Part shown: one piece after another, positions 1 through 64,000 of the stretch | Layout: the number at the start of each line of letters is the position of its first letter | Position numbering within the stretch: the first letter of the stretch is position 1 | Source: Callorhinchus milii | Taxonomy: Eukaryota | Length of the DNA stretch: 64,000 bases | Assembly (NCBI RefSeq): GCF_018977255.1 | Contig: NW_024704746.1 | Location: forward strand, 68,138,001 to 68,202,000 | Direction of reading: 5' to 3' | The notes under the pieces: generated by a model | The model's database searches: none | Told to the model about the DNA's origin: nothing | Seen by the model: the letters and a program-made list of their open reading frames with translations, nothing else | Made by a program: the position numbers and the translations under genes

Positions 1-1026
1 CCCATCTCAGAATGGAATCTCTCTCCGGAAGGATGGACCCCATTTATAGAATTCCAGAGTGTATTAGCCACTGTGCTGCTGGAGACTAACCAGATTGTCA
101 TTGAAAGCACTGTTTGACAACTTTCTGGTTGCTTGCCCGGCTTTGGCTTGCAGGGTCAACAGGAGGAGAGGGAAAACTCCCTGTCCCCACCAAGTCCTAC
201 TGATGAGGATACTGGCTGGTCTGTCATCAACAGGACTTATAGAGTGGCTCAGAAACAGAACTGAGACCACACAGAGGATTGTCTTGATTCTGACATTCCC
301 TTCCCAGCCATATCAGCTCCAAGAAGATGCTGCTTCCCTTCTCTCTCTCTATTTCCTTCATGTATGTGTGTGAGGTTCGAGTGAAGAAGCTCCTTTGGTT
401 CACTTGATCTTGAGCTTTCCCCCATCACCCACTCCATCTAATGTCCTCCCATTACCGGATTTAGCTTTTTTTAATATAAAATATCCGAGATTCTGGCTTA
501 ATGACTTAACTATGTAGAAAGAATGAAAGTAGAAAGAGCTTACATTTTTATAGTGTCTTATCGCCTTAAGACATCTAATTTTACTGTAAACATTGTCACA
601 TATAGTGGCTGTTTTTGGCAGACAAACTCAGCAGCCATTTTGCTCATAGCAAAGTCCCACAAACAACCATGAAGTGAATCATTGATTCATCTGAAGTATT
701 CTTGGCTGAGAGAAACCTGGTGCTCTTTGAGAAAGCTGTGGGTTATCTACCAGGGGACAGCACTTTTGGCAATGGGAGCAATCTCCCAGAGTTGTAGTGT
801 AAGCCCAAGTCCCAACTTGGAGTCTGAACCCACTTCATGACAGATGGAGAGCCAGAGGGGGAGAAATGTGGAATCCTATAGCTCACTTGAGTGACAGATT
901 TATTATTTAATCCACGACTGTTTGCTGGACACTGTTGTGTGCAATTGGCTGCTGTTTTTCGCTCACAAAATATACAGTCACTACACTTTACAGTATATTC
1001 TGTAACTGTAACTTCGCTTCTCTTAC

Positions 1027-1080
1027 CATGGCAGTCTGATTAAGTTGTTCCAATATATTTTTGAGGTATTTTGCAGTCAG
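1027..1080 (-). CDS. Candidate next exon of legumain-like gene, copy b ([18 protein letters not shown])
   Basis: cttctttttcatacag|, |gtaaga; phase 0-0; homologous to 1854-1901. Confidence 0.5.
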
Positions 1081-1853
1081 CTGTATGAAAAAGAAGATCA
1101 ATATATCATGAGATTAAGAGAAGTTTTGCACACTGTTGAGGGAAATTCCAACTATGTCTACATTTGGCAAATTCTTAAACACAGCTTTAAGTTTGAAGCA
1201 GTTTTCTATAAATGTAATGTTACTATCTCCATAAAAACTGATTTCACAATTTGCTCATTTCTGGACCCTCTAAAATGCTACATAAATAAATCAAGACCCA
1301 GGTGAAATTTCTCCACAATTCTTCCACAATACATATCCCACCACTTTCCCATTATAAATCCAGATGTTTCTTAAATAAGTCCAGTGTCCGGACCCAAGCG
1401 CCTAACCATGTAGAACAAAAGAAAAAATAATTTGAATATTTATAGAGTGTTATCACAATTAAAACACCTTAAAGCGTTTTGTGTCAAATATAGCAGCCAT
1501 TTTGCTCACCACAAACAACCATGAGATATAACCGACTGATCTAGGGTATTATTGGCCAGGCCACTACAATGAATTTCAGAATTTTTTTTCATGGCATCTT
1601 TAGCAAGCACCTGAACAGGCAGAGTGGGCCTCAGTTTAATGTCTCTTCCAAATGAGACAACCCCCTATAACACCTTGCTCCCCCCATTACTGCACTGGAG
1701 GGGGAGATCTCGTCCTGAAATGGGTTTGAGCCTGTAACCTTCTGACCCAGAAGCACAAGTTACCATGCGGAGACTTGATTAATGGGAGAAGGGATGTTTA
1801 TGTGCGATACTAAAATTGTTAACAAAGAGAATGTGTAACTCGAGGTCTCTTAC

Positions 1854-1901
1854 TTTGGCAAGTTTATCCTTCAGTATTAAATTGGTGAGGTCTTCAGTCA
1901 A
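1854..1901 (-). CDS. Candidate next exon of legumain-like gene, copy a (LTEDLTNLILKDKLAK)
   Basis: Strong pyrimidine tract + cag|, |gtaaga donor; only phase 0 is open, matching the previous exon; weak likeness to LGMN exon 7. Confidence 0.55.
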
Positions 1902-2452
1902 CTGATTGAAAGACAAGACAATAGACAATCAGACACAAGATCACAGGCAAACTTTCGATCAAAATTTAAAAACAACACCTGATCTCATCTTTGCACAATA
2001 CCCAAGCTGCCATCATCGCATTACAGAATCAAATTATTTCTTAAATGTGTCCCGTCCCCAGCTCAACTATTTATTCTACAAAGAAAGGAGAAAGAACTTG
2101 TGTATTTATAGATCTGATCACTTGAAACCATCTCAAAGTGTTTTATTGTAATTATTGTCAAAAGTAGTTGTGTTTTGTAGGTAAATGTGGTGTCAATTAT
2201 GCACATCGCAAAGGCCCACAAATAGCCATGAGATGAATGAATGGTTAATTTGAAGGATTGTTGGCCAGGACGTTGGGAGACACTTTGTATTCCTCTGTGG
2301 TGGGATCTTTAACATCTACCAAATCTGATGATGATTCTTGTTACTAATTCCTGGAGCACTTCAGCATTTTGATAATCGTTTGCTATCATTACCTCTGAGT
2401 CTTTGTCTGAAAGGAGCCTAATGTCATGAGAAGTTTCAAAATTATTACTCAC

Positions 2453-2528
2453 GTTAGAGTCAGGAAAACTGAGTTGTCCCTCTGATCCATGGCCAGAAAA
2501 GTAGATGAAGATGTTATCTTGGGGTTTA
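2453..2528 (-). CDS. lgmn-like: Legumain-like catalytic-His exon (IYFSGHG)
   Basis: ccacag| acceptor, |gtgagt donor, 76 bp. Confidence 0.92.
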
Positions 2529-5371
2529 CTGTGGTAATAAGTATTTGCAATAAACTGTCACTGTATTTCTATCAGCTGATGCAATAATCATCACGTGCTC
2601 AGTGGTATTTCCATACCCCTACTTACAATAATAATAAGAATCTTTGCATTTGATACAGCGCCTTATCACGTCTTTGAGACGTCTCAAAGCGCTTCACAGG
2701 ATATACTGTAAAGTGTAATACTAGGATCCTATGAGCTGTCTTTACAACTTTGTCCAGTCAGTTGCCTTTTTGGCTTTGAAGACTTATGTAAGTTAACCCC
2801 TAGTGGGGAGAAATTCCCCCCAAGTCTGGATTTACCCTATTTATGTAGATTTCAGAGCATATAGAATTCACCAAGTTATTGGATCCAGACTTAACCTTGA
2901 AGACGGTTTTCTGTAGTTCATGTCTTTGGACATCTGACAAACACGGACTTGAACCTATATAATTGTATGTAAGTTATTTCTGGCCAACTACCTTCCAGAT
3001 GAATCGTTCTTCCATAATCGATTGCATTTTGTAAATCACTTCAAGACAGTTGTTACCATCACCGGTAAGAAACCGTCACTGATTTCAGAGCATTGGTATC
3101 ATTAGAAAGATTAACACGAGATGTTTGTACCTTTTAATCACCCGTCCACTTCCTATTCCGCGAACGGCAGCTTCATTGCCTGTCAGCACCGACAGGAAAT
3201 TCTTTGGAGTAACATCCTGTGTGTGTGTGTGTGTGGGGTGGGGTGGGGGGTAGAATATAAATTGGTTTAATAGAAATATATAATATGAATTATATAATAT
3301 AAAAGTGAGAAATAAGTAATCACTTTATAAAGTTATAATTTTAAAGTTTTTTTTGTTCTTGCATGTATAACGCACTTAAATATGAATTAATGGTGATTGA
3401 ATGACTTTACAATGCTCAGTAGTGCATCAGTGCTCCAACACTCTATCCTGGTTGAGGGTACTATATAAATAATAATACTAATTTACATTTACATCTCAAA
3501 GCACATCACAGGGACAATGGGATTCACTGGTTGTAGTGTATGAAAAGTTAGGAAAGTCTGAGGAACAAACCGTAGACAGAGATCAGTACAGATATACTTA
3601 CTTTTCCAGTGTAGTCTTTTTGGACGCCTTCATACACATTGAGTTCAGATTGGCTGCTGATGAGAACACCTGGAGTTGGGTTTCTGGTTGCCCAAGAGAA
3701 GTCAAGAAAGGAAATGACCAATATGAGCACACTTATCACTTCCAATTTTTTTTCCTCTCCATCGTTTCTAACTATTCCCCTGGGGAGCGGAGAGGTAGGT
3801 GTTGGGGCTAAACTGGCTTCAGGGTGACTTGCTTGGCATTGGAATGTGGAATCAAGTGAACTCTCTGCGGTGCTTTTGGTCTTCCAGCTCCTGAGATGGG
3901 CAGGTCCTGGACATGGCTGATAGGGCCAGCAAATCCAGCTCATTGGCAAGCCGTATAGAGACAGAGTCATCTCCATGGGACAGGGATTCTTCCTTTAAGC
4001 TTCTGTTAACCCTGCAAGCAAAGACCCTAATGGGTGGGAAGGTCCAAGCTGGACATGGAATGGACAGGTGGTTTTAATGGCAAACTAATGTTTTTTAGCT
4101 GGTGGAACTCCAGCAATTAACCCAATCTATACTCTGGGGTCTCCAAGCTGTGGCTCACTCCAACTTGTGTATAATCTTCTCCAGAATTAGATAAGCCGGG
4201 TGTGTCACTCCAGGAAGAAAGTGCCATGATAGTCACATGTTAACAAGAAAGCTTCAGATGAAGAGGATCCTTTAGCTTTCCAGAATCTCAACCCTACTTT
4301 CTTCTCATTGTAACATCAATAATAATAATAATTCTTGCATTTGATATAGCACTTTTCACGTCTTCTTGACGTCTCAAAGCTCTTCACAGAATATGCTGTA
4401 AAGTGAATTGACTATATATTTGTGGGCAAATCAACATGTTCCTTAAAGCATTCAGCAATCTGGCCTTTACCAACATTCCTTTCTAGCTTTTGTTTAGCTT
4501 CTGTATAAAGAAATAATAATAATAATGAGGTCACAAGATTGGTTTGGATGGAGAAGATTAATGACTGAATAGACTAATAAATATATATACTTTCATTGTT
4601 TACCTGTCATTGTGCGCAATGTCGTCGTACATCATCACCACTATCTGTTCAGCTGGAATCTTGTTCCTACGGACAATCTGATAGGCATGACATATGTTGG
4701 CCTGAAAATAAAAAATATTTAACATTTTAGACCTCCAGAAGATAGCAACGAGGGGATCTAAAGGAGAATTTAGGAGGAACTATTTCACACAGAGGGTAGT
4801 GAGATTATGGAACTCGCTGCCAGAAGTGGTGGTTGAATCAGACGGTGTAGATGCATTGAAGAGGAAAATAAACCTTCACATGAGGGAGAGGTGAATAGAA
4901 GGGTTTGGGAGGGAGGGAGTGAGGAATGGGTGAAGACTTGTGTGGAGTATAAACACCAGTACAGACTGGTTGGGCCTCGTGACCTGTTTCTGTGTTGTAC
5001 GTTCTGGGTGAATCTTCACATCTGATGTGAAAGACGGCATCTCCAACAATCCAGAGTTCCCCCAGTTCAACAACAACAACAACTTGGATTTATACAGTGC
5101 CCTCCACGCCGGACGGCGTCTCAGAGCACTTGTTCTGAATTGGAGTGTTATCTTTCACTGTGATCTACACTCCCAACATTTGGCTTCAACACACAACCTT
5201 CACAAAGGCGAAACCATGACAAGAGGAGGAGCCAAACTGATACGTCAGAAGACATTTCACTGATGTCTGAAGCCAATAATAATGGAATTGCTTCACTTAC
5301 CTGATCACAATAGTCGTCCCAGGTCTTTGAACCTGCCACAAGCAGGACCCACTGTTTGACGGGGGTTGTAT
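2453..5371 (-). CDS. lgmn-like: Legumain-like (peptidase C13) gene, divergent paralog; securely identified exons join(5371-5301,4701-4604,3683-3602,3216-3131,2528-2453)
   Basis: Five AG..GT exons splice in frame: (D)[137 protein letters not shown]. This is colinear with legumain. Exon sizes 98/82/86/76 bp match human LGMN exons 3-6 as I recall them. The 3' half of the gene is unresolved. Confidence 0.93.
3131..3216 (-). CDS. lgmn-like: Legumain-like exon ([15 protein letters not shown])
   Basis: cacag| acceptor, |gtacaa donor, 86 bp. Confidence 0.92.
3602..3683 (-). CDS. lgmn-like: Legumain-like exon (NPTPG..KDYTGK)
   Basis: accag| acceptor, |gtaagt donor, 82 bp; lies within track ORF 3548..3976. 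Confidence 0.92.
4604..4701 (-). CDS. lgmn-like: Legumain-like exon ([18 protein letters not shown])
   Basis: ttttcag| acceptor, |gtaaac donor, 98 bp. Confidence 0.93.
5301..5371 (-). CDS. lgmn-like: Legumain-like exon ([13 protein letters not shown])
   Basis: ttacag| acceptor, |gtaagt donor, 71 bp, phase 1-0. Confidence 0.9.
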
Positions 5372-5561
5372 CTGTAATTAATTATAATAATATTTTATTT
5401 TATATTTTGCTAAAATTGAGTTACGGAGCCAATGTCTCAAATACATAATATTTAAATATATACCACAACTTGTGAGGCGAGACCGGAAAGTTAAATAGCT
5501 CCTCTTTCTCTTTCTCTTTCTCTTTCTCTTTCGGACCAACTCACTTTTTTTTAACACAAAC

Positions 5562-5571
5562 GGGACTTTCC
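5562..5571 (+). promoter_or_regulatory. Canonical NF-kB site GGGACTTTCC (intron of the legumain-like gene)
   Basis: Exact kB consensus; function is inferred. Confidence 0.4.
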
Positions 5572-5883
5572 TAAATCAACAGTTTACTATCCTATCTAAC
5601 TGCCGACACAGCGTCAGTGTGTCACTGAGCACCTGCCTGAACTACAGTAAAACATTACGCATTTGGTCCAGACTACAAGTGCACCAAACTAAGAACTAAT
5701 CAATTTATCCTGAGGAATATTAGTCAGTGCACCAGAACAACAACAAGAAGAAGATTACATTTGTATAGCGCCTTTCACATCTGGAGGACGTCCCCAGACG
5801 CTGAACAAACTGCTTGTTCTCTTTTGATAACTGATTTGAGATCCTTAACATTGCCCAGGACCTTGTGTAATATATCATCTGAA

Positions 5884-6328
5884 GGAGTCCTGTAGCTCAG
5901 TGGTTAGAGCACTCGCCTCGCAAGCGAGAGGACCCGGGTTTGATTCCCGGCATCGCAAAACATTGGGCCAGTTTCCTTACTCCACACACCTCTGTTTACT
6001 TAGCAGTAAGTAGGAACCCGTTTTTTTAGTCAATTGGATCGCTTTTCCAAGCATAATAATAGCTTCAAAAAATAATCATAATAATTTGGTCATTTAATCA
6101 ATCAATAAATAAATAAAATCCTTCAAAACATGATTTAAACAATAATAATAATTTGGTCACTCAATCCACGACTGTTTGTGGGACGCTGCTGTGTGCGATT
6201 GGCTGCTGCATTTCGCTCACAAAATATACAGTGAATTCACTTTACAGTGTATCCTGTGAGACGTCTCGAAGACATGATAAGGCGCTGTATCAAATGCAAG
6301 GGTTATTATTATTATCATCATTATTATT
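5884..6328 (+). mobile_element. Full-length tRNA-head / L2-tail SINE, the dominant family (EshSINE/SINE2-CM-like)
   Basis: tRNA-like head with A/B boxes, conserved body, gagacgtctc..gataaggcgc..(att)n tail; dozens of partial copies across the window. Confidence 0.9.
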
Positions 6329-7293
6329 AAGGACGGCACCTGTGAAAATGAAACACTCCTCCCAGTACAACATCAGAGTGTAGTACTTGGGACGTTCTGC
6401 TGATGTGAAAGGCGCTATACAAATGTCATTTGTTGTTGCTGTTAGTCTTGACCGTGAGCTTAAAACTCTGTGTGGTTTGATCCCATACCCTTCTGACCTA
6501 TTGGGCCACTTCTGCATGTAATGCTCACCTGAATCTTTCCCCACAAATGGTAGGATTCAAAGATACATTTAACAAATAGAACAATTATTTTCAACCAAAT
6601 GTGAATTAAAAGTGAAACTGTTACAGTTATAATAATAATCTTTGCATTTAATATAGCGCCTTAACACATCATTGATACGTCTCAAAGCGCTTCACGGGTA
6701 TACGTAAAGTGATGTGACTGTGTATTTTGTGGGTGAACTGCGACAGCCAGTTGTACTTAGCAATGTCCCACAAACAGCCATGGAGTGAGTGACCAATTTT
6801 ACTCAGGGGATTGTTGGCCAGGACATTGGGAGTGACTTTTCAAATAGCGTTGTGGGATTTTTAACATCCACTTGAATAGACAGACGTGACCTCGGTTTAA
6901 CAGCTCATCCGAAGGGGCATCTGACAGTGCAACACTCACCCCAGCGCTGCATTGGAGCGTCAGCTTAGTCTGTGTGATTCCAACTCTTGATGTGGGGGCT
7001 TGAACCACCTTCTGACTCAAGAGACGGGAGAGAGAGAGAGTGAGAGAGAGCAAGAACGAGAGAGAGCGCAAGAGAGAGAGAGCTACCACGGCACCAGACT
7101 GAGACACAATCAGAAATCGAACCCAAAACATCTTGAGTTGACCCTCAATCACTCAGTTTTACCTCAGACCGTGTCTTCTGACAATGATCTCAAATTACCC
7201 CAAATTATTAATCACTTATTGATCAGAAAAACATTTTTTTTAAATTCAAACTGCACTTAAAGCGACAAAAATGCTAAAACGAGTGTGCCTTAC

Positions 7294-7411
7294 CCATCAG
7301 CTCACGTCTGCTGCTCAACACCCAGAAGCTCTAAAGGAAATAACGCCAAGACCAAGCAGTGCTAATCATAATTGAGCTAATCGTTGGGCGTGTTCTATCT
7401 CGGACTTTATA
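7294..7411 (-). promoter_or_regulatory. Candidate TATA box and first exon of the legumain-like gene
   Basis: TATAAA at 7411-7406 (minus). About 110 bp downstream is ATG G|gtaagg (7297-7294), phase-1 compatible with exon 5371. Confidence 0.45.
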
Positions 7412-7578
7412 CTCTGACTGTGTACCGGGTTTTTCCTGGGAAAAGCATCAAAATAGGAATCCAAGAAATCACATGTGCACGAGGTGAAAGGTTGGTTATA
7501 ATAATAATAATAATTCTTACCTTTGATATAGCGCCTTATCACGCACATCTTCGAGACGTCTCAAAGCGCTTCACAGAA

Positions 7579-7973
7579 GCTTTGAGAGTCTCGAAGACGT
7601 GATAAGGGGCTGTATCTAATGCGAGGATTATTATTATTGTTGTTTGGATCTAACTTTGTGGACTTGTGTTGTGTTTACTGCGCTGTGATGTGGTTACACA
7701 GATGACTGGTGATGACAAGGTTCATCGGCGTGACTCGAATTTGGTTGTGAATTTGGCACTGACTTTGGAGTTTTTAGTTTCACATTCAGCGAGATTGCTG
7801 GGAAACACCATCGGCAAAATTGTTGTATGTCTGGAAAGTCCCACGAAAATTACTTTCCTTTATGTACTTTACCAAACACGTCATCCCCACTCCCTCCCCG
7901 ACCCCATTCCCACCTGTAAACGAGAGGGACAGGTGTTCGATTCCCGGTGAGGGCGAAACGTTGGGCAATTTTT
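7579..7973. repeat. Inverted duplication, left copy (partner 10834-11231); carries NF-kB, ISRE-like and RUNX motifs
   Basis: Reverse complement of 10834-11231 with scattered substitutions; track ORFs 7666..7950(+) and 10889..11191(-) give nearly the same peptide. Confidence 0.95.
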
Positions 7974-9650
7974 GACACTTCTCAAAGATGTGATAAGGTG
8001 CTATATCAAATGCAAGGATTATTATTATACTATTAAATATTCTCAGCCTTGCCCCACAGCCTTTACTCCACATGCCTCTGCTTACCCAGCAGTAAATAGG
8101 AATTCGGTTGTTAGTCGATTGATGGATCGTTTTTCTGGGGCTAATAATCCCTTCAAAGACAACAATAATAATAATAATTCTGTCACACAAACCACGGCTG
8201 TGCACAATTGGCTGCCGCGTTTCACCCACAAAATATAGTCAGTTCACTTTACCTTATATTCTGTGAAGCGCTTTGAGACATCTTGAAGATGTGATAAGGC
8301 GCAATATCAAATGCAAGGATTATTATTATACATTAAAGATGATCAGCTTTGCCCACGTCACTCTACTGCATTACGCTTCCTGGCTTTCCTTCCGGCCATT
8401 AACTGACTTCTCTCTCAGCTCCTGAATACTTTCTGTGATTGCTCAAAATCAAACTCATTGTTATTATATTACATAGTGGGGCCTAAAGAGGAAAGGGAAT
8501 TAAATAAATATTTGGAAGGAAAACATTATAAAAGAGTGTGAGAGGTAGAGGAGAGGGACTGGTTAGCTGGCCGCTGGCACCGAGGGCTGGTGTGGGCACT
8601 AAGGGCCAAGTGGCCTAAACTGACACTAAACCGTGTGAGGATCTTGAAATCTAAAGAGTTCCAAAGTAGCCGACTGCGACACTTTTGGGAATCTCCGGTT
8701 AATAATCCTTTTGAGACCCACATTGTAAATCCTTTTATTACACTCTCAACATATTAAGATTATGTACACTGGAGAGAGGCCAGGACAGAGGCTATTACAG
8801 AAACAGCTCAATGCTACATTGGGAGGATGATGTATTCCTAAAGGTTGAGATCAAATGGGTCGAAGGGTCCCCTTCATCCAAAACTGATTTAAGATCCCTG
8901 TGAGTATCTTTACTGGATTTGAATTCTGGATGGTTTCCAGCTTTGAGTCTGGAGTCATTGGTCTCAGGTTTGGAATCTGCCTCAGTGTGTTTAGTGGAGG
9001 TATATACTAATGTCTCACTCTGGATTGTAGCGACGTTCTGTCAGTCAGTGCTGCATTCCCCATCCTCCTATCTCCTATCACTTCACATTCCTCCTTTGCC
9101 TCCTTCAAAGCAAGTCTCAAGGCTCCACTCTGCAACTGTATCTTCGGCCACCCTTCACCCTTCGGTCATCCTCCCAGCCCTCCACCCCTCCTGATCTCAA
9201 CCCACAGCTCGGGTCCAAATCCCTGACTGTCCAGCCCCTTGGGACGTCCTCCCAACATGAAAGGCGCTGTGTAAATGTAATTTGTTACCATTGTTGGTCA
9301 CTTCCCGAAGGTGACCTGTGTTTAGGATGGAGCTACTATGAAGTCCTCAGATAGAATTTTTTTAAAAATAATAATTTGGTCACTCAATCTACAACTGTGC
9401 GCAATTGGCTGCCATGTTTCACCAAAACACTGTCAATTCATTTTGCGTAGGAGATACACAAACCACCTGGTTCCAGAATTCCCATATCATGGGAATTAAG
9501 TTAATTATAACAATATTGTTACACTTTTATCTTCTCTAATAATGATAATCCTCGCATTTACTATAGCGCCTTATCACGTCTTTGAGACGTCTCAAAGCGC
9601 TTCACAGAATATACTGCAAATGGACGTGTTATTATGACATTCATACACAT

Positions 9651-10027
9651 GGAACCCTGTAGCTCAGTGGTTAGAGCACTCGCCTCGCAAGCGAGAGGAC
9701 CTGGGTTTGATTCTTGCATAAGGTGAAACGTTAGGTAAGTTTCCTTACTCCACACACCTCGGTTTACCTCGCAGTAAGTAGAAACCCGGTTGTAGGTCGA
9801 TTGGCAGATCACTTTCCAGGGGTAATAATCACCTGAATTTTTTTTAAAAAAGAATAATGTGGTCACTCAATCCACGACTGTTTGTGGAACACTGGTGTGT
9901 GCAATTGGCTGCCACATTTCGCCCACAAAATATAGTCAATTCACTTTACAGTATATCCTGTGAAGCGCTTTGAGACATCTTGAAGGAGTGATAAAGCGCT
10001 GCATCAAAATCAAGGGTTAGTATTATT
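9651..10027 (+). mobile_element. Same SINE, near full length
   Basis: Head-body-tail as at 5884. Confidence 0.88.
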
Positions 10028-10294
10028 CACAGTAAAGCCCAGGCGAGTGGATTGGTGGATGAAGCATCTGAGACGTGCTGACTGATAACTACTGTGATCC
10101 TACTTGCACATCTGTAAATCTTTTCTATAACTTACACTTTTCTTTAAACCTGAGACAACTGCAAGATGAACATAAAACATACAAAAAACACACCAAAGGC
10201 AGACGGAACACGCCTGGAAATGTACAGATGAAACAAAAACTGTCGAATGTCTGAGATGATGAACAGGAAAAGTGTCAATTGGGAATTTGCACAG

Positions 10295-10810
10295 AAGTCT
10301 GAGTCACACCAGTCACAAACAATTTGTACGCAGGTACAGCAAGCAACTAGGAAGGCTAATGGCATGTTGGCATTTAATGAAAAAGGGTTAGAGTACAAGA
10401 GTAGGGAGGTCTTGCTGCAGTTGTATGAGGCCTTGGTGAGACTGGACCTGGAATATTGTGTGCAGTTTTGGTCTCCTTATTTAAGAAAGGACATACTCGC
10501 CTTAGAGGGGGTGCAGCGTAGATTCACTAGGTTGGTTCCTGGGATGAGGGGGTTGACCTATGAGGATAGGTTGAGTAAACCAGGCCTATATTTTCTAGAA
10601 TATAGAAGAATTAGGGGTGATCGTAGAGAAACATATAAGATTCTTATGGGGCTTGACAGAGTAGACAGTACGAGACTATTTCCTCTGGTAGGAGAATCTA
10701 GAACTAGGGGTCACAGTCTTAAGATTAAGGGACAGCCTTTTCGAACAGAGTTGAGGAATTTATGGACTACCCGAATGGCCTACCTCTGCTCCTAATTCCT
10801 TTGTTCCTAT
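10295..10810 (+). mobile_element. CR1 LINE 3' fragment
   Basis: LVRLDLEYCVQFWSPYLRKDI..VQRRFTRL. Confidence 0.92.
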
Positions 10811-10833
10811 AACCCTCCAAAAAAAAGTAAATA

Positions 10834-11231
10834 AAAAATTGCCCAACATTTCGCCCTGCCCAGGAACTGAACACCTGTCCTCTCATTTTCAGGGGTGGGG
10901 GGTGGGAATGGGGTCGGGGAGGGAGTGGGGATGATGTGTTTGGCAAAGCACATAAAGGAAAGTAATTTTCGTGGGACTTTCCAGACATACAACAATTTTG
11001 CCGATGGTGTTTCCCAGCAATCTCGCTGAATGTGAAACTAAAAACTCCAAAGTCAGTGCCAAATTCACAACCAAATACGAGTCACGCCGATGAACCTTGT
11101 CATCACCAGTCATCTGTGTAACCACATCACAGCGCAGTAAACACAAGTCAACAAAATTAGATCCAAACAACAATAATAATAATCTTCGCATTAGATACAG
11201 CCCCTTATCACGTCTTCGAGACTCTCAAAGC
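10834..11231. repeat. Inverted duplication, right copy (partner 7579-7973)
   Basis: See partner; GGGACTTTCC at 10973-10982. Confidence 0.95.
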
Positions 11232-11928
11232 GCTTCACAGAATATACCGTACAGTGAATTGATATATATTTTGTGGGTGAAAGGCAACAGCCATTTGCAC
11301 ACAGCAGTGACCCACAAAGTAATGGATTAAAGCTCTAACCAATACGTTACAGGAAATTTATCAATAAATAAATTTACATTAACTAATCAAAATGATAAAC
11401 AGTGGAGGACATCATATTATGTTACAATCTAATTAAACTATACAACAGTAAATTATTTCATAAAATCATATTCTAAACCTATCATCATTGAAACTACAAC
11501 ACAGAGGAGTCCATTCAGCCATCAATAATTTGTCCATTCAATAATTTGGTCACTTAATCTACGACTGTTTGTGGGACACTGCTCTGTGCAATTGGCTGCG
11601 GTATTTTGTACAGTCAACTCATTTCACAGTTTGTTCTGTAAAGCGCTTTGAGACGTCTTGAAGATGTAATAAGGCGCTGTATCAAATGCAAGGATTATTA
11701 TTATTATTCCTCGCAGCCTGCGGCATGTCGTGTCAATGGTGTGTTTGCCCACACAAGAGTCGTTACAGTTCAAAGTAACTCATTGTGTGAAGCACTTTGA
11801 GGGGTTTCAGATGCAAATGTAGTCATCATGTACCATCACATGAAGGGATTCACTGAAGGCTGTGTGTCCGAGGTTGGAGCTGCTGTTCAGGTCTGTCAGT
11901 ATTGAGCAAATGTTTCTCAGTCAATGGT

Positions 11929-12021
11929 TCATCGCAACACTTGGCTGTACACCATCTCCTCCTCTCTTCTCGTTACTCGACCGGGCTTCTTCAGATCCAG
12001 CTGTGCATAGCAGATGTTCTC
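11929..12021 (-). CDS. Ig receptor terminal exon with two ITIM-type motifs
   Basis: ENICYAQLDLKKPGRVTRREEEMVYSQVLR*. Confidence 0.85.
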   Translation of the reverse strand, partial: ENICYAQLDLKKPGRVTRREEEMVYSQVLR

Positions 12022-15000
12022 CTGACCAATACAGACATTATGAGGAGTGGGGGGTGGGTGGGAGGGGGTGGGGTAGAGGGAGGGAAGGAGGGAGGAAGGT
12101 GGAATACGGAACAAAAAACATAGTAGGTCAATTTTGTGACTGCGTGTGATCTGCTAATCAACACCTATGGGAAGCACTTTGAAATGTTTCGTTGTTCTAT
12201 CCTACAGAAATGGAAGTTTTTCCTTTCTTAACTGGGCCGACAAGGGGCGGATGAAGTTCAACACAGATAAATGCAAATTACGGAATTTAGGAAGAATGGG
12301 AAACTTGGGCGCTCCACGGATGGGATTCAACTTGTCAAGGGTGAGGCTGAAACACTTGTGGTGTTATTGCTCATTGCTCAACATGTCAAAATGGTGTAAC
12401 AGGAATAAACAAAGCAAACAGGATGCTGGACTACATTGCCAACCCAGTTGAGTTCAGATCCCAGACACCAGACATGATCGCCAGAACTAGAGGGATGAGC
12501 TGTGAGCAACGATCAGACAAGTTGGGGCTTATCAATGTCGAAAAGGCACAGGTACAGAGGGTGTGAAGGGCAATTTCAGGACAGACACCAGGAAATATTT
12601 CTTTATCCAGGATGTGATGGATATTCTGAAGGGATGAGGTCAGACAAGCTGAATGGCCTTCTTTATCCAAACCAATCTTGTGTCTTTGTGAAATGAATAA
12701 TTTACAGAACAGTGCCATTTTAACCCCAGATGTGTTATCCATTCCCAGCATCTGGATCAGCACCCGCCCGAAGAAAAAAACACAAATGGTCCGAAGAAAA
12801 AAAGTTGATAAAAACTGACGTTATTTCCATGTCAACATTTTCATATTGCACTCACCTGATCATCCTCCCCGAGGGGTGGCCTGCGGGTACTCCCCACAGC
12901 CTGTCGCTGGGCTGCAAATGTCAGGCAACAGAAAGTCACTAAACAACAACAGCTTGCATTTACACAGCGCCCCTCATGTAGGGCAGCGTCCCAGAGCGCA
13001 TGATAGTGTCAGAGCACGAAGGGGGGAGGGGGAGATGACCATAGGCACGGAGGAAGGTCGGAGGAAGGTCTTCAGGCACGACCTGAAGATGGGGAAGGAA
13101 GAGGCCAGGCGGAGGGACAGAGGGAGAGTGTTCCAGAGTTTCGGGGGGTAGTGCCTCACAAAAAGCCTCACCAGTGTGATTTCTTTCACCTTCAGGTGCT
13201 AATTGACCGACTGTGAATTGCAAGGCATCCACTGTAGTAACATAGGTGTGTTTTAGACACTTTGCTGCTCTCTCTGGAACTCTCTCCTTAAATGCCTCCA
13301 CCTCGCACAAGCCCCCTCAGCTTTCAAAAACCCTCTGAAAAAGCTACAACTTGGACTGAAAGTTATTACTCAGGACAGTGCAGTTACTTCCACTGGTCGG
13401 TGACTATAGACATCAATGTAAGAGTTAGCAAGTGTGCAAAGTGAGAGGTTAAGAGGTTTGTTCTACAATAATAATAATCCTTGCATTTGATAAAGCGCTT
13501 TTCACGTCGGGAGGACGTCCCAAAGCGATGCGCAGAATATACTGTAAAGTGAATTGACTGTATATTTGTGGGCGAACGCGGCAGCCAATTGCGCACAGCA
13601 ATGTCCCACAAACAGTCGTAGATTGAAAATGACCAATTTATTATTGCTTTTGGTTTTGGAGGGATTATTATTAGGCTCTGTGTGGAGTAAGGAAACTTGC
13701 CCAAGGTTTCGCCCTCTTCCTGGAATTGAACTCAGGTCTCTCACTTACAAAGCGAGTGCTCTAATCACTGAGCTACAGCTACACAGGATGTGGAAAGCCC
13801 TGCTGTGTGCTGTGGTCGAGTCACAATCCATATAAACTTTCTAGAGGAAACTTTGCTCCTTTAATATCTTATCCCCCCTCCAGTAGAAAAAGCCCCCATG
13901 TAAAAAAATCTGATCCTAGCTCAGGGTTGGAAGGGAGATGGACAATAGTGTGCCGTCCTAATGGAGGTCATTGCTATTGTGTGCGAGTAGAGAAGCTACT
14001 TACAACATCTGCGTTTTACCACCAAAGCAGCAAATCCTGTTACACCACATCCCACAAGTATACTGACCGAGATGCTGATGTAAATCCAGAGATATCTGGT
14101 GCGGTCTGTAAATCAGGGACAATAAGAGATGGTTTATGCGGTACGGAAACTCTGTTACATACAGTCAAAAATAATAATAATAATCCTTGCATTTCATACA
14201 GAGTTAATCACATCACTGAGATGTCTCAAAGCTCTTCCCAGGATCTACTTGAAGTGTAGTGACTCTGTGTTTATGCGGACGAACACGGCAGCCAATCTGC
14301 GCACAGCAATGTCCCGCATATGGCTTTGGTGTGAATGATCAATTTTATCTCAGGGATTGTTAGTCAGGAGACTGGGAGAAACTTTTGAGATGATTATCAC
14401 ATTGCACTCAAATCAACTCAACCAACCGGTCAGAGGGAAAACAGATACTGTCTGACTGTCTTGCTACATCGACCTGTCCACTCCCTCCGTTCAACAGGCT
14501 CAAGCTTGTTCTGGCCAATCCTACCATTAACGGTCAGGCTCTCAGCCATTCTGACCCACCCTTTGGAACTCCATCCCACATTCCCTTCACCTCACCCCCT
14601 CCTTTGCCTCCTTCAAGGCACATCTCAAGACCCTCCTTTTCGACCGCGCCTTCGGTCACCCTCCAACCCCCACCGTCCCTGCCCTCCACCTTTCCTGATC
14701 CCAAACCCCAGCTCTGGTCCAAATAATAATAATAATAATCCTTGCACTTGATATAATGCTTTTCACGTCTTCTCGACGTCTCAAAGCGCTTCACAGAATA
14801 TACTGTAAAGTGAATTGACTGTATGTTTGTGGGCGAACGCGGCAGCCAATTGCGCACAGCAATGTCCCACAAACAGTCATGGATTGAAAATGACCAATTT
14901 ATTATTGTTTTGTTTTTTTGGAGGGATTATTATTCCCTGACTGTCCAGCTCAACGCCTTGGGACGTCCTCCTGACTTGAAAGGCGGTGTGTAAATATCAT

Positions 15001-18000
15001 GTGTTGTTGGTGTTGGTGTTGTTGTTGTCTAACCTCCGATCCAGGGGTGGGCAAAATACGTCCCGCGGGCCATATCCGGTCCGCCAAATGATTCTATCCA
15101 GCCCGTCATTGTGTCCAGCAATAGAAAAAAATTATAGTTTGTTCAGTCCCGGAAAGGATCAGTTTTAAATGCGTCCCTTATGTTTCTTACGTTTGTCACA
15201 CAGCGTCGATGTTTAATTGCTAAAGCCGTTAGTTTTTTTTTGCATTTCAATCAGACCGGGAACGTCAGCCAATCACACGGCTTAGTTGTGCGCCGGCTCC
15301 CTTCAGCGTTGAATCGGGCTGACGTCAGAAATTTACTGATCGGCGAATTTTCAAACACGGTGTCGGCCACGGCACGAGCAGCGTAAAGCCTCACCGCCAT
15401 TAATAATTTTCACCGATGAGGACGTCACTGTGATTTATCCGTTTATTACGCGTTTGCATTTTTTGTGCACCGATTTGGTATCTGTATCTATATCGCCCAT
15501 AAACCGCGAATGTTAATTCGAAATGAGTTTATCAAAGAAAAGGAAAGCGGACGCTGGAGGCCGAATATTCAACAAAGAATGGACTTCCAAATATTTTTTT
15601 TTACCGGTGTGGGTGGAAAAGCTGCGGCCTTAATTTCCAAAGCAAGTGTGGCAGCGCTCAACTTGAATCGGCATTTGGAGAGCAAACACGCTTGCAAATA
15701 TAAGAACTTTTCTGCCGAAGAAGAAGGAAAAAAAGCTGGTGAGAGATGGTTGTTCGAATGCAAAAAGAGCAAAGCATTTTCACGGAACAATTCGAGTCCC
15801 TGGAAGAGATTACAAGAGTGAGTTACGTGATTGCACACAAAATCGCCAAGAACAGCAAACCATTCTCTGAAGGAGAATTTATAAAAGAATGCATTGACTC
15901 TGCCTCGATTTTATGCCCAGACAAGAAAAAATAGTTCGGGAACAATAGCTTGTCAAGGCGAACTACTGTGAGACGTGTCGAGGATATCTCTGAGAACCTG
16001 TATCTGCAGTTAAAAAATAAAGTAAACAATTTTGCATGTTTTTCACTGGCACTCGATGAGAGTTGTGATGTCAAAGACACAGCCCAGTTGATATTTTTTT
16101 ATTCAAGGTATCACCAAACATCTTGAGCTCACAGAAGAATTGGCATCAACGCAGTCAATGAAAGATACGACAACTGGAGAAGACTTTTTGGAGGCAGTAA
16201 ATAAGTGCGTCTTAAAATTAGGAGTGGATTGGAAAAGAATGGTGAATGTGACCACCGATGGAAGCCCAAATCTGACGGGCAAAAATGTTGGGTTACTGAA
16301 AAGAATTCAAGATCAAGTCAAAGAAACAAATCCAGAACAGAATATTGTTTTTCTACACTGCATTATCCACCAAGAGGTCCTCTGTGAGAGTGTTCTAAAA
16401 CTAAGCAATGTCGTGGACACAGTTACGGAAGTGGTCAACTCCATTCGAGCAAAAGGATTAAGCCACAGGCAATGCGTAACGCCGCTTGAGGAATTGGAAT
16501 CCGAGCACACGGATGTTCTGTGTCACACGAATGTAAGATGGCTCAGTTTAGGAAAGGTCTTGAAAAGAGTGTGAGAACTGAGAGCAGAGATTGATTTATT
16601 TTTGGACCTCAAACAAAAAGATTGGGATTTCCCACAGCTGAATGATGCCAATTGGCTCTGATTTCGCATTTGCCGTTAATATCATGGGCCATGTGAACGA
16701 ATTGAATTCAAAGCTGCAGCGGAAGGGCCTTTGTGCACGATTTGTATTGCGGCGTCAAGTCATTTATGACAAAATGACTTATTTTATCGCGTCAGATAGG
16801 AAACAGGCAGTTCGCCCACTTTCTAACTTTGCAGCAGATCAAAGCCTTAAAAAGTATACTTCGTCACTATTTGGCTTACGTGCCAAATTTTTTTGACGAT
16901 TCCAGGATTTCAATTTGATTGACAATGACCTGTCTTTAGTCTCTTCACCTTTCTCATTTGATGTTGACAAAGCCCCACTTGGCCTCCAATTTGAGCTTAT
17001 TGACCTGCAATGTGATCCATTGCTTGCGGAGCAATTCAAATCAGTGCCGCTTCCCAGTTTTTACGCTTCTCTTAATGAATATACCTTTCAAAAAATAAAG
17101 GCTCATGCCCAGAGGAGGCTTGAGCTGTTTGGATCAACATACATATGCGAGCAGACATTTTCTGTGATGAAATTCAATAAATCAAAACAGAGATCTGCGA
17201 TGACTGATGACCACCTTGCAGCAGTACTCCGCATTGCAACAACGGAGACAACGCCTGACTTCAGTTGTCTGGTTAACGCACATCAGCGCTTTCATTCTTC
17301 CCATTGAGTGAGCGTCTCACATTCTCATCAACATGTGAATAAATGAATAAATATCGAATAAATGTCTGCTCGATGAGTTGTTTTTATTTAACCTAATTTT
17401 AACGAATGTCAATTATATGGACTTTATTTTATGCACGTACAAGCGTAAGGCTTGATTTTGAGCTATTATTAAGCGTTTGCATCTATGTTAAGTGTGTGAC
17501 CCGTGAAGCTTACCAAAACTCATGAAGCCAAAATAATTTCCCACCCTGCTCCAATCGTTTGGCTGAGTGGAGTCCAGCCCCACCAGCAGCACAAAATGCC
17601 ACACTTGACATCTGCAATGGCAGCCACCAACAGCTTCCGGTCCTACCAATGTGTTGAGGTAAGTGGAGGAGGGGGTGGGAAGGGGATGGGTGGTAGCATC
17701 AAACCAGTTGCCAAACAGCCTGGACTCAGCTCAACCAACATTGCCCACAAATGTACAGTCAAATCACTTTACAGTCTATTCTGTGAAGCGCTTTGAGACG
17801 TCGAGAAGACGTGAAAAGCGCTATATCAAACGCGAGGATTATTATTTTTTATGATAACCAAACAATCAGAAGTGAGACAGTCGCTTTCAAGATGAATTGA
17901 AAAAATATTTGCAATTTTCACATATTTGCACGTTTCCCACCCAATGTCAGGTACCTACGTGCTGAGCCTTCGTGTGGTTTTGTATAGGTGTTCTCGCTGC

Positions 18001-21000
18001 GTACATGTGTATAAGTTCACCTAACCACAGGACGCCTGAAATGGCATGAGCTGGACAGCCTGAGCCACAGGAGGTGCAACCTTCGCGACAGAGAGCTTCA
18101 GGCTGCTCTCCGCTTGCTGCACCGATCAGCGGAAACTCTGAGGTGTGCACAAGTTAGACCAGTGTTGTCTCGGGTCCCACCGCACCCTCGCTGTTTCTTC
18201 CCATCTAACCTTCACACGTTAGCATTTCACAGAAATTAAAAGCTAAAAATATTTCATAAGCGAGAAGGCACAAATACAAGCTGGTCAGCAGCAGATCTAA
18301 CAGGGCGTTTAGGAGGAAATTACCCACAAAATTTACAGTCAATTCACTTTTTAGTATATCCTGTGAAGTGCTTTGAGACGTCTCGAAGACGTGATAAGGA
18401 GGTGTATCAAATGCAAGATTATTAACATTAATATTTGCATTTAATACAACGTCTTTCACATCCTTGCGCTGTCTCAAAGCACTTCACAGGATTTACTGCG
18501 ATGTACAGCGACTCCCAGCAAACAGCCATGAAGTGAATCTGGACTCACTCCATGAGTGAGGTGTAAACCATGATGATTTCTGATGGGCTTTTATTCCTGT
18601 TAGACTTGCAGGGTGGCCATTCTGGAGAGGACAGTATCAGAGTGGCGTTGTTGTGGCTCAATCGGCCCAAGTCCCTGTTCATGTGACTTGGTTTCCCTTT
18701 GATAGAAGTCAGGACCTTGCTCTAGCTCCTGCCTCCCTCCCACTATCTTCCTATTACAACATCATCCTCTCTTTACCACCACTACACTTCCAGTAGCCAA
18801 TTCAGATCGCCCTCTGTGGAAAGAATCCTGGTACTTTCTTCATTGTCCTGAAATTTCCCGTCACACCCTCAAACTGTGCCCTTTAGTCCTGCTGCTTTGC
18901 TATGTCTGTAAGCATTGCTCCAAGTTTACTTTCTCTCTGTGTTGAACATCTTACATTATTGGGTCTCGCCTCTGAGTCAGACAAGTTCGATTTGCACGTT
19001 GGGACTTTGAGCTCCCAGTCTAGGCTGATGCTCTGTAGGAGCGTTACATGGTCAGGGGTGACGTCCTTTCGGTGAGACGTTCAACTGAAAATGGTGACTC
19101 GATCCACGACTGTTTGTGGGACGCTGCTGTGCGCAATTAGCTGCTGCATCTCACCCACAATTCACAAAGTCAATTCACTTTACAGTGTATCCTGTGAAGC
19201 ACTTTGCGACGTCTCAAAGACGTGATAAGGCGCTGTATCAAATGCCAGGATTATTATTATTATAGTCGCACAGTAGGATTATTAACGTCCACTTGAACAG
19301 GGCACATGCGAGGAGTTTGGTTTAACATCTCATCTGAAGGACAGGCCTTGGGAGTGGTGTGAAGGAGATTAAACTAACAAAGCTGTTTAACTGGTTCACA
19401 AGTGGCAAAGGTTGGAGCTTGAGTAGGTGCATGAAAGAGGTGAGGTTAAAGAGGTTAAGGTGTAACGTACCCTTGTGTGTTGGAGGTATGAACGCGGTCT
19501 GGTTTATCTCCGACTGCAATGCTGGGTGCTGGACGGTGCACGTGATGTGGGCTCCATCAGAGCAGGTCTCTGTGGAGACGCAAGCAGTGGCTGTCATGTT
19601 GTAGGTTCTGTCGGAGTTTCTGGTCGGAGTGGAGAGGGTCCACTTGGTGAGGCGATGGGCAAGGCAGGTGCTGTGAAATCTCATCTCGATAGATTCCGGG
19701 TAGAAGCCGCTTGCCAAACACATGACCAGGACCCGGGAAGAAGAGTTTTCCACAGGGACCGATGGGAATATCCGAAGGGCAGGACAAGCTGGTTACAAAA
19801 AGTAATGGGAGAGCAATTACAAGGGAGTGAATCCAAGTGCATGGGATAGAGTATGTCACAGAGAGTGTGGCTCTAGTGGACAGGACACTGGGTCAATAAG
19901 TACAACAACAACAACTTGCATTTACATAGCGCCCCTCACGCAGGGCAGCTTGACATGGGTGGAGCACAACACCAAGAGGGGGAAGGTGACTTTAGGCACG
20001 GTCAAAGAGGAAGGACCTGAAGATGAAGAAGGAAGGGGGCAAGGATAAGAGGGAGCGTGTTCCAGAGTTTCAACGCTGAAAGTGCGGCCACTGATGGTAG
20101 AATGGAGTCACCCCATGTAGGAGCCGGAGCCAGTCGAGTGGAGGCAGCGGGGAGTGGAGTGGGGGGAACGGAGGTTTGGGAGGTAGGGAGGGTCAGGGCA
20201 TGAAGGGATTGAAAAGGAATTTGAGGATCTTGAAATCAATCTATTGGGCAATAGATCTCAGTACAGTAAGTAAAGTATTTCTGAAAAAGAAATTGTGTGC
20301 CAGGGCTGGATGAGGCGTCTGGAGTCTAACCAACTAAAATCACAAAACTTGCCTTTGAGACCATCCTCTCCGTTAGGGCTTTGGCTGTGGGGTTACCGGG
20401 GGTGAGGGGGAGGATTCCCTGCCCCCAGTGACTGGTCGGCCCTTCCAGGTCCTGCCGATGAGCCGGGCTGCGCTGCCATCAGCACAGGGACACTGTGGCC
20501 CCTTCTGGCTCAGGAACCGGGGACTAGAGACCGTCACAGAAGGGTGGATCAATTTCGACTTTCTGTTGCCAAACATTTTACCTTAGAGCCAGTTCAGCTC
20601 CGAGGAGACCTCGCTTACCTCCTCCTAAGGAGAATAGGAGGATCAACAAATCAAATTCATCAAACGTGCAAAATAATTACCGGTCACATTCAGCCTCGTC
20701 CCTGTTCCCATGTTTGTGTTTGTCGGAGGAGGTAGGGCTATAGCCAACTCACAGCGATACACTCCACTGTCATTGACTTGTACATCTTTGATTTGCAGAG
20801 TAAACGTTTTATTCGTGACATTGTGCATGACAGCATAGCGAGAGTGATTCAACAAACTGGTTGGTAATGTCACGGTGGAGTTCATGGTATCAGCCTGGAA
20901 ATACCACCGTATTGTAAACCTTTCTAAACGAGCTGCTTCATGCCGACAACTCAATGTCACGCAGTCTCCCTTCGATGCAGTAAGAGCTGATAACTGGTGC

Positions 21001-22207
21001 AAAACCATGTGAGCTGGGTGACACGCTGGAGGGAAGAAATTCAGAAAGGAATTATCACAACAGGTCCATTAGTAATCATACTCCTGAGTTTAAGCTCCCA
21101 CACACACAGCCTTACAAGCCAACAATTCAAAACAAACAGGTACAAATTCACTTGCCTAATTCACTGTAAATGTTGAATCGATCCCCAGGAAACAATAACA
21201 AGCGATATTTACACAGCGCCTTTCACGTTGGGAGACGTCCCAAGGCGCTGGGGGTTGGGATCAGAAGGGTGGAGGCAGGGAGGGTAAGGGTAGGAGGGTG
21301 ACCGAAAGCATGGTCGAAGAAGCGGGTTTTTGAGATGGTAAACCAGGCTGCAGTAGACCATCCCTTGCCTTGAAGGAGGCAAGAAAGGAGGTGAGGCAAA
21401 GGAACCTGAGCTCAAACATACACCCTGTAAATTCAACTCCAGCCCGTCAGATGTTGATGCAAAAAGTGTGTTGTGAGCTGTGAAAATGATCTCGGACCGC
21501 AGGTCACCCCATTTCACATCCTGCATTGAATAGAATCATAAACACTTACATGACCCATTTGGCTCTTCATGTCTGTGTCGGCTCTTTTAAACAGCGATCC
21601 TTTCAGTGATCATTTCAGTCCCATTTACCTGCCTTCCCTACCCCCAAACCCCACGACATCTAACAAAACAGAATACACTGTAAAGTGAATTGACTGTATA
21701 TTTGGTGGGCGAAACCTGGCAGCCAGTTGCGCACACCAGCGTCCCACAAACAGTCATAAATTCAGTGTCCAAATTATTACAGTATTATTAGTTTTTTTTT
21801 GAAGGGATGATAATGCCCGAAAAGTGATCCACCAATCAACTAACAACCGGGTTCCTACTTAGTGCTACGTAAACCGAGGCCGGTGGAGTAAGGAAACTTG
21901 CCTAACAGTTTACTCTGCCCAGTAATCGAACGCAGGTCCTCTCGCCTGTGAGGCGAATGCTCTGACCACTGAGCTACAGGACTCCACAATCACCTCCAGT
22001 CACTGATCCATTGTCACCTTTAACTTTATGTATTCCAATGCGCTTTTCCATCTCAGTGTTTCACAGCCATGTTCCACAACAACAACAGCTTGCACTTATA
22101 TAGCACCCTAACACACGGATTAGCATCTCGGAGTGCTTCACGTTGTTCCTCAGAAGCCCCATACCTGTGAACAACAGCATCAAGGAGAGGTAGGTTAATG
22201 TAGCCAT
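11929..22207 (-). CDS. Inhibitory Ig-superfamily receptor, leader-V(J-joined)-C1-TM-2xITIM, 318 aa; join(22207-22165,21025-20681,19788-19471,14105-14004,12911-12856,12021-11929)
   Basis: All six exons have AG/GT ends and compatible phases (1,1,1,1,0); 957 bp with no internal stop. Signal MATLTYLSLMLLFTA; V ..VTLSC..IRWY..DSGVYRC..LPPP..MGTGTRLNVT; C1 CLASGFYP..ITCTVQHPAL; TM YLWIYISISVSILVGCGVTGFAALVV-KRR; tail ICYAQL and MVYSQV. Confidence 0.9.
12856..12911 (-). CDS. Ig receptor cytoplasmic exon 1
   Basis: tttgcag|..|gtgagt, 56 bp, phase 1-0, SQRQAVGSTRRPPLGEDDQ. Confidence 0.8.
13467..13778 (-). mobile_element. Internally deleted SINE subfamily copy
   Basis: Near reverse complement of 58582-58913. 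Confidence 0.85.
14004..14105 (-). CDS. Ig receptor transmembrane exon
   Basis: gatttacag|..|gtaagt, 102 bp, hydrophobic span followed by KRR stop-transfer. Confidence 0.88.
15042..17548 (+). mobile_element. Full-length decayed hAT (Charlie/Buster/SPIN, GTF2IRD2-like) DNA transposon
   Basis: TIRs caggggtgggcaaaa and taatttcccaccctg; 8-bp TSD ctccgatc/ctccaatc; transposase motifs FSLALDE, TTDGSP, HCIIHQ, RWLS, FGSTYICEQTFS split by stops and frameshifts. Confidence 0.93.
19471..19788 (-). CDS. Ig receptor C1-set exon
   Basis: 318 bp, phase 1-1, C-x-A-x-G-F-Y-P and C-x-V-x-H motifs. Confidence 0.93.
20681..21025 (-). CDS. Ig receptor V-set (VJ-type) exon
   Basis: 345 bp, phase 1-1, canonical Cys/Trp/Cys and GxGT G-strand. 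Confidence 0.95.
21670..21985 (-). mobile_element. Same SINE
   Basis: Reverse-complement head and body. Confidence 0.85.
22165..22207 (-). CDS. Ig receptor leader exon
   Basis: ATG..MATLTYLSLMLLFT G|gtatgg, phase 1. Confidence 0.8.
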
Positions 22208-22499
22208 TTAACCCAAAGATAAGTCTACTTGTCGGAGATCACTGTCGATGCATCCTACGAAATGAAGGTTAGTACGGAGCCGCTGTGAGGAACTTACAGC
22301 CCAACCAGCTCATTTCCTGTAAACCACAAGGCAGTTGATTATTGGTACTCACGACAGTGCTTTCCGATGTTTGGTGTTGTGATGATGCGCTGTATCAAAT
22401 GCAGGGATTATTATTAGATGTGATTTTCCACTTTTTGCAAAAATCATACCAATTGGCATCCTGACCGAGCAATACAAAAATACCTCAAAAGTTGCACTG

Positions 22500-22862
22500 T
22501 AGTGTTGTGATTAGAGAGAGCACTCGCCTCGCAAGCGAGAGGACCTGGGATTAAATCCATGGCCGAGTGACAGCTTTGGCAAATTTCCTTACTCCACATA
22601 CACGCCTCTGTTTACCAGCGGTAAGTAGGAACCTGATTGTTAGTCGATTGGCGGAGCACTTTTCCGGGGATAATAATCCTTCCAAAAAAAAATAAAAAAA
22701 GTTAATCCACAACTGCTTGTGGGACACTGTTGTGTGTAATTGGCTGCCGTGTTACGCTCACAAAATACACAGTCAATCCACTCCTGAGTATACTCTGTGA
22801 AGCGCTTTGAGACGTCTTGAAGACCTGATAAGGCGCGATATCAAACGCAAGGATTATTATAT
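22500..22862 (+). mobile_element. Same SINE
   Basis: Head-body-tail. Confidence 0.85.
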
Positions 22863-23963
22863 ATTCTTATGACAATCAAATGATAACAGATCGAGATGGG
22901 CCGCTTGGTTTCCTCTTGTGCAATAAGCATTCTATCGTTCTAAACCATTCATGTGGGTGCGGGGAGCTTTTGATGTTGCCTAATGTCAGTGTCTCTTGTC
23001 AAATGATCTAACAAGGGAAATGTGGTTTCTTGTGCGCGGGGACTGGCAGTGAATGGAACAAAATACCGCCGAAAGCAGGTCCCAACCAGCCTTCTTCTCA
23101 AGAGAACGCACAGCCAGAGAGACAGGACTACTGCTCGCTCGCTTTGATCTCTGATCTTTCATCCAGGGCTTTGGGGGGGGGTCTTCCTGACATGAAATGC
23201 ACTATACAAATGTAATTTGTTGTTGTCTTGGCCACGTATAAAGCTATTCTTGCGGCCAGAGGCTGTGAGTCGGACTCCAGCTGACTTATCAGATCGGAGG
23301 GTTTCCTGCCGTTGTGTTGCAGTCCCAGTTTCCTGACTGTGACATCGCATCAAGTTCTGAAACGTGTGGCCTGTGGTGTGGAATATAGTAATAATAATAA
23401 TAATAATAATCCTCGCATTTGGTAAAGTGCTTTTCACGTCTTCGAGACATCTCAAAGCACTTCACAGGATACACTGTAAAGTGTAGTGACTGTGTGTTTT
23501 GTAAGTGGAATGCGGCAGACATTTCCGCACAAACGGTTGTGGATTGAGTGACCAAATTATTATTATCATTTTTTTGAAGGGATTATTACCCCCAGGAAAG
23601 CGATCCGCTTCCAAAATTCATTAGAAATTTGCTCCCGTGGCTGTGTAAACCCTTGAATTCGTGATACGATACGGCAGTCCCTGTGGATGTCATGTGCTAA
23701 ATGACACAAATTGATCAAAAACAAATTGACCTCCCTTCCAAAAAACATGCACGATGCCTAAACGAGGGCTAGAGGCCTCCCCATTTAATACAGCAACAAG
23801 GGGGAGAGAGAGGCTAAGCTATCAGGGATGGTATAGAGGTGGTCACATTATTGGCAAGCCGCCATGATAGCGCCATATATGGAAAGCTGTTAAAATACAG
23901 GCTGTAAAATGCAGCAAAAAGTACTGTGAAACCTTCTCGATACCTTTCCCTCTGTGTAAATAA

Positions 23964-24315
23964 CAAAAATAATCCTCGCATTTGATGCAGGGCCTTATCA
24001 CGTCTGTGAGACGACTCAAAGCGCTTCACAGGATATACTGTAAAGTGAATTGACTGTATATTTTGTGGGCAAAAAACAGCAGCCAATTGCACATAGAAGT
24101 GTCCCACAAACAGTCGTGGATTGTGTAAGCAACTTGTTTTTTGAAGGGATTATTACTCCCAGAAAGTGATCCATCAATTGACTAACAACCGGGTTCCTAC
24201 TCACTGTGGGGTGTGGGGTAAGGAAACTTGCCCAATGTTTTGCTCTGCCCGGGAATCAAACCCGGGTCCTCTCGCTCCCAACGTGAGTGCTCTAACCACC
24301 GAGCTACAGAACTCC
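23964..24315 (-). mobile_element. Same SINE
   Basis: Reverse-complement full copy. Confidence 0.87.
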
Positions 24316-24339
24316 ACTATATATGTATATATAATTATA

Positions 24340-24900
24340 AACTTTCTCTATAACTTTCTGTGTATGTATATTTATATACAGACACACTGTAACTCTGTGT
24401 ATATACACTATATCTCTGTGTGTTTATATACATTGTATCTCTGTATATATGTGTACACTGTATCTCTGTGTATATACACTGTATATCTGTGTATATATAC
24501 ACTGTATCTCTGTGTATATACACTGTATATCTATGTATATATACACTGTATCTGTGTGTATACACTGTGGATATATATCTGTGTGTAAACACTGAGTTCA
24601 TATATATACAGTCTCTCTGTGTGTAAACACTGTGTATAAATACACTGTGTCTCCGTGTGTAAACACAGTATCTCTGTGTGTAAACACAGTATCTCTGTGT
24701 GTAAACACAGTATCTCTGTGTGTAAACACAGTATCTCTGTGTGTATACATAATGTATATACTGTATATACTGTATCACTATGTGTAAACACTGTGTATAT
24801 ATAGATCCACTGTACCTCTGTGTGTAAACATTGCGTATATATACTGTATCTCTGTATGTATACATTGTATCAGTGTGTGTATACACTGTATCTGTGTGTG
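24340..24900. repeat. Degenerate AT/AC-rich minisatellite (about 19-21 bp, e.g. gtgtgtaaacacagtatctct)
   Basis: Visible tandem units. Confidence 0.9.
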
Positions 24901-24901
24901 A

Positions 24902-25535
24902 AAAGGGGTTGGGGAGGGGGAGGGGTTGGGGGAGGGGGAGGGGTTAGGGGAGGGGTTGGGGAGGGGTTGGGGAGGGGGAGGGGTTGGGGGAGGGGGAGGG
25001 GTTAGGGGAGGGGAGGGGTTAGGGGAGGGGTTGGGGGGGGGGGGGGGAGGGGTTGGGGAGGGGAGGGTTAGGGGAGGGGGAGGGGTTGGGGGAGGGGGAG
25101 GGGTTGGGGGAGGGGGAGGGGTTGGGGGAGGGGGAGGGGTTGGGGGGGGGAGGGGTTGGGGGAGGGGGAGGGGTTGGGGGAGGGGAGGGTTGGGGGAGGG
25201 GGAGGGGTTGGGGGAGGGGAGGGGTTGGGGGAGGGGGAGGGTTGGGGGAGGGGGAGGGGTTGGGGGAGGGGGAGGGGTTGGGGGAGGGGGAGGGGTTGGG
25301 GAGGGGGAGGGTTAGGGAGGGGGAGGGGTTGGGGGAGGGGGAGGGGTTGGGGGAGGGGGAGGGTTAGGGGAGGGGGAGGGGTTGGGGGAGGGGGAGGGGT
25401 TGGGGAGGGGAGGGGTTGGGAGGGGAGGGGTTGGGGGAGGGGGGGGGGGGGGGGGTTGGGGAGGGGGGGGAGGGGTTGGGGGAGGGGGAGGGGTTGGGGA
25501 GGGGAGGGGTTAGGGGAGGGGGAGGGGTTGGGGGT
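24902..25535. repeat. G-rich 18-bp tandem array (ggggttgggggaggggga)n, G-quadruplex forming
   Basis: About 630 bp of G4-5 tracts separated by 1-2 nt. Confidence 0.95.
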
Positions 25536-25549
25536 TATGGTGCGATGTT

Positions 25550-25600
25550 ATTGGCTGAGACTCTAAGCCCCGCCTCTGGGCCGCGCATGCGCGCGCGCGT
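25550..25600. promoter_or_regulatory. CpG-type promoter: CCAAT (25550-25554), GC box (25568-25574), NRF1 palindrome GCGCATGCGC (25583-25592)
   Basis: Three classic promoter motifs within 45 bp in a local CpG cluster; target gene not determined. Confidence 0.6.
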
Positions 25601-25654
25601 TCTGTTCTGAGTTAATGCGCTGCGCGAGGATCGCAAACCATTTTACTGATTAAC

Positions 25655-26470
25655 TACAGCGACAGTCACTACACCAACAGCGACAGTCACTACACCAACA
25701 GCGACAGTCACTACAGTACGTGCTACAGTCACTACAACTACAGTTACTACAGCGACAGTCACGTCAGCGACAGCGACAGTCACTACAGTAAGTGCTACAG
25801 TCACTACAGCAACAGCCACAGTAACTATCGGCAGTACAGTAACTATCTACAGTAACAGCTGCAGTAACTATCTACAGTAACTATCTAACAGTAACTATCT
25901 ACAGTAACTATCGGCAGTAACTATGTGCAGTAACTATGTGCAGTAACTATCGGCAGTAACTATCTACAGTAACAGCTGCAGTAACTATCTGCAGTAACTA
26001 TCTGCAGTAACTATCGGCAGTAACTATCGGCAGTAACTATCGGCAGTAACTATCGGCAGTAACTATCTGCAGTAACTATTTGCAGTAATTATTTGCAGTA
26101 ACTATCGGCAGTAACTATCGGCAGTAACTATCGGCAGTAACTATCGGCAGTAACTATCTACAGTAACAGCTGCAGTAACTATCGGCAGTAACTATCGGCA
26201 GTAACTATCTACAGTAACTATCTACAGTAACAGCCACAGTAACTATCTACAGTAACAGCCACAGTAACTATCTACAGTAACAGCTGCAGTAACTATCAGC
26301 AGTAACTATCTGCAGTAACTATCTGCAGTAACTATCTACAGTAACTACCTGCAGTAACAGCCACAGTAACTATCTACAGTAACTACCTGCAGTAACTATC
26401 TACAGTAACAGCCACAGTAACTATCTACAGTAACTACCTGCAGTAACTATCGGCAGTAACAGCTGCAGCG
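25655..26470. repeat. 12/13-bp minisatellite (cagtaactatctg / cagtaactatcgg / cagtaacagctg variants)
   Basis: Visible tandem units with variant interspersion. Confidence 0.95.
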
Positions 26471-29400
26471 GGTACCCAGCGACAGCACTAACTGAGGGTA
26501 ACTCGCCACACCAGGTAAATAGCAGCCACTGCAGATAGTGAGTCACAGTGACCAGAAACCCCGGCAGGTAACCAGCACATCACCCGCCCGCCCACCCCAG
26601 GAGACCCTCACCAGGACCACCTCCGTCACCAGTAACGAGTGACCACGGCGGCCAGGGCACCGGGACAGCCCAGACAGTCACTACGCTGTATCCCAACAGG
26701 TGTAGTGCGGAGCCAGGAGTGTGAAACTCACACAACATCACTAAGTAATAATAACGCCGTTTGATAATAATAATAATAATAATAATAATCCTAAGAACCC
26801 TTGGGTTTGCCTGAGTCCAGGGTTGGGGGGTTGGGGCCCATTGTCAGAGGTGAGATGCAGACGAGATGTTTGTGCGTTCAGGTGAATATTTAATATCGAT
26901 CGACGCTGTTGGAAAAGGGGACGGAGTCCTCTCCAGTTTCCTTCTCGAGAATTAACATTAATTGGTAGTTCGCTCGCATCATGGCTGTTTGCAGGATATT
27001 GCTATGTGCCACATTCGCCCTCAAAAACACAGTCTGTTGATAAATAATAATCCTTGCATTTGGCATCCCACCTCTCTTGTCAAAAGGGTATCTCAAAACC
27101 TTTCACAGGAGTTTACTGTGAAGTGCAGTTGCTTGTCGCTCCTCAACACGAGGCCAATCGGTGGGACACGGTCGTTGGTGCCCACAGTGTGGAATCCTGC
27201 ACAGCCGAACGGAAGACTTTGAGGATATTGATTGGAAGGTACAAGGGGAATCCGTCCCAAATTTGATTCTTATCTTACGCTTAATTTCGGGTTTGTGGTA
27301 GACACCAATTTCAGCCTGAAGGACCGCGCTGAGAAAGGTGACGGGCACTCATGCTCGTTCCTCTTCAAGGACGGCAAGATCCTAATGTTGTTCACGCTTG
27401 TGGCGTACAAGACTTGTGTGCAAACTGTCCTCTGTAGATAGAGCTTCTGGGGATGCAGCAAAGAGGCTTCCTCCGGCCCATTTGTTAAGTCCAGGATCAA
27501 GCAGTGAGGCGGATTTATGACAAATGTGGGAAGTGGATGCAGGGAGGGGGGGCTACGGCCTTTACTGACCTTTGTCAGAGCACCCTGGAGGCAGAGATGT
27601 CTTTACAGTGGGCATGTATATTTTCCAAGGCCCTCACACGAGGATCTGGATTGAGCAGCCGGTGCTGAGTAAGCCTGGTTCACGGCATTGGACTTGGACC
27701 TAGAGAACATCAAGGTGGCTGGCATGTCACATGCTATCCTTATTAGACAAATTAAACAAAGCAAGTTGCAAATTGGAGCAGGTTGTTCTGGGCTGGGCAG
27801 TGCCGTGTGGAGGTGAGGCGCTGAGTGACATACTCCGGACTTCTGTTAGGAACCCTGAGGCGAACATTAGAGAATCTGTAGCACAATTCGAAAAAAGCAG
27901 TATCTCCTGGTGTCCTGGGCAACAATCCCACAGGCAGAAAAATTAGTCATGACTTTGAACAATGGCAAGATGCTTCGGAAGTGTGTGAGCTCCATGGAAA
28001 CGCTCCAAGAGGAGATAAGTGAACAAGGATTTACAGTAGTTAGTTGTCTCACTGCTCACCAACTGGTCACTGCAGGATAAGGGGCCTACCCAGCCCCAAA
28101 AGGCTGTGTAATTGAGAGCATCGAGGATAATCCCGGTGTGACAGGGTTGAGCTCCGAGCAACAATTAGATATGATTGGACCCATTTACGGGAGAATAATT
28201 GGGTGAGTGTTCAGGAAATATGACACTGAGTCAGTGAAAGGGCCTTCTTCATCCAAACCAATCTGAGATATCCTATCTGTGTGAGGCTGCGTTTAAGCTG
28301 TTTTTAAGTGGATACCAGGCTCATTGCTAAGTGTGTCAGAGTTCACATTGCAAAAAATATGGGAACAGTACAGTGCTGTGTATGGTTCTGATTGGTTTAT
28401 GCCCTCGGGGACATTGGCCATCTAATTTTTCTCAGCATAGACTTTGAAATCATTGACAACATTTTTTTCTCTGGTGAAAGATTATCGTCCAGAAAGGAGA
28501 GGGCGATGTTCAAAATAGTAGGACTGAGAAGTTATTGTTTTACCCATGTTCACAAACTTAGAGAATGTGATTCCTGAATTCCACTGTTCAGGAGGCATTT
28601 CTGAAGAGAGTAGGATTGGAGTCCCGAGGTAGTGTGGAGGACTGGACTGAAAAGGATGGAGCCATGCTGCAGATAAGTGAGGTTTTTTTTGTCAGTCGGA
28701 TGTTTGACACATGCTTAAGAGTCTCCAACCCAAAACTGAGATCTCCATGTATTCCACCAACACATGGAAATCCCAGAGATACATCGTTGGAATGGAATGC
28801 GCTCTCTCTCTCTCTCTCTCTCCCTGTCCCCCTGGAGGGACACAACCTGCTTAGCTACTTCTGGAAATATCAAGCGCAGGTTGACGAGAACCAAAACTTG
28901 GGGGGACTCCAGAGTATGAGTTGGGGTAACTGCTGGAGTCTAACCAACTCTAGCTTGCCCATGCTGAGACGAAAGCGCAGTCAAAGAGGAGCACTTTGAG
29001 GTGAGCTTCAAAATTGGAGAGCGAGAGAGCGAATTAGAAGGACTCCAGGATGGAGTTTAATTAATAAAACAAATGAATTTTGTGGGTTGAGGAATTGGAC
29101 AGTGGTACTTTTGCCCCATGGAGGTGAATCACACTGGATGCTGAACTATTTTTATATAATGTGGCCGCACTGTAGGTCAACAGTCTTGACTTGGTTGTAA
29201 AAAAATAATAGTTTGAAGCGGTGAAGAGCAGCGCTGAAGTTTGCATTTAGATCTGAATTGTTTTTGGAAGCAAGTGGAACCGATTGAGTTTGCGTAGGAA
29301 TGCCAGTGGGACCTCACTTGGCTGCCATTTCCATTGTCTCATTGCATGATAAAATGCAGATAGAGAAAGCAGATTGGTTCTCGAGGATCATCCAAGCAAG

Positions 29401-29508
29401 TGGGGTGGGGCTGAAACCCCAGTGTTTAGTATTATTTTAGTAGTTTCACCCGGTGTCCTGGCCAACAATCCTTCAAGAATTCCAACCCATACCCTTCTAT
29501 TCCCTTCT

Positions 29509-29889
29509 GGAGACCTGTAGAGTAGTAATTAGCGCACTCGCCTCACAAGCCAGAGGACCCAGTTCGATTCCCGGGTGCGGCCAAATCTTAGGCAAGTTTC
29601 CTTACTGCACACATCTCTGTTTACTTAGCAATAAGTAGGAACTCAGTTATTGGTCGATTGGCGGATCATTTTCCGGGGGTAATAATCCCTTCAAAAAATA
29701 ATTTGAATAATAATTTGTTCAATCAATTCACAACTGTTTGCGGGACACTGCTGTGCGCAATTGGCTGCCGGGTTTTGTCCACAAAATACACAGTAGATTC
29801 TGTGAAGAACTTTGAGACGTCTCAATGATGTGATAAGGCAATCAAATGCAGGAATTACTATTATTATTATTATTATTATTATTATCATT
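29509..29889 (+). mobile_element. Same SINE
   Basis: Head-body-tail. Confidence 0.85.
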
Positions 29890-31490
29890 ATGTCTCAATT
29901 TCCATAAGTTGCACTCATTTCCAAACAGAACATTAAAGCTTTGATTTGTGGGAATTAGAGGAGTGAAGCGCGAGTGGGAGAAATTGATCCGAACCCACTC
30001 ACGATGGGGTCTGTGGTTCATTTAATGCATACCCACCGACACTACGTTCTTCTCCCAGGTAGTTTGCAAACTTGTGGCCGTCACTCAGAGGACAATGAAG
30101 GGCTTTGGGATTTCAAAACTGGTCAGGCTAATAAACGCGTCCCAAAGTAAGAGCAGACTGGTGTTTTCCTTTGAGAGGCAACTCTCTTTAGGTATTGTAT
30201 ATGCATAGTTACTTTCTTTTTCACTGTTGTGTTTAGTCTAACATATTGGATTGCTGAATTTAGTCTAACATGCTGGTGTGAAACTGTTTCCTGGTCTTCA
30301 TTTGGACTAATAATCCTTTCATTCGATGTAGCGCCTTCTCACGTCAAAAGCAACTCACCGTTTCGCTGTGTGTGTCGTGATTCTGAAGTGTGGTGACTGT
30401 ATTGTAGGCAAATGTGGCAGCTGGTCCTACAAACAGTCATGAAATGTTTTTTCCTTCTCTCTTCTCTCTAATCACTCTTCTCTCTCTCTCTTCCAAATGA
30501 CTGATTTGTGAATGTCTACATTGGAAAACAATTCTAAGTGAATTATAGCAGAATGTATTAGTAACTCATTAACATAGTTATTTACCATTATTTTACTCTA
30601 ACCAGAGGAATTAAGTTTTAAGAGAGAACCATCCAACTGTCATATGCAGACACACTGTCAAAATATAGCACAGTGTGGTGAGCTGATGGTGAGCTTGTGC
30701 TGGGTTCGGGTTGGATTAAACGAATAGTGCTGTGGGATATTTAACATCCATCTGAACAGACACACACCAGAGTTAATGAGATAACAATACATTAAGCTTA
30801 ACCACTCATTCGTTTTGTTTACTGTTTTCCATTACTCTCCAAGAAATTGTACTCCAAGGTGTTGGAATGAACCATTGCCTCCCAGCTTCGCTCTTCCTTT
30901 CCAAACATGAAGCCCTCCAATCCAGAGTCTCTCCAGCTCTCTCGAACTCCTCCTGGAGTCCCTCTGACTCCACTTTGAGAGATGCCTTTACGTGGTTCGA
31001 GGCCTGTTTTAAGACCTAACTCTTTGACTGCGCCTTCAGCCATCATCCCCCCTCCCTTCCCATCCCCAAAGGGTTAGGTCTTAAAACAGGCCTCAAGTGT
31101 CAAGCCAGCAGCGTGCAGAGCTTTGAGAGATCTTCCGATGTTAAAGACACTATGTATTATAAATTGTATACTGGCGCACACAATTAAGTTTGCCACATAA
31201 ACTTATCTTATTTAAAACTTATCTGCCTTTTCCTGCAGTCCTCCTCCCTGCAGCACATCATTGGTAGGGGAGCTTTCAGCCACTTTTCCCCATTCTCTGA
31301 AACCCCTTTAAGTCCCTCTGCCTCATTTCCTCCCTTTCTGGTGTGTCAAAACCATCTATAACCCTCCGCTCATCCTAACTGCTTCAATCTTGCGCGCTGA
31401 TGGGGCTCCATTACTGTAAAGCACTTTGAGATGCTCCACGTGAAAGGTGCTCTGTAACTGCAACTTGTTGTTGTTGTTGTTGTAGGTATT

Positions 31491-31695
31491 ATGAGCAGAA
31501 GGCGCCTTTACAGCGTGGCACCTATAATCAAAGTGGAGCCAACCAGAGGACTGATGGATGAACTAATGAAGATGGAAGTTTCGCATTTAGTCCCCAATCA
31601 GCCCGTCACATTGCACTCGAGGCTGGAGTCTGATGATTCTTTCTTTTGGGAAGCATACGCTCACTACGTCAGCGATGCGGAGGGCACTGTCAAAG
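31491..31695 (+). CDS. ACOT-like: ACOT exon 1
   Basis: MSRRRLYSVAP..EGTVK G|gtttgt. Confidence 0.9.
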
Positions 31696-34600
31696 GTTTG
31701 TCCAGTGTTACTGGGGCACCGGTTCTCAGCTCCTAGATTCCACAGAACCGTCAAAATGTAGAACCATCGTGATGCAGTAAAATGTCACTCGATGTGTTTT
31801 TCTTCCGGTGCTCGCTCCTCCAAGACTTTCCTCTTCCTCCCACTCCCCCTACTCTGCAGCCCTCTGGATTCCAACCTCCACCTCTGGTACAACCCTTATC
31901 TGTCCAGTGTCATGGGATGTCCTTCTGAAGTGAAAGGTGCTATATAAACGTAATGTTGTTGATGGGTGAGGTGAAGGGACTCTGGGATGAAGTTCCAGAG
32001 GATGGCAAAGAGGCTGAAGGCCCGACTACCGATGGTGGGATGGGCAGGGCAGGGGATATGAAGCAGGCTAGTGCCCGCCGAGCAAAGGGAGTGGGCAGGA
32101 TGGTAAGGTTTTAGAAGCTCACAGAGGTAGATAGAGCAAGACCGTGAGTGTCAAGCCCATTGGTGGGGGGAGGGTAGGAGTTTGTGGTTGGGGTTATCTA
32201 ATCTCAGATGTTTTGAAGCTTGTGTGAAGTATGTGTGTGTGTGTGTGTGTGTGTGTTGCTTGTATCAGTGCCGGGTTTAGCCCAGTTGGAATGAGCAGTT
32301 GGTGATGTCTCCTCTGATGTTCACAGTCACCAGAGACGTGTCAGTCGGAGGAACTTACACCGGTCGGGAACCAATGGGCCTGATTTGGAGTATGACAGCT
32401 GCTCCCGGGACCCAGCATGGAATGAGGTACCCTTGTTTTTCAATGCATTTCTCTCCCACCTTGTTCAATAAAAGTATTGTCGGATTGCCTGGGTCAGAAG
32501 TAATCTTGACACTGGGTCAGAATTTTTGGGTTCCAGTCCCAAGTAGGATAATGTCTCTTTCAAGTAAATGCTTGAATAGAAAATGCCACATCGGCTTCAC
32601 GCACATTTGAATTTAATTTAAATGCAGCTTAAAAAAAAAAGCATTTCTTTTTTGGTGGAGTCCTGCAGCGAGGTGGTTAGAGCACTCGCCTCGCAAGTGA
32701 GAGGACCCGGGTTCGATTCCTGGGCAAAGCGAATCATTCGGCAAGTTTCCTTACTCCACACACACGCCTCTGTTTACCCGGCAGTAAGTAGGAACCCGGT
32801 TGTTAGTCGATTGGGGGATCACTTTTCCAGGGATAATAATCCCTTCAAAAAAAATAATAATCTGGTCACTCAATCTGGTTACGACTGTTGGTGGGACACT
32901 GCTGTGCGTAACTGGCTGCCCACAAAATATACAGTCACTGCACTTTACAGTGTAATCTGTGAAGCGCTTTGAGACGTCTCAAAGACGTGATAAGGCACTG
33001 TATCAAATGTAAAAGGATTATTATAATTTGCATCTGCAAGATGACAGAACATTTGCATCCATTTCTGAACCCACGTTTTAGGCTCCGGAAGATTGATGTG
33101 ACTAAGCCATACCTGGTAAACATCTCTCTGTATGATGGGCACCTTTCCCATGGTTTTGAAGCGAAGGCAGAACTGGCGTCTGTTGTAGTGGAACGTTCAT
33201 ATATAGCTCCAGGCGTCACCAGGTCAGAGCTGGAAGGGCAAGTTGTTGGAACATTGTTCCTTCCACCAGGTAATGGTCTTATTTCAGGTAATGTGTCAGT
33301 GTTAGCACTCTCACCTCTGAGTCAGAAGGTTGTTGGTTCAAGCCCCCTCCACATCTGGACTTGGAATCACACAGTCTAATCTGACGCTCCAATGCAGCTC
33401 TGTGGCGGGGGCGGGGGCGGAGAGGGACGGTGTAGGGGTGTTGCATTGTCATAGATGCCGTCCTTCAGATGAGATGTTAAATCAGGGTCCCATCTGCCTG
33501 CTCAGGTGGATGTTAAAGATCCCGCGGTGCTGTTCGAAAAGAGAACTGAGTTTCTGTCTTTCTCCCGGTGTCCTGGCCAACAATCCCCAACTAAAATTAG
33601 GCAATCACTCCATGGCTGTGTGCAACTGGCTGCTGCGTTTCACCCACTAAATACAGTCACCCTATTTTACAGTGTATCCTATAAACAACTTTGAAACGTC
33701 TCGATGACGTGATGAGACGCTATATCAAACGCATGGATTATTAGTATTATTATTATGTCAAAACGCAGCAAGGCCCTTCACTGGGAATTGTTGGCGTAGT
33801 GACTGTGCATTTGTAGGCAAGCGAGGCAGGCGTTTTGCGCTCAGCAAGAACTCACAAACAGCCATGAACCACTCCCTTTACTGCACCAATCCTGACCTGC
33901 TTCCTGCCCTCGGCTAGCTCTGCCGCACAGTCAGAGGGCAAGCTTGCAGCCACCTCACCTCCTCGCTTTGGGAACTCTTCCATAAGCCCTTTGCCTCCCC
34001 TCCCCTCCCTCTTCAAAACCCATCTAAAAACAACTGAACCTTCAAACATTCCCTCCCCATTGCCCTTCCAGCTTCGGGTTTTTTTTTTGTAAATTACTTT
34101 TGTCATATTCTCTCCAGGTGTAGAGCACTCAAAGTGCAAATAGTTTTCATTTCTAATTAATTTCATTCTGTGGGAACACTTTCAGACGTTTCATTTACGT
34201 GAAAGTCTCCGTATCAACATAAATTGTTGCTCTATTGCGAAATATCCCATTGATATGTCAGCAAAGTCTAGCAAATGTTAGTGTGTGAATTGTGTGTAAT
34301 TAATTTAAGGGTTTAAGTAATCTCTTGAGTTTCTGTCAGTTGTCTCTGTAGTACAGACATTAAGAAGTGTTCTCTATTGGCTCCAGATATTCTGCCAGGA
34401 ATAGTCTATTTCTAATCATCTCAAAGATTTCTTCCACTGTGTTTTACCAGAGTTCAACGGGATTTAAAACAGTAAACTGTGTTATGATAGCCTCGCTCTT
34501 CTACTGAACGCTGGTTTTGTACCTTCCCTTTTTATCTCTCTGCAGGTCCGGGACCCTTCCCTGCCGTCCTAGATATGTGGGGTGGTGGAGGGGGTCTTGT

Positions 34601-37600
34601 GGAATATCGTGCTTCTCTGCTGGCCTCCCGAGGGTTTGTCACGTTGGCGCTGGTTTACATGGCACACAAGGATTTGCCAGAGAAGAAGCAGTCTTTCAGC
34701 TTAAACCCTAAGTACTTTGAGGTAACGCTTTTTAAGGGAGTTCAAATGTTTTTCTACACATGGGTGAGACGGGCACGGGGGAATGCGATGGGTTAGGGTG
34801 GAGTGGGATGAGGTCAGGGAAGCCATTAATGATTTCAGGGCCACGATGATTGTTTTAATCCTTCCATTCTGAGATATATCAGAGTGGAGTCCCTGTAGCT
34901 CAGTGGTTAGAGCACTCGCCTCGCAAGTGAGAGGACCTGTGTTTGATTCCTGGCTGCGCAAAACATTAGGCAAGTTTCCTTACTCCACACACATGCCTCT
35001 CTTTACCAGCAGTAAGTAGGACCATAGTTGTGAGTCGATTGGCGGATTGCTATCCGGGTGTAATAATCCGTTCAAAACAAAAATAAATTTAACAAAATAA
35101 TAATTTGGTCACTCAATCCACGACTGTTTATGGAATACTGCTGTACGCAAATTGTCCGCCGCGTTTCGCCCACAAAATATGCAGTCAATTCACTTTACAG
35201 TATATTCTGTGAAGAGCTTTGAGATGTCTCGATGTTGTGAATAGGCTCTGTATCAGATGCAAGGATTGCAATTATTATTCGATAATTATTATCTATATCT
35301 ATAACTATAATCGTAGTAGGTAATTATTTGGGGAGGACAAGTTTGCAGGGCAATGGGGAGAGCACGGGAATGGGATTGATTTGGAAGCTTTTTTCAAAGA
35401 GCTGGCATTGACACGATGGGCCAAACGTCCTCCTTCTGTGCTACATAAGTCTATGATTCTATGATTATTATCTCTCTTCCTGTATCTCGGGTGTGTTTGA
35501 TGTCTCAGCCCAAACTAACCTTTCTAGTGCAGCACTGGGTGGGTGGGGAGCAGAGAGAGTTGTGTTGTCAGCTGTGTCATGCCTTCAGGTAAGACGTTAA
35601 ACTGAGATCCTGTCTACACCTGTTCAGGTGAATTTCTTTCCACTATTGGAATAAAGAAGAGTTTCTCTCTCTCAGATTCCTGGCAAACAATTCCCCAGAC
35701 AAAATGACTCAATCGCTTTGTGGCTTTCCCTACAGAAAACATTGCCGTGTGGCAGCAATCACAGTGAAGTACTTTCCTTGTGTTACGCTGCTTTTAAAGT
35801 TCTTTCATAACAATAATAAACCTTGCATTTGATGTAGCGCCTTATCATATCTTTGAGCTGTCTCAAAGCGCTTGGTGTAAGTGGTTGTTAATGTTTTACA
35901 GGATGCTTTCAATACCCTGAACAACCATCCCAAAGTGGCCAGAGGCCATGTTGCCATTTTGGGGCTCTCATATGGAGTTAGTCTAGCACTCTACATGGCA
36001 ACGGAGATCAAAAATATCAACGTAAGTTCACCTTGTTTTTGGTCTGTTTACCGCTTTGAGACAGTTGAACGTTCCAGGAGTTGAGAAGGGATTGATTTCT
36101 ATCTGCCACTCTGCCGCCCACACCGCTTGCTGGTTTGATACTTTCTGCCAGAATCATAGAGTCTTACAGCACAAAAGGACTCTTTAAAAACGTTGGGATC
36201 GGGCCGTGCGACAACAACAAATGACATTTACACAATGTCTTTCACGTCGGGAGGACGTTCAAGGCGCTGGACAGTCAGGGATTTGGACCCGAGCAAGGGG
36301 GTTGGGATCAGAAGGGGTGTAGGCCAGGGCGGGTGGGGGTAGGAGGGTGGCCAAAGTCGCGGTCAAAGAGATGGACCTTGAAGGAGGTAAGCGAGGGGGT
36401 GTGGCAAAGCAACTGTGGGATGGAGTTCCAAAGGGTGAGGGAAGAGAGGATGAAGGTCCATGTAGTTGAGTCTCTAATATGCCTGTGCATTCTTTCTCTC
36501 AGCCCAGTTGTCTAGTGTGCATTAGTGGAAGCCACGTCTTGCTCAACAAGAAAGAATCTGAGGATATGTTTGGCAATTTCCTCATGTAAGTTGTTTTTAT
36601 GGTGTAAGGCAGCAGCCCTTTCTGTGTGATGCATGTCAAATTAACGTCATGTCGTTATAAGAAGGATAGCACAGTGTTGGAAAGAGTACAGAATAGGTTT
36701 ACTTGGATAATATCTGACATATTATTGCTATCAGGAACAAAACAGCCAATTAGGCTTGTTTTTGTGAAAATAAACAGCTTAATTTTTAAGTTAAACTTGC
36801 TAAAACTTGTGCTTTTCCCCTTTTGAAGACTTTTCTTGCAAAGTTTGTAAACCACTAACCTAACTGGCCACTCCGTTACCTACAGCAGGCAACACATAAT
36901 ATTTTTGGGCTAGTATTTGGTGGACTTTGGGCTATAAACATATTTTAATTTCTGAGCACACTGATCAGGATCTGAATATGTTAAGCCTTTCTTCGCTAGA
37001 GAACAGATGTTTTAGAGAGGACCTAATAGAGGTGTTTATAATTATAAAACAGTTTGATGAGATTGGCATAAGTTGGCTGTTTCTGCTTGTTGGGGAGTCC
37101 GCAACTGGGGGACAATAGTATATGATAGTGACTCGAGGATGTAAAAAATAATTTACAAGGAATTTCACAGAGGAGAGTGAGACTGTGGAACTCGTTGCCT
37201 GAAACATGGTTACAGCACTCATCTCATTAGGCAAGTTTCCTTGCTCCACACGCCTCTGTTTACCTAGCAGAAGGTAGGAACCCGGTTGTTAGTCGATTGG
37301 TGAATCGCTTTTTCAGGGATAATAATAAAAAAAATAATTTGGTCACTCAATCCACGACTGTTTGTGGGACGCTGCTGTGTGCAATTGGATGCTGTGTTTT
37401 GCCAACAAAATATATAGTCAATTCACTTTACAGTATATTCTGGGAAGCGCTTTGAGATGTCTTAAAGATGTGATAAGACGCTGTATCAAATGCAAGGATT
37501 ATTGTTATTATTATGCGTGGGTCAATCACCCGGATGGCCAAAAAAATCAATCGTTTGACCCTTTATTTTCTGTTGCCAGAGAAGGCACTCTTGCATTGCA

Positions 37601-40230
37601 CTACAAGAGTAAACAACAACATTTCATTTGTACAGCGCCTTTCACGTCAGGAGGACACCCCAAGGCCTGGACAGCGAACAGCATTTCAGATCCGAGCTGG
37701 GGGTCAGGGAGGGGGAGGGGAGGGGAAGGGGCGCGGCCGATGGAATGGTCGAAGAGGAAGGTTTTGAGGTGGGACTTGAAGGAGGCTACGGAGGCGGAGG
37801 GGGTGGAATTCCAGCGGTTGGGGGCAGAATGGCTGAAGGCTCTCCTGCCAATGGTGGGGTGGGTGGGTCGGGGAACGTGGAGCAGCCGGAGCCGGCTGAG
37901 CGGAGTGAGCGGGCGGGTTGGTAGGGGGTCAGCAGGTCGCAGAGGTAGGGTAGGGTGAGGCCATGGAAGGCTTAGTAGGTGAGGACCAGGCTCTGTGTTA
38001 ATGCTAGCACAGTAACTACCTATACAGCAAAACAGGACTGTATGGTCTGGGTGAGTTTTTGTAGCCAATATGATGTTATATTCGACTAACAGCTTGGTTC
38101 CCACTTACTGCTGGTAAACAGAAGCGTGTGGAATAAGGAAACGTGCCTAAGGTTTCGCCCTGCCCGGGGAATTGAACCTGCAAAGCGAGTGCTCTAACCA
38201 CTACAGTCCGTGATGTATGGGAAATGTGTATTTATGGTTTTCATTGTCTGCCTACTGACTGATTGTTCTCTCTCACTCTCTTTCTCCCCCGCACCCCCCT
38301 TCCCAATTCTAGTAAAAAAGATCGGATTAAGTTGGCGGACAGCGGAGCAATGATCTGGAGAAATATTGCCTTACCAATAACAGACAATCCAGAGCATGTT
38401 GTGGAGGTAGAGTGATCTACTTGTGTGGGATATTCACATGTTCAGACCTATATTATAGCATCCCTTCTATGTGGAAAAAAATAGGGGCAGGTTCAAGGCA
38501 GTGGATTGGCTCAGTAGGTTGCACTCTCACCTCTTGAGTTTGAAAGACGTGGCAACGTAAGGTCTCTCACTCCAGTGCAATGCTGGGGGGCAGCACTGCA
38601 TTTGTCTTTTTAGGTGAGATGTTAAACTGTCTCCTGGTTTCCTGGCCAACAATCCCCAGATAAAATAAAATTGGTCGCCAACTTCATAGCTGTTCATGGG
38701 ACATTGCTCCGTGCAAATTGGCTGCTGGGTTTGCCTACAGCATACACTTTACAGAAATAGGCAGAGAAGAACTCTCAGATGTTTTTACTTGATGTAAGGA
38801 CACTATCTAGTTTTTACTGTTAAACTTCTTCCTGAATCATTCGGTTGTCAGGTTGCCAAAATCAGATGCCCTTTGATGTTGATTGTGGGGGAAGATGATC
38901 AGAACTGGCCTGTCCCGGAAGCAACTGTTGAAGTAAGTTCATTGATCCTCAGTGTGGGATGGGATAGTAATCCAGTGGTAGCTCTCTCTCTCTCTTGTCT
39001 CTGAGTCAGAAGATGTGGGTTTAAGCTATCAGAACTTGGAATCACACAGTCTAAGCTGATGCCCAAATGCCGCGCTGGGGGGTGTTGCATTGTCAGAGAC
39101 GCCATCCTTCGGATGAGATGTTAAACCTCACTCCCTGTCTTCCCGTTCAGGTGATTGTTCAAATAGCACTATTTGAAAAGAGAAGCAAGCTTCTCTTTCC
39201 TGGTGTCCTGGCCAACAATCCCCCAAATAAAATTGTCCGCTCAAACCACGACTGTTTGTGGGACACTCTTGTGCGCGAATTGGCTGCTGCGTTTCGTCCA
39301 CCGTAAGTCCACTTTGCAACATATTCTGAGAAGTGCTTTGAGATGGTCTCAACATCGTGATAAGGGTACTATGTCAAACACAAGGATTATTATTATTATT
39401 ATTTCTTTCAGATCACCAAGTTAATGAAGACTGCAAAAAATGCTCACTTGCTCACGGTACTCTCCTACCCTGGAGCCGGACATCTTATTGAGCCTCCATA
39501 TAGCCCGCATTGCAGGGAATCCAAGTTCAAAATCAACTCCACCCAGCAAAGAGGTCAGATGGAAATCAGGACTGCAAACATTTACACACGGACTGGGCTC
39601 GCAACAGTGGAGTCTAGTAGCTTAGTGGTTAGAGCACTCGCCTCGCAAGCGATCGTTTGACTCCAAGGCAGGGTGAACGTTGGCCAAGTTTCCTTACTCC
39701 ACACACCTCTGTAAACCTAGCAGCAAGTAGGAACCCAGTTTTTAGTCAATTGGTGGATCTCTTTCCGGGGATAATAATCCCTTTTTTAAAAAATAATAAT
39801 GTGGTCACTCAATCCATGGCTGCTGTGCACGATTGGCTGCTGCATTTCGCCTACAAAATACAGTCACTACACTTTACAATATATCCTATGAAGTGCTTTG
39901 AGACATCTGAATGATGTGATAAGGCACTATATCATATACAAAGATTATTATTATTATAAGTTAAGGCATTAAAAGAAGAGCAATTTTTCAGCAAAGAAAG
40001 AGCGAGCTCCTGGTCCACTACTGGCACCTGTGCCCACCACACCATGAGGGCTTTCCTCCTCAGCACTTGTTTTACACTCGCCTTTTGTTTTTGCAGTGAT
40101 CCTGTTGTGGGGAGGAGATACCAAAGCTCATTCCTATGCACAGGAGGACTCCTGGAGAAAGATCTTGGCCTATCTGGAGAAGCACACCGTTCTCAGACAC
40201 CAAACTTCGGCAGCCCAGTGCAAACTTTAA
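31491..40230 (+). CDS. ACOT-like: Type-I acyl-CoA thioesterase (ACOT/BAAT family, multi-exon fish type), 440 aa; join(31491-31695,32327-32426,33082-33269,34546-34721,35902-36021,36503-36585,38313-38406,38852-38932,39412-39553,40097-40230)
   Basis: Ten AG/GT exons, 1323 bp in frame. Motifs GTLFLPPGPGPFPAVLD, EYRASLLASRGF, nucleophile GLSYG, GEDD, YPGAGHLIEPPY, WGG..HSYAQEDSW; C-terminal CKL (PTS1). Confidence 0.95.
32327..32426 (+). CDS. ACOT-like: ACOT exon 2
   Basis: GGTYTGREPMGLIWSM. Confidence 0.92.
32657..33027 (+). mobile_element. Same SINE (ACOT intron 2)
   Basis: Head-body-tail. Confidence 0.88.
33082..33269 (+). CDS. ACOT-like: ACOT exon 3
   Basis: ERSYIAPGV..GTLFLPP. Confidence 0.92.
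34546..34721 (+). CDS. ACOT-like: ACOT exon 4
   Basis: GPGPFPAVLDMWGGGGG..YFE. Confidence 0.93.
34886..35292 (+). mobile_element. Same SINE (ACOT intron 4)
   Basis: Head-body-tail. Confidence 0.87.
35902..36021 (+). CDS. ACOT-like: ACOT exon 5 (catalytic Ser)
   Basis: AILGLSYGVSLAL. Confidence 0.93.
36503..36585 (+). CDS. ACOT-like: ACOT exon 6
   Basis: PSCLVCISGSH. Confidence 0.88.
38313..38406 (+). CDS. ACOT-like: ACOT exon 7
   Basis: phase 2-0, GAMIWRNIALP. Confidence 0.85.
38852..38932 (+). CDS. ACOT-like: ACOT exon 8 (catalytic Asp)
   Basis: CPLMLIVGEDDQNW. Confidence 0.92.
39412..39553 (+). CDS. ACOT-like: ACOT exon 9 (catalytic His)
   Basis: YPGAGHLIEPPYSPHC. Confidence 0.92.
39609..39958 (+). 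mobile_element. Same SINE (ACOT intron 9)
   Basis: Head-body-tail. Confidence 0.87.
40097..40230 (+). CDS. ACOT-like: ACOT exon 10 (PTS1 CKL*)
   Basis: ILLWGGDTKAHSYAQEDSWRKIL..QCKL*. Confidence 0.93.
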
Positions 40231-41389
40231 AATGAATGAGAAATGAAACTGGAAATGCACGAGCAGGTGAAGGAGAGCAGGTTCCTGTCCCCTGTGTCGT
40301 CATGCACATGCTGATCAGCCTGAATCTATCATGAACAGTGAGAGAAAAGATTTGTGTCCTGATTACTGTGGCTTAATTCTCCCCAGGATTAACACTATTT
40401 TTTCTCTCCACACACCATTTGGCCCCAGGTGTTTTTAGCTGATTTACCCTACCTCTTCAATGCCTTTAACTACCTGGTTAGTTTGGTGCATCAGACATTT
40501 GTTTCGTGGGTTCAGGTTATCAATATCTAAACTGAAATGCTGAAATGTTTCCTATTGAGGTTTTCAGACCCCAATTAAATGCACACGTGTCAGGTTGGCT
40601 CTGTCTCCGCCTCTGTCGTTGTTAGGTTCAAGCCCCAAATTGAGCCTTTGAGCTGACAATCCAGCCAGGCCCGAGGAGGAGTGCTACATGTCGCAGGCAC
40701 CAAGCTTTGAAATCAAACCAACCTCTTGTCAACCTTGGCAGATTGCTTTCTAGGGGTAATAATCCCTTTTTTAAAAAAAAATTATTTGGTCACTCAATCC
40801 ATGACTGTTTGTGGGACACTGCTGTGCACAATTGGCTGCCGCGTTTCACGCTCAAAAATATAGTCAATTCACTTTGCAAAGCGGTTTGAGACGTCCCAAA
40901 GACGTGGTAAGGCACAATATCAACTGCAAATATTATTATTATTTTCATTCAAAGTGGAGCAACTGATGAGATACAACTAAAGACCTCATTCCTTTTTATT
41001 GTGAATGAGACATTAAATCAAGACCCCGTATGAGCCTGTTGAGGTGCACACTGAAGATCCTTTTAAAAAAAAAGGGAGATTCTCTTTCTCTCTCTCCCCT
41101 GGAACGCTGGCTAACAGTTCCCCAGATAAAATTGGTCCTTCATTTTGTGAGATGTTGCAGTGCGTAAATTAGCAGCCGGGTTTGTCTACAAAATACAGTT
41201 ACTACACCATACCTGCCAACTCTATGGATTTTCCCAATAGACTGCATAGAATAAAGGGACTGCTTTTATGTCTATCTATGGCTCTATGGGGAAAACTTAA
41301 CAGTCTACAGGACAAAAGGCGCAATAGTATTTATAAATTTACCTCTGCTCTGTTGATGTCTGACACATGCGGAAACACGTCACTGTGTG

Positions 41390-41900
41390 TAAGAGTCGCC
41401 AAACCCAACTGAGAATTCCTTGCATCCCACCTACACATGGAAATGCAAGAGATAGATTGTTGGATTGGAATGCTCTCTCTCTCTCCGGAGAGTATTAGGC
41501 GCAGGTTGGCACGAGCCAAGGCTTGGGGGTGGGAGCCCAGAGTGTGCATTGGGAGTAACTGCTGGAGTCTAACCAGCTAAACCCACACATAGCACGGCCA
41601 TTGAGAGAGAGCGCTGTCTGGCAAGCTTTCCCACTGCTTGTTCGATAGGGCATTGGCTGCAGGGTTAACAGGAGGTGTACCGATCAGTATGTGGGCATCC
41701 ATGTGGAATGGATTTTGAGCTCATGGAATAATTTCAAGCTTCAAGAGACCGGAACAACGTTTCTGAGCATGCACACCGAACCTCCGCCAAGCACCAGAAA
41801 AGGTAACAGGACTAGTTATGTGTTAAGTGGCGTGACAAGTCAAGCAGAGGACCTTATTAACAGCAACCGGAATATTGACAGCACGACAACTTAAGTGGTA
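41390..41900 (+). repeat. Unclassified old interspersed repeat (possibly LTR-like); related copies near 1-330, 3790-4260(-), 20300-20600, 28600-28990, 42690-42960(-)
   Basis: Shared blocks gtaactgctggagtctaacc, cagggttaacagga, catggaaat..ggaatgctctctct. Confidence 0.6.
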
Positions 41901-44043
41901 GTGACAAATTAATCCAGGGTCCTATTATCAGTTTACTGCATCTTATATGGTTCCATAGCACCAGAATATTTCAGCACAATTATTATATGTACAATATATG
42001 TACAATAATACATTTTCCGACTTATTTTTATTCTTTCAGCACTTTTATATTGATTAGACACCAGGTAATAAATGACTTGAAACTGGCTCCTATCCTGAGT
42101 GGTGTGAATTGTGACATATTTCCTTCCACTGTTCCTTCCCCCTAAAACCTTAAAGGATGAAACGAGATGAGGTATATGTAACGTTGAGTCCTGCAGCTCA
42201 TTGCCTCGCGTGCAATAGGACCTGGGTTTGATTCCACAGTAGGGTGAAACGTTGGGAAAGTTTTGTTACTCCATACGCCTCCATTTATCAAGCAGGTAGT
42301 AGGAACCCTGTTGTAAATCGCTTTTCCGGGCTTAATAATCCCTTCAAAAATAAATAAATAATAATAATTTGGTCGCTCAATCCATGACTGTGGGACACTG
42401 CTGTGCACAATTGGCTGCTGCATTTCGCCCACAAAATATCGTCAAATCACTTTACACTATTATTCTGTGAACTGCTCTAAGACTTCTCAAAGACGTGATA
42501 AGGATTATTGTTAAAACCCGCAATGGACTCTGCCTCTAACCCCTTACTTGGCAGCACATTCTACATCCCAATAACTCTTGAGTGAAACAAAAAAAAAACC
42601 TAAACTCTCCTTTCGCTCTTCTTGGGACTATGTCTGCATCCTCCATTCACCGACCAGGAGAATTTTTGATGCTGATTTGGCTCAGATGACGTGCCTGACA
42701 ACAGAATGTTGGAATGAGTCAACCCCCTGTGGTGGTCTCTAGTCTGGTTCCTGAGCCAGTTGGATCCGCAGTGTTCCAGGGCACTGCTGATGACAGCACA
42801 GCCCAGCCTGGCTCATCGGCAGGACCTGGAAGGCCTGACCAGTCAGGGAATCAGCCCACTCAGCTCCTGTTAAACCTGCAAGCCAAAGCCCTAAGGGGTA
42901 GGGCTGGTAGCTGGAAAAATAACAGGAAGCCAAATCCATCAATCGCCACCATAGGTCCTTGTCAACACTGAAGTATATACATAAGATAAGATATTTAGTT
43001 AAAACTTGTGTCCACTGTTGGAAGAAAGATGTTTCAGTTCGGAGCGTACCCTGGGCATGAACGGGTTCGGAGGCTAATGCCCTCGGTAAATGCATCATAT
43101 ATTGCTGATATGTTTGTTGTCAGAAGTAATGACTGATACAATTTACAAAGGTATAAGGCATTCAAAAAGACACTTCTCTGCTCTGCATTGTTACGCAGTG
43201 AGGAGGCCTGTAGCTTAGGGGTTAGAGCACTCGCCTCGCAAGTGTGAGGACCTGAGGGTGATTTCCGGGCAGGGCAAAACATTGGGCCAGTTTCCTTACT
43301 CCACACACTCACCTCTGTTTACCCTACTTGCCCGCACCCCCTCTCAGCACTAACCTGTCTTTGATCTCAAAGTTCCAACAATGCTTCTTGAACCCATAAC
43401 CTTCTGACTCAGAGGTGAGAGCGCTATCATTGAGCCAGGGTTACACAAAGCAAAATAATAATGATAATAATAATTCTTGCATTTGATATAGTGCTTTATC
43501 AAGTTTGAGACATCTCAAAACGCTTCAAAGGATTGACTATTTTGTGAGCGAAATGCGGTAACAAATTGCATACAGCAGTGTCCCATAAACAGTCATGGAT
43601 TGAGTGACCCAAAATTATTTTGAGAAATTACTACCCTGGAATGGCAATATCATAGGTTTATATCCTGATGTTAAATCAAAATCAAATGGCAATGATTTCT
43701 TTAACAAGTGTGCAGTTCGTGGGGCTTAGGGAAAAAAGTTCTAAAACAAGACCTCTGTCAAATATTTACTCATTTATCTCTTATCAAATTGGAGCACACC
43801 CTCTCTGAGATAGGAATTCTATCTTTCTGTGATAGTGCTGTTAGGAAATGTCTAACCAGCTGCCCATTTACTCAGTGATCGACACCTCCCTTCTCCCAGA
43901 CCTTCACGCCGTGATCAGGGAGTATGTATGTTTGTTCAGGCCAACACCTCAGTTCTTCTATTTCATGTTTCTCAGCAGAGCGCCTTGTCACAACCAACCC
44001 GCCTGAGAACAGTGTGGAGGAACTCTGCATCTCAACAGACATC

Positions 44044-46534
44044 ATGGTTTCCAGTTTGCTGGTTGTGGTATTCTTGGGAACAATTGCGTTGAGAGCTGAG
44101 GCGGCTGGAGCCAGTGATGGTAAGAATATAATGAAAGTCAAGATTGCAGCATCTGATGGGCATTATGCCAAAACAAGTATATTTGGCTGAGTGACAGAAA
44201 GCAGAGGGTGGTGGTTAATGGGTGTTTCTCGAAATGGAAGGAGGTGTGCAGCGGTGTCCCCCAGGGATCGGTATTGGGACCACTGCTCTTTCTAATATAT
44301 ATTAATGATCTGGACTTGGGCATAGAGAACACTATTTCCAAGTTTGCAGATGATACCAAGTTAGGTCGGGCAGTAAATAGTGAGGAGGACTGTAACCAAC
44401 TGCAGGCAGACATACACAGAATGGTGGAATGGGCTGACATGTGGCAGATGGATTTCAATGTGGATAAGTGTGAGGTGATACACTTAGGGAGGAAAAATGA
44501 TAGGAGGCAATATAGACTTGGAGCTCAATCTTAAGGGGGGTGAACGTACAGAGAGATCTGGGTGTTCAAGTAAGCAATTCATTAAAGGTAGTGGGGCAGG
44601 TAGATAAGGCAGTAAAAAAGGCATTTGGTGTACTGAGCTTTATTAGTAGGGGCATAGAGTACAAGAGTAGGGGTTATGGTTAATCTGTACAAAACACTGG
44701 TTAGGCCTCAGCTGGAGTACTGCGTCCAGTTCTGGGCACCTTACCTCAGGAAGGACATTAAGGCACTGGAAAGGGTGCAGAGGAGATTCACGAGAATGAT
44801 ACCAGGAATGGGGAACCTTAGCTATGAGGACAGGCTGGAGAAGTTAGGACTTTTCCCATTAGAGCAGAGAAGGTTACGTGGGGACCTGATAGAGGTCTTC
44901 AAGATCATGAAAGGTTTCGACAGGCGAGATAGGGAAAAGCTATTTCCGCTGGTAGGTGTGTCTGTGACTCGTGGTCACAGTCTTAAGATATCTACCAAAA
45001 GAAGCAGAAGGGAGGTTAGAAGACATTTTTTCACTCAGCGAGTTGTTGGGATTTGGAATGATCCGCCCGAAAGGGCAGTGAAGTCCGATTCGACAACAGC
45101 TTTTAAGAGAGAACTGGACAGGTATCTGGGGAAGACGGGTTTGCAGGGTTATGGGGAGAAAGCAGGTGAGTGGGGTTAATAAAAGTCAGTTGCTCTGTCA
45201 AAGAGCCGCACAGACTCGATGGGCCGAATGGCCTCCTTCTGTGCCATAACATTCTATGAATCTATGAATCTATGAATTTGGATGATATGTTCTGTAATTT
45301 TTTTTGTGTGTGATAAGGAGAGGGCATTTTAAATATTTACAGAAACTACAGTATTGTAATTAATTAGGTTACCATACAGAACTTGTCTTTGACCCTGGCG
45401 TGAAGCGCTGAGGACATGTCTAAATATCTGGATTAACATGATTCAGTCAGAAGCATGCTCGCCTCTGGGTCAACAGATTGTGGTTTCCTACCCCTCATTG
45501 GTACTTGAGCTCGAAGATCTGGCTGACTCTCCAGCCTGGTGCTGGGAGAACGCTGCATTGTTCGAGGTACGATCATTCAAATGAGACATTAAACCAAGGT
45601 CCCATCAGCCCTTTGTAGTGTAGCGCAATTCAGAGAGAGAAACTCTCTTCTCCTTTCAATTATTGCCGTGGGATATTTAAAGTCTCTCTGAACAGGCAGA
45701 TGAGGCATCGGTTTAATGTTCCAAAGGAACGACACCTACAGCAATCCAGTGCTCCCCCGGTGTGTTAGCTGAAAATCCCCAACATTGAGCTCAAACCTTC
45801 TGAACCAGAGGCAATGGTCTCCCCAGTGAGCCGGGCTGACAATTTCCTAGTGATGCTGCTTTGATCATTGACCAGGTTTTGTCATTTCTTCGTTGAACAG
45901 AACCTCAGGTCGCTGTGAAAATCAACGCTCGGGGAATCATGAGAGGCTACTCGCCTGTCCTGAAAGATGGCTGTTTTACAAGTTTGCCTACTACAGCTTC
46001 CACACAATAAACCTGGGCGGCAGCCGAGATACTGATAGTTTTAATATTGACTCTTCACATATGTAAACTCAGAGCAACTACAATACACAGATGACAAGAG
46101 GGTGGATATAAGTCCAGGATGTGTAGGGCAGGTTTCAAAAAGAGACCAGGAGATATTCATCTGTCGGCCTGGCTCAGTTAATAGCATTCCCCACTCCGAG
46201 TCAGAAGATTGTTCAATCCACCTTGCATCAGGACTTTGAGCTCACAGTATAGGTTGTCACTCCAGCTCAGTGCTGTAATGGGGGACCCAGGGGGTGCTGC
46301 ACTGTCCTTCAGGTGGGAGTGGGGAGCAAGCACTAGCACGACATGATGGGGAGAGAGCAGGGAATGGGGTTAGAGTAGAGAGCTCCAGCAGTGGAGCGAG
46401 CACAAGCACAGGCATGATGGGGAGAGAGAGAGAGAGAGCATGACTCAGTGGAAAACAATATAGTTGCTGCAATAATAATGGAGAAGGAGAAAGAAGATGT
46501 CAGGGTCTGGATTGGATGGCATGTTCCTGAAGAG
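44044..46534 (+). pseudogene. Secreted C-type lectin pseudogene: leader 44044-44119, exon 45901-46028, exon remnant 46439-46534
   Basis: Leader MVSSLLVVVFLGTIALRAEAAGASD G|gtaaga. Second exon reads CPERWLFYKFAYYSF..TWAAAE only across two frameshifts, and its donor is AT instead of GT. Third reads HDSVENNIVAAII..VWIGWH|gtaaag, with its 5' end replaced by a repeat. No last exon found. Confidence 0.7.
44185..45276 (+). mobile_element. 5'-truncated CR1 LINE (RT C-terminus + 3' tail)
   Basis: [41 protein letters not shown]; (tctatgaa)n tail. Confidence 0.95.
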
Positions 46535-48136
46535 GTAAAGCAATCAGGTGTGGACACTGATCTCTAGTCGCGCATTCCCAGGATCAGTGCCAATCTGGGA
46601 GACATTGTGCGAGGAATACAACAACAACTTGCATTTACATAACGCCCTTAATGCAGGGTAGCATCTCAGAATGCTTAACAAAGGTCTAGTTTGACTCAGA
46701 GAGAGAGGAGGTGACCGAGGTGACACAATTTTGTGACTGTGACTTTTATGGGCCTTGGCGCAGGGATTGGTCATGGCACAGCAAAGGCCACCGTCCACAG
46801 TGATGGAGTCTGGGAGCTCAGCGAGAGGACCTGGGTTCGTATCTTAGGCTGGATGAAACCTTAGGCAAGTTTCCTTACTCCACATGCCTCTGTTTGCCAA
46901 TTATTAAGTAGGAACCTGGTTGTTAGTCGATTGGCAAATCGCTTTCCTCGGGTAAAAATCCCTTTAAAAAATAAAAAATTTGGCTCACCCAATCCACGGG
47001 TGTTTGTGGAATACTGCTGTGTGTAATTGTGTGCTACATTTCACTCACAATATACAGTCAATCCATTTTACAATATATTCTGTGAAGTGCTTTGAGCATC
47101 TCAATGACATGATAAGGCGCCATATCAAATGCAAGGATGATTATTAAATAAAACCAAAGGTGAGGTAAGCATGAAACCCAGTAAGGACAGAACCGAGAGG
47201 AGTGGAGCACAGAGAAAAGGCGGTGGAGAAGCACAGAATGGTCAACAGTGTCAAAGACAAGACAAGGAGTCAGAGAGAGCCTTGATGACAAATGGAAAGT
47301 CGTTTGTGACATTGACCAGGGCATTCAAACAACAGCGATTCCATAGAGTTTCTGGGAATAAGCAAATAGCAGCAATTAAATCTGCCTTTACTGAAGGAGG
47401 GGCATAGTCCAAAGTAGAATTCCCGTAACTGTAGTATGCAGATGAGAAGAGGTATGGATATAAAAGAGATAACATAGCTCATGACATTGCACTTGCTCTG
47501 GACAAGTTGTAATATGAATCGTAAGGAAAGTGCAGACTCCTAGATTGGGACGTGAGTAAGGTAATTCCGATATTTACACGAGGAGATCAAGAACGCAGAA
47601 CGAGGTAAGTTTAACATCAGTTATGTAAAGAAAAATCTGGAAGAGTGTTAAGAGAACAATCTAATGTAGAAAATCACCTCTTGCCCCATATCAGTCGGCT
47701 TTTTGATCTGTGAAAAGGAGGTCATGTTTATCAAAGTGTCAAAATGTACCAGTTTGACTGTGCTTTCAGTCTCGTTCCCCTCCTCACCCCCCCCAGCTCA
47801 GGTGCTATTCCAGCACTGTCAATCACTTTGAGAAGTCCTCCGGATGTGAAAGGCGCTGGATAAATTGCAAATTGTATTTTATTGTAAAAGTGGAATTTTA
47901 GGTATTATATCATCGGAAACATTGAATGCAAATGCACAGAGGAAATGTTAAATTTACACAGGACATTTAGTTAAGCAACAGTTTGGATGCAGTTTTGAGT
48001 ATTGCCTATGCCTGCTTTTAACAAAGGATTGGATCTCCATGTATTCCCACCACTGTTCTACAAGTATTTTGGCCTTTTTATGTTGCAGAAGGTGCCAACT
48101 CTACTCTCTGACGGGAACACAGTGAACCATCTACCA

Positions 48137-48212
48137 ATGGCAAGCATGACGTTCCTCCAAAGACTTTGTTTGGTTCTTGGGTACTGTGTCTTGGCTCAGG
48201 CGTTATCTCCTG
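48137..48212 (+). CDS. Cephalotoxin-like signal-peptide exon
   Basis: MASMTFLQRLCLVLGYCVLAQALSP G|gtatgt; acceptor at 48088 implies a further 5' UTR exon. Confidence 0.8.
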
Positions 48213-51200
48213 GTATGTATCATTGCCTTTCTCTTCAAATTAACTCGGAATGATCCAGGTTAGTTTCAACCCCGACTTGGGAATATGGAGAAAACAATTT
48301 CTTTAGATAAGACAAACTTCATATTGGGATGTTCAATACTAGCTACAGAGTGGTGAGTAAGGGCTTAAAAATCCACGACTTTCGGATGTCAAATGACTAA
48401 CTGTGCTGTGTCCTGTGCTGCCGTAGTCTTCAGACTATCTCTGTTTGCTCTGTGTTAAATTCCCTCCTGCCTCATCATTCTGGTCACCTTCTTCACATTT
48501 GTGAGATTCATTCCTGGTTCACATCACTCCATGCCCCAAACACTCCCTTTCATTCTCTCAGAATCTCTTCAGTTCACCTTGCTTCTTCATTTCATACCCC
48601 TTACATGACCCAGACCCACCGAGGATCTCGCCTCCTTAAATACCAAGGATGAGTGGATACAGCTGTCCAGAAAGATTGGAAAGGTAGCAGTTAGTTCAGA
48701 AGAAACCCAATAAAGGGGTTTAAAGATTATGAAAGGATTCTATATAGTCCTTTTCCATGTGTTTGTGAGTTCAAATGTAATCCAAATATATGTAGGATAG
48801 TATATAAATATACAGTTAGTAACAGATCTACAATAACAATTGGTCACCATAGCATGAGGCAGCTACCCAGGTCCTAGAGGCAGTGCAGAGGAAAGCAATA
48901 AGGATGACTGCCAATAATAATATAACGATAATCCTTGCACTTGATACAGTGCCTTATCACATCGCTGAGACGTCTCAAAGCACTTCACTGAACATACTGT
49001 AAAGTGAATTGACTGTGTATTTTGTGGGCAAAACGCGGCAGCCAATAGCACACAGCAGTTTCCAAAAACAGTTGTTTGTGAGAGGAATGAGAAGTGAGCA
49101 ACAATTAAACAAGCTTAGGGTCTTCAGTCTTGAGAGAAGATGATTCAGAGAGGAACTCAGTGATGTATAACATTTTAAAAGGGATTAAAAAAAAGTAAAC
49201 CCAGATCAAGACCAAAGAGCAAGAGGACATAGGTTTAGAGTTGGAAAGGGTCATTTCAGCACAGACACCAGGAATTATTTATTTAGAGAGAGGGTGTACA
49301 ACAACTGGTTGCCAGGAAAGGTGGTAAAGGCCAGGACACTGGACTCATTTAAAAGCATTTGTTGCAGTGCCAGGAGGGATGGTACGGTGGGTGTTCTGGA
49401 GCATTGAGATCAGAAGGGCTGAAGTGCCTTCTTCATTCAAACCAATCTTGTGATCTTGTATCACTCTATATATCAATGTAAGCCTATGACTATGTTTAGG
49501 GTGAGACAGGACTGTACGTAGGCAATGCTCAAAAGCAGCCAGTATCAGATGAAGACTGGGGTGTAGGTTTTGAAGCAAATCTGAGGGTCAAAGAAAATAT
49601 CAAGTTTCCACCGAATAAATAACAATTGGTTACTTATAAGTTTGATCTTTGCTTTGTGAAACTGACAATAAAGCTTTCTTTTGTTTCAGTGACGAACTCC
49701 TCAGATATCACAATGTTAACAACCAAGAATCCAATGATAACAGCATCATTTCCGGGCTCTCAATTCGGTGTGTATGTTTTCTTACCGTCTCTTTGATTTC
49801 ATTACATATTATAAATAATAATCCTTACATTTAAATACCAATAAATATAATAATCCTACATCCAGCACATACCTACTTTCATATAATGTCTTTCATATTG
49901 GGAGGATGTCATAAAGCGCTTCTCATCAGCAGTGAACTAGAGAGCACTGCGGAAGGTTGACTTGATTCTGACATTCTTTGCCAAGTTCCAAGGAGACCCC
50001 AATTACCTCCCCCTAAGGAGGATAGTCACCAGTTAGTCATTTGACATCTGACAATCGTGGGTTTTTGAGCCCTTACTCACCACTCTGTAGCTAATATCAA
50101 ACATCCCAAAGTGAAGCTTGTCTTATCTAAAGAAAACTAATCCTTTTGTTTTCTTCAGATTACCAAGTTGAGGTTGAAACTAACCTGGACCTTTCCGAGT
50201 TACTGTTGGAAAAAACAAATTCTGATATTTCCAAAGGACTGGAGATAGTGGATGATGTCCTAAATATTGGTGATAAGATAACTCAGGTCTCTCAGATTGA
50301 ACTACTGAGCAAACAAACAAAACTGCTGAAGTTTGCTTCTGGTTTAGGAAATGTTCTATCGGTACTCAATGTTTTTGGTGCTGTGGCCAGTTTTATTTTC
50401 TCCTTCTTGTTGCCAAGTGACCTGGAGATTATTAATAAGAGATTTGATGAGGTTAACCGAAAGTTGGACAGCATCTCTAACAAACTTACCCAAATGGAAA
50501 CCAGTATCAAAACATCCATAGCATTCCATACCTTCCTTACAACCTACATCCAGTGGGAATACGCCATCAGGAATGGAGCAGAGAAACTGCAAGCTATCAG
50601 AGAGGAAATGGGAAAAACACGAGATGAAAGGAAGCAGATGATCCTGGCTTTAGATTACGTGACCTACTACAATGACAATCAATTGGAGGCAAGCACGCTC
50701 AACATGTATCGTATAACAGTTACAGCAAACAGCGCAACTAACAGGAACCTGTTTGATCTCTTCATTGAGGAACACTCTTGTGATATTAATGAATTATCAG
50801 GTACAGAATCTCCTTGTCATTCTTTGGTGTCAGTGCAGTAACTAATTTAAATCCAACTAGAATTGCATGTGAGACAGTTTTGTTTAAAATGTAATATTAA
50901 TAATATTTGTTATGGTCTGGAATGCACTGCCTGAAGGGATGGAGGAAGCAGATTTGATAATAGCATTTAAAATGGAATTGGATAGGTACCTAAAAAGGAA
51001 ATAAGTGCAGGGCGATGGGGTAAGAGCGGGGCAGTGGGACTAGTTGGTAGCTCTTTCAAAGAGCCGGTTCAGGCACCATGGGCTACATGGCCTCCTTTTG
51101 TGCTGTAAGATTTTATGATTCTATTCTATGAGTCCTTACATTCAGGAGGACGTTCCAAAGAACTTCTCTGTAAAGTGGAGTGAGCTAATGCAGCAGCTAA

Positions 51201-53994
51201 TTTGTGCACAACAATGTCCCGCAAACAGCCAACTAATAGTCAATTTTATCTGAGGGACTGTTGGCCAGGAAACCATAACAGAGAAACTATCTTCTTTTCG
51301 AATCGTGTCATGGGATTATTAACATCTAAATGAACACGCAGGCAGGGCCTTGGTCTAATGTCTTAAACAATGGACAGCACCTCCAACAATGTACCCCCTA
51401 CCCCCCAGTCCTGCGTTCGAATGTCCGCAGAGGTAATATAAGATCCCAGTCCCAACATGGGGCTTGAACCCACAACCTTCTGACTCACAGGCGGGAGTGC
51501 GACTGACTGAGGCAGCTTAACAAACAAAGATCACAGAATTGTGGAATCTTCTTAAATTTGAGACTTTAAAAAAAATCCTAATTAAGACTTTTCCTTCCCT
51601 TTTCCAGGTTTAATGATCATTCTGAAAGGTCTGATGTTGAGTGCTGCTCAGCAAACACTGACTTATCACTATTTCAAGGGTAACGATGCTTTAGCCAAAA
51701 GCTCACATGAACGCGTGATAAACTACCTCTTTGAAATGCGCCAAGAATTTGAAAAACGTGTCTATTATTGCAAGGAGCACTCAATTGAAAATGCAAGGAA
51801 GGAAGTTGAGAAGATACTGACGGCCATTAACACACCATTACCTGATATAGTGGTGCCAGTCATATCCCAAAGACTGACTCGCCTGTATCCCTGGTACGCC
51901 TGGGCAGTTGCTGAATTTAAGGAAATTGGCGATAAAACATGTGATTCACATCTGGAAAGAAAAGGTTCAAACTATTTCTTGGTTCAGAACTATGGCGAGC
52001 ACCAAAAGAACATCATTGTTGCTTGGCAGGATGTCAATGAACACTTGAGCTGCACTGATGTTTCACATGTTAGAACCCTAGTCCCCTATCAGCGCTGCGC
52101 TAAGTGTTCCGATGAACATGTCAAAGCTTCAGAGGATATACTGACCCAAAAACGCTGTCCGGACAAAATGAAATGCCAGCTGCCTCATTATATCAAACTC
52201 CCGGTCTGGGACTGGCTTGGAGTCCATGTTGAGGCACAGAGAGATCTGTGTAGTCAGCCAATGGCCTGCAATGGGCACGGGGGCTGTAACCTGATCCCAC
52301 ACACCAACCAGTTCATGTGTATCTGTCATCCGATGTACGAAGGTGAGACATGTGAGAAAGAAATCACTTTAAACAATGAGATTTTAAGCCATTTGTCCAC
52401 TCTGCGTTCAGAGTTCATGGCTGCTAATGGGATACCTAATGTCGTAGACATTTATTTTGAATTACAGAATGTCGCTAAAGGATTGCAAGCTACTATGGGC
52501 AATATTGTAGATGCCATCACACACACACAGTCCTTGGTTAAACATTCAGAAATTCTGTATGAAACCAGCTATATTGCTGAGCTTTACACTGATTTACAGC
52601 AAGGAAACAAGAGTTTCAACACATTTGGAGAATTAATGGAAGAATTTCTAGCGATTAATTCCGAATACTATATTCTCTACAGATTGAAAGGCATTTTGCT
52701 TGGTGAAGGGATCGGGGACTTAGAAGAAGGAGATGATTTTTTTAACACATTCAAGAAAAACTATGTGTCTAACCACAACAATCCCTGTTCTAAAATGTAT
52801 GCCACTGATGTAGGCAATTTGAAAAAAAAACTGGTTTTTCTTGATGAGGCAATTGGTGAAGCTTTGTTAATGTACAAACAGTGGAGCATTGACAAGGGTG
52901 ACAAATCTGTAATTGTCAGTCTTGATGCATTTTCTGAGGATTTCAGGACCAGGCAAAGTAAATATCATGCCTATTGGAATAGGACGAGTTGTCCGAGTTT
53001 ATCGGTTCCAGATTTAGTCCCAAGTTACTGTGATAAACAGCTCAGTTATGAAAATATGAAGGTCAGCCTCAAGTGTTTAGATCACAAATCCCCATCTCAT
53101 AAGACAATAGAGTGCGTCAGGAGAAATGGTCAGCTGGTGTGGAGTGTGACACCGACCTGCAATTACCAATGGGCTGACTGGGGAAGTTGGAGTGCCTGTT
53201 CTGTTACCTGTGATGGGGGGAGGAGGAGTCGTACACGTGAATGTATTGGGCACAAGGCAAGTCTTTGTGGCTCAGAATCAAGACAGGAAGAGACCTGCAA
53301 TACTGTACAATGCTGTTTGCCAAAGCATGGAAAGTACCAGTGTGGAAACGGGAGATGTATCTCTGCATCTTCACTGTGTGATGGGAAAGATGACTGTGGT
53401 AATGGAGAGGATGAGTCCAAATTAAAGTGTCCTCATTATATCCGGAACGGCGACACCATAGCTCTCAAATCCTCTTGTACAGTTGACAACTGGCTGAGCA
53501 GTGAGAGGGATCATTGCAGGGTTAGACCTTGCCCAGGGACTGAAATGGAAGATTATGATTGGAATAATTGCCGTAATGAGGTGTTTGTCATAAAAGCAGG
53601 AAGAAGAAGTGGTGATTCTCCTATTTATTATGGTGATGAAATTGCTATGTACTCTAATAAAGTGAGTCTCTGGGTAGCTTGCAGCCCTAGAGGAGGCTGG
53701 TGCGACTCTCGCCCTTGCCCAGGAAATGTTGATGGAAGGAATTTGCAAAACTGTGGTTTTGAACAGTTTCATATCTTTTCCTCTGCAAGAAGGGGTGTGT
53801 GTTCCTTAGACACTTACTCTGGATGCATAGGGAAACCTATTCAGCACGGAGACACTGTATTCATTCGGGCCAATTCTGATCGAAAATATTGGCTCAGTGA
53901 CGATGGGAAATGGGTAAGAACAAGGCCGTGTCCTGGGCGATATCTTCCTGAAAATTGTCGTTGTGAGAAGTGGAGGATCTCCAAAAGAATGTAG
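48137..53994 (+). CDS. SE-cephalotoxin-like secreted protein, 1060 aa; join(48137-48212,49690-49767,50159-50800,51608-53994)
   Basis: Four exons, all phase-1 introns, 3183 bp with no internal stop. Signal peptide, helical/coiled-coil N-terminus, EGF (52237-52356), Sushi-like (52990-53160), TSP1 (53167-53313), LDL-A (53314-53430), 3x repeat C-terminus. Size and domain order match Sepia SE-cephalotoxin as I recall it (about 1050 aa; EGF-CCP-TSP1-LDLa). Confidence 0.88.
49690..49767 (+). CDS. Cephalotoxin-like exon 2
   Basis: tttgtttcag|, 78 bp, phase 1-1, weak donor gtgtgt. Confidence 0.65.
50159..50800 (+). CDS. Cephalotoxin-like exon 3 (hydrophobic helix + coiled coil)
   Basis: ttcttcag|..|gtacag, 642 bp; within track ORF 50146..50841. 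Confidence 0.9.
51608..53994 (+). CDS. Cephalotoxin-like terminal exon (EGF, CCP, TSP1, LDLa, 3x repeat)
   Basis: ttttccag|, 2387 bp open to TAG; track ORF 51613..53994. Confidence 0.95.
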
Positions 53995-56226
53995 GATAAG
54001 AGAGTTGCGTTTCAACGCTTGGTGGTGGTGTTTTACTGTAGAATTTAATCCAATTAATCAATACAAATCATTGTCAGGCTGCACGTGATTATATATTCAA
54101 ACATCTTAGAAACTCACTTTATGGTTCACTGGTCCCGGGATAGTGATGCAAAGTAGCCCTGAGAGGGAGAAAAGCCAAGAAAATCCCACAACAATATATC
54201 AGGATGCTACCAGCCATCATCCTCATGGGTATGTGTTTGTGTGAACGGCATCAGGCTCAGAATAGGGCACTAACTTTATTGAATACTACATAGAGTTAAA
54301 CAGATACAAAATCTGGATCTAATCCCAATCAGTGTAGAGAACATTGTCTATAGGTTTATAATTGCGTAACCTAATCAACAACAACTTGCTTTGTAATAAT
54401 TTTTACTGAACAAGGCACAAAAAAACTCTATTTCAGCTTTTTAATGATTAAATTTAATTGCGACGTTAAACATATCCACAGCGAAAACTGGTGTTCGATA
54501 TTGACTGTAATGATTGACTGACTTACTGATGATGATGATGAAATATTGATTCATTTACAGATTTGTGTCTCTTCACTATGTAAATAGTGAGTGTGATTTT
54601 GTGGGGGGTGGGCTTGGGTAATGGGGCAACAGATAGCTAAAGGGCACTCAGTGATGTTGATACTGACAAGTTCATCCATGAATTTATTGCTGTCTCCCTT
54701 TTTTGGCTGTTCTGTGTACCAAGCAAATGTAAAAATTATAATGAAAGATTAAAAAGTAATGAAACTTTACCTTGAGCAAACAAAGAGTCAGGTTTTATTT
54801 GCAGCATAAAATATTTTTTTTCTTCCCCTTTCAGTGTATCCTGTGAAGCACTTTGAGAAGTCACGACAACACAATAAGGTGCTGTATCACATGCAAAGAT
54901 TATTATTATTATTATTATAATCTGACCATGTGAAGCTCGATAAGTTCATGAGGGAGAAAGGATTAGAAGGTTGTGCTGATAGGGTTAGTTGAGGATGGGC
55001 TCATGTGGAGCATAAACACCAGCATAGACCAGTTGGGCTGAATGGCCTTTCGGTGCTGCATATTCTATGTAATTCTATGCAATTTGTATGCGCACACTGC
55101 TGAAACATGTGGGTAACATCTCCCTCAAAGGCCAACTCATGGCCTTCGGGGCTGTCAGGAGGCAAAGTAAACCCAGGACATACTTTAGGATGCACCAAGA
55201 CAGCAGAACAAGAGGACACGGGATCAGAGTTGTAAAGGACAGAAACCAGGAAGAGTTTTTTTACCCAGAGGGTAATTAACAACTGGAACTGGAGAGATAC
55301 AGGTACCGGGAAGGGTGGTTGATACCAGGCCCCGTCACTCTTCTAAAAAGCAGCTTGATGCTGTGACTGGGGATGGGTAGGGTGGGAGCTCTGGAGAGAT
55401 GAGGTCACATGGACTGAAGGGACTTTTTCATCCAAACCAATCATGATCTCTATTAACAGATGTCAATTAAATCCATGTGGCAAACATCCAGTTTTCAAGC
55501 CGGGAAATGTGGGCTGGAGAAAGCATTGTGTAATTGAGGAAGCGGTTTCCTGTCAGTGCGCTCTGTTGATGGAGAAATTTGTATTTGAAAAATGAACAGC
55601 CAGTGACACTGTAGAGGATGAGGCGCTGTCACCCAACAGGACCTTACACACTGTATTTTATGCCACGGTTAAGTTCAGCCTAAACAGAACCTACTTAATT
55701 AAGGTGCAATTGAAGAATTTTCCACAATTCTGCTCCACCTTAAATTTCAAGACAAAATGATACTACAGGTGAGACTAAGTGGAATTTTTTTTTCCATTTG
55801 TAGAGCGCCTTTCACGTCGGAGGACGTCCCAAGGCGCTGTACAGTTGGGTCAGGACCCGAGCAGTGGGGAAATGGTCAGGGTGAGGGGAGGGAAGGGAGG
55901 GAGCGAGGAGGGGGGAGATGGTCAGGGTGAGGGGAGGGAGGGAGGGAGCGAGGAGCGGGGAGATGGTCAGGGTGAGGGGAGGGAAGAGAGGGAGTGAGGA
56001 GGGGGTAGAGAGTCGAGAGTGGAGCTGAAGGCTGAAGGTCAAAGAGAAAGGTTTTGAGACCGGCCTTGAAGGAGGAAAGGGAGGAAGTGGCGAAGGCACT
56101 GGGGGATAGAGTTCCAGAGCCTCAGGGCTGAGAGACTGAAGGCCCGACCACCGATGCGGAGGCGCTAATGTGAGCCAATCAGGAGGGCCTCAGTTTTGCG
56201 CTCGTTGAACTGAAGAAAGTTGTCTC

Positions 56227-56925
56227 TCATCCAGGACTCGATGTCGGACAGACAGCCGTCAGGACATCAGGGGTCGTGGAGTTGAGGGTAGAGGAGGAAA
56301 GGTAGAGTTGGGTGTCATCCGCATACATGTGGAAGTTAACCCCATGTCTGCGGATGATGTCCCTGAGGGGGAGCGTATAGAGAGTGAAGAGGAGGGGACC
56401 GAGGACAGAACCCTGAGGGACACCGCACAAGACAGTGCGGGGGGTGGAGGAAAAGCCGTTTGTGGAAACAAAATGAAGACGGTGGGAGAGATACGACCTA
56501 AACCACTCAAGGACAGGGCCTTGAAGGTTGAGGTGGGAGCACAAGCGGTGGAGGAAAATAGAGTGGTCGACCATATCCAATGCAGCCGATAGGTCGAGGA
56601 CTAAGCACTTTCAGATGTCCAGAAGACGTCAAAAGGGCTATATCAAAGGCAAGGATTATTTATTATTATGAAGTTGAGGCGGTGTGAGAGGTATGATCTG
56701 AACCAGTCAACGATAGAGCCGTGGAGGCTGAGGTGAGAGGAGAGGCGGTGGATGAGGATAGATTGGTCCACGATGTCGAAGGCAGCAGAGAGGTCAAGGA
56801 GGCAGAGGGAGCCTTGGTCACAGATGGGCAGAATGTCATGTGTTACTTTGACCAGGGCTGTTTCTATGCTATGGGCGACACGGAAACCAGAAGGGAGTGG
56901 CGGGAGAGGAAGGAGCAAAGCCTGT
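56227..56925 (-). mobile_element. Two L2-clade LINE RT fragments
   Basis: [23 protein letters not shown]; LLDLSAAFD. Confidence 0.9.
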
Positions 56926-57135
56926 GAGCGCGTTTCATGTCAGGAGGACATCCCAAGGTGCTGAAAGTGCTCGATACTGCCTACCCCGACACCCCAACCA
57001 TCCACAATTCTACCAACCCCACAATTCTCCCCCACCCACAGACCCACACACCTATACCCCATTCCCCCCTCCACTTACCCCAAAACACACAGACACTGCA
57101 GAGGATTCACGTTGTTCGTTCCAGGTTTTGCTATT

Positions 57136-59782
57136 TTTATTTTATTTTGGACAGAGAGAAAATGCTGAAAGCTTTTTAAAATGTAGGTTGTTCTTTACCG
57201 ATGGGCTAACCACACCCATCGAACCGAGCAACGCAGACATACTAATAATACTAATAATACTACTAATAATAATCCCTCATGAAAAGACAATCAATTGGTC
57301 ACTTCAATCCACGACTAGAAGACGTGAATCAAATGCAAGGACTATTATTAATATTAATATTATTATTATTATACATATAACTAAAAAACCAAAAGTAAAA
57401 AACATATAGTATTCATATCAGTATCAGTTTCAGTAAAGTTAAGTATCAGTGTTGTTTTTCACAATTCAGTAAGTTTAGGTACATTATTATGTCGGTTGTC
57501 TGTTTCTGTTACTTTCAATGGTTAGCTGTTTCGGTACTTCTTCAGAACATTCCTTTCAATCTATTCCATACAAGAGAGGCTGCTACTTATTTCTCAATCA
57601 CTCATCTTCAGTACTTTGTCTTTGGTGGACTCCGTTCTCCATCCGCAGAGAAAGTACGCCTTACGCACCAGCACCAAAGGCACCGGTGTCCCTGCTTTGG
57701 AGGCAGGAATGCTCCTCCCTCCTCCTATCAACAAAACACACAGGAGGATTGCAAAATAATAATATTTCTTGCATTTGATACAGTGCCTTATCACATTGTT
57801 GAGACGTCTCAAAGCGTTTCATAGGATATACTGTGAAGTGGATTGATTGCGCTTTGTGGGTGAAACGCGACAGACAATTTGCGCACAGCCATGTCCCACA
57901 AACGGTTGTCGGTTGAGTGGCCAATTTTTTTGTGGGGGACGGAATTATTACCCCCAGAAAACAAATCGACTAACAACCGGGCTCCTACTTACTGCTGGGC
58001 AAATAGAGGCGTGTGGAGTAAGGAAACCAAACATGACGGGGAAAGAGCAAAGGAATGGGATTGGAGTAGAGAGCTACAGTGGGGAGTGAGCACCAGCACA
58101 GACCATGAAGGTTCCATTGCCTCTCCTTGTTGTAAAGGACCTGTGATAAATAGTACTCACCATATGAGATAACTACTGCAAGCAAGGAAAGTGGGGATCA
58201 CCCAACGGCATCCCTGTGAAAAGAGGATAAAACAACCGATAACGTTTCTATGGTCAGTAACATGATTTAACAATAATAATAATCCTTGGATTTGATATAG
58301 CGCCTTATCACATCTTCAAGACATCTCAAAACGCTTCATGGAATATATTGTAAAGTAAATTGACTGTATATTTTGTAGGCGAAATACAGCCAATTGCACA
58401 CAGCAGTGTCCCACAAACAGTCGTGGATTGAGTCACCAAATGATTATTATTATTTATTTTTTGAACTGATTATTGCCCCTGGAAAAGAGATCCGTCAATC
58501 GACTAACAACTGGGTTCCTACTTTCTTCTGGGTAAACAGAGACTTGTGGATTAAGAAAACTTGCCTAAATGTTTGCCCTGTGGAGTCCTGTAGCTCAGTG
58601 GTTAGAGCACTCGCTTTGCAAGTGAGAGACCCGAGTTCAATTCCAGGCAGAGGGCGAAACCTTGGGCACGTTTCCTTACTCCACACAGAGCCTAATAATA
58701 ATCCCTCCAAAAAAAAACCAAAACAATAATTAAATTGGTCATTTTCAATCTACGACTGTTTGTGGGACATCGCTGTGCGCAATTGGCTGCCGCGTTCGCC
58801 CACAAATATACAGTCAATTCACTTTACAGTGTGTACTGTGAAGCGCTTTGGGACGTCCTCCCGACGTGAAAAGCGCTATATCAAATGCAAGGATTATTAT
58901 TATTATTATTATTATTCCCTCTCGCTTGGGAGGGAAGTGCTCTAACCATTAAGAAACAATTGAGTAGAAAACACATTACATAATGGTAGTAACATGTGGG
59001 ACTTGCATGTGGGAAATGTACCAGAGCAGTCTTGAACTCAGATGAATAACATCTAATTCACCATAAAATCATAAGAGGTTCCGATCAGGGAGGCCTTTCA
59101 GTAATTCGATCCCTGACCTGATGTCCTCCCATTACAGCGTAATCCGTTCCCTACACTAGTCCCAATATCCTAACCTCAGCCATCTTTTCTGGTAACCCAA
59201 TTAAAATCATGGCTTTAGTATGTTTTCCTAATGTTCCCAGAGGGAATGAGAGAGGGAGAGCAAGTGAGGGAGCAAAGGAGAGAGTGCGAGTGAGTGAGGG
59301 AGAGAACGATGCAGAGAGCAAGGGAGAGTGAGACAGTGAGTGAGAAAGGGAGAGTTAGTAAGAGGGAGAGAGAGCAAGGGAGAGAGGGAATAGCAAGGGA
59401 GAGAGCAAGCGAGAGAATGAAGCAGTAAAGCCAGGCCATTAGTAAAGTTTCACCCACAAATACAGTCGATTCACTTTACACTCTGTGAAGCGCTTTGAAA
59501 CGTCTTTAACGACGTGATAAGGCGCTACATCAAATGTAATGATTATTATTATTAAGTACAAGAAATGATAGCGCAACAGGTCAGAGAGGGAGAATCAAAA
59601 AAAGAAGCAAAGGAGAGAGGAGTGCAAAATACACAAAGGAGAGAAAGTTAAAGCTCAGGCAATAATGAACAGAGAGAGAGAGAGAGAAAGAGTGATTCGG
59701 GGCATAAACAAGTCGATCGTCAGCCTTACCTCAGAAAGGATAGAGCAGAAAGGAAGAGCACGGCCGAGAGCAGCCTCTTATA
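57136..59782 (-). ncRNA. Predicted spliced noncoding or pseudogenised transcript, copy 1 (exon ends 59730; 58213-58161; 57724 to polyA about 57136)
   Basis: ISRE-like 59843-59852, TATAAG 59782-59777, donor gtaagg, 53-bp internal exon, acceptor ttgttgatag, AATAAA x2; no ATG-led ORF conserved. Confidence 0.4.
58582..58913 (+). mobile_element. Internally deleted SINE subfamily copy
   Basis: Head joined to ctccacacagagcctaataataatccc; lacks the central segment of the main family. Confidence 0.85.
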
Positions 59783-60694
59783 GAGCACAGTCTGGCACTG
59801 CCCCAGACGTAACACTACGTTTCAGTCACCCGTCAGAAATGTGAAACGAAACCGATACTCAGCAGCAATGTAAAGGGAATTGAAGCTCCAAGGAGTGCCC
59901 ACACCACAGCAGCTGGTTGTTCTGAGCGTGCAAACCCCACAAACAAACGTGTCAGTTCAGAAAGATCAAACACTTTGTGGTCCATACAAGTGTTCTGCTT
60001 ACAAGCAGGTTAACAATTCAATGCTTAATAAAAACAAAGGGATTGAGTACCGATGATGCACAAGAACTAAGAATTGCTCGACGAAAGAAGACCAGAGTCC
60101 ACCCAGTTCGCCTTCCACCATCCTAGCAATCGGATGTTGTGTCCCGAACTATATACAATAACCCAAGATATTACTTCCTATAAACTTCACACAGATGCTA
60201 GCGTTTCTTTCTCTTTAGATCCTGAATTGTCCTGTTGGTGGATTTTCATTCCACCTTTGCTTTGTTTCGGTCAGTTTTATGAGAAGGGAATGGAATGCCA
60301 GAGCGAGGGGAAGAATACAGTTTGGTTCGCGACTTATCTCCATTGCTCCTTTGACTCTTAATGTTGGATACTCCGATTGTCAGGCGTGAAATCAGGAATT
60401 TTTCACGCAATGGGTAGTGGAGATCTGGAGCTCTCTCCCCAAAAAGGCTGTGGATGCTGGACGCATTCAAATTTTCAAGACTGAGGTGGATAGATTTCTG
60501 TTCGGCTATCAACGGGATATAGGGTGTTGAGGTACAGAGCAGCCATGATCTAATAGAATGGTGTAACAGGCTTGAGGGGCTTGTCCAGCTGGATTAACAG
60601 GAGCTGAGTGTGAGGATTTGAAGAGTCAGCGCAGAGGGAGAGAGAGAGGGGTGGGAGACGGCGTTCGCAGCATTATTCATCAGGTCAGAAATGT

Positions 60695-60710
60695 GAAACG
60701 AAACTGAAAC
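60695..60710 (+). promoter_or_regulatory. Triple IRF/ISRE element GAAACGAAACTGAAAC
   Basis: Contains the GAAA-NN-GAAA core; homologous context (gtcagaaatgtgaaacgaaac) to 59833-59853. Confidence 0.5.
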
Positions 60711-61739
60711 CCCCACACAACTGATCAGCAATGTGCAAATAAGTGAGTAAATGATTTGCAGTCGACTGAAATACAAAATTAGCTGACCTCAAAGTGATTG
60801 GGTGGGTGGGAGGGAAATCATGAAATCCTCGCACAACCCACACCCACACCCTCCCCCCACATACCCCAAAACAAGCCATTCAGCCTAACTTCTCAAATTG
60901 CTTCATAGAATATACTGTAAAGTGAAATCACCGTATGTTTTATGGGCGAAACAATTACCTGAACATAAAGCTATTGTTAATAAACCTTGCAGTTGATATA
61001 GTGCCTTCAACATCGAAATGCCTCAAAGCATTTCAGAGAGTGTTTTTCTAAAGTGCAGTGACTTGGGCCAGTGAGTCAGTGAATAGAGGGTATTAATTTA
61101 AGATAGTTAGCAATAATAATAAACCTTTGCATTTGCTATAGTTCCTTATAAGGTTGTTGAGACATCTCAAAGCGCTTCAAAGCAAACAAACAAATGGAGG
61201 GAGGCTAAGAGGATTTTTTTCACACACAGAGTGGTTAGGATATGGCAAGGAATGGTGGTTGAGACAGAATTCATATTGGGTTTCAAAAGGAGTAAAGTAC
61301 AGGGGTGTGGGAAAAGGGCAGGTAAATGGGACTGAAAGGATTGCTCTTTAAAAAGAGCCGGCACCAACGCAATAGGCTTCTGTGCTGTAACTTTCTGTGG
61401 TTCTATAACAACAACAAGATTACATTTGCATAGCGCCTTTCACATCGGGAGGACGTCCCAAAGCGCTGGACGGTGTACAGCATTTCAGACCCGAGCTGGG
61501 GTTATATAGAAATGGTTCTGTGGCCCTACAGCATATCCCAAGGCAGCAAAACAACGTAAGATCGGTGAAGAAAAACCTTTCTTTTCCTGCTAGTGCCTGC
61601 TCAAGATTTGTGGTTTGACAATCTTACGATCTGTTGTTCCCTTCGATCGAGCGTAGTGCTCTGGTCTGCTCCATGTCTCCCGCCCTGCACCCACCCTTTG
61701 GAATTTCATCCCACAGTCCCTACGCCTACGACATCACCA

Positions 61740-63800
61740 ACCCCAACACCACAAATCTTCCCTCCTCTCTACACACACAGACGCACATATAACCCCCCCC
61801 CCACCCCACTCCCCTTCACATACCCCAAAACACAAAGACAATGCAGGATTCATGTTCATGTTCCAGGTTTTGCTATTTTTATTTTATTTTGGACAGAGAG
61901 AAAACGCGTACAGCCTTTTAAAATGCGGGGTGTTTGTCTTTACCGGCTGGGCGACCCAAGCCCACCGAACCAAGCAACGCAGACATACATAAGCCGCAAA
62001 AACGTAAATAAAATATAGTTTAGGCATTCAAAATTCAGTAGGCTTTAATTGCATTATTATGTCGGTTGTTTGTTCTGTCGCTTTCAGTGCTTTCAGTGCT
62101 CAGCTCTTTCAGTACTTCTCCAGGTCATTACTTTCAATCTACTCCATACAAGAGTGGGTGCTATTGATTCCTCAATCGCTCATCTCCAGTACTTTGTCTC
62201 AACGGATGGAATCCGTTCTCTGTTCTCATCAGCACGTCTCGCGCACCAGCGCCAAAGGCACCGGTGACCCTGCTGTTGGAAGCAGGAATGCTCCTCCCTC
62301 CTCCTATCAACAAAACACACAGGAGGATTGCAAAATAATAATATTTCTTGCATTTGATACAGTGCCTTATCACATTGTTGAGACGTCTCAAAGCGTTTCA
62401 TAGGATATACTGTGAAGTGGATTGATTGCGCTTTGTGGGTGAAACGCGACAGACAATTTGCGCACAGCCATGTCCCACAAACGGTTGTCGGTTGAGTGGC
62501 CAATTTTTTTGTGGGGGACGGAATTATTACCCCCAGAAAACAAATCGACTAACAACCGGGCTCCTACTTACTGCTGGGCAAATAGAGGCGTGTGGAGTAA
62601 GGAAACCAAACATGACGGGGAAAGAGCAAAGGAATGGGATTGGAGTAGAGAGCTACAGTGGGGAGTGAGCACCAGCACAGACCATGAAGGTTCCATTGCC
62701 TCTCCTTGTTGTAAAGGACCTGTGATAAGTAGTACTCACCATATGAGATAACTACTGCAAGCAAGGAAAGTGGGGATCACCCAACGGCATCCCTGTGAAA
62801 AGAGGATAAAACAACCGATAACGTTTCTATGGTCAGTAACATGATTCAACAATAATAATAATCCTTGGATTTGATATAGTGCATTATTAAGTATTCTAGA
62901 CCTCTCAAAGCGCTTCAGAGAATATGTTGTGAAGTGAATTGACTGTATATTTTGTGGGCAAGAAACGGCAGCCAATTGCACACAGCAGTGTCCCACAAAC
63001 AGTCTTGGAGTGACCAAATAATTATTATTAACCCGGGGAGTGCTCTAACCACTGAGAGGGGGAACGCGAATGAGAGGACGTGAGGGAGGGAGAGCGCAAG
63101 TGAGAGAGCAAGGGAGAGTGAGAGAGAGTGAGTGAGAGGGAGAAAGTGAGAGGGAGGGAGAGGGGAAGAGAGCCAGTAAGAGAGCGAGAGAGAGAAGCAG
63201 AGCTCGAGTGAGAGCGAATGAAAGAGTGGAGCAGTAAAGCCGGGCCATCAGTAAAGTTTCACCCACAAATACAGTCGATTCACTTTACATTCTGTGAAGC
63301 GCTTTGAAACGTCTTTAACGACGTGATAAGGCGCTACATCAAATGTAATGATTATTATTATTAAGTACAAGAAATGATAACGCAACAGGTCAGAGAGGGA
63401 GAATCAAAAAAAGAAGCAAAGGAGAGAGGAGTGCAAAATACACAAAGGAGAGAAAGTTAAATCTCAGCTTAAAGGCAATAATGAAGGCAATAAAGTTAAA
63501 GCTTAAAGGCAATAATGAACAGAGAGAGAGAGAAAGAGTGATTCGGGGCATAAACAAGTCGATCGTCAGCCTTACCTCAGAAAGGATAGAGCAGAAAGGA
63601 AGAGCACGGCCGAGAGCAGCCTCTTATAAGCACAGTCTGGCACTGCCCCAGACGTAACATTACGTTTCAGTCACCCGTCCAATGTGAAACGAAACCGATA
63701 CTCAGCGGCAATGTAAAGGGAATTGAAGCTCCAAGGAGTGCCCACACCACAGCAGCTGGTTGTTCTGAGCGTGCAAACCCCACAAACAAACGTGTCAGTT
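61740..63800. repeat. Segmental duplication, copy 2
   Basis: See partner. Confidence 0.95.
61878..63628 (-). ncRNA. Predicted spliced noncoding or pseudogenised transcript, copy 2 (exon ends 63576; 62792-62740; 62303 to polyA about 61878)
   Basis: Same signals conserved; ISRE-like 63686-63695. Confidence 0.4.
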
Positions 63801-64000
63801 CGTCTGGTTCTTGAACCAACAGGCAGTGGACATTTAAATACATCAAGCAGTGGGGAAAATTCAGTCCCTCGGAATTCCACAGCAGTCATTTCAAAATTCC
63901 CCAACATTATCTTCCATAATAATAATATAATAATAATAAAGACATTGGAGATTTTGTTGGTAGTAGCCCAGCCGGTCACTGTTTAGGCAGTGATGTTGTG

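What the first reader, a model, noticed from the sequence alone, without database searches (positions are those of the whole stretch)
2453..5371. Legumain paralog with a rewired active site: N42D, R44C, H45D, D147G
Seen: W-D-D-Y-C-D-Q in place of W-Y-N-Y-R-H-Q, and F-S-G-H-G in place of F-T-D-H-G, in otherwise well-conserved exons; the catalytic His is retained. Known: in human legumain N42 assists catalysis, R44/H45 line the Asn/Asp-specific S1 pocket, and D147 forms the succinimide linked to ligase activity. Inference: S1 has become acidic, implying a switch toward Arg/Lys specificity (as in other clan CD enzymes with SGHG-like motifs) or a pseudo-enzyme. Four targeted changes without stops suggest selection rather than decay.
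Basis: partly seen in the sequence, partly recalled or inferred. Interest (0 to 1): 0.75.

Follow-up and report, generated by a model that had tools for sequence, protein, structure and literature searches.

The report
Divergent second legumain gene, elephant shark
The window holds the first five coding exons of a second, highly diverged legumain-type protease gene of the elephant shark. Its asparagine-binding pocket has been dismantled, so it is probably a dead or retired copy and not a re-aimed enzyme.

Summary
Five minus-strand exons (5371-2453) with canonical splice sites encode legumain residues ~25-157: human legumain E=7.6e-54, Pfam C13 E=1.4e-51. WDDYCDQ replaces WYNYRHQ and FSGHG replaces FTDHG; His148 is kept.

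The window is Callorhinchus milii: a 186-aa Ensembl fragment is 99% identical. The locus is a paralog, at most 66% identical to any full-length legumain, and it lacks the RIN3/CPSF2 neighbours of canonical LGMN.

"Four targeted changes" is too narrow. Y41D and T146S also occur, and ten universally invariant columns are changed.

The same positions vary repeatedly in a large, uncharacterised family of "legumain-like" genes in ray-finned fish that lack a signal peptide. Some clades keep variant pockets with the His/Cys dyad intact; others have lost the dyad. The shark gene shares signature residues with that family, but orthology is unresolved.

The Cys189 half of the gene is not in the window. 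Exon 1 has no start codon, unlike seven comparator loci, and no further exon follows within 2.4 kb.

Best reading: a paralog that no longer works as an asparaginyl endopeptidase or ligase, most likely a pseudoenzyme or relic. A re-targeted protease remains possible.

The parts
5301..5371 (-). Exon a (71 nt). The first 2 nt complete a codon. Encodes (x)[23 protein letters not shown], human residues ~25-46, and carries N38K, Y41D, N42D, R44C and H45D. An in-frame TAA lies just upstream and the exon has no ATG.
   Evidence: the comparison with seven loci whose Met lies in this exon is
4604..4701 (-). Exon b (98 nt). Encodes [32 protein letters not shown](R), residues 47-79, and carries D48N and D63A.
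3602..3683 (-). Exon c (82 nt). Encodes [27 protein letters not shown], residues 80-106. The conserved INRPNG loop is replaced by ISSQSE.
3131..3216 (-). Exon d (86 nt). Encodes [28 protein letters not shown], residues 107-134. It keeps the canonical GIGSG(K/R)V motif and not the GPKK of the fish legumain-like genes.
2453..2528 (-). Exon e (76 nt). Encodes (S)[25 protein letters not shown], residues 135-159. It carries G136K, T146S and D147G and keeps the catalytic His148-Gly149.
7294..7297 (-). Speculative micro-exon end, ATGG|GTAAGG. It is the only ATGG+GT on this strand between 5372 and 16000. It would supply the 'M' and the first base of 'D' in the Ensembl model MDTTPVKQW.
   Evidence: About 2.6 such sites are expected by chance in 10.6 kb, so this is weak evidence.
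1668..1778 (-). Non-homologous 3' 'exon' of the Ensembl 186-aa model (SLRMVTCASGSEGYRLKP...*). It is reached through a GC-AG intron after intron read-through, and an AATAAA/ATTAAA signal lies at 1640. It is not a legumain exon.
1..2452 (-). Sequence downstream of exon e, with no legumain-like coding segment. The part of the gene that would carry Cys189, Glu190, Ser215 and Asp231 is either beyond the window edge or missing.
   Evidence: In comparator loci the next exon follows after about 100-500 bp.

Best explanation
This is the 5' half (residues ~25-157) of a second, strongly diverged legumain-family (peptidase C13) gene of the elephant shark, Callorhinchus milii. It lies at a locus different from canonical LGMN.

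Shown:
- Exon structure and splice sites are intact and the intron positions are the ancestral ones.
- The catalytic His is kept.
- The residues that make legumain an Asn/Asp-specific endopeptidase and ligase are replaced: R44C and H45D in the S1 pocket, N42D next to His148, and D147G at the succinimide site.
- Six further universally invariant residues are also replaced.

Inferred:
- The product cannot bind a P1 Asn as legumain does.
- It cannot run the succinimide-dependent ligation.
- The exon homologous to the start-codon exon has no ATG, no Cys189-bearing exon follows within 2.4 kb, and the only database protein model for the locus is a 186-aa fragment with a non-homologous tail. From these I judge that the gene is now a non-catalytic paralog: a pseudoenzyme, or a transcribed, truncated relic.
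- It evolved under purifying selection for most of its history. I do not think it is a working protease with a new specificity.

Its origin is unresolved. It is either the cartilaginous-fish counterpart of the signal-peptide-less 'legumain-like' family of ray-finned fish, or an independent old duplicate that converged on the same signature residues.
For: - Homology and motifs.
- Exon and splice anatomy.
- Species identity and the only existing model (P0121, 186 aa, 99% identical, UniRef/Ensembl only).
- No near-identical full-length protein among 5.8 billion proteins; the best is 66%.
- Invariant-column changes N42D, R44C, H45D, D48N, D63A, N88S, P90Q, G92E, G136K, D147G.
- No legumain exon beyond residue ~163 anywhere in the 64 kb, using either a canonical or a legumain-like HMM.
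- Met lies in the same exon as ..YRHQ in 2 canonical and 5 legumain-like loci, and the next exon follows 100-500 bp after exon 5.
- In the window there is an in-frame TAA and no ATG.
- The 3' end of the Ensembl model uses a GC-AG intron into non-homologous sequence with a polyA signal 25 nt after its stop.
- Published mutants: D147G/S fold, have reduced protease activity and no ligase activity (PMC4506564). N42D keeps about 50% activity at pH 5.5 and about 20% at pH 4.0 (PMC9604545). R44/H45/S216/D231 form the S1 pocket (PMC4357240).
- Cyprinid short legumain-like proteins, which share G147 and S88 with this gene and likewise have a changed 88-92 loop, have lost His148 and Cys189.
Against: - Five exons covering 137 codons stay open, with ten intact splice dinucleotides, despite about 40% amino-acid divergence. 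My rough estimate (reasoning, not computed) is about 0.2% for this under neutrality, even if only the changes at invariant columns arose neutrally.
- The number of departures at canonical-conserved columns (14 of 80) lies inside the range of full-length legumain-like genes conserved across species (10-22). The sequence itself therefore shows no excess decay.
- Several legumain-like clades keep variant S1 residues together with an intact His/Cys dyad: catfish D42-D44-V45, characiform G44-L45-A231, and serrasalmid SGHG. A rewired pocket can therefore belong to a maintained, possibly active protein.
- A usable AG acceptor and one upstream ATGG|GTAAGG site exist.
- The long fifth intron may simply hold repeats, with the remaining exons beyond the window edge.
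- The absence of an NCBI protein model is negative evidence only. I could not verify that C. milii RefSeq proteins are in the database.
Confidence: 0.5

Rival explanations
1. It is a working, neo-functionalised cysteine protease. The rest of the gene, with Cys189, lies beyond the window. The protein is cytosolic, with no signal peptide, and works near neutral pH, where Asp42 is deprotonated. Its S1 pocket, now Cys44/Asp45, selects a different P1 residue, possibly Lys or Arg.
For: - Open frames and intact splice sites.
- His148-Gly149 are kept.
- N42D legumain stays active and is more active at higher pH. Lys-specific gingipain K has Asp at the equivalent position (PMC9604545).
- D147G legumain still cleaves (PMC4506564).
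- Legumain-like genes of ray-finned fish lack signal peptides. They replace the Glu190 'activity brake' with His/Tyr/Phe. They include clade-conserved acidic or neutral S1 variants with the dyad intact: catfish D-D-V across Silurus, Pangasianodon and Ictalurus, and serrasalmid SGHG with Cys189.
- The divergence load is no higher than in those genes.
Against: - No Cys189 exon is visible, so activity is entirely untested here.
- Exon 1 has no start codon, unlike all seven comparator loci.
- Cys at position 44 and the changes D63A, N88S/P90Q/G92E and G136K are unique to this sequence among more than 220 relatives. That pattern fits drift better than a designed pocket.
- I recall His45 as part of the oxyanion hole (Dall and Brandstetter 2013). 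I could not check this, because the paper is not held.
- No transcript-derived protein for this gene turned up among Logan assemblies.
Confidence: 0.27
2. It is the cartilaginous-fish orthologue of the ray-finned-fish 'legumain-like' family. That would make the family an ancient jawed-vertebrate paralog of LGMN, lost in tetrapods and most teleosts. This concerns origin and is compatible with either functional reading.
For: - In the full-length tree the window sequence is sister to 22 legumain-like sequences with 99/98 support, apart from the canonical vertebrate clade.
- It shares the family's signature residues K38, N48 and S146, and frequently D41/D42.
- Exon 1 holds no signal-peptide sequence, and the Ensembl N-terminus MDTTPVKQW has the same length as gar MGENSSKQW.
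- The family reaches back to gar and sturgeon.
Against: - The AU test does not reject placing it with canonical legumains (p=0.25).
- When the 8 signature columns and three long-branch legumain-like rows (two short cyprinid forms and the anchovy sequence) are removed and only the covered region is used, it falls outside a 100/99-supported legumain-like clade. Its position is then unresolved (AU 0.23 and 0.48).
- It keeps the canonical GIGSG(K/R)V where the family has GPKK.
- No synteny could be shown.
- No canonical chondrichthyan legumain was available for the tree.
Confidence: 0.45
3. It is an assembly artefact, a haplotype copy, or a misread of the canonical LGMN gene.
For: None found. The idea arises only because just part of the gene is visible.
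Against: - It is only 57-66% identical to any legumain.
- An independent older assembly (the Ensembl protein) gives the same sequence, with one difference in 137 residues.
- The neighbours differ from those of a canonical locus.
- The window contains no N runs.
Confidence: 0.01

Closest known systems
Human/vertebrate legumain (asparaginyl endopeptidase, LGMN; MEROPS C13, clan CD)
   Same: Best sequence match (E=7.6e-54). Same Pfam family. Identical intron positions in the covered region. Catalytic His148-Gly149 retained, and the structural motifs CHAYQ, MMYDDIA, NPTPG, DYTG and GIGSG kept.
   Different: N42D, R44C, H45D and D147G, plus Y41D, T146S, D48N, D63A, the 88-92 loop and G136K. No signal-peptide sequence and no Met in the first exon. 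The Cys189 half and the prodomain are not seen. The chromosomal neighbourhood differs.
'Legumain-like' genes of ray-finned fish: automatic NCBI name; found in catfishes, cypriniforms, characiforms, gymnotiforms, Chanos, Engraulis, Megalops, Albula, gar and sturgeon
   Same: Shares K38, N48, S146 and D41/D42. No signal peptide. Recurrent replacement of R44, H45 and D147; the exact SGHG motif occurs in serrasalmid members that keep Cys189. Similar load of changes at canonical-conserved columns.
   Different: Their Met sits in exon 1 and they are full length, with Cys189 in most. They have GPKK where the shark gene keeps GIGSGR. Clade membership of the shark gene is not robust. I found no paper describing this family.
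Short (~260 aa) cyprinid legumain-like proteins, e.g. Megalobrama and Ctenopharyngodon
   Same: Gly at 147, Ser at 88, and a changed 88-92 loop (the residues at 90 and 92 differ from the shark's). They are truncated relative to legumain.
   Different: They have lost His148 (Leu/Val) and Cys189 (Ser/Asp), whereas the shark gene keeps His148. In the tree they sit inside the ray-finned legumain-like clade.
PIGK/GPI8, the GPI-anchor transamidase (the other C13 subfamily)
   Same: From memory, unverified here: Gly in the position of Asp147 (a TGHG motif).
   Different: A far weaker match (E about 1e-22, against 1e-54 for legumain). Also from memory, PIGK keeps N-Y-R-H.
Gingipain K (clan CD, family C25), Lys-specific
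   Same: Asp at the structural equivalent of legumain Asn42. It works near neutral pH (PMC9604545).
   Different: It belongs to a different family with no detectable sequence relationship here. This is an analogy for how Asp42 could function, not homology.

Membership tests
Peptidase C13 (legumain family) | Significant match to the Peptidase_C13 profile and to solved legumain structures | tested here: met
   PF01650 E=1.4e-51, profile positions 1-128 of 258. Human legumain 5lua E=7.6e-54.
Peptidase C13 (legumain family) | Catalytic His148 in the x-H-G motif | tested here: met
   FSGHG aligns with FT(D/N)HG.
Peptidase C13 (legumain family) | Catalytic Cys189 (A-C-E-S-G-S motif) | tested here: inconclusive
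   No exon covering residues beyond ~163 anywhere in the window, with tblastn or with two HMMs. The gene either runs off the window start or is truncated.
Legumain proper (asparaginyl endopeptidase) | Asn42 as the third catalytic residue | tested here: not met
   Asp at this position. It is Asn in 108 of 108 aligned full-length legumains.
Legumain proper (asparaginyl endopeptidase) | Arg44 and His45 of the Asn/Asp-specific S1 pocket | tested here: not met
   Cys and Asp. Both positions are invariant in the 108 legumains. Their role is described in PMC4357240.
Legumain proper (asparaginyl endopeptidase) | Asp147 (succinimide, needed for ligase activity) | tested here: not met
   Gly. D147G abolishes ligation in human legumain (PMC4506564).
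Legumain proper (asparaginyl endopeptidase) | N-terminal signal peptide and C-terminal LSAM prodomain | tested here: inconclusive
   No Met and no hydrophobic leader in the exon that carries them in Chanos and Polypterus LGMN. The prodomain region is not in the window.
Legumain proper (asparaginyl endopeptidase) | Ancestral exon-intron positions | tested here: met
   Boundaries after Q46, within codon ~79, after residue 106, within codon ~135 and after ~159 match the Polypterus, Chanos and gar loci.
Ray-finned-fish 'legumain-like' paralog family | Signature residues K38, N48 and S146 | tested here: met
   GSK, QAN and FSG in the window. Family frequencies are 79/113, 65/113 and 79/113.
Ray-finned-fish 'legumain-like' paralog family | Falls inside or sister to the clade in a tree | tested here: inconclusive
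   Sister with 99/98 support in the full tree. The AU test does not reject the alternative (p=0.25). The grouping disappears when the 8 signature columns are dropped.
Ray-finned-fish 'legumain-like' paralog family | Short N-terminus without signal peptide, with Met in exon 1 | tested here: inconclusive
   No leader sequence, but also no Met in the exon. The Ensembl model supplies M from a putative upstream micro-exon.
Ray-finned-fish 'legumain-like' paralog family | GPKK-type motif at residues 127-131 and a non-Glu residue at 190 | tested here: not met
   The window keeps the canonical GIGSGR. Residue 190 is not in the window.
PIGK/GPI8 transamidase | Best match to PIGK rather than to legumain | tested here: not met
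   PIGK chains score E=1e-22 to 3e-20, against 1e-54 for legumains.

The most novel reading that the evidence does not exclude
The shark gene is the sole cartilaginous-fish survivor of an ancient jawed-vertebrate lineage of cytosolic legumain-like cysteine proteases. These have no signal peptide, lack the Glu190 brake and often carry Asp42. Their S1 pockets have been repeatedly re-specified, including acidic pockets that would accept Lys or Arg. On this reading the shark protein is full length, with its remaining exons beyond the window, and is an active non-Asn protease.
Probability: 0.15. Interest if true: 0.7.

Novelty: new variant of a known kind. Interest (0 to 1): 0.4.

Why it matters
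Legumain is usually described as having a strictly conserved Asn-specific pocket. [quoted passage not shown]

This locus, and more so the fish 'legumain-like' family it led to, shows that vertebrate C13 proteins exist with Asp42, non-basic residues at 44/45 and Gly/Ser147. Some of them keep the catalytic dyad. All lack a signal peptide.

If any of them are active, they would be natural experiments in re-aiming a clan-CD protease. They would also be candidates for neutral-pH proteases with new P1 specificity.

The shark copy on its own is a weak example. Only its N-terminal half is visible, and its gene structure suggests it may be retired.

Tried and rejected
- Remaining exons. Nothing was found beyond residue ~163. 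The 'MVTCASGSEG' tail of the Ensembl model (window 1778-1668) looked like a decayed ACESGS exon, but neither HMM hits it and its alignment to P0151 is noise.
- Flanking DNA. An exact look-up of P0121 to obtain flanking genomic DNA found no record.
- P0141/L001. I hoped this was a chondrichthyan canonical legumain. It is a legumain-like transcript with a retained intron from an unidentified sequencing run.
- 50%-identity representative search. It gave no close relative, but it revealed the variant-pocket proteins that led to the legumain-like family.
- Synteny. No shared neighbours were detected between the window's ACOT/BAAT, Ig and TSP1/LDLa genes and four legumain-like loci with 10 kb flanks.
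- Phylogeny. It could not settle the gene's origin, and no canonical shark or chimaera legumain could be retrieved with the three capped searches.
- Literature. Searches for a description of the legumain-like family found nothing relevant. PMC3703970 (Dall and Brandstetter 2013) is not held.
- dN/dS. I did not compute it: the nearest coding sequences diverged more than 400 My ago, so dS is saturated, and no sister-species sequence was available.
- Structure prediction. I skipped it because half a caspase-like fold without the Cys189 half would not give a meaningful S1 model.
Full report
**What is in the sequence**

The window is vertebrate DNA without N runs. Five open segments on the minus strand between 5371 and 2453 translate to a legumain N-terminal half.

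The exact exons are 5371-5301, 4701-4604, 3683-3602, 3216-3131 and 2528-2453. Each is bounded by AG and GT, and the phases are consistent (read).

The concatenated 136-137 residues match human legumain structures at E=7.6e-54 and GPI8/PIGK only at about 1e-22. They match Pfam Peptidase_C13 at E=1.4e-51 over profile positions 1-128 of 258.

In the alignment WDDYCDQ lies on WYNYRHQ and FSGHG on FT(D/N)HG. The changes are therefore Y41D, N42D, R44C, H45D, T146S and D147G, with His148-Gly149 retained.

**Whose gene it is**

An unpadded protein search returned a 186-aa UniRef/Ensembl entry 'Legumain, Callorhinchus milii' (A0A4W3JBG1, P0121) at 99% identity. The window is therefore elephant shark.

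I repeated the search with the query padded to full length, so that full-length legumains qualified as candidates. Nothing closer than 66% identity was found among 1,811 hits. This is not the canonical LGMN:
- A 2026 preprint reports a canonical His-Cys legumain elsewhere in the C. milii genome (10.64898/2026.06.04.730232).
- The canonical Polypterus locus is flanked by a gene with RIN and CPSF-type domains, as I recall for human LGMN.
- The window instead holds an ACOT/BAAT-type gene (31-40 kb), Ig V-set and C1-set exons (19-21 kb) and a TSP1/LDLa ORF.

**How unusual the substitutions are**

I aligned 108 full-length legumains, vertebrate and invertebrate. N42, R44, H45 and D147 are invariant in all of them.

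The window sequence also departs at other invariant columns: D48N, D63A, N88S, P90Q, G92E and G136K. Of the 80 columns that are at least 95% conserved, 66 are kept and 14 changed. 'Four targeted changes in otherwise well-conserved exons' is therefore too narrow.

- R44, H45, S216 and D231 form the zwitterionic S1 pocket (PMC4357240).
- N42D legumain keeps about 50% activity at pH 5.5 and about 20% at pH 4.0. Lys-specific gingipain K has Asp at the equivalent position (PMC9604545).
- D147G and D147S legumain fold and cleave at a reduced rate but have no ligase activity. [quoted passage not shown]

**An unexpected context: the fish 'legumain-like' family**

The exhaustive search of 50%-identity representatives turned up proteins with variant pocket motifs: DYNDQ, DYRDQ, DYGHQ and NYQHQ. 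Cluster look-up names them 'legumain-like' from catfishes, cyprinids and anchovy.

A profile search then showed a large family. It includes many tandem copies in catfishes, plus cypriniforms, characiforms, gymnotiforms, Chanos, Engraulis, Megalops, Albula, gar and sturgeon.

A residue table for 113 members shows:
- No signal peptide. The N-termini are short, such as MGENSSKQW, and many follow an MGxxxS pattern.
- K38 in 79, N48 in 65 and S146 in 79 members. All three are shared by the shark gene.
- Glu190 replaced by His, Tyr or Phe in most.
- Asp42 in 30 members. Arg44 replaced by G/S/D/Q/K/N/A in about 30. His45 replaced by V/L/D in about 20. Asp147 replaced by Gly in 14 and by Ser in 6.

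Some variants are conserved across genera with the His148/Cys189 dyad intact:
- catfish D42-D44-V45;
- characiform G44-L45 with A231;
- serrasalmid SGHG.

The short cyprinid forms carry G147 and have lost both His148 and Cys189. I found no paper describing this family.

**Is the shark gene a member of that family?**

In a 42-taxon tree on full-length alignments it is sister to the legumain-like clade with 99/98 support, apart from a 100/98 canonical vertebrate clade. That result is not robust:
- The AU test does not reject joining it to the canonical clade (p=0.25).
- I restricted the data to the covered columns, dropped the eight signature columns (38, 41, 42, 44, 45, 48, 146, 147) and removed three long-branch legumain-like rows (two short cyprinid forms and the anchovy sequence). 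The shark gene then falls outside a 100/99 legumain-like clade. Its position is unresolved (AU 0.23 and 0.48).
- It keeps the canonical GIGSG(K/R)V where the family has GPKK.
- I could not retrieve a canonical chondrichthyan legumain for the tree, and 10-kb flanks gave no synteny.

The origin therefore remains open: an ancient shared paralog, or an independent old duplicate that converged.

**Is it alive?**

For a maintained gene:
- 137 codons are open and ten splice dinucleotides are intact, despite about 40% divergence.
- My back-of-envelope estimate, which is reasoning and not a computation, runs as follows. Even the roughly 17% change at invariant columns, if neutral, implies about 35 substitutions and several indels in 411 nt. 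That leaves roughly 0.2% probability of no stop, no frameshift and no splice-site hit.
- The load of departures at canonical-conserved columns (14 of 80) lies inside the range of full-length legumain-like genes (10-22).

Against:
- In two canonical and five legumain-like loci the start codon lies in the same exon as ...YRHQ. In the window an in-frame TAA lies nine codons upstream of the Trp, with no ATG between them.
- The Ensembl model's 'MD' start needs a micro-exon. The only ATGG|GT on that strand within 10.6 kb is at 7297, and about 2.6 such sites are expected by chance.
- In the comparators the next exon follows exon 5 after about 100-500 bp. Here nothing legumain-like occurs in the remaining 2,452 bp or anywhere else in the 64 kb.
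- The Ensembl model ends by intron read-through. It then crosses a GC-AG intron into a non-homologous segment (1778-1668) that is followed by a polyadenylation signal at 1640.
- No NCBI or transcript-derived protein carries these exons in the 75-598 aa range.
- Cys44, Ala63, the ISSQSE loop and Lys136 are unique among more than 220 relatives.

**Verdict**

The gene evolved under selection for most of its history but has lost what defines an asparaginyl endopeptidase and ligase. I put about 0.5 on its now being non-catalytic, either a pseudoenzyme or a truncated, retired copy. I put about 0.27 on its being an active protease with a new P1 preference, with the rest of the gene beyond the window.

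It cannot be assessed here without the Cys189 half of the gene.

The more interesting by-product is the uncharacterised family of legumain-like proteins that lack a signal peptide and have diversified S1 pockets.

Noticed in passing
window 51586-53991 (+), with a preceding ORF at 50131-50838 (+): An uninterrupted 802-codon ORF encodes a cysteine-rich protein with a thrombospondin type-1 repeat and an LDL-receptor class A module (Pfam). It also has EGF-like cysteine patterns and repeated C-terminal modules. The 236-aa ORF upstream may be an earlier exon. From memory it resembles proteins annotated 'SE-cephalotoxin-like' in fish; I did not test this.
   Followed up: partly
window ~31458-39657 (+): Exons of an acyl-CoA thioesterase / BAAT-family gene: a Bile_Hydr_Trans N-terminal region at 31458-31733 and a BAAT_C domain at 39364-39657.
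   Followed up: partly
window 19325-21068 (-): An immunoglobulin-superfamily gene with a V-set exon (20646-21068) and a C1-set exon (19325-19792). The V+C1 architecture is typical of antigen-receptor or MHC-related molecules. Its identity was not pursued.
   Followed up: partly
window 15420-17304 (+); 10232-10792 (+); 44157-45176 (+); 56230-56939 (-): There are long ORFs without Pfam hits at 15.4-17.3 kb, which by eye look like a transposase. Several reverse-transcriptase-like ORF fragments from LINE elements are also present. They were seen in the ORF list; only the first set was scanned.
   Followed up: partly
window 9654-9725, 21911-21982, 24241-24312, 32660-32731, 58585-58655, and similar sequence near 5885-5960: ARAGORN calls five tRNA-like sequences: three Ala, one Val and one Pro. 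They sit in repeated elements with a common downstream consensus (…gcatttgatacagcgcc…gacgtctcaaagcgcttcacag), which also occurs inside the legumain introns (about 2630-2720 and 4320-4400). They are most likely tRNA-derived SINEs and not tRNA genes.
   Followed up: partly
window 24384-26468: A 2-kb block of tandem repeats: a 21/42-bp unit, then about 630 bp of G-rich 6/18-bp repeats (GGGGAG), then a 13-bp unit repeated 49 times. It produces the strong GC-skew spike at 24-26 kb.
   Followed up: partly
proteins P0299-P0404 (related loci, not the window): Many ray-finned-fish legumain-like proteins start with MGxxxS(K), for example MGENSSK, MGGASSK and MGSTQSK. This fits the N-myristoylation consensus and suggests membrane-associated cytosolic proteins. 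In gar, the gene lies directly downstream of another gene with a legumain prodomain.
   Followed up: no
L001 (Logan contig SRR26104582_31417): A transcript of a legumain-like gene, with no signal peptide and with the motifs ESCFSGS and SDHG. It retains the intron at the DYTG|DVT boundary, the same intron position as between window exons c and d.
   Followed up: partly

Follow-up and report, generated by a model that had tools for sequence, protein, structure and literature searches.

The locus described here raises the question of which receptor family is represented by a non-rearranging VJ-C1 gene in the elephant shark (Callorhinchus milii). Interest in genes of this type stems from the search for relics of the gene whose splitting by the RAG transposon gave antibodies and T-cell receptors. 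The gene is located on the minus strand, from position 22207 to position 11929, of the analysed stretch of 64,000 nucleotides (hereafter the window), and probably encodes a non-rearranging V-C1 inhibitory immunoreceptor, the chimaera member of a family that is widespread in jawed vertebrates, with mammals as the exception as far as seen. It is one more member of a little-studied family extending from sharks to turtles, and not a one-off.

The gene comprises six exons with compatible phases, all introns being of the GT-AG type. The spliced model derived from the window (CDS of 957 nt, 318 aa, ATG at 22207 and final TGA base at 11929) is exactly the protein proposed in a preliminary description of this DNA, whose outline of a 318-aa leader-V-C1-TM-tail receptor is borne out in every detail. 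Exon 1 (22165..22207; minus strand, like all features given below) contains the start codon and the greater part of the signal peptide (MATLTYLSLMLLFT plus 1 nt) and ends at the phase-1 donor G/gtatgg, a split leader layout. Exon 2 (20681..21025; acceptor ccctccag, donor G/gtaatt) encodes the end of the leader, the complete V domain and a J-like G strand, and is thus a germline-joined VJ exon. Exon 3 (19471..19788) encodes the C1-set domain, which contains FYP and CTVQH as well as an extra cysteine pair (C171/C205). Exon 4 (14004..14105) provides a short stalk, an uncharged transmembrane helix (YLWIYISISVSILVGCGVTGFAALVV) and the stop-transfer sequence KRRC. Exon 5 (12856..12911) is a 56-nt cytoplasmic exon (SQRQAVGSTRRPPLGEDDQ), the best splice-site candidate, which keeps the frame between the transmembrane and ITIM exons, and exon 6 (11929..12021) encodes ENICYAQLDLKKPGRVTRREEEMVYSQVLR followed by the stop codon, with two ITIM-type tyrosines 20 residues apart. 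The receptor gene is real and intact, and its pattern is far beyond chance, as exon 5, which was chosen from splice signals alone, can be aligned with the cyt1 exon in both catshark and ray, and as the identical plan of six exons with VJ in a single exon is present in the genes of gar, catshark and ray, the three species checked. The window contains one V exon and one C1 exon; no second copy of either and no cluster is present in its 64 kb, and the adjoining gene is legumain-like.

The ectodomain is complete and non-rearranging, as had been proposed. The V domain and its J-like strand (...YRCELAIALPPPTNTNMGTGTRLNVT; ...GTGTRLNVT) are encoded in one exon, no RSS heptamer is found in or near this exon, and Pfam assigns a V-set domain (3.7e-13) followed by a C1-set domain (1.2e-11), the second domain having the C1 hallmarks FYP and CxVxH. 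The FG loop (YRCELAIALPPPTNTNMGTG), located with the G strand at 20682..20753 (CELAIALPPPTNTNMGTGTRLNVT), matches YxCx6PPPx5GxG with the spacing of CTLA4/CD28X, so that the CD28-like PPP loop of the preliminary description is confirmed in its CTLA-4-type form. Nine N-x-S/T sequons for N-glycosylation are present. The cytoplasmic tail contains ICYAQL and MVYSQV. Both of the ITIM-type motifs claimed earlier are present in a tail of inhibitory type, but the second has Met at -2 and falls outside the strict ITIM consensus [ILVS]xYxx[ILV], where its relatives have I or V.

Relatives were identified by searching 1.84 billion representatives with the V exon as query, the best 150 matches being visible. 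Among the matches listed are proteins from catshark (XP_038667670, 344 aa), zebra shark (XP_059510499), two rays (Narcine, XP_069765712; stingray, XP_072922972), spotted gar (XP_015207742), newt (XP_078512177), axolotl (XP_069483859) and turtle (A0A8C8VP15), while none of the best 150 matches is from birds or mammals. The five relatives that were aligned share 25-39% identity with the window protein over the full length, and the database names of the relatives are 'SIRP-alpha-like', 'Ig kappa-like' or 'uncharacterized'. Two C. milii models, both fragmentary and mis-spliced, are the sole near-identical database entries, and the exact 318-aa product has no verbatim match in a collection of 15 billion proteins. 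A word-indexed protein search returned only these two broken models, and a turtle-fragment query added none; this kind of search, run with the family profile, missed the family's own members, and its negatives mean little.

The family is coherent by several measures. Against the family profile its V domains reach 81-148 bits, compared with 47.6 bits for the top outsider, and monophyly is recovered in the V tree (88/79) as well as in the C1 tree (96/95). The PPP-x5-GxG loop is kept in every member, although one ray has PAP and the third G is variable, and the only match outside the family among the unrelated hits examined is a loose one with PAP in a 3465-aa protein. In the family alignments the two additional cysteines of C1 (C171 and C205) are invariant. 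Relatives that have the tail carry an ITIM pair like that of the window protein. The spacing of the two tyrosines is 20 residues in chimaera, catshark, ray and gar; a stingray has 19. The newt and axolotl members are without the ITIM tail, and the family is therefore not uniformly inhibitory; the axolotl form has the arrangement (V-C1)x2. Compared with its relatives, the chimaera protein has a shorter C'-C'' region, extra cysteines (C36, C131 and C199) and the Met at -2 of the second motif. Within 10 kb on either side, the neighbours of the gar and ray genes are GTF3C6 and NLR, and no legumain gene adjoins the gar, catshark or ray genes in flanks of this size.

Compared by architecture and distribution as described, this family is most likely the published PRARP family. 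PRARP is reportedly composed of a non-rearranging VJ domain, a transmembrane segment and an ITIM, with a C1 domain in all groups but birds; it is said to occur in bony fish, amphibians, reptiles and birds, to be absent from mammals and to lie outside every known receptor family. The C. milii gene has the same traits, namely VJ in one non-rearranging exon, a C1-set domain (as in non-avian PRARP), a transmembrane segment and cytoplasmic ITIM-type motifs, so the likeness is one by description. The distribution may be PRARP-like as well: gar, salamanders and turtle are found among the best 150 matches, together with sharks, rays and chimaera; we know of no report of PRARP from cartilaginous fish. 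The chicken PRARP genes reportedly form a pair with one ITIM each, whereas C. milii has a single gene with two. No PRARP-named protein was returned by the protein or representative searches, and none of the literature supplements examined lists the gene. The suggestion that the receptor might be undescribed is not upheld, since the same gene is automatically annotated in sharks, rays, gar, salamanders and turtle and fits the description of PRARP, a type that the preliminary description itself listed as known.

The gene might instead be a true cartilaginous-fish SIRP orthologue, a short V-C1 form of SIRP-alpha binding a CD47-like ligand, but this is unlikely. Both proteins have a VJ-type V domain followed by a C1-set domain and paired YAxL and YSxV ITIMs, the tail pair resembling the pairs of SIRP-alpha. 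The paired ITIMs of SIRP recruit SHP-1/2, and chicken SIRP is reportedly a V-C1 protein with two ITIMs. In NCBI the genes of the sharks and rays go under the name 'PTPNS1 (SIRP-alpha)-like'. The C1 domain, as judged by profile scores, is nearest to SIRP domain 3: the best single-domain PDB matches of the family C1 profile are domain 3 of SIRP-gamma (65 bits) and of SIRP-alpha (63 bits), ahead of IgG heavy chains (~52 bits for the whole chain, with CH3 as the best stretch) and of each UrIg2 domain (23-26 bits), and a local panel likewise places C1 closest to SIRP. The likeness is limited to this domain. In the V-domain panel, where the SIRP-alpha sequence was entered by hand, SIRP-alpha V scores 21 bits compared with 38 for CTLA-4 and 25 for V-kappa, and is also below CD79B and PD-1; in hhalign the V domain of SIRP-alpha reaches 46, compared with 58 for CTLA-4 and 55 for V-kappa. 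When the whole V or V-C1 region is used as a PDB query, antibodies and multi-domain proteins crowd the results, and CTLA-4 and SIRP are not ranked. Neither the V nor the C1 tree links the family with SIRP, the latter being a polytomy in which the gene falls inside neither SIRP nor NCR3LG1, the two groupings that the preliminary description had named as contrary to its reading. The C. milii protein has one C1 domain instead of two and two tail tyrosines instead of four, and neither the PPP loop nor the additional cysteine pair of C1, a putative disulfide, occurs in the SIRP-alpha sequence used. The neighbouring genes also differ: the window's legumain-like gene, together with GTF3C6 and an NLR in the 10 kb flanks of gar and ray, are presumably not genes of the human SIRP region, which we take to be 20p13.

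It is rather improbable that the gene encodes a receptor of the CD28/CTLA-4 family with a retained or acquired C1 domain, whose PPP loop binds a B7-family ligand. The FG loop is an exact match to YxCx6PPPx5GxG, the signature defined for CTLA4 and CD28X (PMC11599192), with identical spacing. In the V tree the family is sister to CD28/CTLA-4/ICOS (84/81), CTLA-4 is the top scorer in the local V panel (37.8 bits), and in gar a B7-type IgV exon is located ~6 kb upstream of the orthologue. However, the grouping with CD28/CTLA-4/ICOS is lost once the V domain is trimmed of its FG loop and G strand, and the remainder of the V domain has no specific affinity to CTLA-4/CD28X. In hhalign, the family V profile scores V-kappa nearly level with CTLA-4 (55.0 vs 57.9), and a TCR V-alpha in PDB reaches 47.7 bits. 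The V domain appears about equally distant from CTLA-4 and V-kappa. Every CD28-family member (9/9) has a single V domain (PMC11599192), whereas a C1-set domain follows the V domain in the C. milii gene. This single V domain is carried on a cysteine stalk, with tails of the YxxM/YVKM type; in the alignments the C. milii protein is without the conserved stalk cysteine, without the YxxxxT dimerisation motif in its transmembrane segment and without a tail of the YxxM or YxNx type, having ITIMs only. The window and the examined flanks of shark and ray contain no B7-like exon.

A further reading, which we consider equally improbable, is that the family is the surviving VJ-C1 form of the lineage behind the CD28/CTLA-4 receptors, with an inherited PPP-GxG loop and a B7-family ligand possibly encoded by a neighbouring gene. 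If true, second-signal receptors would be tied to an antigen-receptor-like ancestor predating the split between cartilaginous and bony fish. Taken alone, the family does not show that the CD28 family is linked to antigen receptors. The earlier proposal that the receptor bridges the CD28/PD-1/NKp30 and TCR/Ig/SIRP families is a weak one that depends on a single loop: its CD28 side goes with the FG loop and G strand, CTLA-4 and V-kappa score alike, and its SIRP side is confined to C1.

Still less probable is an origin within the antigen-receptor lineage proper, as a relic of the UrIg/UrIg2 type or as a germline-joined light-chain gene. The V-J-C1 region aligns end to end with Ig kappa light chains (45-49 bits, domain scores) and with UrIg2 V-C1 (39 bits), and the gene shares with UrIg2 (PDB 9dmx) and Ig light chains an unsplit VJ exon beside a C1 exon and a split leader. 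The AlphaFold model of the gar member is mediocre (mean pLDDT 62, with domains at about 75-85), and the best Foldseek matches of its ectodomain are Fab and TCR chains; these matches of a predicted structure confirm the shape of a V+C1 chain and do not discriminate between families. Germline-joined IgL genes do exist in cartilaginous fish (PMC12227049). However, Ig light chains are secreted and without ITIMs, whereas the C. milii gene has transmembrane and ITIM exons, and UrIg2 has nine C domains and no ITIMs, compared with one C1 domain and an ITIM-type tail. UrIg2 is no nearer than generic Ig (26.7 bits for V and 27 bits for C1 in the panel, 23-26 bits for each C domain against PDB) and is sister to the family in neither the V nor the C1 tree. 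UrIg genes are reported only from elasmobranchs, whereas the family is present in gar, salamanders and turtle. The gene is a single copy outside any cluster, and multiple C1 domains like those of UrIg, which form an Fc-like dimer, are absent from the 64 kb window. Since Phe in the J strand is substituted and the WYQQ motif shows no conservation of its Gln, the face normally used for V-V pairing is not retained.

It is hardly credible that the gene model is over-extended, with foreign transmembrane and ITIM exons, or that the gene is a dead pseudogene. The only C. milii models found in public databases are in fragments and wrongly spliced, and the long intron 3 (5.4 kb) contains transposase-like ORF fragments, but all six exons are open and phase-compatible with good splice sites. 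The annotated genes of catshark, ray and gar have their exons in this order, small cyt1 and ITIM exons among them, and the motifs are conserved.

Other candidates were tried and rejected. A rearranging antigen receptor or a conventional germline-joined IgL gene does not agree with the lack of an RSS heptamer in or near the V exon, the transmembrane and ITIM exons and the single copy. NCR3LG1 (B7-H6), which combines a B7-type V domain lacking a J strand with a C1-like domain and whose reference sequence was entered by hand, scores only 12.5 bits for V; its C domain is second best (39 bits) and is not joined with the family in the tree. NITR was rejected as the second domain is C1-set (1.2e-11) and not I-type, an I-set match falling on the V domain.

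As a non-rearranging V-C1 inhibitory immunoreceptor, the C. milii protein would be displayed on leukocytes and may bind a candidate ligand via the tip of its V domain, where the presumably rigid PPP loop followed by a GxG bulge would form the most conserved surface feature. Src-family kinases are predicted to phosphorylate both tail tyrosines, and the doubly phosphorylated tail could then dock the tandem SH2 domains of SHP-1/SHP-2, damping activating signals. Pairing with an ITAM adaptor is not expected, as the transmembrane helix has no charged residue.

The six-exon structure provides a correct model of this gene, for which the public elephant-shark models found are broken. Across its span the family has retained a PPP loop of the CTLA-4 style, a putative additional disulfide in C1 and an ITIM spacing of 20 residues. 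It is, to our knowledge, older than reported so far and possesses a conserved and testable binding loop.

The chimaera receptor gene was rebuilt one exon at a time on the minus strand (22207-11929) of the window, which contains 0 N and has the look of a repeat-rich vertebrate genome. The joined model, checked after assembly, has six exons, a CDS of 957 nt, introns that are all GT-AG and phases that are all compatible, and its 318-aa product is identical to the protein of the preliminary description. Exon 1 (22207-22165) encodes the bulk of the signal peptide and is followed by a phase-1 intron, which is the 'split leader' layout, while exon 2 (21025-20681) encodes the remainder of the leader and the entire V domain with its J-like G strand (…YRCELAIALPPPTNTNMGTGTRLNVT), so that V and J lie in a single exon as previously read; no RSS heptamer was found in this VJ exon. 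The C1-set domain is encoded by exon 3 (19788-19471), and Pfam recognizes both domains in the protein (V-set, 3.7e-13; C1-set, 1.2e-11). Exon 4 (14105-14004) encodes the uncharged TM, exon 5 (12911-12856, 56 nt) is cytoplasmic, and exon 6 (12021-11929) bears both proposed ITIM-type motifs, ICYAQL and MVYSQV, the second of which departs from the strict ITIM consensus in having Met at position -2 in place of I, L, V or S. The nine N-glycosylation sequons were all recovered as N-x-S/T in the joined model. The gene and its features are thus real, and the 64 kb window contains no further V or C1 exons besides the receptor's own. Intron 3 owes its length of 5.4 kb partly to several long, decayed-transposase-like ORF fragments on the plus strand (15465-17307), which by eye resemble the hAT/GTF2IRD2 type, and in which Pfam found nothing significant.

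Only two proteins in the large collection are nearly identical to the product, both of them fragmentary and mis-spliced predictions from Callorhinchus milii: XP_007907328 ('Ig heavy chain Mem5-like') and one UniRef V-set protein. These matches identify the window as elephant shark DNA. One of the two predictions already has a junction between the J strand and the C1 exon identical to that of the rebuilt model. HMMER was run with the V exon against all 1.84 billion representative proteins, and among the best 150 matches multi-Ig proteins are in the majority, alongside a set of single-V proteins in which the whole query is covered at 38-51% identity. The relatives are from small-spotted catshark (XP_038667670, 344 aa, named 'SIRP-alpha-like'), the electric ray Narcine (XP_069765712), zebra shark (named 'Ig kappa-like'), red stingray, spotted gar (XP_015207742, named 'uncharacterized'), one newt species, axolotl and a side-necked turtle; the five proteins aligned share 25-39% full-length identity with the chimaera protein. 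The six-exon plan is shared by the genes of gar, catshark and ray: each has a single VJ exon and the small cyt1 exon, and the latter independently supports the choice of exon 5.

All members of this receptor family contain the motif YxCx6P(P/A)Px5Gx(G/S/W/E), which outside the family has only one loose PAP match among the best 150 scan matches, and in the C1 alignment an invariant extra cysteine pair accompanies the canonical one. Where the tail is present, its tyrosines are spaced by 20 residues in chimaera, catshark, ray and gar and by 19 in stingray; the salamander relatives are short-tailed and lack ITIMs, and in axolotl the gene is a tandem (V-C1)x2. The family V-domain profile gives members 81-148 bits and the top outsider in the sample, an uncharacterized multi-V shark protein, 47.6 bits, and the family is therefore sharply bounded. 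The closest non-family V domains among the matches listed belong to uncharacterized multi-V-domain shark and ray proteins (P0046, P0062, P0093 and P0150), variously auto-named IgSF2/3-like, SIRP-alpha-like or perlecan-like, and these may form a receptor family with lineage-specific expansion.

As a single sequence, the chimaera V domain matches V-kappa, shark IgNAR V and TCR V best in PDB. Against a local panel of reference sequences, the family V profile scored 37.8 bits for human CTLA-4, 31.8 for CD79B, 31.0 for CD28, 28.0 for PD-1, 26.7 for UrIg2 V, 25-26 for V-lambda and V-kappa and 21.4 for SIRP-alpha V; one TCR V-alpha in PDB reached 47.7 bits. In the V phylogeny that had been proposed, CD28/CTLA-4/ICOS is the sister of the receptor family (84/81), but only with the FG loop and G strand included: when all sequences were cut directly after the second cysteine, the grouping was lost to an unresolved comb, and the CD28 link therefore lies in the loop alone. 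YxCx6PPPx4/5GxG, the signature of CTLA4 and CD28X according to Quiniou et al. (PMC11599192), also fits the chimaera loop, whereas the CD28 family is defined by a single V domain (PMC11599192), a definition that excludes the chimaera receptor. As hhalign likewise scores CTLA-4 (57.9) little above V-kappa (55.0), with SIRP-alpha V at 46.1, the suggestion that the receptor bridges these families is not supported. Family members carry M, I, R, Q or K in place of the J-strand Phe and do not conserve the Gln of WYQQ, so the V-V pairing face of antigen receptors has not been kept. An AlphaFold model of the gar relative, of moderate quality, has Fab and TCR chains as its best structural matches, which confirms only the shape of a V+C1 chain. 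UrIg2, the elasmobranch non-rearranging VJ-C gene (PMC12227049), reaches 39 bits in the V-C1 alignment, no better than ordinary kappa chains (45-49 bits).

The top single-domain PDB matches of the family C1 profile are domain 3 of SIRP-gamma (65 bits) and of SIRP-alpha (63 bits), which accounts for the NCBI label 'SIRP-alpha-like'. IgG heavy chains score about 52 bits over the whole chain, with CH3 as the best-matched stretch, and the UrIg2 domains 23-26 bits each. In the C1 tree, also run as proposed, the receptor family is monophyletic (96/95) within a polytomy with SIRP d3, CH3, MHC/B2M and B7-H6 C, and lies outside both SIRP and NCR3LG1.

Src-family kinases would phosphorylate both ITIM-type tyrosines, which lie about 20 residues apart in a receptor whose TM is uncharged, and the tail would then bind the tandem SH2 domains of SHP-1/SHP-2 and deliver an inhibitory signal. 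SIRP-alpha, PD-1, PECAM-1 and others recruit SHP-1/SHP-2 through tandem SH2 domains in the same way, and we infer the signalling route from this established ITIM biology. The receptor most likely binds its putative ligand with the tip of the V domain, around the rigid PPP loop, as this loop is the most conserved exposed element. In the spotted gar locus (L001), a B7-family IgV exon (3599-3991, minus strand; best PDB matches VTCN1/B7-H4, 4.7e-12, and CD276/B7-H3) is located some 6 kb upstream of the receptor relative. The annotation assigns this exon to the N-terminus of a V-set + NACHT + LRR protein, which reflects either an unusual Ig-NLR gene retained next to the receptor or a gene model that fuses separate genes. 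A V-set + NACHT neighbour also lies beside the ray relative in the Narcine locus (L003, 33935 onward), and nothing comparable was found in the 64 kb window. The gar exon is a possible lead to the receptor's ligand.

About 6.5 kb downstream of the chimaera gene, tail-to-head, are the 5' exons of a legumain-like (Peptidase C13) gene (2426-5357, minus strand), which extends past the left end of the window and shares 44-73% identity per exon with human legumain. Upstream is a minisatellite block (24384-26468) of, in order, 21/42-bp units, an 18-bp G-rich unit in about 36 copies (24904-25534) and a 13-bp unit in about 49 copies; the GC skew maximum of the window (0.43) falls in the 24-26 kb segment with the G-rich array. 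An intron-poor ORF pair of 231 and 793 aa (50146-50841 and 51613-53994, plus strand), each without internal intron, lies about 28 kb upstream on the opposite strand. Residues 520-606 of the 793-aa ORF contain one TSP1 (thrombospondin type 1) and one LDLa (LDL-receptor class A) domain; the remainder, with its three cysteine-rich C-terminal repeats ending RPCPG, matches nothing in Pfam or PDB, and the pair is an unexplained gene. LINE reverse-transcriptase-like ORF fragments occur at 10247-10795 (+), 44676-45179 (+) and 56227-56580 (-), and a short SINE-like element (translation ...KCKDYYYY...IHFTVYS) is present in many copies throughout the window, including the receptor gene introns. On the human map, we take none of the legumain-like gene, minisatellites and TSP1/LDLa ORFs to indicate an MHC, TCR/IgH complex or SIRP region, and synteny is thus uninformative at the scale of the window.

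The VJ exon without RSS heptamer, followed by a C1-set exon, bears out the reading as a non-rearranging VJ-C1 receptor, and the assignment of the chimaera gene as an inhibitory receptor of this type is well supported. PRARP, in the account of Fu et al. (2019), is reportedly a chicken pair of non-rearranging VJ genes with ITIM, said to be expressed in B and T cells, to have orthologues with V-C1 structure in bony fish, amphibians and reptiles, and to fall outside all known families. The architecture found here agrees with that account, the two being compared by description only, and gar, salamander and turtle relatives are among the best 150 scan matches; the receptor family probably consists of PRARP members. 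The term 'undescribed' is not supported, as relatives occur in sharks, rays, gar, salamanders and turtle and the preliminary description itself named PRARP, which is cited among VJ-type non-rearranging genes (PMC10751288; PMC11599192), as a known type. If the membership is true, the new points would be the extension of the PRARP family back to Chondrichthyes, chimaera included, its near-invariant CTLA-4-type loop and a C1 domain nearest to SIRP domain 3. The chimaera gene adds a member and a corrected gene model to a known but poorly studied kind of receptor, and is of moderate relevance for work on the origins of antigen receptors and checkpoint receptors.
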